Origin: an uncultured Holophagales bacterium
GTDB lineage: Bacteria; Acidobacteriota; Thermoanaerobaculia; Multivoradales; UBA5704
Assembly: GCA_963842525.1 (NCBI GenBank)
Contig: CAWJGT010000025.1
Location: 448,001-512,000, forward strand
Direction: 5' to 3'
DNA: 64,000 nucleotides
The translations under genes and the position numbers were made by a program. This document shows, in pieces, positions 1 through 64,000 of this stretch (within the stretch, counting starts at the first letter, position 1; the number at the start of each line of letters is the position of its first letter). The notes beneath the pieces are model-generated. The model ran no database searches. It was not told the DNA's origin and saw only the letters and a program-made list of their open reading frames with translations.

Positions 1-1209
1 GACCACCTGCTGGACGAGCCCGCCCGGCCCCGGCCCGCGCAGGGCGACCTCCAGGGCCGGCAGCATCTCGGTGCCGCCGGTCGTTGCGAGCGCCGTCACG
101 TACTGCCGCGCCTGCTGAACAGTGGCCGGATTCGCCGGGATACTGTCCTGGAACAGCGCCGAGGTGGTGCTGTTGAACTGGACGACGTTGAACCAATCCG
201 CCGACCCGAGGCGGTCCAGGCCCAGGAGAAGGGCCTGCCGTGCCTGCTCGATCGCCGGCCCGTCCATCGAGCCGGAGGTGTCGATCACGAAGACAGTCTC
301 TCGGGGGAGACGGTAGGCGGCCACCCCAGCCGCGTCGGGAGGCATCATCATCAGCAGGGCGTAGCGCTCGCCGTCCACCTCCTCCGTGAAGTAGACCGCC
401 CGGGGCTCGCGGCCGGTCTCGGGCGCCCACTCCAGGACGAAGTCGCCGTCCGCGAACGCCATGCCGCCGGCAAGGTCCACGGCCCAGCGGAGCCGCTTCG
501 GGTCGCCCTGGACCGCGATCCTGTGCGTTGGGCTTGTGATGCCTGTCAGAGGGAAGCCGGGCGCAAGGTCGACGTGCAGGGCGAAAGGATTGATCGGGCT
601 CATGCCTGGCGCCAGCACGGGAGGCTCGGGGATCGCAGGTGCGCAGGCGCCGGCGCTCTGTCCCGCCGGAGGGGTGTACCGCGGTGTCGCGAGCATGGGG
701 AATTGCAACGTGAACCGTCCCGCCTGGTAGCGCACCACCTGCTGGAGCTCGATCACGACCTCCACCGTTTCGCCGGGTCCCACATTGGAGACCGAAGTGG
801 TGAACAGACCCGGCCGGAGCTGATCGAGAAGCGATGCCTTCCGCCCTTCCTGCGCAGCGGCTTCGAAGGTCTGTTTCGCCTGCGCCTTTTCCTGGACGAC
901 GCCTTCGAGAACCCGGTCGCCAACGACGAGACGCAGCGTGTCCACGGCCGCGCCGTCCGGCAGTGGAAAGAGATAGATCCCGCTCAGCCAGCTACCGGTC
1001 GGATTGCGGAAGATCTGGGTGACCTTCGTGCGCGCCACGATACCGGTGATGCGCACCTCGACCGTGGTGCCGAGCACGGGAGCGGCGACCACGGAGCCCT
1101 GCGCCGTCTGGAGCACCAAACCGCTCTCATTCTCCGCACACCATGCGGGGTTTCCGATCATCCAGAGAGACAGAAGAATCCCAGCCGTCAGCCAACGGTA
1201 TCTGCACAT
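1..1209 (-). CDS. Secreted VIT + von Willebrand A domain protein (C-terminus runs off window start)
   Basis: Manual translation from ATG 1209 (RBS GGAGG): signal peptide MCRYRWLTAGILLSLW..., VIT-like VEVRITGIVARTKVTQIFRNP, in-frame vWA MIDAS FVIDTSGSM near 300. Absent from the ORF track because its stop lies outside the window. Confidence 0.85.
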   Translation of the reverse strand, partial: MCRYRWLTAGILLSLWMIGNPAWCAENESGLVLQTAQGSVVAAPVLGTTVEVRITGIVARTKVTQIFRNPTGSWLSGIYLFPLPDGAAVDTLRLVVGDRVLEGVVQEKAQAKQTFEAAAQEGRKASLLDQLRPGLFTTSVSNVGPGETVEVVIELQQVVRYQAGRFTLQFPMLATPRYTPPAGQSAGACAPAIPEPPVLAPGMSPINPFALHVDLAPGFPLTGITSPTHRIAVQGDPKRLRWAVDLAGGMAFADGDFVLEWAPETGREPRAVYFTEEVDGERYALLMMMPPDAAGVAAYRLPRETVFVIDTSGSMDGPAIEQARQALLLGLDRLGSADWFNVVQFNSTTSALFQDSIPANPATVQQARQYVTALATTGGTEMLPALEVALRGPGPGGLVQQVV

Positions 1210-1443
1210 TGTCCCTGCCTCCAAGAGAGCCCGTCCTCATGAGAAGACGGTCCAAATAAATCTGACAGGAGGAAAGAGCAAGCGGGATGCCACTCCCGAA
1301 AGCGCGGAAATCCGGGGGTTTTTAGAACGGAGGCGCGGCCGCGGTTCAATCGAATGAACCGCGGCGATCCAACCGGTTGAGCGAAACGGGCGGCAATCCG
1401 GGAAAAATGATCGATACGTCCCCGGGCGGGGACGTCGCCGTCC

Positions 1444-2055
1444 TCAGAGCCTCACGCCGGGATCGTCAGGCGTAGCCGAGCCGATCCGGCACAGCTCGTC
1501 GAGCACCGCGGCGAACAGATCGAAGAGCTTGCGAAGCCGGGCAACATCCTTGATGACGCCGTGCACCTGAAATCTCAGCCCGTCGACGCCTTCGGGAAAG
1601 CGCTTCCAGAAAAGGTGCTCGTCGTCCTTGAGCTCGAAGCGGATCTGCGGCTGCTCGTCGAGGAGCCGCCGGATCTCGGCATTGGCCAGGAGCGCCTTGA
1701 CCTTCGACTCGTCGTTGGCCTTGATGATGAAGTCCTCGTCGAAGTGGAGCGAGTGCCCCACCTCGATGTCCTGCATCCCCAGCGCCTTGCCGAGGCCGCT
1801 GAAGGGACCCTTCCGGTAGATCGTGAAACGGAAGCCGTCGCGGCTGACGAACGGCGCCCGCATCCGCGTGTAGACCGCGTGGGAATGGCCGGTCGAAACC
1901 GTGTAGGTGTCGAGGGTGACGGTCCAGCTCCCATGCTGGGCCTCCACCTTGTCGCCCTTCCAGAATCCGCCCTCCAGGAAGTCGCCGCCGATCTCCTGGC
2001 TGAGCCGCCGCCAGACCTCTTCGCGGCTCGGACCGAACATCTCTCGCAAACTCAT
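1444..2055 (-). CDS. Conserved hypothetical protein (DUF3137-like)
   Basis: 203-aa ORF with natural composition; MQDIEVG...FDEDFIIKAND resembles this family (from memory). Confidence 0.6.
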   Translation of the reverse strand: MSLREMFGPSREEVWRRLSQEIGGDFLEGGFWKGDKVEAQHGSWTVTLDTYTVSTGHSHAVYTRMRAPFVSRDGFRFTIYRKGPFSGLGKALGMQDIEVGHSLHFDEDFIIKANDESKVKALLANAEIRRLLDEQPQIRFELKDDEHLFWKRFPEGVDGLRFQVHGVIKDVARLRKLFDLFAAVLDELCRIGSATPDDPGVRL

Positions 2056-2117
2056 GGAACATGTCCTCCTTCCGCCTGATACGAAAAGCCGTGCTCCTTT
2101 GTTATGGTGGACATTCT

Positions 2118-3266
2118 ATGAGGATCGAGCCCTTCGAGGTCCATGTCCCCCAGCCGGTCCTGAACGATCTCCGGGACCGCCTGGCGCGGACACGCTGGCC
2201 GGACGAGATCCCGGGCACGGGCTGGGAGTACGGAGCCGATCTTTCGTTCATGCAGGAGCTGGTCAGGCATTGGCGCGACGGTTTCGATTGGCGGGCGCAG
2301 GAGGCGAGGCTCCATCGCTTCCATCACTACCGCGCGGAGATCGACGGCTTCGGCATCCATTTCCTGCATGAGCGGGGATGCGGCCCCAATCCACGGCCGT
2401 TGATCCTCACCCATGGCTGGCCGGGGTCCTTCCTGGAATTCCTGGAAGTCATCCCCCGGCTGACCGATCCCGGGAGGTACGGCGGCGACCCGGCCTGCTC
2501 GTTCGACGTGGTCGTCCCCTCCCTGCCCGGCTATGGCTTTTCGGACCGGCCGGCGGCGCCCGGGATGAACGCCTTCCGCATCGGCGAGCTGTGGGTGCGG
2601 CTAATGCGTGGCCTCGGCTACGAGCGGTTCGGCGCCCAGGGAGGCGACTGGGGGGCCAGCGTGTCGACCGCCATGGCCCTGGCCGCTCCCGAGGCCCTGA
2701 CCGGGCTCCATCTCAACTACATCCCCGGCTCGCTGCGGCCCTGGCTGGGAGAAGGGACGCCTCCTCTGGCGGAGATCGAGCGTCGGTTCCTGGACGACGC
2801 GGACCGCTGGCTGGAGACCGAAGGGGCGTACGGCCACGTGCAGCGCTACGAGCCGCAGACCCTCGCCTACGGTCTGAACGACTCGCCTGCCGGCCTCGCC
2901 GCCTGGATCGTCGAGAAGTTTCGCGACTGGGGGGACTGCGACGGCGACGTGGTCGGCCGCTTCGGCCGCGACGAGCTGCTGGCCAACGTCACCCTCTACT
3001 GGGTCACCGAGACCTTCCATTCCGCGGCCCGCCTCTATTTCGAGATGCGCAAGGCTCCCCTGGCCCTGGGGCCGGGGCAGCGCGTCCGGGTTCCCACGGC
3101 CGTGGCACATTTCCCGAAGGAGAGCCCCTTTCCGCCACGCGCCTGGATCGAGCGCTGCTACGACGTCGTTCGCTGGACCGAAATGCCCCGAGGCGGCCAC
3201 TTCGCCGCCCTGGAAGAGCCGGAGCTGCTGGCGGAGGATGTGCGGGCGTTCTTCTACTCGGAGTAG
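2118..3266 (+). CDS. Epoxide hydrolase (EHN + alpha/beta hydrolase)
   Basis: Motifs LARTRWPD, HGWPGS, GGDWG, GGHFAALEEP. Confidence 0.93.
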   Translation: MRIEPFEVHVPQPVLNDLRDRLARTRWPDEIPGTGWEYGADLSFMQELVRHWRDGFDWRAQEARLHRFHHYRAEIDGFGIHFLHERGCGPNPRPLILTHGWPGSFLEFLEVIPRLTDPGRYGGDPACSFDVVVPSLPGYGFSDRPAAPGMNAFRIGELWVRLMRGLGYERFGAQGGDWGASVSTAMALAAPEALTGLHLNYIPGSLRPWLGEGTPPLAEIERRFLDDADRWLETEGAYGHVQRYEPQTLAYGLNDSPAGLAAWIVEKFRDWGDCDGDVVGRFGRDELLANVTLYWVTETFHSAARLYFEMRKAPLALGPGQRVRVPTAVAHFPKESPFPPRAWIERCYDVVRWTEMPRGGHFAALEEPELLAEDVRAFFYSE

Positions 3267-3326
3267 CGAGTGGCTTGAGCAGCAAGGGTCTCCCAAGAGT
3301 ATGATTTGGCCGACGGAGGAGAGACC

Positions 3327-3611
3327 GTGACCAAGCTGTATGCCGTCGAAGCCCAGGAACATTTCCCCGACCTCCTCGGCCGGATTCGCGAGGGAGAAAC
3401 AGTCTTGATCACCGAAGCCGGTCGCCCGGTGGCGAAGCTGGTGCCCGCCGCAAAGGAGGACGAGCCTGAGCATCTGGCCAATGTCCAGGGGTGGCTCGAG
3501 GACGACGATCCGTTCTTCACCTCGATCGAAAAGATCATCGAGGTCCGGCTTCGGTTGGAGACGCCCCGAAGGGGCCTGGGCATAAAGCCTGGCGCTTCAG
3601 CGCCAGGTTGA
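3327..3611 (+). CDS. Phd/YefM-family antitoxin (no adjacent toxin)
   Basis: EAQEHFPDLLGRIREGETVLITEAGRPVAKLVP; GTG start after GGAGGAGA. Confidence 0.75.
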   Translation: MTKLYAVEAQEHFPDLLGRIREGETVLITEAGRPVAKLVPAAKEDEPEHLANVQGWLEDDDPFFTSIEKIIEVRLRLETPRRGLGIKPGASAPG

Positions 3612-3712
3612 CGCCCCCAAATTTCCCGGAGCCCTGAAGGGGCGCAGGCATTCTCCGTCCACCCGCAGCGGGGCTTGCACCCCTCGCCATGCCGTCGCCC
3701 CTTCGGGGCAGC
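3561..3712. repeat. REP/REPIN-like palindromic element
   Basis: GCCCCGAAGGGGC, CCTGGCGCTTCAGCGCCAGG, GCCCTGAAGGGGC and inverted GCCCCTTCGGGGC within about 150 bp. Confidence 0.55.
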
Positions 3713-3746
3713 CGCAAGCCGGCCTCAGTCTGAGCGCGATGTTCGT

Positions 3747-4706
3747 CTACCCGGAGTAGAAGGCGACGACCTCCCGCGCCATCCGGATCACCCTCTCGCG
3801 GAGGGACTGCGGCTCCAGGACCTCCACCTGTGCGCCGAGGCCGAGGGCGTACTCGGCCGCCTCCTCCTCGAGCTGAAAGCGGATGGAAACCTTGAGCCGG
3901 CCTTCCTCGTCCGGCCCCTCGGTCCCTTCGATGCGGGCGAACCTCCCGGCGTAGCGCATCCGCGGCAGCAGGGCCTCCGGGACGCGCAGGGTGGCGAAGT
4001 AGCTCGGGAAGTTGGCCCGGAAGTCGGCCGAGTGCTGCGGCCACCAGGCTGCGAGGTCGAATCCCTCCGGGCGGACGCAGGGCTCGTCCAGGATCTCCGC
4101 TTTCTGCACGCGAGAGACCCGGTAGGCGCGAATCTCGCCGTCGATCGCCGCGGCGAGATACCAGATGCTCCCCTTGGCGACCAGGCCGAGAGGGTCCACC
4201 GTGCGCTCTCCTGGGCACTCGTCGTCCCGCCCGTAGAGGAAGCGGATCCGCCGGTCCTGCCAGACCGCTTCCTGGAGGGCCGGCAGCCAGGGGACGGCGT
4301 CGCCTGGCCGGTTCCAGCCCGTGACGTCGATGTGGATGCGCTGGCGTGCGTGCTCGGCGCTACGGCGGGCCGCCGAGGGCAGGGAGGCCAGCATCTTGAG
4401 AAGGGCCCCCTCGGCCGCCCGGTCGAGGCCCAGATCGGCGAGCAGCCGCGCCGGCCCGGCCAGGAAGAGGGCCTGGGCCTCGTCCGGATCAAGCCCGGTC
4501 AGGTCGGTCCGGTACCCTTCGAGGAGCCTCCATCCACCGCCCGCGCCCCGGTCCGCGACCACGGGAACGCCCGCGGAACCTAGGGCCTCCATGTCCCGCA
4601 GGATGGTCCGCTCCGAGACCTCCAGCCGCTCCGCCAACGTGCGCGCCGTCAGGCGCCGGTGGACCTGGAGCAGCAGAAGGATGGACAACAAGCGGTCGGC
4701 ACGCAT
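3747..4706 (-). CDS. YafY-type HTH-WYL-WCX transcriptional regulator
   Basis: MRADRLLSILLLL..LAERLEVSERTILRD (HTH_11); WYL-like RTVDPLGLVAKGSIWYL..YRVSR. Confidence 0.92.
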   Translation of the reverse strand: MRADRLLSILLLLQVHRRLTARTLAERLEVSERTILRDMEALGSAGVPVVADRGAGGGWRLLEGYRTDLTGLDPDEAQALFLAGPARLLADLGLDRAAEGALLKMLASLPSAARRSAEHARQRIHIDVTGWNRPGDAVPWLPALQEAVWQDRRIRFLYGRDDECPGERTVDPLGLVAKGSIWYLAAAIDGEIRAYRVSRVQKAEILDEPCVRPEGFDLAAWWPQHSADFRANFPSYFATLRVPEALLPRMRYAGRFARIEGTEGPDEEGRLKVSIRFQLEEEAAEYALGLGAQVEVLEPQSLRERVIRMAREVVAFYSG

Positions 4707-4730
4707 CCTCCCAAGATTAGCCGACAAACA

Positions 4731-4745
4731 TGACAGTGGGTGTCA
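4731..4745. promoter_or_regulatory. Palindromic operator candidate TGACA-N5-TGTCA
   Basis: Perfect inverted repeat in the short divergent gap between the WYL regulator and the SDR. Confidence 0.6.
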
Positions 4746-4793
4746 GGAACGGGGCGCGATGCTCTCCTCCGGATCGGAAAAGGAGGGCGAGCA

Positions 4794-5687
4794 ATGAAAA
4801 CCCTTGAAGGAAAAGTCGCGGTGGTGGCGGGAGCGTCGCGCGGAGCCGGGCGGGGCATCGCCTGCGGACTGGGCGAGGCGGGGGCGACCGTCTACTGCAC
4901 GGGACGCAGCGTGCGCGGGAGCACGACGGGGAACCGGCCGGAGACGATCGAGGAGACGGCGGAGATGGTGACCGCCCGCGGCGGCGTGGGCATCCCCGTG
5001 CACATGGACCATCTGGAGGAGGAACAGGTCCGGGCCCTGTTCCAGCAGGTCGAGAAGGAGCAGGGCCGGTTGGACGTCCTGGTCAATGTCGTCTGGGGCG
5101 GGATGGTCTACGTGACCGAATACGGCAAGCGGTTCTGGAACGTGTCGCTCGACAAGGGCTTTCTCCTGCTGCGGCAGGCGGTCCACGCGCACATCCTCGC
5201 CACCCGCTGGGCCCTGCCCCTGATGATCCCGCGCAAGCAAGGCTTGGTGGTGGAGATCACGGACGGCGACGGCCTCTACTACCGGGAGGACGTCTTCGTC
5301 GACCTCTGCAAGGTCTCGGCGATGCGGCTGGCCTGGGCGCTCTCCCTGGAGCTGCGCGAGCACGGCATCACATCCCTGGCCTTGACGCCGGGCTACATGC
5401 GCATCGAGCTGATCCTCGAGCACCTCGGTGTAACCGAGGCCAACTGGCAGGACGGCATCGCCAAGGACCCCACCTTCGCCGAGTCCGAGACCCCCTTCCT
5501 CATCGGCCGCGCCGTAGCCGCTCTCGCCGCGGATCCGAATGTCGCGGCCAAAGCGGGCAAGACCCTCGCGGGCTGGGATCTCACGAAGGAATACGGCCTC
5601 ACTGACGTGGACGGCCGGCAGCCGGACATCGGACCATTGCTGGAGAAGCACTTCGCCAAGGCGGAGCGATGGGAGGTAAGGCTCTGA
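4794..5687 (+). CDS. SDR family oxidoreductase
   Basis: AVVAGASRGAGRGIA Rossmann motif, GRLDVLVN, TDVDGRQP. Confidence 0.9.
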   Translation: MKTLEGKVAVVAGASRGAGRGIACGLGEAGATVYCTGRSVRGSTTGNRPETIEETAEMVTARGGVGIPVHMDHLEEEQVRALFQQVEKEQGRLDVLVNVVWGGMVYVTEYGKRFWNVSLDKGFLLLRQAVHAHILATRWALPLMIPRKQGLVVEITDGDGLYYREDVFVDLCKVSAMRLAWALSLELREHGITSLALTPGYMRIELILEHLGVTEANWQDGIAKDPTFAESETPFLIGRAVAALAADPNVAAKAGKTLAGWDLTKEYGLTDVDGRQPDIGPLLEKHFAKAERWEVRL

Positions 5688-5690
5688 GGT

Positions 5691-6971
5691 CTACCCCCCA
5701 TACTCCCGGATCATCCCCTCCAGCCGGTCGAGCCCGCGGCGGACCTCTTCGAGGTCGGGGCCGAAGGAGAGGCGGACGTGCTGGTGGAAGCGGGAGAGGT
5801 GCTGGGCGCGGCGGCGGCCGGGGTTGACGTCGAAAAAGACGCCGGGGACGCAGATGGTCTGGTGGTCCAAGGCGGCGCGGAAGAAGGCCATGCCCTCCGA
5901 GATCGGCTCGGGCAGGTCACGCACCGAGGCGAAGACGTAGAAGGTCCCCGTCGGCTCGGGGTAGACCCGCATCCCCATGTCGTGGAGACGGCGCAGCATC
6001 AGCTCCCGCTTGGGCAGGAACGTCTCGCGGATGGCCCGCGTCTCGGCCATCACCAGGTCCGGATCCATCAGCCCCACCGCCGCCCGCTGCTGCGGGCGCG
6101 AGCCGCCGCCGTCGAGGAACGAGCCGGCGCTCTCCACCGCCTCGATGACCGAGCGGGGGCCCAGGGTCCAGGTCACCCGCCAACCCGGATATCGCCAGTT
6201 CTTCGTCAGGCCGTCCACGATCACCACCGGGTCGCGGTCCACGTCCTCGACGTAGCGGGCGGCGCTCACCATCGGGCCGGGCTCGCCTTCACCCGGCGTC
6301 CAGACATAGTGGGAGTAAAACTCGTCGATCAGCAGCGTGCAGTCGAGCTCGCGGCCCACCTCGACCCACTCCATCAGCTCTTGCCCGGAAACCAGCTTCC
6401 CCATCGGGTTGCAGGGGTTCGAGAAGAGGAGCACGGACAGGCCGCGGCCGATCACCTCGCGCCGCAGGTCTTCGGCCTCGAAGCTGTAGCCCTGCTCGCG
6501 CCGCAGCAGGATCGGGATCGCCGTCACCAAACGGAAAATATCCAGCAGCTCCTCGTAGGCGGTGTAGTCCGGCAGGAAGTGCCCGAGGTTGACCTGGTCG
6601 AGCGCGGCCACGGCACGCGTCAGGGCCGCCCGGCCGCCGCCGGAGATGGCCACGTTCTCGGCCGTGTACTGCGACTTCATGCCGCGGCGGTAGAGCCTGT
6701 TGTAGAGAGCGGCCACAGACTCGCGCAGCTCCGGGATTCCCGCCACCGGCGCGTAGTAGTGGTCCGCGGGATCGATGTCCAGGGTCTCCACGCGCGGCGG
6801 CGCTCCGGGGAGAGGGCCCGTCTCCGGCTGCCCCTGGCCGAGGTTGGACCAGTTGGGATCGCCGGTCCGGTAGCCCCGGGCCGTAGCCTCCTTGGTGACG
6901 TAGACGACGCCCGTGCGCGGCACGGTACGGAAGGCCTGCAGGGTGGAGGCGGAGAGCGGGGGCGTGGCCAT
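5691..6971 (-). CDS. PLP-dependent aminotransferase class I/II
   Basis: NLGQGQP, SNPCNP, IDEFY, GLTKNWRYPGWRV (PLP lysine). Confidence 0.9.
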   Translation of the reverse strand: MATPPLSASTLQAFRTVPRTGVVYVTKEATARGYRTGDPNWSNLGQGQPETGPLPGAPPRVETLDIDPADHYYAPVAGIPELRESVAALYNRLYRRGMKSQYTAENVAISGGGRAALTRAVAALDQVNLGHFLPDYTAYEELLDIFRLVTAIPILLRREQGYSFEAEDLRREVIGRGLSVLLFSNPCNPMGKLVSGQELMEWVEVGRELDCTLLIDEFYSHYVWTPGEGEPGPMVSAARYVEDVDRDPVVIVDGLTKNWRYPGWRVTWTLGPRSVIEAVESAGSFLDGGGSRPQQRAAVGLMDPDLVMAETRAIRETFLPKRELMLRRLHDMGMRVYPEPTGTFYVFASVRDLPEPISEGMAFFRAALDHQTICVPGVFFDVNPGRRRAQHLSRFHQHVRLSFGPDLEEVRRGLDRLEGMIREYGG

Positions 6972-6986
6972 GGGGCGGCAATCCTA

Positions 6987-7844
6987 CTAAAAACCTAGGA
7001 TCGACCGGATCTCGCCGGCGACGTGGCGGTTGGAGGAGAGGACCGCCTCGCGGAAACCGGTCCCGAGCGGCGTCTCGTGGCGGGTCAGGAAGGTGCCGCC
7101 CGCCTCTTCGACGAGCACCTTGATGGCGGCGACGTCGTGGTAGGCCACCGTCCCCTCCACCATGGCGTCGCAGCGCCCTTCGGCGACCAGGACGTGACCC
7201 CACCAGTCGCCGAAGCCGCGGGTGCGTTCGGCGCGGGCGACCAGGTCGCCGAAGGCGGGCCAGAGGCCGTTCCTCTGGAACCAGACCAGGCCGCCGTGGA
7301 CGACGAAGGCGCGGCCCAGGTCCGCGGTGTCGCTCACCCGCAGCCGCCGCTGCCGGCAGCCCGCGAGGTCGGTGCCGGTTCCCGCCCAGGCTCCCTGCCC
7401 GCGCACGGCCCACCACGTCTCGCCGAGCCCCGCCTCGGCAATGCCCGCCGCCGAGGCCCCGATCCCGGTGCCCGGGCCGAGGACGGGCGCGTGGACGACG
7501 CCGAGCACCAGCTCGCCGTCCAGCTCCAGGCCGATCAGGGTGGCGAACCAGGGTAGGCCGGCCACGAAGTTGCGGGTGGCGTCCAAAGGGTCGACAACCC
7601 AGCGGTCGCGTTCGTCCCCCTCCTGGCCGTACTCCTCGCCAAGGAGCCCCAGCTCGGGGGTGGCCCGGCGCAGGGTCTCGCGGATCGCCTCCTCCGAGCC
7701 CCGGTCGGCCCGGGTGACCGGAGAGTCGTCGGCCTTGTGCTCGACCGCCAGCCCATCCGAGCGGAAATGCTCGCGGTGGACCGCGCCGGCGCGGCGGCAG
7801 GCGGCCAGGGCCGCTTCAAGATAGTGCTGATGATCGCGCATCAC
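6987..7844 (-). CDS. Inositol monophosphatase family, histidinol-phosphatase-like
   Basis: KADDSPVTRAD, GEEYG, WVVDPLDATRNF, GFGDWWG. Confidence 0.85.
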   Translation of the reverse strand: MMRDHQHYLEAALAACRRAGAVHREHFRSDGLAVEHKADDSPVTRADRGSEEAIRETLRRATPELGLLGEEYGQEGDERDRWVVDPLDATRNFVAGLPWFATLIGLELDGELVLGVVHAPVLGPGTGIGASAAGIAEAGLGETWWAVRGQGAWAGTGTDLAGCRQRRLRVSDTADLGRAFVVHGGLVWFQRNGLWPAFGDLVARAERTRGFGDWWGHVLVAEGRCDAMVEGTVAYHDVAAIKVLVEEAGGTFLTRHETPLGTGFREAVLSSNRHVAGEIRSILGF

Positions 7845-8542
7845 GCTTCCAGGGTGTCGGGATCGGGCTCCTGGGGGACAGGCAGCCCCATGGCCCGGAG
7901 CGGGCCGGCCAGATCTTCGGGCACGGGGGCGAACAGCTTCAGAGGCCGGCCGTCCTCCGGATGGGCCAGGCGAAGCTCCAGGGCGTGCAGGGCGAGCCGG
8001 TGGAGGCCGAAGCGTCCGCGGAAGAGGCGGTTGTGCTCCCCCTTGCCGTAGCGGACGTCGCCGATCACCGGATGGCTGATGTGCTTGAGGTGGCGGCGGA
8101 TCTGGTGGAGCCGGCCGGTGCGTGGGAAGACGTCGAGCAGGGCATAGCGCTCGAAGGTGCCGAGCCGGCGGAACACGGTCACGGCCGGAACCCGGGGGCC
8201 GTCCGGAGAGCGGGGGATCGGATGATCGATCACCCCTTCCTCCGGCGGGATGCCGCGTACCAGGGCGAGGTAGCGCTTGCGGGCGGTCCCAGCTTCGAGC
8301 TGTTCCTGGAGCCGCCGCGCGATGCCGGGCGTCAGGGCGAAGACGAGGACGCCGCTGGTCGCCCGGTCGAGCCGGTGGACGGGGAAGACGCGTTGCCCCA
8401 GCCGGTCGCGCACGACGGTCAGCGCGACGATCCTCTCCCGGGACCAGCCGCGGTGCACGGCCATGCCGGACGGCTTGCCGACCGCGACGAGCGCCTCGTC
8501 GGTGTAAAGCAGGGGGAGCAGGGGGAGATCGGGATCGGGCAT
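7841..8542 (-). CDS. RluA/TruC family pseudouridine synthase
   Basis: KPSGMAVH, HRLDRATSG, TGRLHQIRRH, GDVRYG. Confidence 0.93.
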   Translation of the reverse strand: MPDPDLPLLPLLYTDEALVAVGKPSGMAVHRGWSRERIVALTVVRDRLGQRVFPVHRLDRATSGVLVFALTPGIARRLQEQLEAGTARKRYLALVRGIPPEEGVIDHPIPRSPDGPRVPAVTVFRRLGTFERYALLDVFPRTGRLHQIRRHLKHISHPVIGDVRYGKGEHNRLFRGRFGLHRLALHALELRLAHPEDGRPLKLFAPVPEDLAGPLRAMGLPVPQEPDPDTLEA

Positions 8543-8577
8543 CGCGGCGTCGGGTTCCTCAGCTACAATCCTCGCAA

Positions 8578-10197
8578 ATGAGCCAGGAGACCGCCGACGG
8601 CTCCACGGTCGGGTGGTCCGGGACGGGTGCCCTGGGATCTGGACGGTCCTACGAGCGCACCATCGACCGGGTCGCCGCGCTGACCGTGCTCTACCATCCG
8701 GACCTGAGCCGGATCGGGCAGCGCGTCCTTCTGCCCGGGCTCCTGGCCGGGCGCGAGACCCTCCTCAGCCGGTACGAGCCGGAGCTGGCCGCGCCGGGCA
8801 AGCTCACCGGTGAGCCCCTGGCGGACATCTATATCAGCCGGCGCCCGATCGCTCTCAAGCCGGATGGCGGCAGCCTGGAGATCCAGGTCGGTGACAGCCG
8901 GACCGCGGTCGTCGCCCAGGGGATCTCGGTCTTCCAGAGCTGCCGTTTCCCGCGCGAGGAGCTGGAGCGTGGGATCGTGCTCGAGCTGTCCGGCCGGGTG
9001 GTGCTGCTCCTGCACACGATGGAGCCTCCGCCGCTCCGGTTGCCGCCGCAGCTCGGGCTGGTCGGCGACAGCGCGGGCCTGGTGCGGGTGCGGGCCGACG
9101 TGCAGCGGATCGCCGACCTGGAGGTGCCGGTCCTCCTGCGCGGCGAGACGGGCACGGGCAAGGAGCTCGCAGCGCGCGCCATCCACGAGTCGAGCCCGCG
9201 CCGCGAGGCCAGCCTCCTGGCCGTCAATCTGGGGGCCATCCCGGCGTCGCTCTCCGCCTCCGAGCTCTTCGGCGCCGTCAAGGGAGCGTTCACCGGCTCG
9301 GTAGGGATCCAGGAGGGCTACTTCCGCCGCGCCCACGGCGGCACGCTGTTCCTCGACGAGATCGCCGAGGCGCCGCCGGAGGTCCAGGTGATGCTCCTGC
9401 GCGTGGTCGAGGCCGGCGAGATGTACCCGGTCGGGTCGCAGACGCCGGTGCGGGTGGACGTGCGGGTGATCGCCGCCACGGACGCCGATCTGGAGGACCG
9501 GGTGCGCACCGGGGCGTTCCGGGGGCCGCTGCTCCACCGTCTCTCCGGGTACGAGGTCTGGATGCCGCCGCTGCGTGAGCGCCGTGACGACATCGGGCGC
9601 CTGCTGCTCCACTTCCTGCGTGAGGAGCTGCAGCGGATCGGGGAGGAGCACCGCCTCGACATCGAGTCCACGGCCTGCGATCCTCACTGGCTGCCGCCCC
9701 GGCTGGTTGCGCAGCTCGCCCGCTATGACTGGCCGGGCAACGTGCGGCAGCTCCGCAACGTGGTGCGCCAGCTCGTCATCGGCAGCCGCGGCCTCCCCCG
9801 GCTGGAGATCGGCCCCCAGGTCGCCCGGCTGCTGCAGGAGAAGTACGACCCTGTCGTCGAGGGCCTGTCGCCGTCTTCGGCCGAGATCCCGGCGCCGGTG
9901 GTCCAACCCCCCGCCCGGCGCCGGCCGGGCGAGGTCGCGGAAGAGGAGCTCGTCACGGCGCTGCGGGCCAACCGCTGGGACGTGAAGGCCACGGCGGAAA
10001 CCCTCCGCGTTTCGCGTACCTCGCTGTATGCCCTGATGGAGAGCTGTCCTCGCATCCGGAGGATTTCGGACCTCTCCCGGGAGGAGATCACGCGCTGCCA
10101 CGAGGACTGTGGCGGCGACGTGGACGCGATGGTCGAGCGCCTGGAGGTCTCGAAGCGTGCCCTCGGCCGCAGGCTGCGGGAGCTCGGGCTGGCCTGA
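8578..10197 (+). CDS. Sigma54-dependent enhancer-binding protein with degenerate FHA-like N-terminus and tandem C-terminal HTH
   Basis: GETGTGKE, ELFG..KGAFTGS, LFLDEI, WPGNVRQL; no receiver domain. Confidence 0.92.
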   Translation: MSQETADGSTVGWSGTGALGSGRSYERTIDRVAALTVLYHPDLSRIGQRVLLPGLLAGRETLLSRYEPELAAPGKLTGEPLADIYISRRPIALKPDGGSLEIQVGDSRTAVVAQGISVFQSCRFPREELERGIVLELSGRVVLLLHTMEPPPLRLPPQLGLVGDSAGLVRVRADVQRIADLEVPVLLRGETGTGKELAARAIHESSPRREASLLAVNLGAIPASLSASELFGAVKGAFTGSVGIQEGYFRRAHGGTLFLDEIAEAPPEVQVMLLRVVEAGEMYPVGSQTPVRVDVRVIAATDADLEDRVRTGAFRGPLLHRLSGYEVWMPPLRERRDDIGRLLLHFLREELQRIGEEHRLDIESTACDPHWLPPRLVAQLARYDWPGNVRQLRNVVRQLVIGSRGLPRLEIGPQVARLLQEKYDPVVEGLSPSSAEIPAPVVQPPARRRPGEVAEEELVTALRANRWDVKATAETLRVSRTSLYALMESCPRIRRISDLSREEITRCHEDCGGDVDAMVERLEVSKRALGRRLRELGLA

Positions 10198-10215
10198 GGT
10201 AAGCTCTCCGGGAGG

Positions 10216-12870
10216 TTGTCCTTGAGCCCGGAATCATCGGCGCATCCCGACAGGATCGGTCCCTACCGCATCGTACGACGGTTGGGGGCCGGCGGCATGG
10301 GGGAGGTGTTCCTCGCCTTTGACGACCGGCTCGACCGGCGGGTGGCGGTCAAGCGGATCCGCCCGGAAGCCAGAGCCAACCTCGAGCGCCGCGAGCGGCT
10401 CCGGCGGGAGGCCCGGGTCGCGGCCCGGCTCAACCACACCTCGATCGTCCAGGTCTACGACATCCTCCACGAGGAGGACAGCGACTACATCGTCATGGAG
10501 TACGTGGAGGGGAGGAACCTCCGCGAGCTGATCGAGAACGGGGCCGTTCCCCTCCGGGACGCCCTGGAGCTGGCCCGGGAGCTGGCCGACGGCCTCGACG
10601 CGGCCCACCGGCTGGGGATCGTCCACCGGGACTTCAAGACGGAGAACGTCCTCGTCACGGCCGCGGGCCGGGCGAAGATCACCGACTTCGGCATCGCCAA
10701 GCAGCTCCTGGGAGACGAGGAGGAGTCGCTGACCCGGGGCAACGTCGTCCTCGGCACCTACCGGTCCATGTCGCCCGAGCAGGCGCGCGGCGAGCCGGTG
10801 GACCACCGGACCGACCTGTTCTCCTTCGGCGTCCTGCTCTACGAGCTCTTCACCGGCCGCTCTCCCTTCCAGGCCGAGAACTCGCTGGCTACCCTGAACC
10901 AGGTCATCCACGTCCGCCAGAAGCCGGTCTGCGAGCTGGTCCCGGCGGTCCCGGCCGAGGTCTCGGACCTCGTGGACCACCTGCTGGAGAAGGACCCGCT
11001 CCTGCGCCCGCAGAGCGCCGGGCAGGTGCGGCGGGAGCTGGACCGGTTCGTCCAGGCCACCGCGGAGCTCGCGGAGACCGCGATGACGATGATCGAGCCT
11101 GCCGGCTCGAGGCGTGCGACCGGTGTTGGGAGCAGTGGGAGCCGGACGCGCCCCTCGTCGAGCGGCATCCCGCCGCGGCCGGACTCCGCGCTCACCACGC
11201 TCAAGGGCCGCCCGCGGCGCGCCCTCTGGGTCGTCGCGGCCCTGGTGCTCCTCGGGATTGCCGCCGGGGCGGCTTATTTCGCGCTACGGCCGCCTCGGCC
11301 TCCGCTGTACGTGGGGGTCCTCCGTCCGGAGGTTGGGGCCGGCGGCGGTGCCCCCGAGACCGAGCTGCTGTCCTCCGGAGTTCGGGTGGCATTGCTGCGG
11401 GCGCTGGTGTCTCTGGAGGGCATCTCACCGAAAGAGCTGGACGAGATCGACGCGGCGCCAGGGTCTCCACAGCAGGTGGCGCGGGAGGTGGCGGCCGATG
11501 AGATCGTCAGCTCTCGTCTCGACTGCCGGCCCGACGCCTGCCGGGTCGCGGTCAAACGGATCCGGGGGCGGGATGGAAGCGTGCTCTGGGCCGACAGCCT
11601 CGAGGTGCCGACCGACGACTTCTCGGTGGCGGCCAGCGCGGTCACCCGTCAGCTCCGTCTGGCCTATGCCGACCGGAAGACGCGCCGTGGCATCCCCGAT
11701 CTCGCCGTCGGCAGTGGAGATCTCAAGGAGCTCCTGCGGTTGCGGCGCCGGTTCGAGTCCCGCGGAGAAGCCTCCCTCGACCCGATCCTGGACGGACTGG
11801 AGGCCATCCGCGAGAGGTCTCCGGGTTTCCTCGACGCCTATCTGCTGGAGGCCAGGGCCGTGCTCTTCCGCTTCTGGGAGTCCCGGGATCCCGCGGACCT
11901 CCAACGCGGGTTCCGGCTCGCGCAGGATGCGCGGAAGCTCGCACCGGGAGATCCGCAGCCGCTCCTCGTCCTCGTCGAGCTCGCGCTGGCCGCCAACGAC
12001 CTCGAGCTGGCGAAGGACACCCTGGAGGAGCTCGAGCGTCTCGTGCCGGGCGACGTCCGGGTCCTGGAAAGGCGCGCCCGGTATCTGAACGCTCGCGGCA
12101 GGACGGAGGAGGCCCTCGAGCTCCTCCGCGAGACGGCCCGCGTCCACCCGTCGACCAACCGCCTGCGCAACCTGGCTCAGATGGAGTTCCAGCAGGGGCA
12201 GATCGCGCAGGCGCGGGAGCACCTGCAGCTCCTCCTGCAGCGTTCGCCGGCCGACAGCGGCGGCCTCAATCTCCTGGCCACGATCGAGCTCTCGAATGGC
12301 GACCCCCGGCGCGCGGCCGAGCTCTTCGGAGCTCTCGTCCAGCGCTCGCCGACTCCGGCCCGGCTGGCGAACCTGGCTCTCTCCTACTGCTTCCTCGGCC
12401 GCTATGCCGACGCCGTCGCGACCTATCGCCGCATCGTCGAGAAGGAGCCGCGCAACCCTCTCTATGCGCTCAACCTGGCCGACGCGTATTCCCTCCAGGG
12501 CCAGAAGGCCGAAGCGGACGCCCTGTACCGGAGGGTCCTGGAGCTGATCACGGCCGATCCCGCAGCCTCGGGCCCGCAGTTCCTCACCGCCAAGGCTCAG
12601 GCCCTGGCCCATCTCGGCCAAGGCCCGGACGCCGTAGCAGCGGTCCAGGAAGCGCTCCGGCTCGCCCCGAACGATGGTCCGGTGGCCTACGAGGGGGCCG
12701 TGGTCTACGCCCTCCTGGGAGAGAGCTCCTCGGCGCTCGTCAACGCCGAGAAGGCCCTGAAGCTCGGCATGCAGCCGCGATGGTTCTCCTTCCCCTGGTT
12801 CGACTCCTTACGGGGCAACCCCGCCTTCCAGAAGCTGCTTGCCGGATCAGAGCGCCCTGCTTCCTCCTAG
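10216..12870 (+). CDS. Membrane Ser/Thr protein kinase with C-terminal TPR repeats
   Basis: LGAGGMGEV, HRDFKTEN, DFGIAK, MSPEQ; TM WVVAALVLLGIAAGAAYF; helical repeats. Confidence 0.93.
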   Translation: MSLSPESSAHPDRIGPYRIVRRLGAGGMGEVFLAFDDRLDRRVAVKRIRPEARANLERRERLRREARVAARLNHTSIVQVYDILHEEDSDYIVMEYVEGRNLRELIENGAVPLRDALELARELADGLDAAHRLGIVHRDFKTENVLVTAAGRAKITDFGIAKQLLGDEEESLTRGNVVLGTYRSMSPEQARGEPVDHRTDLFSFGVLLYELFTGRSPFQAENSLATLNQVIHVRQKPVCELVPAVPAEVSDLVDHLLEKDPLLRPQSAGQVRRELDRFVQATAELAETAMTMIEPAGSRRATGVGSSGSRTRPSSSGIPPRPDSALTTLKGRPRRALWVVAALVLLGIAAGAAYFALRPPRPPLYVGVLRPEVGAGGGAPETELLSSGVRVALLRALVSLEGISPKELDEIDAAPGSPQQVAREVAADEIVSSRLDCRPDACRVAVKRIRGRDGSVLWADSLEVPTDDFSVAASAVTRQLRLAYADRKTRRGIPDLAVGSGDLKELLRLRRRFESRGEASLDPILDGLEAIRERSPGFLDAYLLEARAVLFRFWESRDPADLQRGFRLAQDARKLAPGDPQPLLVLVELALAANDLELAKDTLEELERLVPGDVRVLERRARYLNARGRTEEALELLRETARVHPSTNRLRNLAQMEFQQGQIAQAREHLQLLLQRSPADSGGLNLLATIELSNGDPRRAAELFGALVQRSPTPARLANLALSYCFLGRYADAVATYRRIVEKEPRNPLYALNLADAYSLQGQKAEADALYRRVLELITADPAASGPQFLTAKAQALAHLGQGPDAVAAVQEALRLAPNDGPVAYEGAVVYALLGESSSALVNAEKALKLGMQPRWFSFPWFDSLRGNPAFQKLLAGSERPASS

Positions 12871-13313
12871 CCGCCCGGCGGCTCGTAGATGATCGTCGGA
12901 TCGTGGGGCTCGTCCATTCCAGTGGGACCGACACAGAGCAGTGTGTAGTTGTTGGCCTGCACCTTGGCGCCCAGCGGCAGCCCGTTCAACGTGGGGATCG
13001 CAGCGGTCGTGAGCGACGTCCGCGACAAGCCGATGTAGGTGCTCATCTCGGGTTCGAAGGCGATCGCCAGGTTCTTGAACGAGGCGCCGGCAGTCACGAT
13101 GGTGAAGTTGACCTGGAAATATCCAGACGGGATCGAGAGTGCGCCGGTTTCCGCATCGAACGTGACTCCGTAGGGAAAAGGCCCTCCCTGGCTGAGCTGG
13201 ACTTTGTCCTCGCCGAGCACTGTGACATCGATTGGAATCGGGAGCGGCGGTGTGTCTACGAGCGAGAGGGTTTGCCGCTCCTCTGCTTCCAAGAGCGCGA
13301 CCTGAGTCGTCAT
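12867..13313 (-). CDS. Small beta-rich protein with C-terminal DPxI motif (DP-EP/AidA-PixA-like)
   Basis: 148 aa, RBS AAGGAGGAG, lower GC, ends HDPTIIYEPPGG. Family link is inferred from the motif only. Confidence 0.65.
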   Translation of the reverse strand: MTTQVALLEAEERQTLSLVDTPPLPIPIDVTVLGEDKVQLSQGGPFPYGVTFDAETGALSIPSGYFQVNFTIVTAGASFKNLAIAFEPEMSTYIGLSRTSLTTAAIPTLNGLPLGAKVQANNYTLLCVGPTGMDEPHDPTIIYEPPGG

Positions 13314-13346
13314 CGTTTTCTCCTCCTTCTGGATACCCTGGATAGC

Positions 13347-13361
13347 GCAAGGGTCATGCCA
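13347..13361 (-). promoter_or_regulatory. Sigma54 -24/-12 promoter
   Basis: Minus strand TGGCATGACCCTTGC, exact GG-N10-GC, 33 bp upstream of ATG 13313. Confidence 0.8.
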
Positions 13362-13420
13362 CCGGAGCTGGCAGGCCGCACAGGCGGGAAACGCCCTCAG
13401 AGCCGGTGATTCCAGAGGGA

Positions 13421-13477
13421 GCTGACGTGTCGGCGGCGTGTCGGTTGCCGCGCCGACATGTCGGAGGGTGTGTCAGA
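13421..13477. promoter_or_regulatory. Candidate enhancer (UAS) repeats
   Basis: Clustered TGTCGG/CCGACA half-sites including perfect palindrome CCGACATGTCGG, 60-115 bp upstream of the sigma54 site. Confidence 0.55.
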
Positions 13478-13528
13478 AACGGTGGAAATGCGGAGGCGTC
13501 CGCGGCTCGGACGCCTCCGGGGAGTGGC

Positions 13529-15115
<1,587 letters not shown>

Positions 15116-15333
15116 TCGTTACGTCGAGCCTTTCCGAGGATCCCCGGACGCAGGGGGAACACTCTTCAATTGTTCCGGCGGATCGGTGTGGGAACGGGGG
15201 GCTTGCCGGTGAGGCCGCCGCTCAGGCTCGGGACGAGCCTATCGATCTATGACCGCCGGTGAGCCCGGCGGACAGTGAAGGATCTCACATTCCGGCGGAT
15301 TTGGCAAGTCGGATCCCCGGGATCCCCGGGATT

Positions 15334-15378
15334 CCCCCTCTCCCGCACCCGCGGGAGAGGGGGGCAGGGGGTGAGGGC
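15334..15378. repeat. CCCTCTCCC/GGGAGAGGG REP-like palindrome
   Basis: CCCCCTCTCCCGCACCCGCGGGAGAGGGGGGCAGGGGGTGAGGG; same family as 24784, 29714 and 34076. Confidence 0.7.
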
Positions 15379-15379
15379 C

Positions 15380-17143
15380 CTACTTCGCCGCCTGCTGGGC
15401 CTCCTTGAGCGCCACCTTCTTCGTCACCTTCCCTCCCTTGAGGCTGTCGTACTGGACGGTGACGTCGCCGTCGCCCTCGACGAGGAAGAAGAGGTTGCGG
15501 GTGGAGTAGCCTTCGACGCCGGGCACCAGCAGCCGCTCGGGGCGGTGCTCCTGGAGCTGGATCTGGTCCAGCCAAGGGTTGTTGATCAGGCCGCTCGCCA
15601 CCACCTTGGCGCCGGCCACGGTCGCCAGGTCCTGGCGGTGCAGCCGGTTCTGGACGGCGCGGGCAGTCATGCTCGGAATCGCCCGGTCGTTCAGGACCGG
15701 GACCTCCAGGCGCCACAGCTTCGGACCCACCTTGCGCACCTGGACCTCGCCGATCGAGAGGCGCGGGAGATGATGGGCGTGGAAGAGGACGAAGGCGCTG
15801 TTGCGGTGCATCTCCTCTTCGAGCAGCCAGGTCTCCGGCACGCGGCCGAAGTCCTGGCGGTAGCCACCCACCTCGATACGGCCGTACTGCGGGTGGTCCA
15901 CCGGCTTCCACTCGGAGAACTGCTTCCCCAGGGTCAGGAGGTCGCTGAACTTCAGCAGCTCGGCCTCGGAGATGTCCCCGTCCTTGTCGGTGTCCGCCGG
16001 CACGTCATAGAGCTCGTTGGAGAAGCTCACCGCGCCCACGCTGCCGTAGAAGTGGTCGATGCTGCCGCCGTAGACCGTGTAGAGGTCCTTCCAGAGGATG
16101 AAGTACCGGTAGCCGGGGAGGATCTTCTCCCCCTCCTTGCCGATCAGGTCGTAGGCCGCGAGGTCCGACCCGCTGACGGGCGGCTGGGACTTGGCCCCCG
16201 GAGGCCGCAGGATCATCCGGCCGTTGTTGTGGAAGCTCTGCATGGCCGCGAGGTTCGGGTGCCGTAGCGCCCACAGCGCGATGGAGCGGGTCTCGGGGAT
16301 GTCCAGCGGATATGAGCCCGCACCGTTCTGCACGTAGGCCGGCTCCCAGCCGTAGCCCCAGGTGCGGTTGGGGTCCACATAGCCGACCTCGTCCTCGTTG
16401 ACCCGGCCGTCGTTGTCGTTGTCGATCCCTTCGCCGCCCAGCAGCTCGTAGTCGCCGAGCTCGCCGGGCTCGACTTCGACAACCAGGCGCGGGTCCTTGG
16501 GATCGAGCTTGAAGTCTCCCTGGCCGAGCGGCACCTTCTTGCGCATCTGGGTCAGGACGCCGTCGCCGTCGAGGTCGTCCGGCCCGTCCTCGTTGACCAG
16601 GCCGTCGCGGTCGTCGTCGACCTGCACCATGACGGTGCGCGGGTAGGAGTTGTCCGAGGGGCCCTTGAACCACTGCGCCCGGCCGTCCGGGTTGACGATG
16701 GGCAGGACGTAGAGGACCGCGCGGTCGAGCAGCTCGGTGACCCGTGGCAGCTTGCCGTAGCTCTTGAGGACGAAGTCGACGGTGTAGAGGCAGGCTTCGG
16801 CGCCCTGCACCTCGTTGGCGTGCGTGTTGCCGTCGACGTAGAGGGCCGGCTTCGACAGCTCGTCGCCGGTCGCCGGGTTCTGCAGGGTGAGCACCCACAT
16901 GTCGCGGCCCTGGATGCTCTTGCCGATGCTGTCCAGCCGCGCCCATCCGGGATAGGCGGCGGCGTAGTCCTTGAGGATCTGGGCGATCTCGTCGTAGTCG
17001 TGGAGCCGGTTGAACGTCGGCTGCGGAGCCTTCCCCTTGGGTTGGAGGGGCTGTGCGGCGAACCCGGCCGCTGGAAGGACGGCGGTGGCGAGGGCCAGCG
17101 CCGCGGACGCGAGCGCAGGTGCGAGGATATTGCGCGAAATCAT
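15380..17143 (-). CDS. Secreted M14 zinc carboxypeptidase
   Basis: Signal peptide, GNTHANE (HxxE), NPDG, DPNR, SFHN, DxDxDG Ca-binding loops. Confidence 0.88.
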   Translation of the reverse strand: MISRNILAPALASAALALATAVLPAAGFAAQPLQPKGKAPQPTFNRLHDYDEIAQILKDYAAAYPGWARLDSIGKSIQGRDMWVLTLQNPATGDELSKPALYVDGNTHANEVQGAEACLYTVDFVLKSYGKLPRVTELLDRAVLYVLPIVNPDGRAQWFKGPSDNSYPRTVMVQVDDDRDGLVNEDGPDDLDGDGVLTQMRKKVPLGQGDFKLDPKDPRLVVEVEPGELGDYELLGGEGIDNDNDGRVNEDEVGYVDPNRTWGYGWEPAYVQNGAGSYPLDIPETRSIALWALRHPNLAAMQSFHNNGRMILRPPGAKSQPPVSGSDLAAYDLIGKEGEKILPGYRYFILWKDLYTVYGGSIDHFYGSVGAVSFSNELYDVPADTDKDGDISEAELLKFSDLLTLGKQFSEWKPVDHPQYGRIEVGGYRQDFGRVPETWLLEEEMHRNSAFVLFHAHHLPRLSIGEVQVRKVGPKLWRLEVPVLNDRAIPSMTARAVQNRLHRQDLATVAGAKVVASGLINNPWLDQIQLQEHRPERLLVPGVEGYSTRNLFFLVEGDGDVTVQYDSLKGGKVTKKVALKEAQQAAK

Positions 17144-17147
17144 GGCT

Positions 17148-19232
17148 TCAGGCTCCCTTTCCCAGGGTGATGGTCTTTTCGCCGCGTCCGGCTTGATCGG
17201 AGAGCGCCCGGACGACGATCCGGGTGCCCGGCTCGGCACGCACCAGCCACTCGGCCTCGATCCGGCCGGACGTGCCATCCAGACGCTCGGAAGCGACCGC
17301 CGGCCGGCCGGTGATCAGCTCGACGCCCTTGCCGGTCTCCAGGGACAGCCGCACGGGACGGTGAAAGCGGCCCCGCTCGTCCATCTTGGTGTGGGTGGCG
17401 AGCCAGCCGCCGTTGCCGGCCACGGCCCGCACGCGCCAGACGCCGCCGCCCAGGGGCATGGCCTCCAGCGAGACGACCTCCAGCCGTGCCAGCTTGCCCG
17501 CCAGGTCGAGCACCGTGTCGGTGTGCGCTTCCAGGGCCGGCTTCAGGGCCGCCATCGGTGGCGCGACCTCGATGAAGGGATCGAGCCCGCCGGCCTCGGC
17601 CTTCGTGCCGTCCGGCAGGGTGACCGACTTCCAGGGAGTGAACGCCTCGGGCGCGTTCTTTTCGACCCAGGCGAGGACCTCGCGGTCGCGCTCATTGCCT
17701 GAATCGCCCTTGTCTCCGCCGCCTCCGCCCGCGCTCCCCCCGCCCATCTGGCGGATGCGCTCGACCATGGCCTTCGGGTCGACCTGGCCTCCCTTCATGA
17801 GCTCGACGACCCGCTGGGCGCTGAACTGGGCCGGCACCTTGTTGTCCTTGAGGAAGGTGGCGATCTTCTCCTCGCCGAGGGCGAGGAAGTCGTCCTTGCT
17901 CATAGCCGCCACCTTGTCGAGCGTCAGGGCGTCGCCGCTTCCCGCCTCGGCCTTCTTCTCGGCCTTGGGGACCCCCCAGACGTCGAGCTCCACTGCCATG
18001 GCGCCGTACTGGTAGTAGAGCCAGGGGGTGAAGCCGCCCTTGGCGTACTGGGCTGCCTGACGATCGGCCGACAGGCCGGCCTTCTTCAGACGCTCTTTGT
18101 ACCCCTCGGCCGCCTTCTCGAGATAGGCCTGGTCGGCCGGATCGACCTTGGTGGCGGCCCCGGCGCCGAGGAACTGGCCGACCTGCTCCTTGGTGACGTT
18201 GTTCTGCTTGACGAAGGGGAGGTTCTGGACCACCTCCCAGACCTGGTCCAGGGTGTACTCCTGCTCGGGATCGAGCCCCATGAACCGGGCCTGCTGCTCC
18301 GGCACCTTGAACTTCTGCGTCCCCAGGTCGCCGCCGCCGCCCAGGCTCTGCGGCATGGCCAGCAGGTTGTTGGCCGGGCCGTAGACCACGGCAAGGGCGA
18401 CGTTGCGGCGGCCGAGCAGGAAGTCCATGACAGCCCTGGACTCGGGCGCGTAGCTCGGCCAGGGGCCGGCCTCGGGGTCGGGATAGGGGAAGGCGTGGGC
18501 GAAGTTGCGGTCAGGCCAGACGCCGTCGGGGCCGTCCTCGTTCCAGGCGCCGTCGCGGTCGTCGTCCTTCCCTTCGGTCTCGATCCGGAACGCGCCCGGC
18601 CGCTCCTTCATGCCGTCGGCGCGGATCATCAGGCGGGGCTCGCCGGGATCGGGCAGCCAGCCGCCCGTGGCGTCGGGGATGCGCAGCCGGGAGATGATGC
18701 CGTCACCGTTCAGGTCGTCCGGCCCGTCCTCGCCTTCGAAGCCGTCGCGGTCGTGGTCGAGCTTGCCGCCATTGCCATTGCGACGTGCGCGCGGGGTGGA
18801 AAAAAGGCCGTCGTGGGCATCCGGGTTGAGCGCCGGGGCGATGTAGAACGTGCGCTCCTGGAGGAGCTTTTTGTCCCCGGCGAGCAGCTTGTCGATCAGA
18901 TGGAGCGCGGCTTCGGTCCCCGTGTTGTGCCAGCCTGCGAGATTGGCGCCGACGAAGACCGCCGGCCGCTCCTCGGGCGGGACCTGGCCAGGGGCGGCGA
19001 CCTGGGCCACCCAGATCGTCCGGCCGCCGGCCGATTTGCCGATGTCGACCAGCTTCAGCTCGGGATGGGAGCCGCTCCAGCCGCGGAGCTGCTGCTCGAC
19101 CTCGGCGAAGCGATGGTAGTCCTCATAGCTCACCGCGGCGCGGGCGGGCGCCCCCGCGGCCAGCAGGCCGAGAGCGGCGACCGCAATGACAGCGGCGCGC
19201 GCGGCGCGCAGGCGTGTAAAAGGGCCTTTCAA
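17148..19232 (-). CDS. Secreted M14-like protein with degenerate zinc ligands
   Basis: TTG start after GGAGGAGG; IGKSAGGR, NPDA, DRNF, DxDxDG loops; HxxE position reads LAGW. Confidence 0.8.
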   Translation of the reverse strand: MKGPFTRLRAARAAVIAVAALGLLAAGAPARAAVSYEDYHRFAEVEQQLRGWSGSHPELKLVDIGKSAGGRTIWVAQVAAPGQVPPEERPAVFVGANLAGWHNTGTEAALHLIDKLLAGDKKLLQERTFYIAPALNPDAHDGLFSTPRARRNGNGGKLDHDRDGFEGEDGPDDLNGDGIISRLRIPDATGGWLPDPGEPRLMIRADGMKERPGAFRIETEGKDDDRDGAWNEDGPDGVWPDRNFAHAFPYPDPEAGPWPSYAPESRAVMDFLLGRRNVALAVVYGPANNLLAMPQSLGGGGDLGTQKFKVPEQQARFMGLDPEQEYTLDQVWEVVQNLPFVKQNNVTKEQVGQFLGAGAATKVDPADQAYLEKAAEGYKERLKKAGLSADRQAAQYAKGGFTPWLYYQYGAMAVELDVWGVPKAEKKAEAGSGDALTLDKVAAMSKDDFLALGEEKIATFLKDNKVPAQFSAQRVVELMKGGQVDPKAMVERIRQMGGGSAGGGGGDKGDSGNERDREVLAWVEKNAPEAFTPWKSVTLPDGTKAEAGGLDPFIEVAPPMAALKPALEAHTDTVLDLAGKLARLEVVSLEAMPLGGGVWRVRAVAGNGGWLATHTKMDERGRFHRPVRLSLETGKGVELITGRPAVASERLDGTSGRIEAEWLVRAEPGTRIVVRALSDQAGRGEKTITLGKGA

Positions 19233-19389
19233 CGTGCACCTCCTCCATTCGGGAAGCCCCTTCGAGTCCGGGGCGATAGATGGGGCTTCCACTATACGTT
19301 GAAGGAGGCGGAAAGTTGCAGGAAAGAGATCAAAACACGACGGGCGGGGAAGATCCCCGCCCGTAGATCGGATCGGAAAGGCCGAGGCC

Positions 19390-19671
19390 TTATTGCGGCG
19401 GCTTCTGCTCGGACGGGGGGTCCTGGTCGCCGTCGCGCGGCGGCTCGACGGTGATCTTGGGCACCTCGATCTCGCGCTTCTCGGTGGTGACGTCCACATC
19501 TGCGGCGTCGACGTCGTACTCGGGTACCTTGCCGCCCTCGACCGAAACGTCGACATCGGGCACTTCGCCTTCCTGGGTCTGGCGGACCCGGCAGGCGCCG
19601 GAGACGCTCGCCACGAAGAGGGCGAGCAGCAGGATCAGGGACTTCCAGGCCGACTTCTTGGACAGGTTCAT
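19390..19671 (-). CDS. Small acidic lipoprotein
   Basis: RBS AAGGAGG, lipobox-like VSGAC, EGEVPDVDV..GGKVPEYDVD. Confidence 0.75.
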   Translation of the reverse strand: MNLSKKSAWKSLILLLALFVASVSGACRVRQTQEGEVPDVDVSVEGGKVPEYDVDAADVDVTTEKREIEVPKITVEPPRDGDQDPPSEQKPPQ

Positions 19672-19802
19672 GATGTCCTCCTTGGTCTTTTCCTGAGGTG
19701 TTGTTCCCTCGTTTCCTTCTCGCTTTTCGTCCCCTCTGAGCGGCCCCACACACATCCCGGATTTGCTCTTGTCAGGGGGTACTGCTTCGGTCCTGAGTCC
19801 AC

Positions 19803-19818
19803 TGCAAGGGCCGTTCCA
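19803..19818 (-). promoter_or_regulatory. Sigma54 promoter
   Basis: Minus strand TGGAACGGCCCTTGCA (GG-N10-GC) upstream of the lipoprotein. Confidence 0.7.
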
Positions 19819-19842
19819 ACTCCGGGTCTGTGAGGCCAGGCG

Positions 19843-20473
19843 TCAGGACCTGCGGGCGTGCCGCGGGACGTCGAGAGTGGAGTACTCCAGCTCCTCGCCG
19901 GCCTGCACCGCCTTGAGGAGGACCGAGCCGCGGCTCATGTCGCCACGGCCCACGAAACAGCGGGGAAAGACCAGCCGGTCGCCGAAGACCGGCAGAAGGA
20001 GCTCGACGTACTTGCCCGTGGCGATGCTGCCGAGGAGCACCACCCGGGAGGAGGGTGACAGGCGCTCGCGGAGCGCCTGGGCGTGGTCGCGCAACGGCTC
20101 GCGATAGGCGCGGCTCTCGACGTCCACCGGGGTGCTGCGGAGGATCTCCATGCGCTCTTCGGTGATCGGCCAGCTCGGGAGCACCAGGCCGAAACCTGAG
20201 GTGATGACGAAGACGCTGCCCTCCAGTTGCGCGGAGGAGAGATCCGGCGGCGGCGCGGCGAAATGCCGGGCATAGGCGATCTTGCCGCGGAAATAGAGGG
20301 AAGCTCAGGAAGGTGAAGGCCTCCGCGATCGGAACCCCCTCGGGGCTGCGGAGCTGCCGGGCCGCCGCGAAGCCGGCGTCCGGATCCAGGAGCTGCCGCG
20401 CGCGCTCTCCGGACAGGCTGGCGGGCGAGAGGAGGAAGATCTTGTGGTCGCGGTGGTCGCGGGAGGCACCCAT
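19843..20473 (-). pseudogene. Conserved hypothetical protein split by a one-base insertion near 20301 (likely sequencing error)
   Basis: KIFLLSPASLSGERA...FTFLS continues as SLYFRGKIAYA...VVLLGSIATGKY..GRGDMSRG if GAAGCTC is read as GAGCTC. Confidence 0.7.
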
Positions 20474-20532
20474 GCCGTTCTGGGAAACGGAGACGGGACG
20501 TTCCGCATTCCCGGAAGTTGGCCTGCTCTGGG

Positions 20533-20612
20533 AAAGGACACCAAGGACACCAGGGACAGCAAGGACACCCCTCCTGTCGTCCTTGGTGTCCTTGCTGTCC
20601 CTGCTGTCCTTT
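20533..20612. repeat. Inverted array of 9-bp tandem repeats
   Basis: About 4 x A(A/G)GGACA(C/G)C followed by about 4 reverse-complement units, forming a long hairpin. Confidence 0.75.
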
Positions 20613-20613
20613 C

Positions 20614-20841
20614 CTACTCCCCCTCCTCCTCAAGGCTCTGGACGATCTGGGTGACCTCGACCTCGGCCTTGCGGATCTTGCCGCGGCAGAGCTCGAGGAG
20701 CTGCGCGGCGCGGCGGAGCTCTTCGGCGAGCCGGTCGATGTCGATCTCTTCGCCTTCGATCCGCTCGAGGATGCCTTCCAGCTCCTCCATGGCCTCGCGG
20801 AAGCTCAAGGCGGTTTCACTGGATGGGGTCGGTTCGGTCAT
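20614..20841 (-). CDS. xseB: Exodeoxyribonuclease VII small subunit
   Basis: LSFREAMEELEGILERIE..LLELCRGKIRKAE; directly downstream of xseA. Confidence 0.9.
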   Translation of the reverse strand: MTEPTPSSETALSFREAMEELEGILERIEGEEIDIDRLAEELRRAAQLLELCRGKIRKAEVEVTQIVQSLEEEGE

Positions 20842-22230
20842 GGTTCCTCCACGCGGCTCTTGAGGCTCCCGCCGGAGAGCTGGGTGATGATGGTGTCGCC
20901 GGGTTGGGCCTGCTCCGTGCCCCGGAGGAGCGCGCCCGCTGCGGTGCGGGTGATGCTGAAGCCCCGCTCCAGCGTCCGCTGGGGCGCGAGCTGGACGCTC
21001 AGGCGCTCCAGGCCCTGGAGCGTCGCCCGGGTCTCGCGCAGCTTGGCGCGCGCTCCCGCGGCCACCCGCTCGCCCAGCCGGTGCCGCTCGCGAGCTTCGC
21101 TCTCCAGGCGGCGGGGCGCTGCCTCGGCGAGACGGCCGCGCAGCTCGGCCTGCCGGCGTTCGGCCTGGCGCAGGGCGGAGCGTCCGAGCCGGGCGAGCGC
21201 GCGGGCGTGCTCGTCAATGCGGCTGCCGGCCGCGGCGAGGCGCAGGCGCGCGAGGCTCACGCCCCGCTCGGCCCGGCCGAGGGCCTCGCGGCCGGCGCGC
21301 AGGGGCTCCAGGGCCTCGCGCAGCAGCCGGCGGCGGAGCTCGTCGAGCGCCAGCTCCTGGCGGGCCACCTGCTCGATCAGGAACTCGGCGACCTTGGTCG
21401 GGGTCTTCAAAGAGGTGTGCGCCACCAGGTCGGCGATCGCCTGATCGATCTCGTGGCCGAGGCCGGTGAGGACCGGGAACGGGGCGCGGGCGATCGCCTC
21501 GGCGATGGCCCGGCTGTCGAACACCGCGAGGTCGCTGCGCGAGCCGCCGCCGCGGATCAGCACCGCGCAGTCGATCGGCAGGCCGGCGAGCGACGCCAGG
21601 GCCGAGACCACCTCACGCTCCGCATCCCGCCCCTGCACCGAGGCGTGCACGAAGAGCACGCGGAAGCCGTAGCCGCTCTCCCGCAGCCCTGAGAGGAAGT
21701 CGTGGTAGGCGGCGCTGCCGTGGGAGGTGATGAGGGCGATCGACAGCGGCAGGTCGGAGAGCGGCAGGGCCCGGTTCCTCTCCAGCAGGCCGGCCGCGGC
21801 GAGCGCCGCCAGCGTCTCGCGGCGCCGGATCTCCAAAAGCCCCAGGGTGAAGGTCGGATCGACCTCGCGGATGCAGAGCTGGAGCCGGCCGCCGGGGCCG
21901 TAGAAGTCGAGACTGGCGCGACAGCGGATCTGCATGCCGTCGCCGAGCTGCTGGCCGGTCTCCCCGAGCATCCGCCGCACGCGCTGGAAGTCGCCCTTCC
22001 AGATCACCGCGTCGAGCTTACCGACGATCTCGTCGCGCTCCCCCTTCTCGACCAGCTCGAAGTAGAGATGGCCGCGGGCGCTCGGGCGGACGCGCTGCGC
22101 CTCCCCGGCTACCCAGACCGAGGAGAACGCCTCGCCCAGGAAGTCGCGGATCTCCCCGCAGAGCTGGGCGACGCTGTACGTGGGCTCGGCGAACGGGAAG
22201 CTCGAGGTTCAGGGGGGCGGTCCCTCTCAA
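20838..22230 (-). CDS. xseA: Exodeoxyribonuclease VII large subunit (one-base frameshift near 22198)
   Basis: GHLYFELVE, RGGGS, TGLGHEID, TPTK, LERGFSI. The frame extends upstream of 22007 and joins TTG 22230 after removing one base. Confidence 0.88.
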
Positions 22231-22235
22231 GGGTC

Positions 22236-22784
22236 TCAATGGTAGGACTTGAGCTCTTTGGTCGAGCCGAGCGGGATCGATTCCGCCCATTCGACCGCCT
22301 TCTTGTCCTGGCCGGTCAGCTTGCCGAGGAAGTCGACGGCCTCCTCGCGCTCGCGGAACAGCCGCCAGATAAAGGTGTGGCCGGCCGGGGCGGTGAAGTA
22401 GGTGAAGCTCTTGGCACCATGGCTGCTCAGGTCGAAGCCCAGGTTGGGCTCGCCGTTGACCCCCACGCAGGCGACCGCGATGGCGCGCCACGCCAGGGCC
22501 AGCGCCTTGATCGCGTCCTCGTAGTCGGCCAGCTCCTCGCGCGACAGCGGCGAGTGGTAAACCGAGATCCGCGAGCCGTCCTCCTCCGCCAGCAGGTTGT
22601 ACGGGATGTCGTGGCGGTCCATGGCGTCCTTCGTCTCGCTGGTGGTCACGAAGACGTCCTCGGAGCCGACGACCTTGTAGGTGATCGCGTAGACTTCCTT
22701 CTCGATCTGCGAAAAGGACTCGGCGAGGATGCTCTCATCCTCGATCGTGAAGTAGTACAGGCGGTTCATCATGCGTCGTGCCAT
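22236..22784 (-). CDS. Hypothetical protein
   Basis: Globular-looking ORF co-oriented with xseAB; start uncertain (22784 or 22772). Confidence 0.7.
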   Translation of the reverse strand: MARRMMNRLYYFTIEDESILAESFSQIEKEVYAITYKVVGSEDVFVTTSETKDAMDRHDIPYNLLAEEDGSRISVYHSPLSREELADYEDAIKALALAWRAIAVACVGVNGEPNLGFDLSSHGAKSFTYFTAPAGHTFIWRLFREREEAVDFLGKLTGQDKKAVEWAESIPLGSTKELKSYH

Positions 22785-22827
22785 GCGGCAGGATCTCCAG
22801 GCGCCCAAGGCGCAGAATTTTCAATAT

Positions 22828-22866
22828 TATCAGGTGAGACTATCAGGTCGGACTATCAGGTCAGCC
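22828..22866. repeat. 3 x 13-bp direct repeat with core TATCAGGT
   Basis: TATCAGGTGAGAC / TATCAGGTCGGAC / TATCAGGTCAGCC. Confidence 0.7.
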
Positions 22867-23439
22867 CCGTCTCTCGAGCACGAGACCGAGGAGCAGCCCC
22901 GCGGCGGCCCCGCCGAAGTGGGCGGCGTTGTCGATCCCCGGCGTCGTCAGGCCGAAGACGACGTTGATCCCGGCCCACAGCACGAGCTGCCCCAGGATCG
23001 ACCGTCCAGCCGGGCTCAGCATGTCCCTCCGCCGCAGCAGGAAGGCGATCAGCGCGCCGATCAGGCCGAAGATCGCGCCCGAGGCGCCGGCGCTCAACCC
23101 CCGGCTCCATAGAAGGCTGGCCAACGAGCCGGCCACGCCGCTCACCAGGAAGACGAGGAGCAACTGGAGCGATCCCAGCCACGTCTCGTACAGCGTGCCG
23201 AGCTGGAAGAGCGCCCAGCCGTTGAGCAGCAGGTGGACGATCCCGATGTGCAGGAAGACGCTGGTCAGCAGCCGCCACCACTGCCCCTCGCCCCAGATCA
23301 GGGGCGCGTAGTTGGCGCCCACGGACACCAGCACGCGCTGGTCCGTCGAGCCGCCGGCCAGGGTCTCCACCAGGAACCCCGCGCCGATCGCGAGGAGCAG
23401 AAAGATGGTGACCGGAGGGTACCGGAAGACGCGAGCCAT
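22861..23439 (-). CDS. Rhomboid intramembrane serine protease
   Basis: WWRLLTSVFLH, HLLLN, GASGA, AHFGG. Confidence 0.93.
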   Translation of the reverse strand: MARVFRYPPVTIFLLLAIGAGFLVETLAGGSTDQRVLVSVGANYAPLIWGEGQWWRLLTSVFLHIGIVHLLLNGWALFQLGTLYETWLGSLQLLLVFLVSGVAGSLASLLWSRGLSAGASGAIFGLIGALIAFLLRRRDMLSPAGRSILGQLVLWAGINVVFGLTTPGIDNAAHFGGAAAGLLLGLVLERRG

Positions 23440-23454
23440 CGAGGCGGTCCCGGG

Positions 23455-24120
23455 CTACGCGCCCGCGCTCCTCAGATAGGCGTCGAGGCGCTGCCGATCC
23501 TCCGGCGTGAGCTCGCCGTTCTCCAGCAGGAAGGATTCGCCCGCCGCCGGCAGCGGGACGACCGCCCGCGACAGGGACCGCTCCAGAGAGGGGCAATCCA
23601 GCGAGGTCAGGGGGAGGGCCGAGACGCCGTCGCAGACCTCGACGATCCGCCGGCCGACCCCGCTCTCGATCCTGACCCTGACCCGCTCGGGAAGCTGCTC
23701 GAGAGTGACCAGATAGCCCTCTGCGACCCTGCGGAGCCGCACACGCCCCTGAAGGGTGACGGCTTGCGGCGGCACGGTCACCTCGTCCTGGAGCCGGGTC
23801 GACACCCCGCCGACGTCGACGTCGGCGACCAGCCAGCCGCGGCCGGCGAACTCGATCCGCAGGTCCGCGCTGTGGCTGCCGCCGATGCCAGGCTCCAGCC
23901 GCAGCGCGTGGTTGCGCAGGACCAGGGTGCTGCGCGGCGCCGAGAGCCGGACCGTCACCGGCCCCTCGACGACCGGCTGGAGCTCCGGCGCGACGTCGGG
24001 ATATTGGCGGTTCAGCCGGTCGAACCGGAGCTCGCCGGGCACCTGCGCCGCGGCCCCTGTCAGGACGAGGGAACCCACGAGGAGCAGGGCGGACATGCAG
24101 ATGACGAGGGTACGCTTCAC
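23455..24120 (-). CDS. Secreted hypothetical protein
   Basis: Signal peptide; 15-bp gap to rhomboid. Confidence 0.65.
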   Translation of the reverse strand: MKRTLVICMSALLLVGSLVLTGAAAQVPGELRFDRLNRQYPDVAPELQPVVEGPVTVRLSAPRSTLVLRNHALRLEPGIGGSHSADLRIEFAGRGWLVADVDVGGVSTRLQDEVTVPPQAVTLQGRVRLRRVAEGYLVTLEQLPERVRVRIESGVGRRIVEVCDGVSALPLTSLDCPSLERSLSRAVVPLPAAGESFLLENGELTPEDRQRLDAYLRSAGA

Positions 24121-24241
24121 GGCTGCGGTCTCCAGACGGGTAAACGGAAGGTGGCGTGAAAAGCTTCCCTTGGGTGGAAAACTTGCAACGCCTGGCCGCC
24201 GTGTCCCCAGGAGAAGCCTCGCAGACCCGAGGGGATACTGC

Positions 24242-24256
24242 TGGCACGGCTCTTGC
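24242..24256 (+). promoter_or_regulatory. Sigma54 promoter
   Basis: TGGCACGGCTCTTGC, near-consensus. Confidence 0.75.
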
Positions 24257-24365
24257 CCTACAGAGTCGGCGGAGGCGGGTCGGCGATGCGATGTTCCGCA
24301 ACGGGAGGTGGGCTCTGGACATCGCCGATCGTCCCTCCTTTTTTTGTTTTCAGAAAGGAGCTCCT

Positions 24366-24779
24366 ATGGCGACGATTGAAACCCTGGAAGCACGGAGCGG
24401 CAACAAGCTCCTCGACAATTTGGGAAGCCTTCGCGAGCGCGGCCTGGACAGCCTGAAGGGCCTGAAGCGTGGAAACATCAACCTCGGCAAAATCGAGCGC
24501 GTGGCCTCGGTGCTGGGTGGAGCGGCCCTCGCGGCCTGGGCGCTGAAGCGCCGCAGCAAGGGGACGCTCGGGCTCGCCCTGGCCGGGCTGCCGTTCGTCT
24601 GGCGTGGCGCCACCGGCCACTGCGCCCTCTACGATCGGCTGGGGATCGACCGCACTCACAGCAATGGCCAGCACACGGCCGGGCACCACGAGGGTGGCCT
24701 CGCACCGACCGGTGGGGAGACCCGCTCGAGCTCGTCCACCGCGCCCGGCGGGCTGCTGGGGCAAGAGCAGAGCTTCTAA
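24366..24779 (+). CDS. DUF2892 (YgaP-like) membrane protein
   Basis: NLGKIERVAS..RGATGHCALYDRLGI; RBS AAAGGAG. Confidence 0.8.
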   Translation: MATIETLEARSGNKLLDNLGSLRERGLDSLKGLKRGNINLGKIERVASVLGGAALAAWALKRRSKGTLGLALAGLPFVWRGATGHCALYDRLGIDRTHSNGQHTAGHHEGGLAPTGGETRSSSSTAPGGLLGQEQSF

Positions 24780-24783
24780 AAAA

Positions 24784-24825
24784 CCCTCACCCCTGGCCCC
24801 TCTCCCGCCGCACGCGGGAGAGGGG
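24784..24825. repeat. REP-like palindrome between convergent genes
   Basis: CCCTCACCCCTGGCCCCTCTCCCGCCGCACGCGGGAGAGGGG. Confidence 0.7.
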
Positions 24826-24836
24826 AAGGGACACCC

Positions 24837-26144
24837 TCAGCGGGAGCCGGCTTCGAGCTCGACGTCGAGCTCGACCTCTTCACCCGCTTCGACCTCGAAG
24901 TCCCGCTCCTCGGGCCGGTGGCCGGGGCGGACCACGGCGAGGTGGTGCTTGCCGGCGTCGACCGCGAGGCCGCGGCGCAGACCGCCGAGCTCCTCGCCGG
25001 TGCCAACGAAGCGGCCGTCGAGATAGACCGAGGCATCGTCGGGCTCGATGTCCAGGACCAGCCGGCCGCGCGCATCGCTCCGCGTCTCGTCCCGCTGCTC
25101 GCGGCCATCCTCGTCGGCCTCGCCGGCGTCGCGACTGTCGCGGCGGTGCTCGCGGGCGCGATTCCGCCACTCCTCCATCCTGGCCTCGTCGTCCTCGTCG
25201 TCCTCGTCGTCGTAGGCCGGCCGGCCGCGCTCCAGGCGCTCGCGGCGCTCCCCCTCGTAGCGGAGGCGCTCGTCGCGCCGCTCGTGCGACTTCGAGGCGA
25301 GATCCTCGGGCTTCACCGACGTGCCGCGTTCCATCCGGTCATCGATGTCGATCACCATGCCCGGCGAGACCGAGATCTGGCGCGCCAGGGTGCTGAAGCC
25401 GTCGAGATAGAAGACGACGTCATAGGTGCCCCGGGGGAGCCAGAGGTACTGCGGGAAGCCGTCGTAGGCGTCGACCTTGCCGTAGTAGCGGCCGTCGATG
25501 TGGACCTCGGTCCGGCCGGGGTAGACGTCCAGGTCGAGGGCGCCATAGCGGTCCTGGCGGTAGCCGTAGCCGCGGTCGTAGTAGGGGTCGCGGTAGTACG
25601 GTGCGCGGTCGTACCAGTAGTAGTCGTCGTACCACCAGCCGATCGCGAAATTCGCCCAGAAGCCGCCCCAGTACGGTCCGCGATAACCCCAGTACGGATC
25701 GTAGCGCCAGGACCCGCCGTGGTGGCCGCCGCCATGGCCGCCACGGTTGTTGCGGCCGCTGTGCGGGCGCTGGCGATGCGCCTCGTCGACCTCACCGGGG
25801 GAGACCGGTACAGCGGTGCGAGGGCCGCGTCCGCGCGACGAGGTGCTCGACTCGCCGCCGGACGACGGCTCGCTGGATTCACCACCGCCGCCCGAGGACG
25901 AACGGGGCTCGACCCTTTGTGCCGGGCCCGACCAGCCTGAAGAGGACCCCCCTGAAGAGGAGGACGAATCGCCGCCGGACGGGGCCGCGGTCCGGGGAGC
26001 AGGGGAGTCGCTGGAATCGCTCGGCCGGGAGCTGCCGCGGTCCTGGGCGAGGAGAGAGCTGCCCGCCGCGAGCAGCAAGGCGGCCAGCAGCACCGGGGGC
26101 GAGCTCACCTTACGGAGCTGTACGGCTGCTCGTCGCAGAGTCAT
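24837..26144 (-). CDS. Secreted PEGA-domain protein
   Basis: Signal peptide, Ser/Gly- and Tyr-rich tracts, two PEGA-like units (VHIDGRYYG, VYLDGRFVG). Confidence 0.8.
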   Translation of the reverse strand: MTLRRAAVQLRKVSSPPVLLAALLLAAGSSLLAQDRGSSRPSDSSDSPAPRTAAPSGGDSSSSSGGSSSGWSGPAQRVEPRSSSGGGGESSEPSSGGESSTSSRGRGPRTAVPVSPGEVDEAHRQRPHSGRNNRGGHGGGHHGGSWRYDPYWGYRGPYWGGFWANFAIGWWYDDYYWYDRAPYYRDPYYDRGYGYRQDRYGALDLDVYPGRTEVHIDGRYYGKVDAYDGFPQYLWLPRGTYDVVFYLDGFSTLARQISVSPGMVIDIDDRMERGTSVKPEDLASKSHERRDERLRYEGERRERLERGRPAYDDEDDEDDEARMEEWRNRAREHRRDSRDAGEADEDGREQRDETRSDARGRLVLDIEPDDASVYLDGRFVGTGEELGGLRRGLAVDAGKHHLAVVRPGHRPEERDFEVEAGEEVELDVELEAGSR

Positions 26145-27081
26145 GGATGTGATCCTCCTTGATCAAGTCCGCGCCGGCATCTGACCAGGCGCGGTGCAGG
26201 CCCCGAATGTAGTGGTACCGGAGCGTTTCCTCCCACAGCTTCGGGACTCTGACAGGCAAGTTTTGCAAAGCGCGCACCAGCCTTTCACGCCACTGCTGAG
26301 GCCCCTCCGGAGGGAGGGGGGGAGGGCCTCCCGGACCGATCCCGAGGAACGGTCCGAGCTCCGGATGGAGCCGGTAGAAGACCACGGCGCAGTAGCCCGC
26401 CTTCTCCTGCCGCGCGGCGAAGCGCTCCAGGTCGGTCGGATGGTCGTGCGCCACGGTCGCCGCCGGCTCGTAGACCAGCCGCATCCCCCGCTTCCTCAGA
26501 CGGTAGGCGACCTCGATATCTTCCCATGCCGCATAGGGAAAACGAAGATCGAACGGCTCGGCGAGCAGCAGGTCGCGGGCGAGCGAGAGATTGGACGTGT
26601 AGAAGAAGTTGAAAGGGACGTCCTCCCGGTCCTTGATCAGGGCGTAGCCGAACTGGAGGCCGTGCTCGTTGATGTGCCGGAGGAAGGGGTTGAGGCGCAT
26701 CCGGCGGTGCCATCCGGTGTAGCCGATGACCGCCACGCGAAGGTCGTCGCCGCGCTGGCGGTGGGCCTCGCGATGAGTCTTGAGCCATCCGGCGGAAGGG
26801 ACGGTGTCGTCCCCCAGAAAGGCCACCCAACTCCCCTGCGCCACGGCCACGCCGGTGTTGCGTGCCGCGGCCGGTCCGCGGTTCTCCTGGGTGAGGATGC
26901 GCAGCGGCACCTGGAAGGTCCGGCTGCGCAGCCAGTCGCTCGTGCCGTCGGTCGATCCGTCGTCCACCACGACCACCTCGAACGGCGGCGGCGCGTGCTG
27001 GAACTCCAGCGCCTGGATCACCTCCGCCAGCGCTTCGAGGCGGTTGTGCGTGGGAATGACGACGGAGACGTCGACCGCCAT
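26110..27081 (-). CDS. Glycosyltransferase family 2
   Basis: VSVVIPTHN, VVDDGSTD, ARNTG, WED. Confidence 0.9.
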   Translation of the reverse strand: MAVDVSVVIPTHNRLEALAEVIQALEFQHAPPPFEVVVVDDGSTDGTSDWLRSRTFQVPLRILTQENRGPAAARNTGVAVAQGSWVAFLGDDTVPSAGWLKTHREAHRQRGDDLRVAVIGYTGWHRRMRLNPFLRHINEHGLQFGYALIKDREDVPFNFFYTSNLSLARDLLLAEPFDLRFPYAAWEDIEVAYRLRKRGMRLVYEPAATVAHDHPTDLERFAARQEKAGYCAVVFYRLHPELGPFLGIGPGGPPPLPPEGPQQWRERLVRALQNLPVRVPKLWEETLRYHYIRGLHRAWSDAGADLIKEDHIHDSATSSRTAP

Positions 27082-27109
27082 GGGGACAGCTTATACCGCG
27101 GACCGTGGG

Positions 27110-28441
27110 TCAGCTTCCCCACTCCATGACTTCCTCGAGCGCACAGCGCACCAGCGGCAGGTCCCCGGGCAGCCAGGCCTGGAAGCCGGGGCTGGCGAAG
27201 AGGGCATGGTCGCCTGGGTAGGTGGGAACCAGATAGAGCGGGAACTTCTCGAAGATCTCGCGGTCGGAGCGGCGGCGGCGTTTCTGGACGGCCTCGCGGC
27301 GGGCGGCGGCGCTGTCGAGGTGGCCGAGAAGCCAGGAGGCGGCACGGAGCTGGGCGACGGTCCTCTCGTCGGTGAGGTGCGGCGCGTCGTTCGCCGGCGC
27401 CGGCGGGGCCTGGCCGGTCAGCTTGCGGAGGCCGCGGCGGAGGAAGTCGCCGGGGCCGTAGCCTTGCCAGCGGACTTTGAAGCCGTCCCAGGTCCAGGCC
27501 GGCGGGAGCTGGGCAACCGGCGCCGGCGGGCTCGCCGGAGTGCCGTTGGGGGCGGTGTTGGCGATGTGGCCGGCGTAGGGGTCGAGGCGAAGGGCGGCGC
27601 CCCCGGGGTTGTGGTCGGCGAGGATGGTCTGGGTCCGGGAGAGAAATGTCAGCAGCAGGGACGGCATGACCTGCTCCCAAAGGCCGGGCTCGTAGTTTTT
27701 GTACGCGGTCAGGAAGGCGTTCCGCTCGAAGAGGAAGCCCCGGTTGAAGAGGCCCAGGAGGTCGCTCGTGGCGCTCGACCGGTGATGGACGACCGCGTCC
27801 GGCACGAAGATCACCCTCTCGCCGCCGGACCAGAGGCGCCAGCCGAGGTCGACGTCCTCCAGGTAGGCGAAGTAATCCTCGTCGAAGCCTCCCGCGGCCA
27901 GGAAGCTGGCCTTGCGGATCAGCATGTTGCCGCCGCAGGCGAAGAGGAGCTCCTCGCCTTCCCCTGGCACCCGGGCCTTTGCCAAGGGACGGCGGAAGTC
28001 GAGCTGGAAGGCGTGGCCGTCGAAGGTCATGACGCCGCGGCCGAAGTCGAGCCGGTCGCCTGTCCAGTCGACGATCTTGCCGGAGACGGCTGCCACGTCC
28101 GGCGGCGTGGCCGCCAGGGCCTGGACGAGAGCGCGCAGCCAGCCCCGTTGCGGCCGGGTGTCGTTGTTCAGGAAGGCCACGGCATCGCCCGTAGACTCGG
28201 CCACCAGGCGGTTGTTGCCGGCGCAGAAGCCGAGGTTGACAGGGCTCTCGATCAGCCGGACCCGGAGATTCCGCGGCTGGACCTCGCTCCGCAGCCAGGC
28301 CGCCGTGCCGTCGGTCGAGCCGTTGTCGAGGACCAGAATTTCCCAGCCGACGCCGGGGTCTTCCTGCTCCGCGAGGGCCGCGAGGCAGGTTTCCAGGTGT
28401 TTTCGTCCGTTCCAGGAGAGGATTGCCACCGAGACCTTCAC
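27110..28441 (-). CDS. Glycosyltransferase family 2
   Basis: GTG start; ILSWNG, DNGSTDG, FLNND, YLEDVDLGWR. Confidence 0.9.
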   Translation of the reverse strand: MKVSVAILSWNGRKHLETCLAALAEQEDPGVGWEILVLDNGSTDGTAAWLRSEVQPRNLRVRLIESPVNLGFCAGNNRLVAESTGDAVAFLNNDTRPQRGWLRALVQALAATPPDVAAVSGKIVDWTGDRLDFGRGVMTFDGHAFQLDFRRPLAKARVPGEGEELLFACGGNMLIRKASFLAAGGFDEDYFAYLEDVDLGWRLWSGGERVIFVPDAVVHHRSSATSDLLGLFNRGFLFERNAFLTAYKNYEPGLWEQVMPSLLLTFLSRTQTILADHNPGGAALRLDPYAGHIANTAPNGTPASPPAPVAQLPPAWTWDGFKVRWQGYGPGDFLRRGLRKLTGQAPPAPANDAPHLTDERTVAQLRAASWLLGHLDSAAARREAVQKRRRRSDREIFEKFPLYLVPTYPGDHALFASPGFQAWLPGDLPLVRCALEEVMEWGS

Positions 28442-29700
28442 CGCACGATCCTCCAACTCCGCAGCCGCCGCCGGAGACGCACGGTGAGTGGATCGGGTGG
28501 GGCGGCCGTCGCCGGACGGTAGACGAAAATCTCCTTGGTCTCGTCGGTCCGCGGCTCGCGGCAGAAGCGGACCAGTGGAGCGAGGGCCTGGTCCCAGCGG
28601 AAATCCCGCAGCAGCTCGCGGCCCCCGGCCCGGCAGCGCTCCCGGGCGGCCCCGTCCTCGACTGCCTCGACGAGCGCGCGCGCCAGAGCGTCCGCATCGC
28701 CCGGCGGCACCACCCAGCCTGCGCCGTGCTCGCGGAGCATCCGGCTCATGGCTCCGCCCGCGCTGGTGACCACCGGGCATCCGGCGGCCAGGGCATCCAG
28801 GAAGCGAGTGCGCAGGGAGAGGCGGGTCTCCAGGCTCGGCCGGTGCGGCGCCACCAGGAGGTCGAAATCCCGCAGGAGGTCGTACCGCCGGTCGGCCGGA
28901 GTCCAGTCGAGCACGCGCACGCGGCTCTCCCACCAGCCGAGCTGGCGGCAGCGCTCCTCGACCTCGGACATCAGGCGTTGCGGCGTGGTCTCCGGGTTCG
29001 GGTTGCGGATGAGGTAGAGGCTCCAGCCCGGCCGGCCGGTCTTTTCCAGGGCATCGAGCAGGGTCCAGGGGTCGTACCAGTCGTAGAGGCCGCCGAAGAG
29101 GAGGCGCACCTCGCCGGGCTGCCGTGCGGGCAGGACCGGCTGGTGCGGCGGCAGCTCGTCCGGCACGCCGAATGGGACCGGCGCGATCAGGGTCTCCAGG
29201 TCGGGATCGCGGGCGAGCCGGTCCGGGTTGATCCGGCCGAGAGCGGCGAGGAAACCGAGGTAGAAGGTGCGCTGCTCCTCGGACGAGCAGAGAAAGAAAT
29301 CGCCGCGCGACATCTGGAGCACCCAGGTCGCGTGGTCGTTACGGAACGGGCCGTAGCCCAAAGTCTCGAAGTAGCTCAGGTTCTCGACGAGCCAGGGGTC
29401 GTAGAGGTCGATGGCGACCGGCAGGTGCGGCACCTCGAGCACGAGGTCGTTGGCGAGGTGTCCCTGGGCGACCGCCCCCTGGCAGTCGGCGAGCAGCTCG
29501 GCAAAGCGTCCGCGCTCGGCGCGGCGAATGGCGCCACGATCGATCCCCAGCTCCGCGGTTTCCTCCGGCTCGGCCGGCGAGAGCAGGACCGTCTCGATCC
29601 CAAACTGCGGCAGCCGCCGCGCGAGCTCCAGATAGCGGATGCCGATCCCGGCCATGCGCGGGCGGACCGGCTCGCTGGAGAGGAGGGCGATGCGGGTCAT
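28438..29700 (-). CDS. Glycosyltransferase family 4
   Basis: MAGIGIRY, RTRFLDALAAGCPVV, VVPPGD. Confidence 0.85.
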   Translation of the reverse strand: MTRIALLSSEPVRPRMAGIGIRYLELARRLPQFGIETVLLSPAEPEETAELGIDRGAIRRAERGRFAELLADCQGAVAQGHLANDLVLEVPHLPVAIDLYDPWLVENLSYFETLGYGPFRNDHATWVLQMSRGDFFLCSSEEQRTFYLGFLAALGRINPDRLARDPDLETLIAPVPFGVPDELPPHQPVLPARQPGEVRLLFGGLYDWYDPWTLLDALEKTGRPGWSLYLIRNPNPETTPQRLMSEVEERCRQLGWWESRVRVLDWTPADRRYDLLRDFDLLVAPHRPSLETRLSLRTRFLDALAAGCPVVTSAGGAMSRMLREHGAGWVVPPGDADALARALVEAVEDGAARERCRAGGRELLRDFRWDQALAPLVRFCREPRTDETKEIFVYRPATAAPPDPLTVRLRRRLRSWRIVR

Positions 29701-29713
29701 GGGGAGGGTGGAA

Positions 29714-29877
29714 CCTCACCCCCTGGCCCCCTCTCCCATCTCCCTTCCACCCCCCGCCGGGAGAGGGGGGACGCATCCAGAGCCGTTTGGCGAGCTCGCC
29801 ACAGAGGCATCAACAACGTCCCCCCTCTCCCGGGGTTGGGCGGGTGGGAGATGGGAGAGGGGGCCAGGGGGTGAGGA
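29714..29877. repeat. Inverted doublet of REP-like palindromes
   Basis: CCTCACCCCCTGGCCCCCTCTCCC ... GGGAGAGGGGGCCAGGGGGTGAGG. Confidence 0.75.
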
Positions 29878-29899
29878 CTCCGCGCCGCCGCCCACCCCC

Positions 29900-31792
29900 T
29901 CACGACCTCCTCCTCTGCCACCACTGGTGGGTACGCCACGCCCGGGTGGACTCCATCTCCCGGATCAGCCGATTGAGGCGTTCGATCTCCGCATAGGTGC
30001 GGCCGAGGTGCGCTGTCTGGTCGTCGACGGCCGTGCGGAGCTTCCGCTCCTCGTCGTAGAGGCGCTGGAGCTCGGTCGACAGGCGGCCGTGCTCTTCCTT
30101 CGAGCCGGCCAGCTCGCCCGACACGTTGTGGAAGCGCTCTTCCCAGAGGAACCGCTCGCGGGCCAGGGCCTCGTGCGCCTGCCGGAGAGCCTCCAGATCG
30201 TTCCCCAGGCGGTCCACCTCCCGGCGGGCGCTGGCCCAGCCCTCCTGCCCGGCTACGGCCTCGGCCCGTAGAGTGTCGACCGCCCGCGCCAGGACGTCCG
30301 GACGGAGGCGTCCGGCGTGCTTGGCGAGCACCCGAGCCTTGATCGCCAGGAAGTCCCCGCGCTCCCGCGGGCGCTCGCCGAAGATGTGATGCGCGCCGCC
30401 GCGGAAGTGCCGGTATTCGCAGGTCACCCGCGCCAGGTGATGGAACGGGGTGAGGGCCGCGAGGCGGATCAGGTAGTCCCAGTCCTCGAAGAAGGGGAGG
30501 CTTGGATCGAACGGTCCGGCTTCGGAGAACAGACCGCGCTCGATGAGCAGGGTGTTGAACGGGATGTAGTTGTCGACCAGCAGGATGTCCGGATCGAAGT
30601 CGCGGCTGTAGGGGAGACGCCGGTCGCGGCAGGACCAGCCGCCGTCCGGGTCCAGCTCGTAGACCGCTACCGCGGCGTCGGTGTAGGCGACACGCACTCC
30701 GGCCGCTCCGACGAGGCCGGCCAGTGTCGCCAGGTGCTCGGGCGCGGCCAGGTCGTCGTCGTCCAGGAAGGCAACGAAGTCGCCGCTTGCCGCCGCGATA
30801 CCGGCTTCGGCCGCGCCGGCCCGGCCGCGGCTTTCCTCCAGGTCGACCCGTACGACCGGCAGCGGGTAGTCCGGTGGCACCTCCGGCGGCGCGCCTCCAT
30901 CGTTGACCAGGACCACCTCGGCGCGGTGGTACTCCCCCTCGGCCAGGCTCGCCAGGGCCTCGGCCAGCAGAGCCGGACGGTCGCGGGTGCGGACGATCAC
31001 CGAGACGAGCGGTCCTTCGCGCACCTCTGCGACCTCCGGCAGGCCGCCCAGGAAGCGGACGAGCTGCGCCGCGCTACGGGTCGTGAAGTCCTGGACGGTG
31101 AGCCGTCGGTAGGCCTCGGCGAGACCGACCTCCGGGCCGAGGCTGAGGGTGCGGAACCGGCGCAGGCCCAGCCCGGCGTTCAAATAGGGATGCCGTTCCT
31201 CCTGGCTGCCATAGCAGGCCATGGCCGCCTCGATCGCCGGCCCTTCGGCCGTGACGTCGACCAGCAGGTCCGGATGGGCCGGGTGGTTGACCTCGTAGAG
31301 CAGGATGCGCAGGCCGCGGAAGGCCTCCTCTTCGAGCCCGCGCACTGGCGCGAGCAGGCGGTGGACGGCCGCGAAGGCGGCGCGGTGGTCGCGTGTCACC
31401 TCCAGGGGCGAGGGGACCAGCAGCAGCTCGGGCCGCTGCGTCAGGACGGCTTTCCGGATCCCCTCCACCGCCGCACCGAGGTGCTGGTCGAGAGAGCCAT
31501 CGGGGAGGTCGAGCCCGGCCCAGCCGGCGAGGCCGAGGATCTGGGCGGCCTGGCCCACCTCCTGGCGGCGGCGCAGCCGGTAGGCCGCCCGGTCGGTGAT
31601 CCCTTCGGTCGCCTCGCTCCCGCCGCCGCCGTCGGTCAGGAAGAGGACGCGCACCGCGGCGCCGGCCGTGGCGAGCTGGGCCAGGAGGCCGCCGCAGCCG
31701 AGGACCTCGTCGTCGTAATGGGGTGCGAGAACCAGGACGCTCGCGGCGCGCACCCGCTCGGTCCAGCCTGGAGGGGGTTGGACCCTGTTCAC
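29900..31792 (-). CDS. PIG-L deacetylase + GT2 + coiled-coil fusion
   Basis: APHYDDEVLGCGG, RDH; IVRTRDR, FLDDDD, FEDWD; heptad tail. Confidence 0.85.
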   Translation of the reverse strand: MNRVQPPPGWTERVRAASVLVLAPHYDDEVLGCGGLLAQLATAGAAVRVLFLTDGGGGSEATEGITDRAAYRLRRRQEVGQAAQILGLAGWAGLDLPDGSLDQHLGAAVEGIRKAVLTQRPELLLVPSPLEVTRDHRAAFAAVHRLLAPVRGLEEEAFRGLRILLYEVNHPAHPDLLVDVTAEGPAIEAAMACYGSQEERHPYLNAGLGLRRFRTLSLGPEVGLAEAYRRLTVQDFTTRSAAQLVRFLGGLPEVAEVREGPLVSVIVRTRDRPALLAEALASLAEGEYHRAEVVLVNDGGAPPEVPPDYPLPVVRVDLEESRGRAGAAEAGIAAASGDFVAFLDDDDLAAPEHLATLAGLVGAAGVRVAYTDAAVAVYELDPDGGWSCRDRRLPYSRDFDPDILLVDNYIPFNTLLIERGLFSEAGPFDPSLPFFEDWDYLIRLAALTPFHHLARVTCEYRHFRGGAHHIFGERPRERGDFLAIKARVLAKHAGRLRPDVLARAVDTLRAEAVAGQEGWASARREVDRLGNDLEALRQAHEALARERFLWEERFHNVSGELAGSKEEHGRLSTELQRLYDEERKLRTAVDDQTAHLGRTYAEIERLNRLIREMESTRAWRTHQWWQRRRS

Positions 31793-34071
31793 TGGATGTA
31801 CCCCAGGGCGCGCAGCCGCTCCTCGGTTTCGGTGTTCGGCGCCGCAGAGGCGACCGGCTTGCGGTCCACCGGAGGCAGCCAGATGCGCAGCGACAGCCCG
31901 GAGGGCGGCGGCTGCCATCCCTTTTCCCGCAGCGATCGAGCGTCCACCGCGCCGCCGCCGTACGGAGTCCCGGGGCCGAGAAGCAGGCGGCCCGCCGGCA
32001 GAGGGGTCCCGCCAAGCCGGGCTTCCACGGACTCCAGGCGGGCGAAGCCCTCGCCGACGAGGAAACCCTTGCTCAATGTTTCGCCGCCCAAGTCGAAGCG
32101 CATCCGGTTGCCGTCGATCTCCACCCGGTCTCCCTCGGCCAGGAAATAGGAGGCCCAGCCCGCGGCCGGCCGGTCGAGGACCAGCGAGCCGGTCAGCCGG
32201 GCCCCGGCGGGCAGGCCCGAGGCGATGACCCGCAGGCCGGGGAGCTGGGCGTCGAGCTGGCGATGGATGAACGGCTGGAGAGCGTCCACCTGCCCGGGCG
32301 CCCGGTCCGCCAGGTTGGCCTTCTCGCGAGGGTCGGCGTCGAGGTCGTAGAGCTCGGCGCGGTGCATCCGCTCCAGGTCCAGGCTCCAGAGATAGGCCTG
32401 GAGCGGATCGTGGGGCGTGTAGGGCGTCTCCGGGTTGAAGAGGATGAGCTTCTTCCGGTCGAGCACCGCGGCGGCGCGCAGGGGGCCGATCATCATGTGC
32501 TGGGCGAAGGCGGCGAGGCGTGGCAGCGAGGACTTGCCTTCGAGCGCCGGCATCAGGTCGATCCCGTCCCACTCGGGCGCAGCCTTGCCGCCGCCGGCGC
32601 GGACCAGCGTCGGCAGGAGGTCCAGCAGGCGCACGGTGCCGCGCAGCCGCTTGCCCGCGGGGATGTGGCCGTCCCAGCGCATCAGCAGGGGCACGTGGAT
32701 CTCCTCCTCGTAGAGGGTGAACCCGTGCTTCCACCCGCCGTGATCGTACAGCTCTTCGCCGTGGTCCGCCGTCAGCACGATCAGCGTGTCGTCCAGGATC
32801 TCCTGCGGCAACGACCGGATCAGCTCGCCGACCCAGCGGTCTGTATAGACGATCTCGCTGTCGTAGAGAGCCGTGAGCTGGGCCACGTCCTGCTCCGGGT
32901 CGCCGAGCGGGATCTTGCCCGAATAGACGCCATGGACGTCGATCCCGGTCAGCTTCCCCTGATAGTTCGGGAAGAACGGAGACCGTTTGCCCCCGGTGTC
33001 CGGGTTCTCATAGGGATCATGGGGATCGATGTAGTGGACGTAGCCGAAGAACGGTGCCTTCGAGCGTGCATGGGCGCGCAGCCAGCGCTGGGCGCGGCCG
33101 GTGAGCTGCTCGGCGTTCGGCTGGATGCTCGGCATCGGAGGCGGCGTGAAAAAGGTGTGGAAACCGCGGTCGAAGCCGTTGCCGGTGTGCAGCGTCCGAT
33201 TGGCGATGAAGGCGCCCGTCTCGTAGCCCAGGCCCTCCATCTCCTCGGCCAGGCTCTTGATTCCGGCCGGGATGCCGTAGGAGCGCGAGTCGCTGCCCAG
33301 GACCTCGCCGGGATGGCGGCCGGTCATGAACGAGACCACCGAAGGGAGAGTCCAGGGCGCCTGCGAGTGCGCCTCCTCGACGACCGTGCCGGGCCGGGCG
33401 AGGAGCTGTTCGATCTGCGGCGACGTCGGGCGCCCATACCCGTAGGAGGTCAGATGGTCGGCGCGCAGGGTGTCCACCAGGATGAACAGGATGTTTGGAG
33501 GCTTGGGCGGCTGCTCGGGCCGGTCAGAGGCGGAGGAGAGGCGGACCGGGCTCCAGGCGATCAGGTTGGAGTGGCGGTGCTCGGCCGGCAGGTTCTCCAG
33601 GGAGGCGGCGAACTCCAGGGTGACCTCGCGGCCGGCCCAGCGGGAGAGGTCGACCGTCGTGTCGAGCCAGTCGCGCCGCCATTTTCGCCGCGGGGTGAAG
33701 ATCGCCTCCAGGACTTCGCGCTCGTCGCCGGCCCGCACTGTGACCCAGGCGCGGAAGCTCCGGATCACCGTCCAGGCCTCAGGGAGGATCTGGGCGCCGA
33801 TGTGCAGCTCCGCCCGCTCCGGGATGCGGCCGGTCCACCACCAGGGATCGACGGCGGTGAGGACGATCGGCCGCTTCTCTCCGTCGTAGGTCATGGGGAA
33901 GGCTTCGGGGGGCCGCTGAAAGCGGAGGCCGGCCTCTGCGGGGGAGGCGCCGATCGAGAACGCCTTGGCGGCTACGGCCGCGCGCAGCGAGAGGTCCTCG
34001 GGGAGGCGCGGGCCGCAGCTGGTGGCGAGGGCGAGCAGGGTGAGGATCAGGGCGGCGAGGACTCCGCCCAC
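31789..34071 (-). CDS. Sulfatase-fold (alkaline phosphatase superfamily) lipoprotein
   Basis: LVDTLRADHL, APWTLPS, DPHDPY, TADHGE, ERLRALGY; lipobox-like LATSC. Confidence 0.85.
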   Translation of the reverse strand: MGGVLAALILTLLALATSCGPRLPEDLSLRAAVAAKAFSIGASPAEAGLRFQRPPEAFPMTYDGEKRPIVLTAVDPWWWTGRIPERAELHIGAQILPEAWTVIRSFRAWVTVRAGDEREVLEAIFTPRRKWRRDWLDTTVDLSRWAGREVTLEFAASLENLPAEHRHSNLIAWSPVRLSSASDRPEQPPKPPNILFILVDTLRADHLTSYGYGRPTSPQIEQLLARPGTVVEEAHSQAPWTLPSVVSFMTGRHPGEVLGSDSRSYGIPAGIKSLAEEMEGLGYETGAFIANRTLHTGNGFDRGFHTFFTPPPMPSIQPNAEQLTGRAQRWLRAHARSKAPFFGYVHYIDPHDPYENPDTGGKRSPFFPNYQGKLTGIDVHGVYSGKIPLGDPEQDVAQLTALYDSEIVYTDRWVGELIRSLPQEILDDTLIVLTADHGEELYDHGGWKHGFTLYEEEIHVPLLMRWDGHIPAGKRLRGTVRLLDLLPTLVRAGGGKAAPEWDGIDLMPALEGKSSLPRLAAFAQHMMIGPLRAAAVLDRKKLILFNPETPYTPHDPLQAYLWSLDLERMHRAELYDLDADPREKANLADRAPGQVDALQPFIHRQLDAQLPGLRVIASGLPAGARLTGSLVLDRPAAGWASYFLAEGDRVEIDGNRMRFDLGGETLSKGFLVGEGFARLESVEARLGGTPLPAGRLLLGPGTPYGGGAVDARSLREKGWQPPPSGLSLRIWLPPVDRKPVASAAPNTETEERLRALGYIQ

Positions 34072-34075
34072 CCGG

Positions 34076-34221
34076 CCCTCACCCCCGGCCCCTCTCCCAT
34101 CCGCCCACCCCCACCGCCGGGAGAGGGGAGCTTCGCTTCGTTCACCGGAATCCGGATCTTCTCCCCCCTCTCCCGGTGGCCGGGAGGGCGGTTGGGAGAG
34201 GGGGGCCAGGGGGGTGAGGGG
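34076..34221. repeat. Inverted doublet of REP-like palindromes
   Basis: CCCTCACCCCCGGCCCCTCTCCC ... GGGAGAGGGGGGCCAGGGGGGTGAGGG. Confidence 0.75.
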
Positions 34222-34228
34222 CCGCGCC

Positions 34229-34936
34229 TCAACGCCCGTCTCTCCGCCCGCGCCAGCGCAGCATCAGCACGTCCCAGAACATGCGGAGGGAATCGGTCAT
34301 GGGATTGACCCGCGACGAGGAGGAGTCGGCCCAGCGGACGCCCACCTCGACGACCCGGTAGCCGTGCCGGCGCGCGAGCCAGACCAGCTCGACGTCGTAG
34401 GCGAAGCGCTCGATCTGAAGCTTCCGGAAGAGCTCGCGCGCCACGTCCCCGTCCAGCAGCTTGAAGCCGCACTGGGTGTCGCGCAGGCCGCGCACGCCCA
34501 GCAGGCGGATGATCAGGTTGAAGGTCCGGCCCATCATCTCCCGGTATACGGGCTGGTGCAGGGTGATGTCCGAGCCGGCCACCGCGCGGCTGCCGAGGAT
34601 CACCTCGGCCTCCTGGAGATGGGGCCGCAGCCGCTCCAGGTCCTCGATCGGCGTCGAGAGGTCGGCGTCGACCAGCAGCACCTCGTCGCCGCGGCTCTCC
34701 AGGACGCCGACCCGCAGCACCGCCCCCTTGCCGCGGTTCTCGGGCTGGCGCAGCAGGTGCACCCCCTGGGCCGCGAACTCCTCGGCCACGGCCGCGGTGG
34801 CGTCGGTGCTGCCGTCGTCGACCACCAGCACCTCGTAGACGACCCCCTGGCCGCGCAGGTAGTCCACCACCCGCCGCAAAGTAGGGCGCAGGCGCAGTGC
34901 CTCGTTGTAGGCGGGGATGACGACGGACAGGTCCAT
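34229..34936 (-). CDS. Polyprenol-phosphate glycosyltransferase (GT2, DPM/ALG5-like)
   Basis: VVIPAYNE, NRGKG, DADLS, DTQCGFK. Confidence 0.9.
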   Translation of the reverse strand: MDLSVVIPAYNEALRLRPTLRRVVDYLRGQGVVYEVLVVDDGSTDATAAVAEEFAAQGVHLLRQPENRGKGAVLRVGVLESRGDEVLLVDADLSTPIEDLERLRPHLQEAEVILGSRAVAGSDITLHQPVYREMMGRTFNLIIRLLGVRGLRDTQCGFKLLDGDVARELFRKLQIERFAYDVELVWLARRHGYRVVEVGVRWADSSSSRVNPMTDSLRMFWDVLMLRWRGRRDGR

Positions 34937-34974
34937 AGAGCGGCCGGATTATATGCGGGGCTAGAATCGGGACG

Positions 34975-36360
34975 ATGCACCCCCTGCCGATCGACCTGCT
35001 GCGGCTGCACCTCCCGGCCGGGGAACGCATCCTCCTGGTCTCTTCGGACCCGCCAGCGCAGCAGGAAGCCCTGGTTGCGGCGGGTTGGCCGGTCACGGCG
35101 GCCGACCCGGGCAACCTCCCGGCCGGCGAGGCGCGCTTCGCGGCGGCCGTCCTCCTGGACCGTTCCGAAGAGCCGCTGCCGGCCCTGCTCACCCGGCTCC
35201 ACGGGCTTCTCGCCGACAAGGGGCGCCTGGTGATCGCCGGCCCGGAGCCCGGCCCGAGCGAGCTGACGATCACCCTCTCGGAAGCCGGCTTCGTGGTCCT
35301 CAAGCAGGAGGAGGTCCCGGGGGCAGGTACGCTCACCGCGGCGCGCCGCGAGGGCTTCTTCGTCCGCGAATACCGGGAGGGGGACGAGGAGCAGATCCTC
35401 GCCCTGTTCCGGCGCGGCTTCTTCGTCGACCGCAGCCTCGCGCGCTGGAGCTGGGAGTACCGGGAGAACCCCTACGGCAACCGGAAGATCAGCATGGCTT
35501 TCGACAGCGACGGCAAGCTGGCGGCCCACTACTCCGGCTACCCGGTGCGCTTCCACCGCGAGGAGGACGGCCGGACGCAGGCCCTCACCGCGCTGCAGAT
35601 CGGCGACACCATGACCGAGCCCTCCGTCCGCCACGTGGGGCGGGGACCGACCAGCCTCCTGGGCCGCACCGTCCGCCACTACTACTCCCGGTTCTGCGAC
35701 GGGCAGGTCGCCTTCAACTATGGGGTCAACACGGGCAACATCCAACGCTTTTCGATGAGCTTCGTCGGGGCGCGCCGCCTGGAGGACCTTCCCTACCACG
35801 TCCGCGATGCTGGTCCGCCGGTCTCCCTCCCGCACCCGCTGCGGGTCCGCCTCGCCGGCTGGCGTGTCGAGCGGATCTCACATTTCGACGGCCGCTTCGA
35901 CGAGCTGTTCCGGCGGGTGGCCGGCGCCTACCGGCTCCTGATCGAGCGCGACGCCCGGTATCTCGATTGGCGCTATGGCCGCTGTCCGGACACCGAGTCC
36001 TTCATCTATGCCGTGTTCCGCCGTGCCCGCCTCGCCGGCTGGAGCGTCTTCCGCTACCGCAAGGGCCAGAGGGAAATCCTCTCCTGGGGCGACGCCCTGT
36101 TCGACCCGCGCCAGCCCGCGGCGGTCCCCCTCCTCCTGGCGCACGTCCTGGCCGCGCCCGAGCACCGGACCGCCCGAGCCGTCGACCTCTGGCTGACCCC
36201 GCGTCCCGCCTGGTGGGCCGACGGGATCCGCAGGCTGGGCTTCGAGCCCCGGCCCGAGCCCGAGAACCTGGGGCTCGTCTTCGTGCCGTTCGGCTTCGAC
36301 CCGGAGGAGGCCTTCCGTGCGGGTCTGTACTACATGATGGGAGACACGGATCTGTTCTGA
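34975..36360 (+). CDS. GNAT-family acyltransferase with N-terminal methyltransferase-like remnant
   Basis: WSWEYRENPYG, IGDTMTEPSVR, RDARYLDWRY, GDTD terminus. Confidence 0.7.
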   Translation: MHPLPIDLLRLHLPAGERILLVSSDPPAQQEALVAAGWPVTAADPGNLPAGEARFAAAVLLDRSEEPLPALLTRLHGLLADKGRLVIAGPEPGPSELTITLSEAGFVVLKQEEVPGAGTLTAARREGFFVREYREGDEEQILALFRRGFFVDRSLARWSWEYRENPYGNRKISMAFDSDGKLAAHYSGYPVRFHREEDGRTQALTALQIGDTMTEPSVRHVGRGPTSLLGRTVRHYYSRFCDGQVAFNYGVNTGNIQRFSMSFVGARRLEDLPYHVRDAGPPVSLPHPLRVRLAGWRVERISHFDGRFDELFRRVAGAYRLLIERDARYLDWRYGRCPDTESFIYAVFRRARLAGWSVFRYRKGQREILSWGDALFDPRQPAAVPLLLAHVLAAPEHRTARAVDLWLTPRPAWWADGIRRLGFEPRPEPENLGLVFVPFGFDPEEAFRAGLYYMMGDTDLF

Positions 36361-38168
36361 CGCATCCGCGTAAACCCGGTGATCCGCCCGGCCTCGTCCC
36401 GCGCCTCGATCCACCAGAAGAATTCGCCGCCGGGATAGAGCCGCTCCATGGTCTGGAAGAATGGATCGGGCAGGTCTGCCCGCAGGACTCCTCCCGCGAC
36501 GCTCTCCGGGCCAAGATCGAAGACGGCGCTGTTGCCCCGGGCCACGACCAGCAGTCGGAAGCGCCGGTGCGGTCCCGCGGGCACCGCCACCTGGACACCC
36601 TCGCGGGTGAAATCCACCGGTGCGCCGTCCGGCGGAGCGAGGACCTGGAGCTCTACCGGTGCCGGGTCCGGCCGGGGGATTGTGGCCAGCCGGACCGTGG
36701 CCCCATCCCATTCGTACACCCCGGCCCCGGGCGCGCCCAAGGCGACCGGCAGCAGCGCAGTCCCCTGGAGCGGCGGGAGTGGCCAGACCGGCACCGTTGC
36801 CTCCGTGAACGGAGGATGGACGGCGTCGCGCAGCCCGTAGTGGTAGACCTGCGCAATGGGAACCCCGACCTCGTTCATCACGAAATAGGGATACCGGGTG
36901 AGGAAGATCCGGTCCGCATGAGCCTGGATCAACGCCGTCTGGATCGTTCGCGCCGTCCTTCCCGCCTCCATGTAGGCACTCACATAGCCGGTGAGGAGGA
37001 AGGCCCAGAAGGCGCCGAAGAGCGCGAGGACCGCCGGCGCCAGAGTCCGCACCCGGACCGGCAGCGAAACAGCGACCGCCCGCGCCACGACCGCGGCAGC
37101 CAGGACCACGCCGACGACGGCCAGATACCAATAGCGCCCGTTGCCAGGGACCGACGGCCGCAAGGCGAACGGCGCCTGAAACGCCAGAGCCCAGGCCCAG
37201 CCGAACAGCCAAAGCCGGACGTGGGACGAATCGAGCGCACGCCGCCGGACCACGAACAGGACGATCGGCAGGACGAGAACCAGGGTGCAGGTGACCGCGA
37301 GTATCCACGGCCCCGGCCAGCGGTCGTAGACCGGGACGTGGATCTGGTGGACCGAGGTCACGAGATCCATCAGAAGCTGTTTCACCTGGGGCGCGGTGAG
37401 CCGCTGGCTGTACTCCTCGTAACCGCCCACGAAGACGCCGAAGACCCGGCGTCGCAGCAGCAGGTATCCGCCGAGCACCGCGAAGAAGGGGAGGTACGCC
37501 GGCGCCAGCGCGAGATGGCGGCGCCCGCGGCGCGTCCCGAGCAGGTGGTCGTGGGCGGCGAGCACGGCGGGAAAGACCGCAGCGGCCTCATAGGACCCGA
37601 GAGCCAGCCCGAAAAGCCCCAGCGCGGCCCACCAGCCTGCGACGGAGCCCTCTTCCCGAAACCGCTGCCAGGCGAGGAACCCGCCGAGCAGGAACGCCGC
37701 GGCAAAGATCGTGGCGAAGCTGGCGCTGAAGACCACCGCGTTCGGGTGCAGAGGATAGAGGGCGAAGAGCATCGCCGCGGCCAAGGGCACGAAACTTGTT
37801 CCTGACGCGAGCCGCCGGATGATCGCCCAGACCAGCAGCACATTCAGGAGATGGACCAGCAGATGCACGAGGTTGTAGCCCACCGGCCGGGCCCCGAAGG
37901 CCGCGATCTCTAAGCCGTAGATGAAGGTCGAGACCGGACGCCAGAACCGTACGGCCGTGATTCCCAGCCAGGGCTCGGCAAGCTGCGCCCAGAGGTCCCG
38001 CCAGGGTGGGTGCTCGCCGAGGAACCGGATGAGGAGGTAGTCCTCGCTGGTAAAGGGGCGGACGAGCGCCCGGCCGTAGAAGGCCAGGACGGCCGCGGCA
38101 AGGACCCAGGGCGCGGATCTGGCCAGCCACCCCGGACCCGCGCTCGCCGCGGAGGGTTCATTCGGCAT
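36330..38168 (-). CDS. Polytopic GT-C-like membrane protein
   Basis: FTSEDY, FWRPVS, LVHLLN, YPLHPNAV, SYE; many TM segments. Confidence 0.7.
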   Translation of the reverse strand: MPNEPSAASAGPGWLARSAPWVLAAAVLAFYGRALVRPFTSEDYLLIRFLGEHPPWRDLWAQLAEPWLGITAVRFWRPVSTFIYGLEIAAFGARPVGYNLVHLLVHLLNVLLVWAIIRRLASGTSFVPLAAAMLFALYPLHPNAVVFSASFATIFAAAFLLGGFLAWQRFREEGSVAGWWAALGLFGLALGSYEAAAVFPAVLAAHDHLLGTRRGRRHLALAPAYLPFFAVLGGYLLLRRRVFGVFVGGYEEYSQRLTAPQVKQLLMDLVTSVHQIHVPVYDRWPGPWILAVTCTLVLVLPIVLFVVRRRALDSSHVRLWLFGWAWALAFQAPFALRPSVPGNGRYWYLAVVGVVLAAAVVARAVAVSLPVRVRTLAPAVLALFGAFWAFLLTGYVSAYMEAGRTARTIQTALIQAHADRIFLTRYPYFVMNEVGVPIAQVYHYGLRDAVHPPFTEATVPVWPLPPLQGTALLPVALGAPGAGVYEWDGATVRLATIPRPDPAPVELQVLAPPDGAPVDFTREGVQVAVPAGPHRRFRLLVVARGNSAVFDLGPESVAGGVLRADLPDPFFQTMERLYPGGEFFWWIEARDEAGRITGFTRMRQNRSVSPIM

Positions 38169-38183
38169 GGCCGGGGATTGTAT

Positions 38184-39308
38184 CTAGGCGAGGACCCGCA
38201 GGGGGTTCGAGCTCGGCACGAAGTTGCGCAGGCGGACCGGAAGGCGCCGCGCACCCCAGGTGCCGGGCGGGCCGTCGAAGCAGCCGGCACACGCCGTGCC
38301 GCAGGAGCGGCACTTGCCGTCCTCTGTGAGATTCCACCCGGTCAGCACATACCAGTCGCGGCCGATCAGCTTCGCGCCGCAACCGTGGCAATAGGTGCTG
38401 CCGCCGTCCTCGTCGTGGACATTGCCCGTGTAGGCATAGCGGATGCCGTTCGCCAGAGCGATCTTGCGCGCCCGGGTGAGCGTCGCCGGTGGCGTCGGCG
38501 GATGGTCCAGCATCTTCCAATCGGGATGGAAGGCGGTGAAGTGGATCGGCACGTCCGGCCCCAGCTTGTCGACGATCCACCGCGTCATCTCGTCGATCTC
38601 CTGGGCCGAGTCGTTCTCGCCCGGGATCAGGAGGGTCGTGAGCTCGAACCAGACATCGGTTTCGTGCTTGAGGTAGACGAGGGTGTCGAGCACCGCGCCC
38701 AGCTCGCCGCCGCAGATCTTGCGGTAGAAGCGCTCGGTGAAACCCTTGAGGTCGACGTTCGCCGCATCCATATGCCGGTAGAATTCGACCCGCGGCTCAG
38801 GGCAGATGTAGCCGGCGGTCACCGCGACAGGGTGGATTCCCTGTTCGCGGCAGGCGTCCGCCACATCCATGGCGTACTCCAGGAAGACCACAGGATCGTT
38901 ATACGTAAACGCCACGCTCGAGCAGCCGAGCCGCTCCGCCGCCGCGGCGATCGCTTCGGGGGTGGCCTGGTCGGCCAGCGTGTCGAGCTCTCGCGACTTG
39001 CTGATGTCCCAGTTCTGGCAGAACTGGCAGGCCAGGTTGCAGCCGGCCGTGCCGAAGGAGAGGATCGGCGTCCCCGGCAGGAAGTGGTTGAGCGGCTTCT
39101 TCTCGATCGGATCGACGCAGAACCCGCTCGACCGCCCCCATGTCTTGAGCACGATCTGGTCGTCTTCGCGGCCGCGCACGAAGCACAGCCCGCGCTGCCC
39201 TTCCAGCAGCTTGCAGAACCGGGGGCACACATCGCACTGGATCCGCCCGTTGTCGAGCGCATGCCAGTACTTCGTGGGAACGGTGTCGTTGAACGTCGCG
39301 TCACTCAT
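38184..39308 (-). CDS. amrS: AmmeMemoRadiSam system radical SAM enzyme
   Basis: CDVCPRFC, DPIEKKPL, GCNLACQFCQNWDIS, FTYNDP, YTGNVHD. Confidence 0.93.
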   Translation of the reverse strand: MSDATFNDTVPTKYWHALDNGRIQCDVCPRFCKLLEGQRGLCFVRGREDDQIVLKTWGRSSGFCVDPIEKKPLNHFLPGTPILSFGTAGCNLACQFCQNWDISKSRELDTLADQATPEAIAAAAERLGCSSVAFTYNDPVVFLEYAMDVADACREQGIHPVAVTAGYICPEPRVEFYRHMDAANVDLKGFTERFYRKICGGELGAVLDTLVYLKHETDVWFELTTLLIPGENDSAQEIDEMTRWIVDKLGPDVPIHFTAFHPDWKMLDHPPTPPATLTRARKIALANGIRYAYTGNVHDEDGGSTYCHGCGAKLIGRDWYVLTGWNLTEDGKCRSCGTACAGCFDGPPGTWGARRLPVRLRNFVPSSNPLRVLA

Positions 39309-39338
39309 CCAGAGGGTGCAACGCAGGCGGGAGTCCGG

Positions 39339-40566
39339 TCATTCCGCGGGCGTTGAAGGGGCGATCGACCGCGGCAGCAGCACCCACATTCTCCCCGGAT
39401 GCTTCATCCGCCCCGCGACCTCTTCGGCATCTCGGCCGGCTCCCCAGAAGACGTCGCCGCGGACCGGGCCGCGGATGGCTCCGCCGGTGTCCTGGGCGAC
39501 GAGCAGGCGCCGGAGGGGGCGGTCGGGATCGCCCTCCTTGGGCGCCGGGGCTTCGGCGTCGAGCCAGACGGGGACGCCGAGGGGCCAGTGCTTGCGGTCC
39601 ACGGCGAGCGAGCGGGCCGGGAGTGAGGGGGACGCCCTCGGCGCCGAGCGGACCCTCGCCTCGGATCTCGTCGAAGAAGACATAGGAAGCGTTGCGCGCC
39701 AGGACCTCCGGGGCGAGCTGCGGATGCGCCTCCAGCCAGCTCCGGATCGACTGCATCGAGACCTCCTCCACACGCAGCGCCTTCCTCTCCACGAGATCGC
39801 GGCCGATCGCGAAGTAGGGATGACCGTTCTCGGCCGCATAGCCGACCCGCATCTCGCCCCCTTCGGCGAGCCGGACGCGGCCCGAGCCCTGGATCTGGAG
39901 GAAGAAGGCGCCGATCGGGTCGTCCACCCAGACCAGCTCGAGACCCCGGCCGGCGAGCGCGCCCTTCTCGATCTCCTCCCGGTCCGCATAGGGGACCAGC
40001 TCGCCATCCAAGATCCGACCGGCGAGCCGGCGACCCCGCAGGTCCTCGCGAAACTTCCCGAGATCGACGCTTACGAGGTCGGCCGGCCGACTGTAGAGCG
40101 GCACGGTGTACCGGCCGCCGCGCTTCCGGCTGCCGCGCAGGAGCGCCTCGTAATAGCCCGTGAAAAGCCCGGTCCGCTCGCCCCGATCCGCGGCATTGCC
40201 TGCGGCAAACGGCCGGAAGTGCTCTTCGAAGAACGCCCGCGTGGCAGCCTGGTCCTCCTTCGGCACCTTCGCCGCCGCGGCGCAGGCCGATCGCCAGTCC
40301 GCGGCCGTGCCGGCGAAACCGGTCCCGCCCAAGGGGGCATCGTCCGGGAGCTTCCCCATCCGGGCGCACGAGCGGAGCAGGGGAGGCAAGGCCGCCGCGA
40401 CATCGTCGTCTCGCCAGCCTGGAAGGTCAGCGAACGTGGCCGGTATGAGGGCGAGGCGTCCCTCCTCCTCTTCGCCGGTCTTTCGCGTGCGCAGAATGTA
40501 CGCGAGGACCGCCGCGAGGAGCAGGAGAGCGGCGAGGGCGAGGATAAGGGTGGTACGGCGGGTCAC
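39339..40566 (-). CDS. mltA: Membrane-bound lytic murein transglycosylase A (frameshift near 39617)
   Basis: FTGYYE, FFLQIQGSG, NASYVFF in one frame; SLAVD..QDTGGAIRG..GDVFWG in the next; extra C in GGCCCGC. Confidence 0.88.
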
Positions 40567-41025
40567 AAGATTCCCTCCAGTCTCTTTCTCATGCGATCCA
40601 CGTGCGTGCCGCGCCAGTAGACCCGGCCGCAGCCGGGGCAGGCGCGGAACTCTTCGTGGGTGCGGGCCACCCAGGGCGGCACCCGGGCGCGCGCCTGTTC
40701 GGCGGGGAGCGGTTCGAGAGGCGTGTTGCAGCGCAGGCAGCGCCGCAGGATCTGGCCCGGATCGGGCTCGATCCGCAGCTCCTCCAGCACCTGCTGGACC
40801 TGCTCGGCGACCTGGTCCGAGCGGATCAGCAGATGGTTGTGCGCGAGCCGGCGCTCGACGAGACGGCGGTCCCGCGTAAGGATCGTCCGCCCCTCGGCCA
40901 CTGCCCGGGTCGACCAGCTCGGGGTCGTCGAGGGACGGATCATAGGCGACGTCGAGGTCGAGGATGCGCAGCCAGCGGGCGAGAGCGCCCAGCATGGCAT
41001 CGGCGATCAGCCGCGGCGCGCTCAC
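40563..41025 (-). CDS. Mut7-C RNase domain protein (frameshift near 40908)
   Basis: ADAMLGALARWLRIL, then ILTRDR..RCLRCN..CPGCGRVYWRGTH in another frame. Confidence 0.85.
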
Positions 41026-41423
41026 TCCAGGGATGGGTTTTTCAAGGCCCAGGCGACGCTCCAGGGGCCCGCCCCGCGGGCGGCGATGTAGAGGAAGGCG
41101 AAGCAGTAGATGACCGCCAACTCGCCTTGGTTCTGGATGGGCCAGAACGCCTGCGGCTTGAAGTGGGCCATGAAGTAGGCCACCGCCATGATGCCGCTGG
41201 CGAGGAACGCGGCCCAGCTCGCGAGCAGGCCGATCATCACCAGAGGCCGGCAGCCCAGCTCGATCACTCCTGCGAACCAGGCGAGCGATCCCACCGGCGG
41301 CGTCCCTCGGAGCCGAACGCCCCGGCCAGCTTCTGCATGCCGTGGCAAAGAGAACAGGAGCCCGGTGACGATCCGGAAGAGGGCATAGATGCGATCGGCG
41401 TGACGACCCAGGATGCGGCTCAT
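41022..41423 (-). CDS. DoxX family membrane protein (compensating indels)
   Basis: AFLASGIMAVAYFMAH, NQGELA, GAGPWS; the expected HGMQKL lies in a shifted frame. Confidence 0.85.
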   Translation of the reverse strand: MSRILGRHADRIYALFRIVTGLLFSLPRHAEAGRGVRLRGTPPVGSLAWFAGVIELGCRPLVMIGLLASWAAFLASGIMAVAYFMAHFKPQAFWPIQNQGELAVIYCFAFLYIAARGAGPWSVAWALKNPSLE

Positions 41424-41551
41424 CGGTAATCCTCCGTGGCAAAGGCATTATTGGAAACGCGGCCCGCCGCGAATCCTACATCCGCGGGAGAGCTTATCCG
41501 AAGAGGCTCAGTCCATCCTGCCGAACCAGCCTCGCCGCTCCCTCCATGGAT

Positions 41552-41896
41552 CTACGCGTTTTCCAGCAGGATTCGCAAATCCACACCGTCCCACAGCCGT
41601 TCGCGCATGGCTTTGGTTTCGGCCAGGGCGCGAGCACCTAGCTCCGTGACGGTAAACACGCGGCGCGAGCTCGATTCCCTGGCGCCAGCGCGTGCCGAGG
41701 TGACAAGCCCTTTGGCCTCGAGACGGTCCAAGGTGATGTAGACGGAACCAATGGAGACATCCCGGCCGGTCACCGTCTCCAGCTCACGGCGCACGTTCAT
41801 TCCGTACGCCTCCGGAGCGGTCCGCAGAACGGCGAGCATCACTTGTTCTTCGAAGCTGCCGACCGGAGCGGCCTCAGAGGTTTTGGACAATTTCAT
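41552..41896 (-). CDS. PadR family transcriptional regulator
   Basis: GSFEEQVMLAV, AYG, GSVYITLDRLEAKG. Confidence 0.88.
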   Translation of the reverse strand: MKLSKTSEAAPVGSFEEQVMLAVLRTAPEAYGMNVRRELETVTGRDVSIGSVYITLDRLEAKGLVTSARAGARESSSRRVFTVTELGARALAETKAMRERLWDGVDLRILLENA

Positions 41897-42153
41897 ATCG
41901 GGCTCCCGAGTGAACGCAGGCTACTGCTGCCGCAGCACGGGCGGAGGTACAAACCGCGCCACCAGACGCGGCGGGCCAGCGCAGGCAGAGAGCCCAGAAC
42001 CTGTCGCCAGAGCCAGATTCTCGCGGCGAGCTGTCCCTCGGTTGCCGCACGTGCGGCGTGCTCCGCCGCCAGATCGTCGAGCACTTCCTCACGCTCTGCA
42101 AATGGGGTCAGAGATCGGAACAGAGCCGCAGGAACAGTGGCCTTATCAGCCAC
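41893..42153 (-). pseudogene. Stand-alone permease-prefix-like fragment
   Basis: EEVLDDLAAE..AARIWLWRQVLGS resembles the N-terminus of PadR-linked acidobacterial permeases; no permease body follows. Confidence 0.45.
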
Positions 42154-42174
42154 TTTAGCTTAAGAACGCGACCT

Positions 42175-43560
42175 CTACCGCCCGGCCGGCTTGGCCGGCG
42201 GCGCCTTCGTCTCGCCGAGGGCGAAGACGCTCTGGCGTCCGCGGACGATGACCATGCCGTCGACAATCGCCGGGGTGGCCATCAGCACCTCGCCCATGGG
42301 GTTGGTGGCGAGCAGCTCGAACTTGGGCCCGGCCTTGACGACATAGACCTCCCCGTCCTCGCTGGAGAAGTAGATCTTGCCGTCCGCCGCCACCGGCGAG
42401 GCGGTGAATGCGACGCTCTTCGTCCCGGCGATCCGCTCGCGGTAGAGCTGGGCGCCGGTCTTGGCGTCGTAGACGGTCAAGGTGCCGTTGTCGGCGCAGG
42501 TGTAGAGGTGGTCGCCGTAGACGACCGGCGTCGGCATGTACGTGCCGCCGCGCGACTTGCTCCAGGCGATCGCATCGTTCGTCTCCTTGCCCTCGGGGAG
42601 TGTGATGTCCCCGTTCGCCGCACCCAGACGGATGGCGTAGATCGGCCGGACGGGGGCGTAGCCCGCGGTGACATAGGCGAAGCCATGGGCGGCGATCGGG
42701 GTCGGAGCGACGATCTCCGAGTTGCCGGAGAGGCGCCACAGCTCCTTGCCGGTCGCCGGGTCATAGCCGCGGATGTGCTTGGCGGCGTTGGTCACCAGCT
42801 CGGCGCGTTTTTCGGTCTCGAAGACCGAGGGCGTCGCCCACGACGGGATCTCCTGGCGCTCCGTGCGCCAGACCTGGCGGCCGTCGGCGAGGTCGTAGGC
42901 GGCCAGGAAGGAGCCCTTCTGCAGGTCGGCCTGGACGATCACCAGGTTCTTGTAGAGGATCGGCGAGGCGGCGTACTCCCATTGGTACGAGGGGTCGTAG
43001 AACCAGCCGGCGTCGAGCACTCCGAGGTCCTTCTTCCACTTGAGCGTGCCGTCGACCGTGTAGCAGTAGAGGCCGGCGGAGCCGAAGAGGGCGACGACGT
43101 GCTTGCCGTCGGTCGCCGGGGTCGAGTTGGCGTGCGTCGCCTTGATGTGCCGCTTGACCTGGGGCACGCCGGTGTGGGCCACCTGCTCCCAGAGCACCTT
43201 GCCGGTCTTGCGGTCGAGGGCGAAGACGCGCCAACTGTGCTCGGCCTTGGTCTCGACCGAGTCGACGTCGCCGTAGAGCCCGTGGCGGAAGGTGGGGTTG
43301 GCCTCGGTCGACACGGCGGTCGTGACGAAGACCTGGTCGCCCCAGACCACCGGGCTCGAATGGGCGAGGCCGGGGATCGGGGTCTTCCAGAGGACGTTCG
43401 TTCCCGTTTCGGCATTCCAGGCGGTGGGCGCCGTGCCCTCCGCCACTCCCGAGGCCTGGGTGCCGCGGAACGAGGGCCACGCCGCGGGAGCCGCCCCGGC
43501 GGCGGCAGGCACCATGCACAGGAGGAGAGCGGCAAGCGTCGGTCTGTAAAGATTTCTCAT
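42175..43560 (-). CDS. Secreted PQQ-like beta-propeller protein
   Basis: WPSFRG, WKTPIPGLAHSSPVVWG, STPATDG, ASPVAADG. Confidence 0.88.
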   Translation of the reverse strand: MRNLYRPTLAALLLCMVPAAAGAAPAAWPSFRGTQASGVAEGTAPTAWNAETGTNVLWKTPIPGLAHSSPVVWGDQVFVTTAVSTEANPTFRHGLYGDVDSVETKAEHSWRVFALDRKTGKVLWEQVAHTGVPQVKRHIKATHANSTPATDGKHVVALFGSAGLYCYTVDGTLKWKKDLGVLDAGWFYDPSYQWEYAASPILYKNLVIVQADLQKGSFLAAYDLADGRQVWRTERQEIPSWATPSVFETEKRAELVTNAAKHIRGYDPATGKELWRLSGNSEIVAPTPIAAHGFAYVTAGYAPVRPIYAIRLGAANGDITLPEGKETNDAIAWSKSRGGTYMPTPVVYGDHLYTCADNGTLTVYDAKTGAQLYRERIAGTKSVAFTASPVAADGKIYFSSEDGEVYVVKAGPKFELLATNPMGEVLMATPAIVDGMVIVRGRQSVFALGETKAPPAKPAGR

Positions 43561-44372
43561 GGTGTCTCTCTCTTCTTGAGCGGAGTCGAGGTCCCAGCGC
43601 GCTCGATGGTCATGCCGGTGACTTTCCCGGCTTCGCTCTGGAAAACGATCTTGAGGCCCGGGGCCTCCTCGACCCGGAAGGTCGCCGGGTCGACGGCCGC
43701 CAGGGTCAGGGCGCCGCCGTCGGAGGTCGCGATCAGCTTGCCATCCTTGACGGCGACCGTCACGCTGAAGCCCGTGCCGTCGAAGGTACCCTCGTAGGTC
43801 TTGAGGACGGCAGGATCGACAGCCACAGCTACCGGCGGTTTGGCGCCGGCCGCTTCGAGGAGAGCGACGACCTCGGCCTGTTGGCTCTGGGAGGCGGTCG
43901 CCAGGGCCTCGCTCAACGTCTCGGGGCTCATTTCGCCACGCTCGAGGATCACTTTCACGACGGCGATGTGGCCCTCGCCGACAGCTCCCATCAGCGCCTC
44001 GGCCTCGCCCTGGGCACCTTTTGCAAGCAGCGACCGCACGATGTCGCCATGCCCATGGCCGACCGCCCAGACGAGCGGTGTGGCATTGTAGAAGCGGTCC
44101 TTGGTGTTGGCGTCGGCGCCGCGTTCGAGCAGGAAGTCGACGACCGCGGTGTGCCCCTTGTCGGCGGCGAAGGCCAGGGCCGTGCCGCCGTAGGCGTTGG
44201 CGGCGTTGACGTCGACGCCGGTGGCCAGGAGCTCCTTGACCTTTGCCAGGTCGCCGACTGTCGCGGCACGCCGCAAGGCGTCGCCGGGATCATCCGCCGC
44301 CAAGGCAGGGTGGGACGCAGCGAGCAGGAGAGTAAGCGCAAGGCAAAGCCCTGCCGCGGAAAGCTTCGGCAT
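43557..44372 (-). CDS. Secreted ankyrin-repeat protein with C-terminal DUF3471-like domain
   Basis: GVDVNAANAYGGTALAFAA, TPLVWA; VDPAVLKTYEGTF. Confidence 0.85.
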   Translation of the reverse strand: MPKLSAAGLCLALTLLLAASHPALAADDPGDALRRAATVGDLAKVKELLATGVDVNAANAYGGTALAFAADKGHTAVVDFLLERGADANTKDRFYNATPLVWAVGHGHGDIVRSLLAKGAQGEAEALMGAVGEGHIAVVKVILERGEMSPETLSEALATASQSQQAEVVALLEAAGAKPPVAVAVDPAVLKTYEGTFDGTGFSVTVAVKDGKLIATSDGGALTLAAVDPATFRVEEAPGLKIVFQSEAGKVTGMTIERAGTSTPLKKRETP

Positions 44373-44611
44373 GATCGACTCCTCCATCTCTTACAGAACT
44401 ACGCACAACCCCGGCCCAATGTTTCCAGGCCCCCCTATTCTGCCATGCGCTGCACGCGGCGGGACCACTGGAGTCACCGCAGTGAGCGTCCATGGTCCCG
44501 TGCTGTACACTGCCGGCCCCCGGCAGAGGGTCGTGGCCGGCGCCGATCGCCTCCAGCCCCGAGTACCCCACCAGGTGCCACAAAGACGCGGCTTCAAGGT
44601 AGAATGGGACC

Positions 44612-44830
44612 ATGCGAGTAACCACCGGAAGAGTCGTCAACGGCAAGATCGAGGTTCCTGACGAGGAGTTGGCCGAGGGGATGGTTGTGACCATCTTGGC
44701 GCCCGAGGATCAGGGCACCTTCACCCTTGGCCCTGAAGCGGAGGCCGCCCTCTTGGCCTCGATCGAGGAGGCAGACCGCGGCGAGGTGATTTCGGGAGAA
44801 GAGCTCTTACGGGAGCTGCGGCGAGATTGA
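44612..44830 (+). CDS. Putative type II antitoxin
   Basis: 72 aa, acidic, LASIEEADRGEVI; overlaps toxin start by 4 nt. Confidence 0.7.
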   Translation: MRVTTGRVVNGKIEVPDEELAEGMVVTILAPEDQGTFTLGPEAEAALLASIEEADRGEVISGEELLRELRRD

Positions 44831-45137
44831 GTCTGCGGCTGCCACTGCAAGTCACTCGCCGGGCCCGCCGCGAGATCCGGGCAGCCTCGGCATGGTGGGA
44901 CGAAAGTCGTCCTGCTGCGCCCGACGCGTTCCGGGACGCCATTGACAAGGCATTCGAGCTGATTTGCACTCAGCCGAGCATAGGGACGGCCGCGTCCAAC
45001 GTCAGGCTTCCTGATGTGCGCCGCATTCTCTTGAGCAAAGTTCAGTACTACCTCTACTATCGTGTAAAGAGCAACCCGCCTACGGTTGAAGTGGTGGCGA
45101 CTGGCACACGAGCCGATACCCAGATCTCAACCTGTAG
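44827..45137 (+). CDS. RelE/ParE toxin (one-base deletion near 45100)
   Basis: TRRARREIRAASAWW, VRRILL..YYLYYRV; typical WHTSR end and stop at 45137 lie in a shifted frame. Confidence 0.75.
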
Positions 45138-45201
45138 CGAAAAAACAAGCCGAGCCGGAAGCTATTCTCCGCTTGAGTCGGGGGCATGGGACAAGCGTGA
45201 C

Positions 45202-45261
45202 GGCCAACGTGATGCACCTCAGCGCGCGGCGTCAGCCGTCCGCTGGAGGTGCAGGTTGGGC
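45202..45261 (-). mobile_element. Integron attC site 1
   Basis: Minus strand GCCCAAC ctgcacctccagcg...cgctgaggtgcatcac GTTGGCC; 60-bp imperfect hairpin. Confidence 0.75.
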
Positions 45262-45827
45262 GACCCTTGCTCACCAGTTCCTCCGACTCTGACAGCCTGC
45301 GCCTCTATGCCTGAGGCCACCCCTGTGCCGCCTCTATCCTCGGCCGGAGCCTCCGATGCTGAGCGCCCGCTACGCAGAAATACATAGTAGCCAGATACCG
45401 CCACGCCCAGCATGAAGAAAACGGCCAACAAGCGCATTGCCAAGAGTCTCAATCTATTATATCTGCGACGCTTGGTCCAGAATTTCTTGGCAGAAGCAGT
45501 ATCAGTGCTCTCGCTCTCAAGGCTCTTTGCCCAATAGCGAAAAAAGGCAGCGTCTAGCCCCCAGCCAATGAGCCCAGTGAGAACTGCTGCAACCATTAAT
45601 ACTATTGAAACCACGACAGCAGAGCGTTCATCGGAACTGAGTGGGGGCCTGGGTGGTTCAGTAAGCGCAATGAAGTACGTCGCCACACCTCCCGTTGCAA
45701 GTGAGACAAGCAGCTTCACCAAATCAAACCCCGATGCCCGAGAGCGATCACGAAGAAGCTGCGGCTGTACGTTCCTTCCACTCTCAGCTTGGTTGAAGGT
45801 TGAAGTAGGTTCAGCCATCAATGTCAC
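45219..45827 (-). CDS. Gene-cassette membrane protein, unknown function
   Basis: Low GC, 3 TM-like segments, stop inside attC1, start just after attC2. Confidence 0.7.
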   Translation of the reverse strand: MTLMAEPTSTFNQAESGRNVQPQLLRDRSRASGFDLVKLLVSLATGGVATYFIALTEPPRPPLSSDERSAVVVSIVLMVAAVLTGLIGWGLDAAFFRYWAKSLESESTDTASAKKFWTKRRRYNRLRLLAMRLLAVFFMLGVAVSGYYVFLRSGRSASEAPAEDRGGTGVASGIEAQAVRVGGTGEQGSPNLHLQRTADAAR

Positions 45828-45851
45828 CTTTCGGCTTTAATCGACTGAGTC

Positions 45852-45923
45852 GCCCAACGCTGTGGGCCTCAGCGCGCACCTTGGGCGCGAGCCCAGGTGT
45901 CAGCTGGAGGCCCGGTGTTGGGC
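45852..45923 (-). mobile_element. Integron attC site 2
   Basis: Minus strand GCCCAAC accgggcctccagc...gctgaggcccacagc GTTGGGC; 72 bp. Confidence 0.8.
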
Positions 45924-45925
45924 GT

Positions 45926-46169
45926 CTATATCGCGAGGCCGCGTACAAGAACTATAGCTGCCCATATGATTAAGCATACCTCGATGAGGACGAGCATTGT
46001 CTGTATCTGAGCCCACTTGGTGAGACCTCGCGCGGAAGCAGCAAGGTCTCCATGCTTCATTTTCGTGAAGCTACGCTTGATTAGCCGACTCATCGGAGGG
46101 AAGAAGGCCTTCTCGCATTCGCGAAGAGCGACTGAAAGGTCAAGCTCAATCTTTTGATCAGCAGTAGAC
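45926..46169 (-). pseudogene. 3' remnant of a cassette gene truncated by IS66
   Basis: Open frame STADQKIELDL...IIWAAIVLVRGLAI* ends 2 nt before attC2. Confidence 0.65.
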
Positions 46170-47826
46170 GTATCTGTTTACCGCCCTAGTGCCGCCTTCC
46201 CCGAGCGGTGGCACGTCCGCAAGGGCTTGAAGTTCTCTTCTCGGCATGGTCTAATGTCTTTCAGGCATGCCGACTTACGAGGAACTCCTTCAAGAGAACT
46301 CTGAGCTTCGCCAAGACAACGGTGAGCTTCGCCAGCGGGTGGAGGAGCAGGAGCGCCAGATTGCGCACCTGAAGCGCCGAATCGTCGATCTGGAGAAACT
46401 TGTCGAGGAGCTACGGCGCCGGGGCAAACGCCAGGCTGCCCCCTTCTCGAAGGGAGATCCGAGCGAGGATCCCAAGTCTCCAGGGCGCAAAGCCGGGGAT
46501 CAATATGGTCAGCAAGCGACTCGAGCTGTGCCCGATCACGTCGACGAAACCATCGTGGTGGAGTGCCCGCTGTATTGTGAGCACTGTGGGGGTCAGGTCA
46601 TTCCGCAGGGCGAAGCTCGCCAGTATCAGACCGATCTGCCGCCGATTCGGCCGGTGACGACGGAGTTCATCCTCCATTATGGGAAGTGCTCGGCATGTGG
46701 CCGGGAAGCTGTGGGGCGTCACCCGCGCCAGACTTCCCAGGCGTTCCGGGTCGGCAACGTGCAACTCGGTCCAAACGTGTTGGGGCTCGCCGCCTGGCTC
46801 AACAAGGTCGGAGGCTTGAGCTACGGCAAGATCGCCGCGTTGCTGAAGGAGCTGGCTGGACTGTCTGTGTCGCGCTCGGCCCTGTGCCGCGCGCTGCTTC
46901 GCATGAGTAAGAAGCTGGAGCCCTTGTACGAGGAGCTGAAGGCGAAGATCCGGAGCTCTCCTGTGGTGTACCCGGACGAGACGGGCTGGCGGGAGGGGGG
47001 CTATAGCGTGTGGTTGTGGGTGTTCACCAATCGCAGCGAGACGGTCTACAGCATCCAGCCGGGTCGTGGCTATGCCGAGGCCTCTGAGGTCCTGGGGGAG
47101 GGCTTTGTCGGCGTGCTGGTGGCTGATGGTTGGGCTCCCTATCAGAAATTTGAAGAAGCGACTCATCAGACCTGTCTGGCGCATCTGTTGCGCCGTTGCG
47201 AGGAGCTGCTGGAGAAGGCGACAGGGGGTGCGGTGCGCTTTCCTCGGGCGGTGAAAGAGATCCTGCAGGCCGCCTTGGAGGCGCGAGATCAGCGGGACGC
47301 GGGCAAGCTCAGCGGCGAGGCGCTGGAGAAGGTCAAGCAGGACTTGGAGCTCCAGATGGAAAGGCGTCTGTCGGGGCAGTTCACGAACCCCGACAACCAG
47401 CGTCTGGCTCAGCATTTGATACGTCACCAGGAGCAGCTGTTTGTCTTCCTGGAACGCACGGATGTGGAGGCGACCAATTGGCCGGCCGAACAAGGGATTC
47501 GCCCGGCGGTCATCAACCGCAAGACATCTGGGGGAAATCGGACGGCCGAGGGGTCCCAGGCGCAAGCGGTCTTGATGAGTGCCCTGCGCACATTTCAGCA
47601 ACACCAAGTCGGGACACTCGAGATCTTGCCCCAGCTTCTGCGCAGCCCCCAGCTACCGAAGCTTGAGGCAATACTTCCTGCGTCACAGCCACCGTAACAG
47701 TTCTCGCCACGAGTTATCCGTGGCTCCAGGTCGGTAGCCGCTCGCCCTCGTCAGGTCGCCTGGCCAGCGCGGACGTGTGTCCAGGGAAAACCTTCCCCAA
47801 AAGTGCCGCTGACGGTAAACAGATAC
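46170..47826 (+). mobile_element. IS66-family insertion sequence, single-ORF type
   Basis: Perfect 14-bp terminal IRs GTATCTGTTTACCG / CGGTAAACAGATAC; no matching target duplication. Confidence 0.88.
46267..47697 (+). CDS. IS66 family transposase
   Basis: N-terminal coiled coil, CEHCG/CSACG zinc ribbon, DETGW, ADGW, QTCLAHLLR, TNWPAEQGIRP. Confidence 0.93.
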   Translation: MPTYEELLQENSELRQDNGELRQRVEEQERQIAHLKRRIVDLEKLVEELRRRGKRQAAPFSKGDPSEDPKSPGRKAGDQYGQQATRAVPDHVDETIVVECPLYCEHCGGQVIPQGEARQYQTDLPPIRPVTTEFILHYGKCSACGREAVGRHPRQTSQAFRVGNVQLGPNVLGLAAWLNKVGGLSYGKIAALLKELAGLSVSRSALCRALLRMSKKLEPLYEELKAKIRSSPVVYPDETGWREGGYSVWLWVFTNRSETVYSIQPGRGYAEASEVLGEGFVGVLVADGWAPYQKFEEATHQTCLAHLLRRCEELLEKATGGAVRFPRAVKEILQAALEARDQRDAGKLSGEALEKVKQDLELQMERRLSGQFTNPDNQRLAQHLIRHQEQLFVFLERTDVEATNWPAEQGIRPAVINRKTSGGNRTAEGSQAQAVLMSALRTFQQHQVGTLEILPQLLRSPQLPKLEAILPASQPP

Positions 47827-47956
47827 CGTCAACCTTAATCCATACGGTCTCAAGATACGAAGACAGGACGCGCTCCTCGGACTCGTAAAGTAGAACCCCG
47901 ATCACCAGGCTTGGTAGACCGAGTAGAACGCACAGAAGTCGCAGGATGATGGGCAT
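47827..47956 (-). pseudogene. 5' remnant of a low-GC membrane-protein gene cut by IS66
   Basis: MPIILRLLCVLLGL...WIKVD runs into the right IR. Confidence 0.55.
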
Positions 47957-48336
47957 GGCAGTTGTGAATCGGTGTGGTCAACAGCCTATGCTCATAGCTT
48001 TTGGTGTTTGGGAGCGGCGCGCTTGGCTCGGCTACAACAGAAGGTCCGAGCGACGCCCGACGACCAACCTATAATCACCATTGCCCGGTCCCCTTCTCGG
48101 CTGCCTTATTGCCTGTCTCCCAAACCAACCGCGAGTAGCCGGAATATAGCAATGCCTCTATGCCCCTCGCATTCCACGACTTCGCAGTTATTTTAGGCCC
48201 CTGCAGCATCGACGTCAACGCCGGATGCTCGTGTCATATGCTCGCTGGCAGGTCAGGATCGCGCTGGGCTGCTTAGACGCCCAGGCCTGGGAGGGTCTCG
48301 GCGCTGACCAACTGGCCCAAGGCTCTGCCGTCTGGC

Positions 48337-48649
48337 TCACACCCTCACGAACCGCGCCTCGTAGCGCCCCTTTCCCTGCCTTACCTGGCGCAGACGGCCG
48401 GTGCGGGTCAGGCGCCGGCAGACGTCGGACATCTGCCGGGAGGTGACGGGCTTGCGCAGCCGGCCTGCGAACCGGCGGTTCACCTCGGCGGCGAGCCACC
48501 CGGGACCAAAGTGCTGGTCCGCACCGAACTCCGCCACGATCGTCCTCAGGATCAGCGTCAGGCGTGGTTTCGCAGCGGGACCGATGTCCGTTCCCTCGTC
48601 CGGCGGACCGACGGCGGGGGCGCGATGCCCGATGAGCTCCAGGGCGGCG
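48337..48649 (-). pseudogene. 5'-truncated duplicate of gene 49486-49983
   Basis: About 300-bp near-identical direct repeat (48349-48649 vs 49501-49801, offset 1152). Confidence 0.8.
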
Positions 48650-48667
48650 CGGAGCGGAACCGTGCAC

Positions 48668-49390
48668 TCAGCTTCCGCGCCGGAGGCGTTCGAGCTCCTC
48701 GGTCAGAGCGCGAGCGCGGGCTTCCGCTTCCGCCGCACGCGCTTCGGCCTGCTTGGCCCGCTCCTCGGCGGCTCTCCGGGCAACTGCCTCCTCCTGCGCT
48801 CTCGCCTTCCACTCCGCATAGCTGAGGAGCCGCCGGCCGGTCTTCATATCGACCATCCGGAGCGAGGAGCCCTCCGGCGTGAACGCCACACCGATCGTCC
48901 GGCTCACCAGCGAGCCGTCCGGCTCCGGGCGTATCGGCCGGTACTCGCCTCGGACGAGGCGAAGACCCCGGAAACGCGGCTCCAGGTAATCTCCGAGAGG
49001 ATCGAAGAGAAAGTACTCCTCGACTCCCAGCCGCACATAGCGGCCCATCTTCGTGTCCAGATCCTCGTCGCGGGTCGTCTCAGAGGTCACTTCCAGGACG
49101 AAACAGGGAACCTTCTGCTCACGCCAGAGCAGATAGGTCTTCCGCCTCTCCTTCGAGACACCGCGGACCACGAAGACATCCGGTGCCACCGCGGCGGACC
49201 GGTTACCTCGTTCATAGTAGAGGAGCAGGTTGCCCGTCACGTACACCTCGGGGTCCGCCAGGAAATGATCCTTCAGCCCCTCGATGACATGCGTCATCGC
49301 CTCGCGGTGGACATCGCTCTCCGCCATCGGCTTGCCGTCGGACTCCGGGTATTCGATCTCGGGCTCGTGCGAGAGAGGGATCGCGGCCAT
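48668..49390 (-). CDS. Uma2 family (PD-(D/E)xK) endonuclease
   Basis: EYPESDGKPMAES, APDVFVV, LEVTS, GVEEYFLFDP, coiled-coil tail. Confidence 0.92.
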   Translation of the reverse strand: MAAIPLSHEPEIEYPESDGKPMAESDVHREAMTHVIEGLKDHFLADPEVYVTGNLLLYYERGNRSAAVAPDVFVVRGVSKERRKTYLLWREQKVPCFVLEVTSETTRDEDLDTKMGRYVRLGVEEYFLFDPLGDYLEPRFRGLRLVRGEYRPIRPEPDGSLVSRTIGVAFTPEGSSLRMVDMKTGRRLLSYAEWKARAQEEAVARRAAEERAKQAEARAAEAEARARALTEELERLRRGS

Positions 49391-49485
49391 CCTGCATCCT
49401 TTCTCCAGCGAGTTGCGCAATCCCATCACACTCACCCTTTCTGAGGCAACCGGCCGGCCAGAAGATCTTACCACCGGGGAACGGA

Positions 49486-49983
49486 TCATCCCACCCTTAT
49501 GAACCGCGCCTCGTAGCGCCCCTTCCCCTGCCTCACCTGGCGCAGGCGCCCGGTGCGGGTCAGGCGCCGGCAGACGTCGGACATCTGCCGGGAGGTGACG
49601 GGCTTGCGCAGCCGGCCTGCGAACCGGCGGTTTACCTCTTTGGCGAGCCACCCGGGACCAAAGTGCTGGTCCGCACCGAGCTCCGCCACGATCGTCTTCA
49701 GGATCAGCGTCAGACGCGGTTTCGACGCGGGGCCGATGTCTGTGCCCTCATCCGGCGGACCGGAGCGGGAGACGCGATGCCCGATGAGCTCCAGGGCGGC
49801 GGCGGAGACCGCGCGGAGCTCCTCCAGCCGCCGGGAGGCTGCTTCAAGCGCGGTCTCGTGCTGGCTCCGTTTCTCGCGATGGAACGCCTCGTGCTGGGCA
49901 TGATGGGCGCTCCGCTCCCGGTGCACCGCCACCTCCGCTTCCAGCGCGGCCACGATCTGCTCGACCGACCACTGCTTGCCCAT
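49486..49983 (-). CDS. Hypothetical coiled-coil + winged-helix-like protein
   Basis: RBS AAGGAG; His-rich coiled coil; SDVCRRLTRTGRLRQVRQG. Confidence 0.65.
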   Translation of the reverse strand: MGKQWSVEQIVAALEAEVAVHRERSAHHAQHEAFHREKRSQHETALEAASRRLEELRAVSAAALELIGHRVSRSGPPDEGTDIGPASKPRLTLILKTIVAELGADQHFGPGWLAKEVNRRFAGRLRKPVTSRQMSDVCRRLTRTGRLRQVRQGKGRYEARFIRVG

Positions 49984-50180
49984 CGCGCTCTCCTTGTCGG
50001 GAGCGGGCACCGCGGGCCGTTTCTCGACCCATCCCGACTTTTGGGAAAACCGCTCCGGACAGGATGCGGCGCCCGCAGGCACGATCTCTGATCGATGGGC
50101 ACTCACTGCCCCACGATGATTCTCGACCTGCTGTCGCTCCGGCGGGCAGTGGATGCCGCCGCGGCATCCGCTGGCGGCAT

Positions 50181-50732
50181 CTACCGGCTGGAGCTGAAGA
50201 CCCTCTTCCACAATCCCAGGCAACCCAGACGCTGCGGGGGGTCTCCGTTGTTGTAGATCCGGGGATCGTCCTGGTCGATGGGCCCCTTCCGGTCCGGGTT
50301 CCTGTAGATTCCCAGGCAGTAGAAGAAATGCGACTGAATGCTGCAATCATCGCCGATGCTCAGCAGCGTGGCCTTGTCCCGTTTGGTGTCCTCGGTGAAG
50401 TAGACATGGAGATCCAAGGGTGTCGAGGGGATCAGCAAGGTGATTCCACGGCCGGGCCGAAAGAATTCCTCGGGCTCGATCCCATCCTTCGGCCAGATCT
50501 TGATCCCCGCAAAGCCGCCGCTTTTGTCTTCGGGGTGCAGCCTGAATGAGATAGCGAACCGGTGGTTCGTCCGTCCTTCAGGAAGGTTGAGCTTCAGATC
50601 CCCTGCGGCATCGAGCTCGACCTTGTCATAGAACGATCCGTCGCTCGGGATGCGCTTGAGATGGAATTTCGGTTTGTCGGAGTCGTAGGTGACCTTGACC
50701 TCGATGGCGCAATCGTCGGGAGGGTTCGCCAT
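50181..50732 (-). CDS. Small protein with C-terminal DPxI motif
   Basis: RBS AAAGGA, 183 aa, lower GC, FFYCLGI...DDPRIYNNGDPP. Confidence 0.65.
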   Translation of the reverse strand: MANPPDDCAIEVKVTYDSDKPKFHLKRIPSDGSFYDKVELDAAGDLKLNLPEGRTNHRFAISFRLHPEDKSGGFAGIKIWPKDGIEPEEFFRPGRGITLLIPSTPLDLHVYFTEDTKRDKATLLSIGDDCSIQSHFFYCLGIYRNPDRKGPIDQDDPRIYNNGDPPQRLGCLGLWKRVFSSSR

Positions 50733-53404
50733 ATTTCGTCCTTTCGTTTGGTTGGCCCAAGCCATGGAGCTTCCCGGTACCCGGCTCGTTCGAGATCTTC
50801 GAGCACGGCCAGGGCTTCTTCGTGCCGGCCCAGGTCCAGGAGCACCTGGGCCCAGGTGCTGAGCAGCCTCAGCTCCCGACACCTGGCGGCGGCCGGCTCG
50901 AGGCGTGCCGCGGCGGCGAGAAGCGTCCGTTGCCGCGCCGCCGCGCTGCCCAGGGCTCCCTCGGCTACGGCGAGCCGGAGATAGCCCCGGCCCAGCCAGC
51001 GCAGGGTGACGGGGTCGTTCGGCAAGGACTTGTCCACATCCAGCAGCACGGCGATCCCCTGGCGCGCGGTGTCGCGGGCGGCACCGGAGTCCTTCTGCAG
51101 CGACGAGCGGACGATCAGCTCGATGGCCTGGAGGCGGCGCCATTCGTGCTGTCCCGGAGCCCTGCGGACGAGCTCGGCGGCGATCTCCCGCAGGTGCTTC
51201 CACTCGGCGGCAGCCACGGCTGGCTCCCCCTGCGCCTGGTCCGCGAGGCCCAGCGTGAGATGGAGGAGCGCCAGCTTGTAGAGCCATCCGGCGTTGTCGG
51301 GATCACGCGCCACGAGCTCGCGGAGGATCGATCCGGCGGCGCGCAGATGCTCATGGCTCGCGCCGGCGTGGCCGGTCATCAGCTTCAGCTCTCCCAGATA
51401 GTAATGACTGGTCGCCAGGAGCTCCTGCCAGCGGGTGTTGCCGGCATTGGCGGACACCAGCTCGCGGCGCAGCGCCAGCTCAGCGCTGAGATGTGCCAGG
51501 GCTGCGGAAAGCCGGCCCAGATCCTGCTCGATGGCTCCGAGCGAGTTGTAGGCGGCGGCGAGCTCGAACTTCCAGTCGAGGTTGCGGGGGTCCAGGGCGG
51601 CAAGCCGGCGATTGATGGCGAGCGCGCTTTGAAAATGGCGCAGCGCCGCCTCCGGTTGCCCTTCCTCTTCCAGGAGAGAGCCCAGGTTGCTGTGGCCGTA
51701 TGCCACTTCGAGCTGCCAGTCGGTCCGTCCGGGATCGAGCCGGATGAGCTGTTCTGAAAGCTCCAGGTAGCTCTCCAGGTGCGGGCGGGCCGCGGCGAGC
51801 CGCCGTTGCTGCCAGTGCACATACCCCACCCAGAAGTGGCTCTGCCCGAGGCCGAAGAGCCGCTCGCCGGTGGGGTCGCGGTCGGCCAGCGCCTGCGCCA
51901 GCTCGAGCGATTCCTGGAGAGGCGCCAGGGCTCTCGCGAGGTCTCCCCGGCGGATGCGCACGTCGCCGATCTGGTAGAGGGCCTGGGAGCGGCGCGCCAG
52001 CTCGTCGTCGGACAGCTCTTCCTGCGGCACCGCGGCGAAGTACCCCATGGCGCGCTTGCCTACGTCGTCCAGGATCTCCAGCTTGCCGAGAGCGTCGAGC
52101 TTGTCCCGCAGGTCGGTGAGCATGAAGCCGATGAGGTCCTCGGCCTGGCCGCGCCGCAGCTCCGCGCGGCGGTTGGCCATCCGCGCCTCGACGCCCAGGA
52201 CCGCGGCCACCACCAGGGCGGCGGCCAGCAGCACGGCGGCGACGCCGGCCACGGCGAGCAGCAGGCGATGGCGCAGGGCGAAGCGGGTGAGGCGGTAGGA
52301 AAGCCTCGCGGCATGGGCCTCCACCACGTCGCCGTCGAGGAAACGCCGGAGGTCTTCGGCCAGGGCACGCACCGTGGGATACCGCGCCTCGGGGTCTTTC
52401 TCCAGGCACTTGAGGACGATGGCTTCGAGGTCCGCCGGCAGCGTCGGCAGGAGCTGGCGCGGCGGCTGTGGAGCGTCCTCGCGCACCTGCCGCAGCAGCT
52501 CCATCAGATCCGGGGAACGGAACGGCGGCTGGCCGGCGAGCAGCTCGTAGAAGGTCACGCCGAGCCCATAGACGTCTGCCCGGCGGTCTGCCTGCGCCGC
52601 TCCGGCGCGCAGCAGCTCCGGCGCCAGGTAGGCGGGAGTGCCCGCCAGCTCTTCAGACGGCCCAGACTCGCTCCACAAGGCGATCCCGAAGTCGGCGATC
52701 CACGTTTTCCAGCCGCCGTCCGGCGTCCCCTCCACCAGGATGTTCGAGGGCTTGACGTCGCGGTGGATCAGGCCTTCGCGATGGGCGGCATGGAGGCCCT
52801 CGGCCACCTGGGCGATGAGGCGGACCTTCTGCTCCAGCGAGGTCTCGTCGCGGATGGCGAGCAGCGTGGGCCCGTCCACCCAGCGCATGGCGATGAAGGG
52901 ACGGCCCTCCAGGTCGCCGGTCTCGTAGACCTCCAGCACGTTGTCGTGGCGCACCCGGGCCTGGGCCTGGGCCTCGCGCAGGAAGCGGCTGCGCGCCCCG
53001 GGCTCGACGCGGTCGAGGAATTTGAGCGCCACCGGCCGCTGGAGCTGCAGGTCGAACGCCTTGTGGACCTGTGCCATGCCGCCCTCGCCGATGAGGTCGC
53101 CGAGCTCATAGCGCTCGGCGCCGGTCATCGGTCCGGACCCGGCTTCGTCCGTGGGATCGCGGGCACGCTCCGCCGCGGCCAGCAGCTCGCCGGCAGGCAC
53201 GGCGAGGAAGCTCTCGGGCAGCGCGGCGGCCATCTCCAGCCGGCGGCGCACCTCCATGAGGACCGCCGGCTCGGAGATCGTCACCTGCCGCAGGAAGCTG
53301 TCCCGCTCTCCCGGCTCCAGAGAGGCCGCGGCAAGGACGATCTCGCCCACCCGGAGGAGAGCGTGCGACGGAAGAGAACCCCTCTCAGGCGCGGAGCTCA
53401 CCAT
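50594..53404 (-). CDS. Membrane Ser/Thr protein kinase with TPR repeats
   Basis: IGEGGMAQV, HRDVKPSN, DFGIA, GTPAYLAPE, TM segment, TPR repeats; 3' end overlaps next gene by 139 nt. Confidence 0.92.
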   Translation of the reverse strand: MVSSAPERGSLPSHALLRVGEIVLAAASLEPGERDSFLRQVTISEPAVLMEVRRRLEMAAALPESFLAVPAGELLAAAERARDPTDEAGSGPMTGAERYELGDLIGEGGMAQVHKAFDLQLQRPVALKFLDRVEPGARSRFLREAQAQARVRHDNVLEVYETGDLEGRPFIAMRWVDGPTLLAIRDETSLEQKVRLIAQVAEGLHAAHREGLIHRDVKPSNILVEGTPDGGWKTWIADFGIALWSESGPSEELAGTPAYLAPELLRAGAAQADRRADVYGLGVTFYELLAGQPPFRSPDLMELLRQVREDAPQPPRQLLPTLPADLEAIVLKCLEKDPEARYPTVRALAEDLRRFLDGDVVEAHAARLSYRLTRFALRHRLLLAVAGVAAVLLAAALVVAAVLGVEARMANRRAELRRGQAEDLIGFMLTDLRDKLDALGKLEILDDVGKRAMGYFAAVPQEELSDDELARRSQALYQIGDVRIRRGDLARALAPLQESLELAQALADRDPTGERLFGLGQSHFWVGYVHWQQRRLAAARPHLESYLELSEQLIRLDPGRTDWQLEVAYGHSNLGSLLEEEGQPEAALRHFQSALAINRRLAALDPRNLDWKFELAAAYNSLGAIEQDLGRLSAALAHLSAELALRRELVSANAGNTRWQELLATSHYYLGELKLMTGHAGASHEHLRAAGSILRELVARDPDNAGWLYKLALLHLTLGLADQAQGEPAVAAAEWKHLREIAAELVRRAPGQHEWRRLQAIELIVRSSLQKDSGAARDTARQGIAVLLDVDKSLPNDPVTLRWLGRGYLRLAVAEGALGSAAARQRTLLAAAARLEPAAARCRELRLLSTWAQVLLDLGRHEEALAVLEDLERAGYREAPWLGPTKRKDEIWRTLPTIAPSRSRSPTTPTNRNSISSASRATDRSMTRSSSMPQGI

Positions 53405-53960
53405 AAAGCCACGTCCGCGCAGCCTGCCAGTCGCGCACCACCGTGGGCCGCGACACGCCGAGGGCTTCGGCGGTCTCGTCGACCGACAGGCCGGCGAAGT
53501 ACCGCATCTCCACCAGCTTCTCGTAGCGCGGTTGGATCTTGGCCAACCGCTCCAGGGCCTGATGGACCGCCAACAGCTCTTCCGGGGGTTGGCTTACAGG
53601 ATTGCGGCAGTCCTCCGGGATCTCCGCCCGGGTATCGACCCCGTCCCGCTTGCCGGCGAGCCGCCGCCGCGCCTCGTCGACCAGGACGAAACGCATGGCG
53701 CGGGCCGCCACCGCAAAGAAGTGCCCGCGGTCGTGCCACTCCAGGCCGGAGGCGGCGGGACCGAGCAGCCGCAGGTAGGCCTCATGGACCAGGGTCGTCG
53801 TGCCGAGCCGGCGCTTTCCGGGCTGCCCGCGAAGCACACTGCGGGCGAGGATCTTGAGCTCGCGGTAGAGGACCGGCCACAGCTCCTGCTCCGCCTCGTC
53901 GCTGCCCGCACGGCACTGGCGCAGCAGAAGGGTGATCCCCTCGGGGGAGGATCTGATCAT
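53385..53960 (-). CDS. ECF sigma factor, TIGR02999/ECF43 type
   Basis: ITLLL, TTTLVHEAYLRL, HFFAVAARAMR, RYFAGLS, RDW; overlaps STK start. Confidence 0.92.
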   Translation of the reverse strand: MIRSSPEGITLLLRQCRAGSDEAEQELWPVLYRELKILARSVLRGQPGKRRLGTTTLVHEAYLRLLGPAASGLEWHDRGHFFAVAARAMRFVLVDEARRRLAGKRDGVDTRAEIPEDCRNPVSQPPEELLAVHQALERLAKIQPRYEKLVEMRYFAGLSVDETAEALGVSRPTVVRDWQAARTWLYGELRA

Positions 53961-54002
53961 GAGATGGCGGCGAGCTTAGCACACCGGGCCCACTGCCCGG
54001 CC

Positions 54003-54317
54003 TCAGTGTCCCGAAGGGCCCGAAGGGGGAAGCTCGGTCGGGTCGAGGAGCCGGCTGCTATGGCGAACCGTCAGGATGGAGACTTGTTGCGCTTCGATCC
54101 GATAGATGATGCGGTATCTGCCGTAACTCAGCTCTCGAAACTCCGAGTTTTCCCATTCCGGCACCATCCTCCCCATCTTCGGCAGCCGCGCCAGGTGCCT
54201 GGCGGCGGCAAAGAGTCCCTTCAGCCATTTCTCGGCAGCCCTTGGATTGTCTTTGGCGATGTGTCTGGCCTGCTCGACGGCACGGTCGATCGCCAGCGGA
54301 GACCAGATGACTTTCAA
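54003..54317 (-). CDS. RelE/ParE toxin
   Basis: KVIWSPLA, PKMGRMVPE, YRIIYRI, VRHSSR. Confidence 0.9.
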   Translation of the reverse strand: MKVIWSPLAIDRAVEQARHIAKDNPRAAEKWLKGLFAAARHLARLPKMGRMVPEWENSEFRELSYGRYRIIYRIEAQQVSILTVRHSSRLLDPTELPPSGPSGH

Positions 54318-54595
54318 GCTCGGAGCCTTGAGAGGGCCTGACTCAGAGCCTCCCGATGAGAAACTCCCTCCCCATCGCCAATCTGGCGAGCCGCCAAGCA
54401 GACGTCTCGGAGCAACTCGATCTCGTCAAGAAGGTGCTGATACTCGCCGATGTCCAGAACTACGGCCGAGGAGTGGCCTCTTTGAGTGAGCACCAAAGCT
54501 CTCTTGCTTTCCCGAACCTTCTGAATCATCCCCGCAGCGTCCGCGCGGAACTCCGAAAGAGGGCGGATATCTTCTTCAAGGTTGACTCGGGGCAT
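54314..54595 (-). CDS. Phd/YefM antitoxin
   Basis: DIRPLSEFRA, LTQRGHSSAVVL; overlaps toxin start. Confidence 0.9.
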   Translation of the reverse strand: MPRVNLEEDIRPLSEFRADAAGMIQKVRESKRALVLTQRGHSSAVVLDIGEYQHLLDEIELLRDVCLAARQIGDGEGVSHREALSQALSRLRA

Positions 54596-54692
54596 GGTAG
54601 ACCCTCCTGTGGTACGTCTGATTGTACCACCGACTGGTTCTTCACTGTACGGCCGCTTTGCGCTTCCGCCAGTGCACCCTAGAATGGGCGCC

Positions 54693-55274
54693 ATGCAGCC
54701 TGAGTCGAGCCAGGAGGTCACCGAAATCCTCGACGCCTGGAGCGGCGGCGACCCGGAGGCCCTGGAGCGGCTGGTGCCGCTGATCCTCGAAGACTTGCGG
54801 TCGCTGGCACGTGCCTACCTGGCGCGGGAGAGGCCTGGCCATACCCTCCAGCCGACCGCCCTGGTCAACGAGGCGTTCCTGCGCCTGCTGGGCCGCCGGC
54901 AGGTGCAGCTCGAGAGCCGGGTGCAGCTCTTTGCCGTCCTCGCCCAGACCATGCGCCGCATCCTGGTCGACCACGCCCGGCGCAAGAAGGCGGCGCGCCA
55001 TGGAGGCGGCACGCCGCCGCTGCCCATCGAGGAGGCGTTGGGCCTGCCGGTGCGGCAGGACGTGGACCTGGTGGCCCTCGACGAAGCGCTGAACGAGTTG
55101 GCGAGCTTCGCGCCGCGGCAGGCCGATGCGGTGCAGCTCTCCTACTTCGGCGGCCTCACCTTCGACGAGATCGCCCTGGCCCTCGAGGTCTCGCCGGCCA
55201 CCGTCCAGCGCGACCTCAAGGCGGCCAAGATGTGGTTGCTCAAGGAGCTGCAGAGCCAGGGCGCGGGAGCGTAG
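54693..55274 (+). CDS. ECF sigma factor, TIGR02999/ECF43 type
   Basis: EVTEILDAWSGGD, HTLQPTALVNEA, MRRILVDHAR, YFGGLT. Confidence 0.92.
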   Translation: MQPESSQEVTEILDAWSGGDPEALERLVPLILEDLRSLARAYLARERPGHTLQPTALVNEAFLRLLGRRQVQLESRVQLFAVLAQTMRRILVDHARRKKAARHGGGTPPLPIEEALGLPVRQDVDLVALDEALNELASFAPRQADAVQLSYFGGLTFDEIALALEVSPATVQRDLKAAKMWLLKELQSQGAGA

Positions 55275-55289
55275 CCCGTCGAGCGGCCT

Positions 55290-56876
55290 TCAATCGCTCA
55301 TCTCGATCGCCAGGAGGAGCTCCGACAATCGATTGACGGGCGCCGTCATCTCGTCGGTAGGAAATGACGTTACATAAGGAGTGTACGCATTGCAGCGCCC
55401 AGGAGGCCGGGCAGAGGCGTTGTCTCCAATCTTGACGAGGCTCCTGGCCGAGCTCAGAACATCATCTTTGTAACCCTTGACAAGATCCGGATCTGCCTTG
55501 TACGCCTGGAGCAGATAGCGCATGAATACGGCGTTCCCGGTCAGGTAGTCGCCGGTATCGCCGCCTGGCGGACGTGCCGTATAAGCATCGCCAGGACCAA
55601 TCATCATCCATGGCAAGAGGAAGCTCCCCGTGACTGTGCCGTAGGTACGTGGGCGATAGCCGTTCTTGAAAACACCCTCCATGATGTCGGAATAGAGGCT
55701 GAACACCTTCGGTTCCGGCTGCAGGTAGCCCGCGGCCTTGCCCTCGCGCAAGGCGCCGATGAGCAAACCCTGGTCTCCGGTCCAGACCAGGTTATTGATA
55801 TAGGCGGCATCCCAATATTTGCCGTCATCAAAAGTCGATACACGCTCCCGGACCAGCGATCCTGCCTGGGTCTGGACCAGCAACGACTCGTCGGTGTCCG
55901 TGGTCTCGACCATCCATTGGTTGAGCCACCCGATCTGATCCTTCCATGCCTGCAGGCAGGCGTCGGGGTCAAGCCCGGATTCACTGAACACCTGCCTGAA
56001 AGCCGGATTCTGCGAGGCGCGGTAGATCCGCAGAGTCAGGATGGCGTACAGGCCGTTGGTCACCGTGTTCTGAATGGGATTCAGATAGGCGCCTGTCCCT
56101 TGATAGGCCGTCACCGGCACGGGCTGGCTGCCATCCGTGATCGTCGAGTTCCATGCCCCTCCCGGCGAATAGCGGGGCTTCCGCTGCATCTTCTGATCCT
56201 GGGTGACCCCGGGCCAGGTTTGCTCGATATCTTTCCAGACGTTCGGAGCCCCCACGTTGGGTGTGTGATTGGCTCTGAACGCCTTCCATCCAGGAATGCT
56301 TTCATCGATGAATGGGAAGATGGCAGGATTGGTCTTCGACCAACCCGGCCCGTACATGTAGGCCCAGGTGTTGATGGCCACCTTCAGAAAGTCGTCGCGA
56401 TGGTCTGGGGAGATGTTCTGTTCGGCAGCGCGCAGCGCGGCGATGCCGACCCAGCCGAAATCATCCCACCAGCCGTTCACCGTGGTCGACGGATTGAGTG
56501 CCTGGAGGACCGTATCTCCATAGGACGAGGCGTCGACGTCGCATACTGCGAAGTAGTCGAGAAGCGTGTCCATCGCCCAGGCGTTGCGCCACAAGGCGTT
56601 AGATTGGGTGCTCCACACCGGGTAAACCTCATTGAACAACCTTTCTGCTTCCTGCTTGAAGGCTTTGACCTCCGCGCTGTCGCCGCTTGTGTTGCACTGG
56701 CTCGACCCCGCGGGCTGGCCAGTGGGCGAGACTCCCGGAGCCAGCGTTGGGGGTGATTTCGGGACGCACCCGGTCGCCGGGATAAGTAGCGTCACGCATG
56801 CGAGAGCCAGCATGAGTTTCTGTCGCACAGCCTTCTTTCGGGCTGAAGGTCTCACTGTTTTGTCCTGCATGAACAT
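55290..56876 (-). CDS. Lipoprotein, glycoside hydrolase family 76-like
   Basis: RBS GAGGAG, lipobox-like ATGC; WWDDFGW, NTVTNGL and WTGDQG resemble GH76 motifs; lower GC. Confidence 0.65.
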   Translation of the reverse strand: MFMQDKTVRPSARKKAVRQKLMLALACVTLLIPATGCVPKSPPTLAPGVSPTGQPAGSSQCNTSGDSAEVKAFKQEAERLFNEVYPVWSTQSNALWRNAWAMDTLLDYFAVCDVDASSYGDTVLQALNPSTTVNGWWDDFGWVGIAALRAAEQNISPDHRDDFLKVAINTWAYMYGPGWSKTNPAIFPFIDESIPGWKAFRANHTPNVGAPNVWKDIEQTWPGVTQDQKMQRKPRYSPGGAWNSTITDGSQPVPVTAYQGTGAYLNPIQNTVTNGLYAILTLRIYRASQNPAFRQVFSESGLDPDACLQAWKDQIGWLNQWMVETTDTDESLLVQTQAGSLVRERVSTFDDGKYWDAAYINNLVWTGDQGLLIGALREGKAAGYLQPEPKVFSLYSDIMEGVFKNGYRPRTYGTVTGSFLLPWMMIGPGDAYTARPPGGDTGDYLTGNAVFMRYLLQAYKADPDLVKGYKDDVLSSARSLVKIGDNASARPPGRCNAYTPYVTSFPTDEMTAPVNRLSELLLAIEMSD

Positions 56877-56988
56877 GGGTCTCTCCTCGTCGGGCCTCTG
56901 AAGTTCTCGGAAGAAGACCAGGAGCCGAAGGGACCGGCCGGCCCATCCCCGACCCTCGCCGACTCCTGGTGAATGTCTGTAGAGGACG

Positions 56989-57015
56989 CGCAGTCGGGGA
57001 GCCGATCTGGTCATC
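56989..57015 (-). promoter_or_regulatory. GATGA-N18-TGCG motif, copy 1
   Basis: Upstream of the GH76-like gene; same spacing as copies at 59033 and 61733. Confidence 0.6.
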
Positions 57016-57017
57016 AC

Positions 57018-57209
57018 GGAGCGGCGGTGATCCGCAGGCCCTGGAGCGGCTGGTGCCGCTGATCCTCGAAGACCTGCGGGGGCTGGCCCGCGCCTATCTG
57101 GTGCGGGAGAGGCCCGGCCACACCCTCCAGCCCACCGCCCTGGTCAACGAGGCGTTCCTGCGCCTGCTGGGCCGCCGCCAGGTACAGCTCGAAAGCCGGG
57201 TGCAGCTCT
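57018..57209 (+). pseudogene. Fragment of a duplicate ECF sigma gene
   Basis: Near-identical to 54739-54930 (offset 2279); lacks the native start. Confidence 0.85.
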
Positions 57210-57339
57210 GGACTCCACGCGGCCAGACACCGCAGGGCTTGTTCTTTGCCCGGCGGGGTGAGCTTCCCGGGGATCCCTGCTTGGCGGTGAGGCGAATGCA
57301 GGCCATAATCGCCTCATCCTGTGAGGCGATTAGCCGCTG

Positions 57340-58479
57340 ATGCCGACCTGGATCTGGGAACAAAACGACTGGCCCGCTTTCCGCTGGCGCGAGACGGAGA
57401 TCTCGCCGGTGCTCGCCCACGCCCGTCTGGCCCAGGGCCGTATCCTGGGGGCGGCCGGCCTGCTCGATCCGGCCCTGACCCTGGACGCGGACGTGAGCAT
57501 CCTCGTCGAGGACGGTGTGCAGACCAGCGCCATCGAGGGAGAACGGCTGGACCTGGATGCCGTACGCTCCTCGGTGGCCCGGCATCTCGGGCTGCCCACC
57601 GCCGGCCTGCCGGTTCCCTCCCGCGCCATCGACGGGCTCATCGACGTACTGCTCGATGCCACCCGCCGGTTCGACGCTCCTCTCACCTTGGAGCGGCTGC
57701 TGGGCTGGCAGGCGGCGCTGTTTCCCACCGGCTACTCGGGACTCAGGGCCATCCGCGGGCAGTTGCGCGGCACCGAACCGATGGAGATGGTGTCCGGCGG
57801 CGTTGGCGGGGAGCGCGTCCACTTCCTGGCCCCGCCGCGCGAGCGTCTGGAGGCGGAGCTCGTCCGTTTCCTCGGTTGGCTCGGAGAGCCCGCGAAGGAC
57901 CTGGACGGGCTGGTGCGTGCCGGGATCGCTCATCTCTGGTTCATCACGCTGCATCCGTTCGAGGACGGCAACGGCCGGCTGGCCCGCGCTGTGACCGACA
58001 TGGCCATCGCCCAAGACGAGCGCAGGCCCATGCGGCTCTTCAGCCTGTCGGCGCAGATCCAGCGCCGGCGCAGTGCCTACTACAAGATCCTGGAACGCAC
58101 CCAGCGCGGGGACCTGGACATCACGCCCTGGCTGGTCTGGTTCCTGGAGCAGGTCGAGGATGCTGCCACAGAGGCCCATTCGATCATCGCCCGCACGCTC
58201 GGCAAGGCGCGCTTCTGGCTGCGCTTTCAGGCCGTAGAGGTCAACGAGCGGCAGCGCAAGGTCTTGAACCGGTTGCTCGACGCCGGTCCGCAAGGATTTG
58301 CCGGCGGCATCAATAACCGCAAGTACATGGGCCTGGGCCGCACCAGCCGCGCCACGGCCTGGCGCGAGCTGTCCGATCTGGTCGCCAAGGGCTGTCTCGT
58401 GCCGGCCGGCAAGGGAGGCCGCAGCAGCGCCTATGAAATTCCGTGGGCGGAGCTGCAGAGTCAGGGCGCGGGAGCATAG
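57340..58479 (+). CDS. Fic family protein (DUF4172 N-terminus, C-terminal HTH)
   Basis: WIWEQNDWPAFRW, TSAIEGE, HPFEDGNGRLAR. Confidence 0.92.
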   Translation: MPTWIWEQNDWPAFRWRETEISPVLAHARLAQGRILGAAGLLDPALTLDADVSILVEDGVQTSAIEGERLDLDAVRSSVARHLGLPTAGLPVPSRAIDGLIDVLLDATRRFDAPLTLERLLGWQAALFPTGYSGLRAIRGQLRGTEPMEMVSGGVGGERVHFLAPPRERLEAELVRFLGWLGEPAKDLDGLVRAGIAHLWFITLHPFEDGNGRLARAVTDMAIAQDERRPMRLFSLSAQIQRRRSAYYKILERTQRGDLDITPWLVWFLEQVEDAATEAHSIIARTLGKARFWLRFQAVEVNERQRKVLNRLLDAGPQGFAGGINNRKYMGLGRTSRATAWRELSDLVAKGCLVPAGKGGRSSAYEIPWAELQSQGAGA

Positions 58480-58498
58480 CCCGCGCCCTGACTTGGTC

Positions 58499-58996
58499 CT
58501 ACTGCTTCTGTACAAATGAGAACGTCGCCACCGCCGCTTTCTCCCTGTACACATCGAGCGTGACGTCGACGCCACCGTTTTCCGCGGCTTGCGTCGAAAT
58601 CTTGACGGTGTCGCCCTCCTGAATGGGTTTGTCGCCAACCCCGATGCCGTCGACGACGGCGCCGATGCGATCGAGGGTCGTCTCGAGAGCGGGTTGTTCG
58701 TGACCGGTCCCCGTGAAGACGATGTAAAGCTGGGCGCGGCTCTTGGTCACCATGATGAGGTTGTACTTCTCCCCGGCTTTCACCCACTTCGTAGCCTGCT
58801 TAGGCGTGTACACCTCGTGCCCACCGTTCACCGCATCCCCGTTGTCGACGTCGAAGTCCTTCTCGTCTCCCCTGCCGGGCCAGTTGACGCCCACCACGGT
58901 GCCATTGCCCACGACATCGGCGAACGCCAGGGCCGGCATCAGCGACAGTGCCAACAACAGAAAACCTGAAATCTGCGAGACTTTGATCTTGCTCAT
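58499..58996 (-). CDS. Secreted hypothetical protein
   Basis: RBS AAGGAG, Sec signal ending AFA, beta-rich, 165 aa. Confidence 0.75.
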   Translation of the reverse strand: MSKIKVSQISGFLLLALSLMPALAFADVVGNGTVVGVNWPGRGDEKDFDVDNGDAVNGGHEVYTPKQATKWVKAGEKYNLIMVTKSRAQLYIVFTGTGHEQPALETTLDRIGAVVDGIGVGDKPIQEGDTVKISTQAAENGGVDVTLDVYREKAAVATFSFVQKQ

Positions 58997-59032
58997 TTTG
59001 TTTCTCCTTGCGGTTCGGTTCTGGAGAGGACG

Positions 59033-59059
59033 CGCAACCCGGTCACGAATCCAGTCATC
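59033..59059 (-). promoter_or_regulatory. GATGA-N18-TGCG motif, copy 2
   Basis: Shares extended TGCGCGTCCTCTNCAG with copy 1. Confidence 0.6.
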
Positions 59060-59113
59060 CTGCTACACTCAAGGTTCAACCGTGTTCCAGGCTCAGGAGG
59101 TTGGAGGCCACTC

Positions 59114-61444
59114 GTGAAGGACGAGAGCGTTGCGGCGCCCGACCGCCGGGGACGGGCTCTGGCGCTGGTGGAGCAGGCGCTGGACGTCCCCTTCGCGGCG
59201 CGGCCATCGTTTCTGGAAGAGGCCTGCGGCGGCGACGCGGAGCTGCGCCGGGAGGTCCAGTCGCTCCTGATGTTCGAGAGCGCTGCCGAGGGCTTTCTGC
59301 CGGCTCCGGTGGCTGCCGACAGCGAAGCCCCGGGCCTGCCGCCGGGCACGCGCATCGGCCCCTACCGGATCGTCGAGCTGCTGGGCCGCGGCGGCATGGG
59401 CTCGGTCTACCGGGCCGAACGGGAGGACGACTTCGAGCAACAGGTCGCTCTGAAGCTCGTGCCGCGCGAGCTGGCGAGCCCGTTCATCCTCCGCCGCTTC
59501 CATCTCGAACGCCAGATCCTCGCCCGGCTGGACCACCCCAACATCGCGCGGCTGCTGGACGGCGGCACCACGGACGACGGCCGGCCGTACCTGGTGATGG
59601 AGCATGTGCAGGGCGTGCCGATCGACTCCTATTGCGAGGAGAGGCACCTGACCACGCGGGAGCGATTGGAGCTCCTCCTCCCGATCTGCTCGGCCCTCGC
59701 CTTCGCTCACCAGAACCTGGTCGTGCACCGGGACATCAAGCCCGGCAACATCCTGGTCACCGGCGAGGGCGTGCCCAAGCTCCTGGATTTCGGCATCGCC
59801 AAGCTCCTCGATCCGGCGGAGGGCCTGGCGGATCTCACCCGCACCCTGGAGCGGCCCATGACGCCGCGCTACGCCAGCCCGGAGCAGGTGCGGGGCGAGC
59901 CGGTCACGCCGGCCAGCGACCTTTATTCCCTGGGGGTCCTGCTCTATCGCCTCCTGACAGGCCGGCTCCCCACCGGGCTGGACACCTGCGGTCTCGAAGA
60001 GGTGGCGCGGCGGATCTGCGAGCAGGAGCCGGCGCGGCCGAGCACCGAGCCGGGAGCGGAAGACCCGGGGAAGCTCCGGCGGCTGGCCGGCGATGTGGAT
60101 GCCGTCGTGCTCAAGGCGCTGCGCAAGGAGCCGCGGCGCCGCTATGCTACGGCGGACCAGCTTGCCGACGACATCCGCCGGCACCTGGCGGGGCACCCGG
60201 TCCTGGCGCGCCGGGGGACGGTGCTCTATCGCGGCGGCAAATTCCTCCGCCGCCACCGCTTTGGCCTCGCCGCCACGCTGGTCGCACTGATGCTGGCCGG
60301 AGCCTTCCTGGTCCGCGAGCAGGAGCGCAGGGAGGCCGAGCAGCAGCGCACGGAGCGCACCATCGCGGTGTTGCAGGGGCTCCTCAACCTCGCCGATCCC
60401 GACCGCCGGACCGACGCCACCGTGATCCAGGTCCTGGACCGGACCCAGCACCAGCTCGCGGACCTCGCGGCCGAGCCCGACCTCCGCGCCCAGGTCCTGG
60501 ACACCCTCGGCCGCGTCCATCGCAAGCTCGGCGACGGCGAAGCCGCGCACAAAGCCCTGGCCGAGTCTCTGGCCATCTGGCGCGACCACCAGCCCCAGGA
60601 CCATGCGGGCCTGGCGGTCCGCCTCAACAACCTTGGAGCGCTCGACCTCGACCGCGGGGACTACGCGTCCGCCGACGCGCTGTTCCGCGAGGCCCGGACG
60701 CTTTATGAGCAGGACGGCACCGCCACGCCGGACGAGCGGGCAGTCAACCTCGACAACCTGGCGACCGTGCGGCTCTATCGCGGCCAGTTCGACGACGCCG
60801 AGGCGCTCTACCGGCAGGGGCTGCGGCTGCGGCTCGGCACCTTCGGCCGAGACGATCCGCGCGTCTCCTACAGCCTGCGCAGCCTGGGGACCCTGCTCTA
60901 CAGCCGCGGCGACTTCACGGCGGCGGAGCCCCTTCTGCGCGAGGCGCTGCGCATCCGCCTCGCCGCCTACGGCCCCGAGCACACGGAGCTGGCGCCGGTC
61001 CTCGACCTCCTGGGCAACGTGCGCCTCGCCCGCGGCGATCCGGCCGAGGCCGAACGGCTCTACCTCCGGGCCCTCGAGCTCCGACGCCAGCGGCTGGGAG
61101 ACGAGCACGCCGAGCTCGCCCGCAGCGAGCGCAACCTCGCCGTGCTGCGGCTGGATCAGGGAAAGCTGGTGGATGCGCGAAGGCTCCTGGAAAAAGCCCT
61201 GGCGCGCCTGCGGCGGGGCAAGGTCCCGGGAGACTGGCGGATCGCCGATGCCGAAAGTGTCCTGGGAGCGGTGCTGGCGGCGGAGGGGCGACGCCGCCAG
61301 GCAGAGCCGCTGCTGCGTGCGAGCTACCGGACCCTGGCGGCGACCCGAGGCGAGCACGTCACCGCCACCCGCGAGGCCCGGCAGCGCCTGTTGGCCTTCG
61401 AGGCAGCAGCGCCCGTTACTGCTCCGAGCCGCCCTCCTCGATGA
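59114..61444 (+). CDS. Membrane Ser/Thr protein kinase with TPR repeats (ECF43-associated type)
   Basis: LEEACGGDAELRREV N-terminus, LGRGGMG, HRDIKPGN, DFGIAK, TPRYASPEQ, LNNLG TPRs. Confidence 0.94.
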   Translation: MKDESVAAPDRRGRALALVEQALDVPFAARPSFLEEACGGDAELRREVQSLLMFESAAEGFLPAPVAADSEAPGLPPGTRIGPYRIVELLGRGGMGSVYRAEREDDFEQQVALKLVPRELASPFILRRFHLERQILARLDHPNIARLLDGGTTDDGRPYLVMEHVQGVPIDSYCEERHLTTRERLELLLPICSALAFAHQNLVVHRDIKPGNILVTGEGVPKLLDFGIAKLLDPAEGLADLTRTLERPMTPRYASPEQVRGEPVTPASDLYSLGVLLYRLLTGRLPTGLDTCGLEEVARRICEQEPARPSTEPGAEDPGKLRRLAGDVDAVVLKALRKEPRRRYATADQLADDIRRHLAGHPVLARRGTVLYRGGKFLRRHRFGLAATLVALMLAGAFLVREQERREAEQQRTERTIAVLQGLLNLADPDRRTDATVIQVLDRTQHQLADLAAEPDLRAQVLDTLGRVHRKLGDGEAAHKALAESLAIWRDHQPQDHAGLAVRLNNLGALDLDRGDYASADALFREARTLYEQDGTATPDERAVNLDNLATVRLYRGQFDDAEALYRQGLRLRLGTFGRDDPRVSYSLRSLGTLLYSRGDFTAAEPLLREALRIRLAAYGPEHTELAPVLDLLGNVRLARGDPAEAERLYLRALELRRQRLGDEHAELARSERNLAVLRLDQGKLVDARRLLEKALARLRRGKVPGDWRIADAESVLGAVLAAEGRRRQAEPLLRASYRTLAATRGEHVTATREARQRLLAFEAAAPVTAPSRPPR

Positions 61445-61631
61445 AACCGGTGGACATAAGGCCGTCCGGCTCCACTTCGATGGGCTCCGGCCGCGCCGCA
61501 TCCACGCCAACGATAGACGCCGCGGCATCGAGGAGGAACCGCATTGCGAGCTGCGCACCAGAGCCGGGATTGACGGCCAGAAGCATGATGCCTGCGAGAC
61601 CGAGGAAGGGATGAATCCGTGGGCTGAGCAT
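61416..61631 (-). CDS. Small secreted peptide with EPDG/EEGG motifs
   Basis: Strong RBS AAGGAGG, hydrophobic N-terminus, acidic tail IEVEPDGLMSTGFIEEGG. Confidence 0.55.
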   Translation of the reverse strand: MLSPRIHPFLGLAGIMLLAVNPGSGAQLAMRFLLDAAASIVGVDAARPEPIEVEPDGLMSTGFIEEGGSEQ

Positions 61632-61732
61632 GGAGAGCCTCCTTGGCGGGCGAAACCCGCCCCTGCGAAAAAGAGCTGTTTCAGTTGTCCTCCCGGTGAT
61701 CGCCGGTCGGTTGTGTCGTCTAGCTCTTCACT

Positions 61733-61759
61733 CGCAGACGGAGGAAAAACAGGATCATC
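61733..61759 (-). promoter_or_regulatory. GATGA-N18-TGCG motif, copy 3
   Basis: GATGA TCCTGTTTTTCCTCCGTC TGCG, about 100 bp upstream of ATG 61631. Confidence 0.5.
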
Positions 61760-61864
61760 GAGCCTCTGATCTCAGAGCTGCCGCCCAAGCCGTCGGAAAA
61801 TTCCGGCGGACCGCCGGAAAGTTAAAACGCTCACCAGCCGGACCGTCGAAAATTCCGGCTGCCT

Positions 61865-63185
61865 CTACTCCTCCTGAAACACCAAGCCGGGGATGCAGCG
61901 CGCCTCTCGGAGGTAGGCGGCGAAGGTGCGGACTTTTCGCAGGGTCAGCTCTTCGCGGCGGGCGGCTTCGCGGAAGACGACCAGGGCTGTCAAGGCTTCG
62001 CGGTGGACGTCCTGGGATTGGAAGATCGGATACATTTCGTCGGCGACTCTCTTGAGATCCGCGGTCCGGCCTTCCCGAAGGTACAGAGGGGCGAGATCCT
62101 CCAGGCAGACGGTGGCCGCGTCATAGCCGTTGCCGCGGGCTACAAATCCGTCGCGGATTTCCAGGAAGATCCTCTCCGCCTCTTCCGAAACGCCTCGGCG
62201 AGCTGCGATCTTGCCGTGCAGCCAAGTGACCCTCAGTTGGGTCCAGGCGTCCGGGAAACGGCAGTAGAGATCAGCATCCACGGCCAGGAGATCTGCCGCC
62301 TGATCGTGCTCTCCCGCTTCGACGAGATAGCGCGCCAGGTTGTAGCGCGCGCACAGGTAGAGCCGCGGGTCGGCCTCGGCCGGGATCGCCTCGGCCGCGC
62401 GCCGGATCTCGGTGATCGCCCGATCCACGTCGCCACGGTAGAAAGAGATGTCCGCAAGCTGGAGGAGCACGCGACCGATGCCGGCTCTGTTTCGGCCCAG
62501 GCCATAGTGCAAGGCGGCCTGGGCGAGGAGCTCTTCCATCTCCGCGAAGCGCCGCTGGTCCTTGCGCAGCGACGCTTCGAAGCTCGGCCACCCGGGCGAG
62601 CACCTCGGGATCGGTCACCCCATGATCCCGGACCAGCAGGCGTGCATGGCTGAAGGTCTCTTCTGCCTGAGTCAGGCGGGCTTGCGCCCGCAATGCGTTC
62701 GCCTTCTCCGCGTTCGCCAGGGCGAGGAGGTCGAAGGAGCCGGGCAGGTAGGGGATGTGCTGAGCCACTGTCCGTGCCAGCTCTGCAAGCTGCAAGGCCT
62801 CCTCGGCCTCGTCCGGAAGCCGCTTCTGGCTCTCTTCGAGCAGCCTCCGGACGAGGAGAGGGCTGCGGAACCGGCCCCGGGCGCGGCGAATGCGGCCGAG
62901 GCGTTCCTCTGCAGGAAGGTCCAGCAGGTCGCGGAGGTCGCGGGTGGCGCGCCGCAGATCCTCCTCCAGACGGGACACCTGCTGACCGACCATGGCAGGG
63001 AGGAGACTCAGGCCTTGCGCCGCCGGATCCTCCTTCGCCTTCCTCCAAAAAGTCTCGATCTCCTGTCGGCATGTCTCGCAGAGACTCATCAGATGCGAGA
63101 CTCCGATCTCGACGATCGCCCGTGGAGGCAGCTCTCCCCGGGCGACAGCGCGCAAGAGATCCTCCGTCAGGTGGCCCACGGCCAT
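61865..63185 (-). CDS. Zinc-finger (H..HxxxxCxxC) + TPR-like helical protein (frameshift near 62580)
   Basis: MAVGHLTEDLL..HLMSLCETC; removing one base joins VAEL to EASLRKDQRRFAEMEE, giving 439 aa; no TM segment seen. Confidence 0.8.
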
Positions 63186-63301
63186 CTCGACCCTCCTTCC
63201 AGGGTAGGAGCTTCTTTCCGAAAAGAGAGTATACACAGAGAACGAGTTCTGGAAAGAGGGAACTCGGCGCCGGGCAGAACGCACCGGCGCCGGGACCTCG
63301 G

Positions 63302-63439
63302 CTAGCCGTTCGGGTCCATGGTGCTTCCGAGGTCGTTCTGCAAACCATCCGGGTCCATGGTGCTTCCGAGGTCCCCCGAGAGGCTGTTCGCGCCGAAGAG
63401 GGCGAAGAGACTCAGGAGTGTGAGAAGAAGGACGGTCAT
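63302..63439 (-). CDS. 45-aa secreted repeat peptide (DLGSTMDP[D/N]G x2)
   Basis: Manual translation after AAAGGAG: MTVLLLTLLSLFALFGANSLSG-DLGSTMDPDG-LQN-DLGSTMDPNG*; exact 24-bp in-frame repeat at 63311-63334 and 63350-63373. Confidence 0.75.
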   Translation of the reverse strand: MTVLLLTLLSLFALFGANSLSGDLGSTMDPDGLQNDLGSTMDPNG

Positions 63440-64000
63440 GAGGCATCTCCTTTCAGGAGCGCTTCCGCTCCGCCCCGAGATGGGACGCGGGGAGCGCTCT
63501 CTATTGGGTAGAGTGCCGGAAGCGAGGGTGCGGGGGGAGCCTGTTGTCTTATAAGACCGAGCCGCGCCGCAAGGGACTTCACACGAACCATGCCAACTCG
63601 TTGACGGCGCACGACTTGAGCCACCTCCTAAGACGCCTTCATTCCCGATTCCGTGACGTAGATCGCTTCCCTGTACCAGTTCTGGTCTGCCTTCTCTGAC
63701 GCGGAAGAATTTCTGGTCTCCCTGAAACGCCAGGTGTCTGTAGGGCCAGATCCCATCCGGCCAGCATCCTTCGCTCGTCGTCGCGACGGAGTCGCGACTT
63801 TCGAAGCACCGGCCCGCCAGAATGCCTATTCACGCACGTCTGTGAACCTTGACGTGGATACGGAAAAGATGTAAGGTCAGCTAAATCAGAGGGCTAAGGA
63901 TCTTGCGCGCTTTACCACAAGTGCGAGTTTCTGGTAACATGGAACTGCCAGCACTTGGCGAATGCCAACAGGTTCGGTCACATTCGCCGAGTCAACAGCC

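Follow-up and report, generated by a model that had tools for sequence, protein, structure and literature searches.

Three adjacent genes in a high-GC genome, which is probably from Acidobacteriota or Thermoanaerobaculia, probably constitute a signalling module that is assembled from familiar parts, namely, a sigma-54 activator (bEBP), a Ser/Thr kinase with a TPR-rich C-terminal half, and a small beta-sandwich protein of 148 amino acids (aa). The best explanation of this locus, to which we assign a rough probability of 0.55, is a kinase/FHA-activator/sigma-54 module with a DP-EP-like, probably self-cleaving product, in which the kinase would act on the activator, and the activator on the promoter of the small gene. 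The locus is part of a 64-kb (64,000 nucleotide) stretch of DNA, which is the whole of the sequence analyzed and is hereafter called the window.

Organization of the locus

The key features, with their positions in the window, are as follows.

8578-10197, plus strand: sigma-54 activator (bEBP), 539 aa, with a Ser/Thr-rich disordered tail, an FHA-like domain, an AAA+ domain and a tandem Fis-type HTH
8578-8661, plus strand: N-terminal tail of the activator, residues 1-28, Ser/Thr-rich, predicted disordered (pLDDT <50), candidate phospho-acceptor
8665-9027, plus strand: predicted divergent FHA domain, residues ~30-150 (AlphaFold2, Foldseek)
9058-9555, plus strand: AAA+ sigma-54 interaction domain, residues 161-326 (PF00158 Sigma54_activat, E 1e-55)
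9943-10194, plus strand: DNA-binding region at the C-terminus, including two HTH_8-like stretches (best match, residues 456-484)
10216-12870, plus strand: Hanks-type Ser/Thr kinase, 884 aa, with a kinase domain, a Ser/Thr-rich linker, a membrane helix and a predicted TPR outer domain
12867-13313, minus strand: DP-EP-like beta-sandwich protein of 148 aa, which has the motif HDPTIIYEPPGG at its C-terminus and lacks a signal peptide
13320-13327, minus strand: Shine-Dalgarno sequence AGGAGGAG, 6-8 nt ahead of the ATG, read from the sequence
13347-13361, minus strand: sigma-54 promoter core TGGCATGACCCTTGC, exact TGGCA-N6-TTGC
13422-13464, no strand assigned: candidate upstream activator sites, at approximately -90 to -125 relative to the predicted transcription start
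13491-13519, minus strand: 12-bp perfect hairpin (inverted repeat I1, 100% complementary)

The features described in an earlier note on this DNA are all confirmed at their coordinates, whereas the interpretation that accompanied them is partly supported. The kinase gene begins 18-24 nt beyond the stop codon of the activator gene (an alternative start is the TTG at 10222, 6 nt past GGGAGG), a gap that fits an operon, so that the two genes are taken to form one, as previously proposed. The small gene is convergent with both. Its reality as a gene, also asserted before, is borne out by its GC3, the highest of the three overlapping frames (0.80 vs 0.46 and 0.60), and by the existence of 38 relatives of its product. 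No Rfam family was found within the window, and a scan of 40 window ORFs revealed no rpoN. The PADLOC matches of the activator (RtcR-type) and of the kinase (PD-T4-6, mad6) are generic domain matches and are therefore not read as a sign of a defence system.

A sigma-54 activator with a predicted FHA sensor

The activator contains Sigma54_activat, AAA_lid_14 and HTH_8 (E 5.1e-8, two stretches, a Fis-type HTH) and no receiver domain, which validates its description as a receiver-less bEBP. The Walker A (GETGTGKE at residue 189) and Walker B (LFLDE) motifs are both read from the translation, and the sigma-54-contacting GAFTGA loop is represented by GAFTGS at residue 236, with a conservative change in the last position. 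The start codon agrees with the lengths of the homologs (532-547 aa). All 25 listed NCBIfam models for named equivalogs (NtrC, PspF, RtcR and others) score far under their cut-offs, the NtrC model, for example, reaching 250 bits vs a cut-off of 558.6.

By its predicted fold alone, the sensor of the activator appears to be a divergent FHA domain, in agreement with the FHA-type assignment made earlier. Residues 30-150 are modeled with a pLDDT of 94-98 (all five AlphaFold2 models score 83.8-84.5), and in the Foldseek comparison, all 16 listed PDB matches with E <1e-3 are FHA domains or complexes containing an FHA protein. The leading matches are the FHA domains of OdhI, ArnA, CT664, GarA and FhaA (E from 4e-5, TMt 0.65-0.79), OdhI being the best (E 4e-5, TMt 0.73). 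Three residues, R65, S87 and R88, are invariant in all 62 aligned homologs, lie in the loops expected for the FHA Arg and Ser-Arg motifs and, judging by motif order, may correspond to the residues that bind the phosphothreonine. At the level of sequence, a Pfam search at E up to 10 yields no family for residues 1-161, including FHA (PF00498) and Yop-YscD_cpl; hhalign of the activator alignment against the canonical FHA regulator of locus L001 (see below) gives a probability of 0.2; and tblastn against plasmids leaves the FHA part of the activator, as well as the 148-aa protein, unmatched.

In the disordered tail that precedes this domain, 58 of the 62 aligned homologs have a Ser or a Thr at reference positions 14/15, and three of the remaining four have shorter annotated N-termini; T10, S14 and T16 of the activator are candidate phosphosites. 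The FHA subfamily defined by the activator encompasses at least 92 clusters from Acidobacteriota and Myxococcota (Archangium, Cystobacter, Sorangium and Haliangium). In one of these 92 homologs (P0137), a protein kinase domain is fused ahead of the FHA-like, AAA+ and HTH units.

The Ser/Thr kinase

The identification of the second gene product as an STK-TPR kinase holds. The 884-aa protein matches Pkinase (PF00069) with E 4.4e-53, the catalytic motifs are intact (Gly loop, VAVK Lys, HRD and DFG at residues 24, 43, 137 and 157, respectively), and multiple TPR models of Pfam cover residues 577-850. Between the two parts lies the only hydrophobic helix (residues 336-357, nt 11221-11286), such that the TPR-rich C-terminal half is predicted to be outside the membrane.

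The promoter of the small gene and its upstream repeats

The small gene is preceded by a strong ribosome-binding site and, 34 nt upstream of the ATG and in the right orientation, by the sigma-54 promoter core. The core TGGCA-N6-TTGC, of the GG-N10-GC type, occurs three times in the window vs 0.25 expected, a count reached in only 1 of 100 shuffles, and all three exact cores are located upstream of correctly oriented genes. The promoter had been called exact, which holds for the core only, because the site differs in two positions from the 16-nt extended consensus, and at two mismatches to that consensus, the window contains an unremarkable 11 sites vs 7.45 expected. From the usual -12 spacing, transcription would start near 13335.

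The palindromic repeats noticed upstream of this promoter are present as reported: four TGTCGG/CCGACA hexamers at 13428-13464, comprising TGTCGG at 13428, 13439 and 13459 and CCGACA at 13453, spaced 11, 20 and 31 bp. They include a perfect palindrome, CCGACATGTCGG (13453-13464), an imperfect copy of it 31 bp off (13422-13433), and the further TGTCGG at 13439. Although 12-bp palindromes alone are commonplace in the window (43 vs 35 expected), the cluster, with 4 of the 34 window copies of the hexamer inside 37 bp, is the only one of at least three, and such clustering was reached by none of 200 Markov sequences. The hairpin at 13491-13519, past a DEAD-box helicase gene (13529-15115, with DEAD and Helicase_C matches), parts that gene from the control region of the small gene. 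Downstream of the small gene, no terminator was found by pattern scan, and the stability of the fold compared with shuffles is ordinary (z -0.11).

The adjacency of the three genes could be coincidental, in which case the activator and the kinase would control promoters elsewhere, and another sigma-54 activator would drive the small gene. The two further sigma-54 cores in the window imply that other activators must exist, which lends some substance to this scenario. Nevertheless, we regard it as unlikely, given that the hexamer cluster, unique in the window, sits at a typical enhancer distance and beside the only gene for an activator identified in the window (8578-10197), an arrangement that argues for the module.

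The small protein and its probable relationship to DP-EP

The 148-aa protein is a member of a rare family of 39 clusters, with Acidobacteriota names and sizes of 112-149 aa. The earlier note had staked its reading on the conservation of the Asp-Pro pair among homologs, and this pair is indeed invariant in all 39 members, along with F79, P145 and P146 (D138 and P139 being the pair itself). The sequence HDPTII, within which the pair resides, had been taken for the end of the protein; it does occur, but the protein continues beyond it, the C-terminus being HDPTIIYEPPGG, with Asp138-Pro139 11 residues before the C-terminal end. Across the family, the Asp-Pro...Pro-Pro motif is found 10-13 residues from the C-terminus. 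D138 is the only invariant acidic residue, and there is no invariant Ser or Lys in the 39-member alignment. The 142-149-aa proteins form a subgroup of 8 clusters characterized by an insertion that is absent from 31 of the 39 members.

Of the five structure models, with mean pLDDT of 79.5, 69.0, 63.2, 56.1 and 46.5, only the best is confident. Among its PDB fold matches, ranks 1-4, 6 and 7 are chains of SO1698 from Shewanella oneidensis (DUF1888), described in the PDB titles as "an aspartic peptidase" and represented also by D116A and P117A mutants (chains of 119-122 residues). The match is moderate, not tight (E 1.8e-4 to 1.4e-3, TMq 0.50-0.55, TMt 0.59-0.65, rmsd ~5 A). Rank 5 is a phage connector chain (9mt4_G), and phage beta-sandwich proteins in general show E-values similar to those of SO1698 but lower TM-scores; a viral fold library returns only generic beta-sandwich matches (TM <=0.54). 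Thus, the DP-EP likeness suggested previously stands with respect to the top PDB fold and the Asp-Pro pair, but not with respect to Pfam, where DP-EP (PF08985), at E up to 10, matches none of the 39 members.

The protein is predicted to be a dimer. The homodimer prediction scores 0.74, compared with 0.00 for the best control; of 30 proteins with structures solved as pairs, 20 attain this mark, as against 1 of 23 whose structures are of single chains. The runs share at least 89% of contacts, with a partner pLDDT of at least 84. Under the best explanation, the product would be a cytoplasmic, dimer-forming beta-sandwich with a distant relationship to the DP-EP/DUF1888 protein SO1698.

The family libraries (Pfam, NCBIfam, PHROGs, PADLOC) contain nothing for the small protein beyond a sub-cut-off He_PIG match, and sequence searches of the PDB with the 148-aa protein and two family profiles give chance matches only (best E 0.069) and do not find SO1698. 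A less likely reading is that the 148-aa protein is simply an Ig-like (He_PIG-type) beta-sandwich that stands alone and has an uncleaved, structural Asp-Pro turn, the likeness to SO1698 reflecting only the general fold. Over residues 30-71, the protein shares 44% identity with He_PIG Ig-like repeats (E 2e-5 for each repeat), and phmmer retrieves 13 large multi-repeat proteins (E from 1.8e-23), the top one of which (P0006) contains 17 He_PIG stretches; the phage Ig-like proteins with E-values close to those of SO1698, the lack of a second invariant acidic residue and the failure of Pfam DP-EP to match any member point the same way. The He_PIG-like stretch, however, lies mostly inside the insertion that 31 of the 39 members do without. 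He_PIG (PF05345) itself reaches only 13.5 bits vs a cut-off of 24 (E 0.1) and is listed by Pfam for a single member of the 39. The D-P and P-P pairs, in turn, are strictly invariant in the last strand, where the cleaved bond of SO1698 lies, the top TM-scores belong to SO1698, and DP-EP recurs among the ESM Atlas neighbors, being the sole Pfam family among the nearest clusters (two family members). These observations favor the DP-EP-like reading.

Affinity to the PixA/AidA inclusion-body family, the other relationship proposed earlier, fared worse and is highly improbable. A PixA structure (4lzk) does appear at fold rank 38 (E 1.2e-2, TMq 0.43), but many unrelated beta-sandwiches score above it, and Pfam PixA (PF12306) matches none of the 39 members. 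PixA/AidA proteins are small and strongly regulated, and share the general beta-sandwich with the 148-aa protein, but the PixA proteins are 173-191 aa long (PMC9060813), compared with 112-149 aa here. As for the "DPxI" ending attributed to this family, no statement of such an ending was found in the literature searched.

A related locus

A genome scan with the family alignment (A2) gave two pattern matches and one confirmed locus, L001. In L001, the gene for a relative of the small protein (27% identical) follows a kinase-TPR gene at a distance of 76 nt, and this kinase-TPR gene adjoins a gene for a wHTH + FHA regulator (Trans_reg_C + FHA). The L001 kinase is not an orthologue of the module kinase, as indicated by the sequence comparisons: it matches the latter in the kinase domain only (E 3e-37) and another kinase in the window over 840 aa (32%, E 5e-90). 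No sigma-54 core was seen ahead of the L001 small gene, nor any convincing repeats near the L001 genes.

This locus bears on the coincidence scenario in both directions. The non-orthologous kinases are compatible with chance adjacency, as are the frequency of kinase-TPR genes (three in the 64-kb window) and the distribution of the activator FHA subfamily, the 92 clusters of which, including those from Myxococcota, compare with 8 of the 142-149-aa subgroup, so that the activator and the small protein are not strictly coupled. Against chance, L001 again combines a distantly related small gene with a kinase and an FHA-bearing regulator, in support of the module. The regulator classes beside the small genes differ, with a sigma-54 activator in the window and a wHTH-FHA protein in L001. 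It is conceivable, if doubtful, that DP-EP-like, self-processing beta-sandwich proteins are dedicated outputs of Acidobacteriota kinase/FHA circuits in which the regulator class is interchangeable.

Proposed mechanism and implications

Under the proposed module, the kinase would sense a signal from outside and phosphorylate itself (on the activation loop or on the Ser/Thr-rich juxtamembrane linker), the tail of the activator, or both. The FHA domain of the activator would then read the phosphothreonine, in the style of GarA and OdhI, which would release the AAA+ domain for assembly on the hexamer cluster and for opening of the sigma-54 promoter. By analogy with SO1698, the product would most probably cleave itself at Asp138-Pro139, and the cut would yield a 10-residue C-terminal strand (PTIIYEPPGG), either kept in place or released. 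On the same doubtful reading as that of the dedicated outputs, the small protein could itself be phosphorylated by the kinase and then recognized by the FHA domain in a feedback loop, because the nearly invariant Thr103, with Ile or Val at +3 in the family alignment, conforms to the FHA-type pT-x-x-I/V pattern.

Should that reading be true, the orphan DUF1888 fold would gain its first physiological setting. In the window, a distant DP-EP relative appears as the one visible target of a compact kinase/FHA-activator/sigma-54 circuit, so that its induction and processing are directly testable. The fusion of a GarA-like tail and FHA domain to an AAA+ activator suggests a simple route by which Ser/Thr phosphorylation could replace two-component receivers in sigma-54 control. 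Current domain models miss two things at this locus: the FHA subfamily found in 92 or more clusters of sigma-54 activators, and the 39-cluster Asp-Pro protein family.

Comparison with known systems

SO1698 reportedly cuts its own Asp116-Pro117 bond (Osipiuk et al. 2012, J Biol Chem). Asp116 and Pro117 lie near the C-terminus, in a position that matches Asp138-Pro139 of the 148-aa protein, which resembles SO1698 in being a small beta-sandwich, in its size and in the "DP ... EP" spacing (D138-P139 ... E144-P145). The two proteins have no detectable sequence similarity, and the 142-149-aa subgroup differs from SO1698 by an extra N-terminal helix and the He_PIG-like insertion. The mutated Ser114 of SO1698 would correspond to Pro136, which is variable across the family, and no conserved counterpart is evident in the family alignment for the mutated Asp37, given that D138 is the only invariant acidic residue, or for Lys98. 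To our knowledge, no biological role is known for the self-cleaving DP-EP/DUF1888 proteins, although the structure is solved, and we know of no description of their regulatory context; the literature searched yielded nothing on the DP-EP/DUF1888 family. Unlike them, the small gene described here has a defined regulatory context that consists of a kinase, a predicted FHA activator and a sigma-54 promoter core.

The N-terminus of the activator has the same layout as GarA and OdhI, the actinobacterial FHA switches that are phosphorylated by PknB/PknG and in which the phosphorylated tail folds back onto the FHA domain of the same protein: a disordered Ser/Thr tail is followed by an FHA domain. Whereas GarA and OdhI inhibit enzymes as separate proteins, the unit described here is part of a fusion with a transcription ATPase; its phosphorylation is putative.

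FHA-domain sigma-54 enhancer-binding proteins are said to have been described in Myxococcus xanthus by Jelsbak, Givskov and Kaiser in 2005. Those bEBPs combine FHA, AAA+ and HTH domains without a receiver domain, as does the activator in the window, from which they differ in that its FHA domain escapes the Pfam FHA model, its Ser/Thr tail is conserved, and its gene shares an operon with that of the presumed kinase.

Finally, the EmbR-PknH type pairs, in which a wHTH regulator with an FHA domain is combined with a Ser/Thr kinase, resemble L001, where the Trans_reg_C + FHA regulator, unlike EmbR, has no BTAD domain and is encoded beside a kinase-TPR gene. In the window, the FHA sigma-54 activator holds the place of this wHTH-FHA regulator.

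The three-gene module and its regulatory sites

The stretch at 8578-13477 contains three genes, which are listed here with the sites around the small gene.

8578-10197, plus strand: sigma-54 activator of 539 aa, with Sigma54_activat, AAA_lid_14 and HTH_8
10216-12870, plus strand: Hanks-type Ser/Thr kinase of 884 aa (Pkinase, E 4.4e-53), with intact VAVK, HRD and DFG
12867-13313, minus strand: small gene (ORF) of 148 aa, convergent to the kinase gene
Between the promoter and the small-gene ATG (13313), minus strand: AGGAGGAG
13361-13347, minus strand: sigma-54 promoter TGGCATGACCCTTGC
13422-13433: second, imperfect palindrome copy, at 31 bp from the perfect one
13439-13444: extra TGTCGG
13453-13464: perfect palindrome CCGACATGTCGG
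13491-13519, minus strand: 12-bp perfect hairpin after the DEAD-box helicase gene

A predicted hidden FHA domain in the activator

The description of the activator as a receiver-less bEBP (sigma-54 enhancer-binding protein) in the earlier note holds: Pfam recognizes Sigma54_activat at residues 161-326 (E 1e-55), AAA_lid_14 and two HTH_8-like stretches, with no receiver domain, and the translation contains the Walker A motif GETGTGKE and the GAFTGS loop. No NCBIfam equivalog reaches its cut-off for this protein. Residues 1-160 yield no Pfam match at E up to 10. This N-terminal region is common to 92 protein clusters, which by their names come from MAGs of Thermoanaerobaculia and Acidobacteriota and from Myxococcota (Archangium, Cystobacter, Sorangium and Haliangium), and none of the 92 carries a Pfam FHA annotation.

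The structure of residues 1-161, predicted from an alignment of the window sequence with 61 of the 92 homologues, has a mean pLDDT of 84.5 (83.8-84.5 across all five models), reaching 94-98 over residues 30-150 and staying below 50 over residues 1-28. All 16 rows listed at E < 1e-3 in the PDB fold search are FHA domains or FHA-containing complexes, including OdhI (E 4e-5, TMt 0.73), ArnA, CT664, DgcB, GarA and FhaA. Judging by this predicted fold, the sensor of the activator is a hidden FHA domain. Two results speak against this assignment, namely the missing Pfam match noted above and an hhalign comparison of the activator alignment with a canonical FHA regulator, which found nothing. Arg65 and Ser87-Arg88 are invariant in all 62 aligned sequences and, from the order of the motifs, would correspond to the FHA Arg and Ser-Arg motifs. 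In 58 of the 62 sequences, the disordered tail has Ser or Thr at reference positions 14/15, and three of the other four have shorter annotated N-termini.

In one activator homologue, P0137 (777 aa), a protein kinase domain is fused N-terminally to the same series of FHA-like, AAA+ and HTH units. By the logic of gene fusion, this argues that the activator has a kinase as its partner. The annotated start of P0137 falls at Pkinase profile position 27, so this protein may be truncated.

At its other end (9943-10194), the activator terminates in two consecutive Fis-type HTH-like stretches that are conserved in the subfamily consensus; such a tandem is uncommon among sigma-54 activators and may be connected with the mixture of direct and inverted hexamers described below. 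The start codons of the activator and the divergent pseudouridine synthase are 35 bp apart (8543-8577). A TACAAT sequence ends 8 nt before the activator ATG and no Shine-Dalgarno sequence is visible there, so the mRNA may be leaderless.

The kinase

The kinase gene follows the activator gene after 18-24 nt, depending on whether TTG 10216 or TTG 10222 is the start; the latter is more likely, with GGGAGG 6 nt before it. Its identification as an STK-TPR kinase is borne out by the Pkinase match, the intact catalytic motifs and the TPR repeats in the C-terminal part. The kinase domain is followed by a Ser/Thr-rich linker, one hydrophobic helix (residues 336-357) and the TPR-bearing part of ~520 residues.

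Kinase-TPR genes are frequent in the window, with two further Ser/Thr kinase-TPR genes. One of these comes immediately after a gene for an ECF sigma factor (PF07638), and a second ECF sigma gene is nearby, an arrangement that looks like that of kinase-paired ECF sigma factors; the regions concerned are 50594-53975 (minus strand), 54525-55274 and 58970-61444 (plus strand). The window also contains a group of genes of mobile or addiction type (44827-49651 and 57334-58479), with a ParE toxin domain, an IS66 transposase, a Uma2 nuclease-like gene and Fic/DOC, and a series of genes for glycosyltransferase, PIG-L deacetylase, sulfatase and PEGA-domain proteins (26110-36360) that is probably a surface polysaccharide cluster.

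The small gene and its control region

The small gene is, as previously proposed, convergent with the kinase gene, and its frame has the highest GC3 (0.80), compared to 0.46 and 0.60 for the other two overlapping frames. It is single-copy within the window. Its GC content of 61.7% and its GC3 are both below those of its neighbours (70-74% and 0.89-0.94, respectively); amino acid composition, expression level or foreign origin could account for this.

The exact promoter match of the earlier note holds for the core. TGGCA-N6-TTGC is present without mismatch, and the window has three such copies where 0.25 are expected (one of 100 shuffles reaches three), each of them upstream of a correctly oriented gene. 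The 16-nt consensus is matched with two mismatches, a level found 11 times in the window against 7.45 expected, which is not unusual. The second exact core, TGGCACGGCTCTTGC (24242-24256, plus strand), lies ~110 nt upstream of a ~137-aa ORF (24367-24779, plus strand) that has a good ribosome-binding site and is hydrophobic in its middle segment. The third, TGGCATCCCGCTTGC (1278-1292, minus strand), precedes a VIT and von Willebrand A domain gene (1-1236, minus strand) that runs off the window edge.

Palindromes of 12 bp are by themselves common in the window (43 versus 35 expected). The proposed TGTCGG/CCGACA repeats are distinctive as a cluster: four of the 34 window copies fall within 37 bp near the small gene, the sole window cluster of at least three copies, and none of 200 Markov sequences reaches four. 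The TGTCGG spacings of 11, 20 and 31 bp place the copies on one helix face. With the usual -12 spacing, transcription would start near 13335 and the sites would lie at about -90 to -125.

The stop codons of the kinase and small genes overlap in the CTAG palindrome at 12867-12870. A pattern scan and fold stability found no terminator after the small gene, and no terminator-like structure lies beyond either gene. Given the overlapping stops and the absence of a terminator, transcription, once induced, could continue through the kinase gene in antisense; such read-through might conceivably act as a brake.

An Asp-Pro protein family with a predicted DP-EP-like fold

In Pfam, the small protein matches only He_PIG, below threshold (13.5 bits against a cut-off of 24), and NCBIfam, PHROGs and PADLOC give no matches. 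Exhaustive phmmer search of 1.84 billion representatives returns 17 proteins at E up to 1e-3: four small relatives and 13 large repeat proteins matched repeatedly over residues 29-92, the best of which has 17 He_PIG repeats, each ~44% identical to residues 30-71. Profile search widens the family to 39 clusters, eight of 142-149 aa and 31 of 112-129 aa, the source names given being only Acidobacteriota and Thermoanaerobaculia MAGs. The He_PIG-like stretch lies largely inside an insertion missing from the shorter members. Phe79, Asp138, Pro139, Pro145 and Pro146 are invariant in the family alignment. The family shares the motif [H]DPT[IV][IE][YN][ED]PP at a distance of 10-13 residues from the C-terminus.

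The best model of the small protein (mean pLDDT 79.5, pTM 0.69; the other four range from 69.0 to 46.5) is a predicted beta-sandwich with an N-terminal helix, with Asp-Pro at the turn preceding the last strand. The Shewanella oneidensis protein SO1698 (DUF1888/DP-EP) takes six of the top seven ranks in the PDB fold search (E from 1.8e-4, TMq 0.50-0.55, TMt 0.59-0.65, rmsd ~5 A), rank 5 being the phage connector chain 9mt4_G; phage Ig-like proteins give similar E-values and lower TM. The suggested PixA/AidA kinship is not borne out, PixA (4lzk) appearing only at rank 38. Among the nearest ESM Atlas clusters of the small protein and its relative P0034, DP-EP is the sole Pfam family, with a recognition value below the usual mark for the window protein. 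At E up to 10, sequence models link none of the 39 family members to DP-EP. Three sequence searches of the PDB found nothing.

The deposited SO1698 entry is described as an aspartic peptidase, and the mutants D116A and P117A appear in PDB titles for chains 119-122 residues long, which puts the bond in the same place as Asp138-Pro139, close to the C-terminus. SO1698 reportedly cleaves its own Asp116-Pro117 bond.

The small protein is also predicted to form a homodimer, with a score of 0.74 (best control, 0.00), which is the model's own confidence and no measurement. Of 30 proteins solved as pairs, 20 attain this mark, as does one of 23 solved as single chains. The runs share at least 89% of contacts, with partner pLDDT of at least 84, and the predicted interface comprises strands 85-97 and 105-113 and the N-terminal helix.

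A related locus

A genome scan yielded one related locus, L001, on an Acidobacteriota MAG contig. Its small gene (112 aa, 27% identical) begins 76 nt downstream of a co-oriented kinase-TPR gene, and a Trans_reg_C and FHA regulator is divergent to that kinase gene. The combination of a kinase, an FHA-bearing transcription factor and a small Asp-Pro protein thus recurs, in this one locus, with a different regulator class. No sigma-54 core was found before the L001 small gene. The L001 kinase matches the module kinase over the kinase domain only (E 3e-37), and the window kinase at 50594-53404 is the closer full-length match (32% over 840 aa, E 5e-90). P0021 and P0072, relatives of the small protein and the activator, respectively, both have a longest contig of 14844 bases and may share it.

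Proposed mechanism and comparison with known systems

The sequence shows the parts and how they are arranged; for their action, we propose that the TPR domain would sense an external signal and so activate the kinase, and that the FHA domain would read phosphothreonine on the kinase, the activator tail or both. The AAA+ ring would then assemble on the hexamer cluster and open the sigma-54 promoter, and the small protein, once made, would dimerize and probably cleave its Asp138-Pro139 bond.

Known systems include GarA/OdhI switches and EmbR-type regulators, and FHA-type sigma-54 activators have been reported from Myxococcus. The N-terminal part of the activator is predicted to have the layout of GarA and OdhI, in which a disordered Ser/Thr tail precedes the FHA domain. 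The DP-EP family has a solved member. What is new is the FHA subfamily and the Asp-Pro family, both overlooked by current models, and the way a single compact circuit brings the two together.
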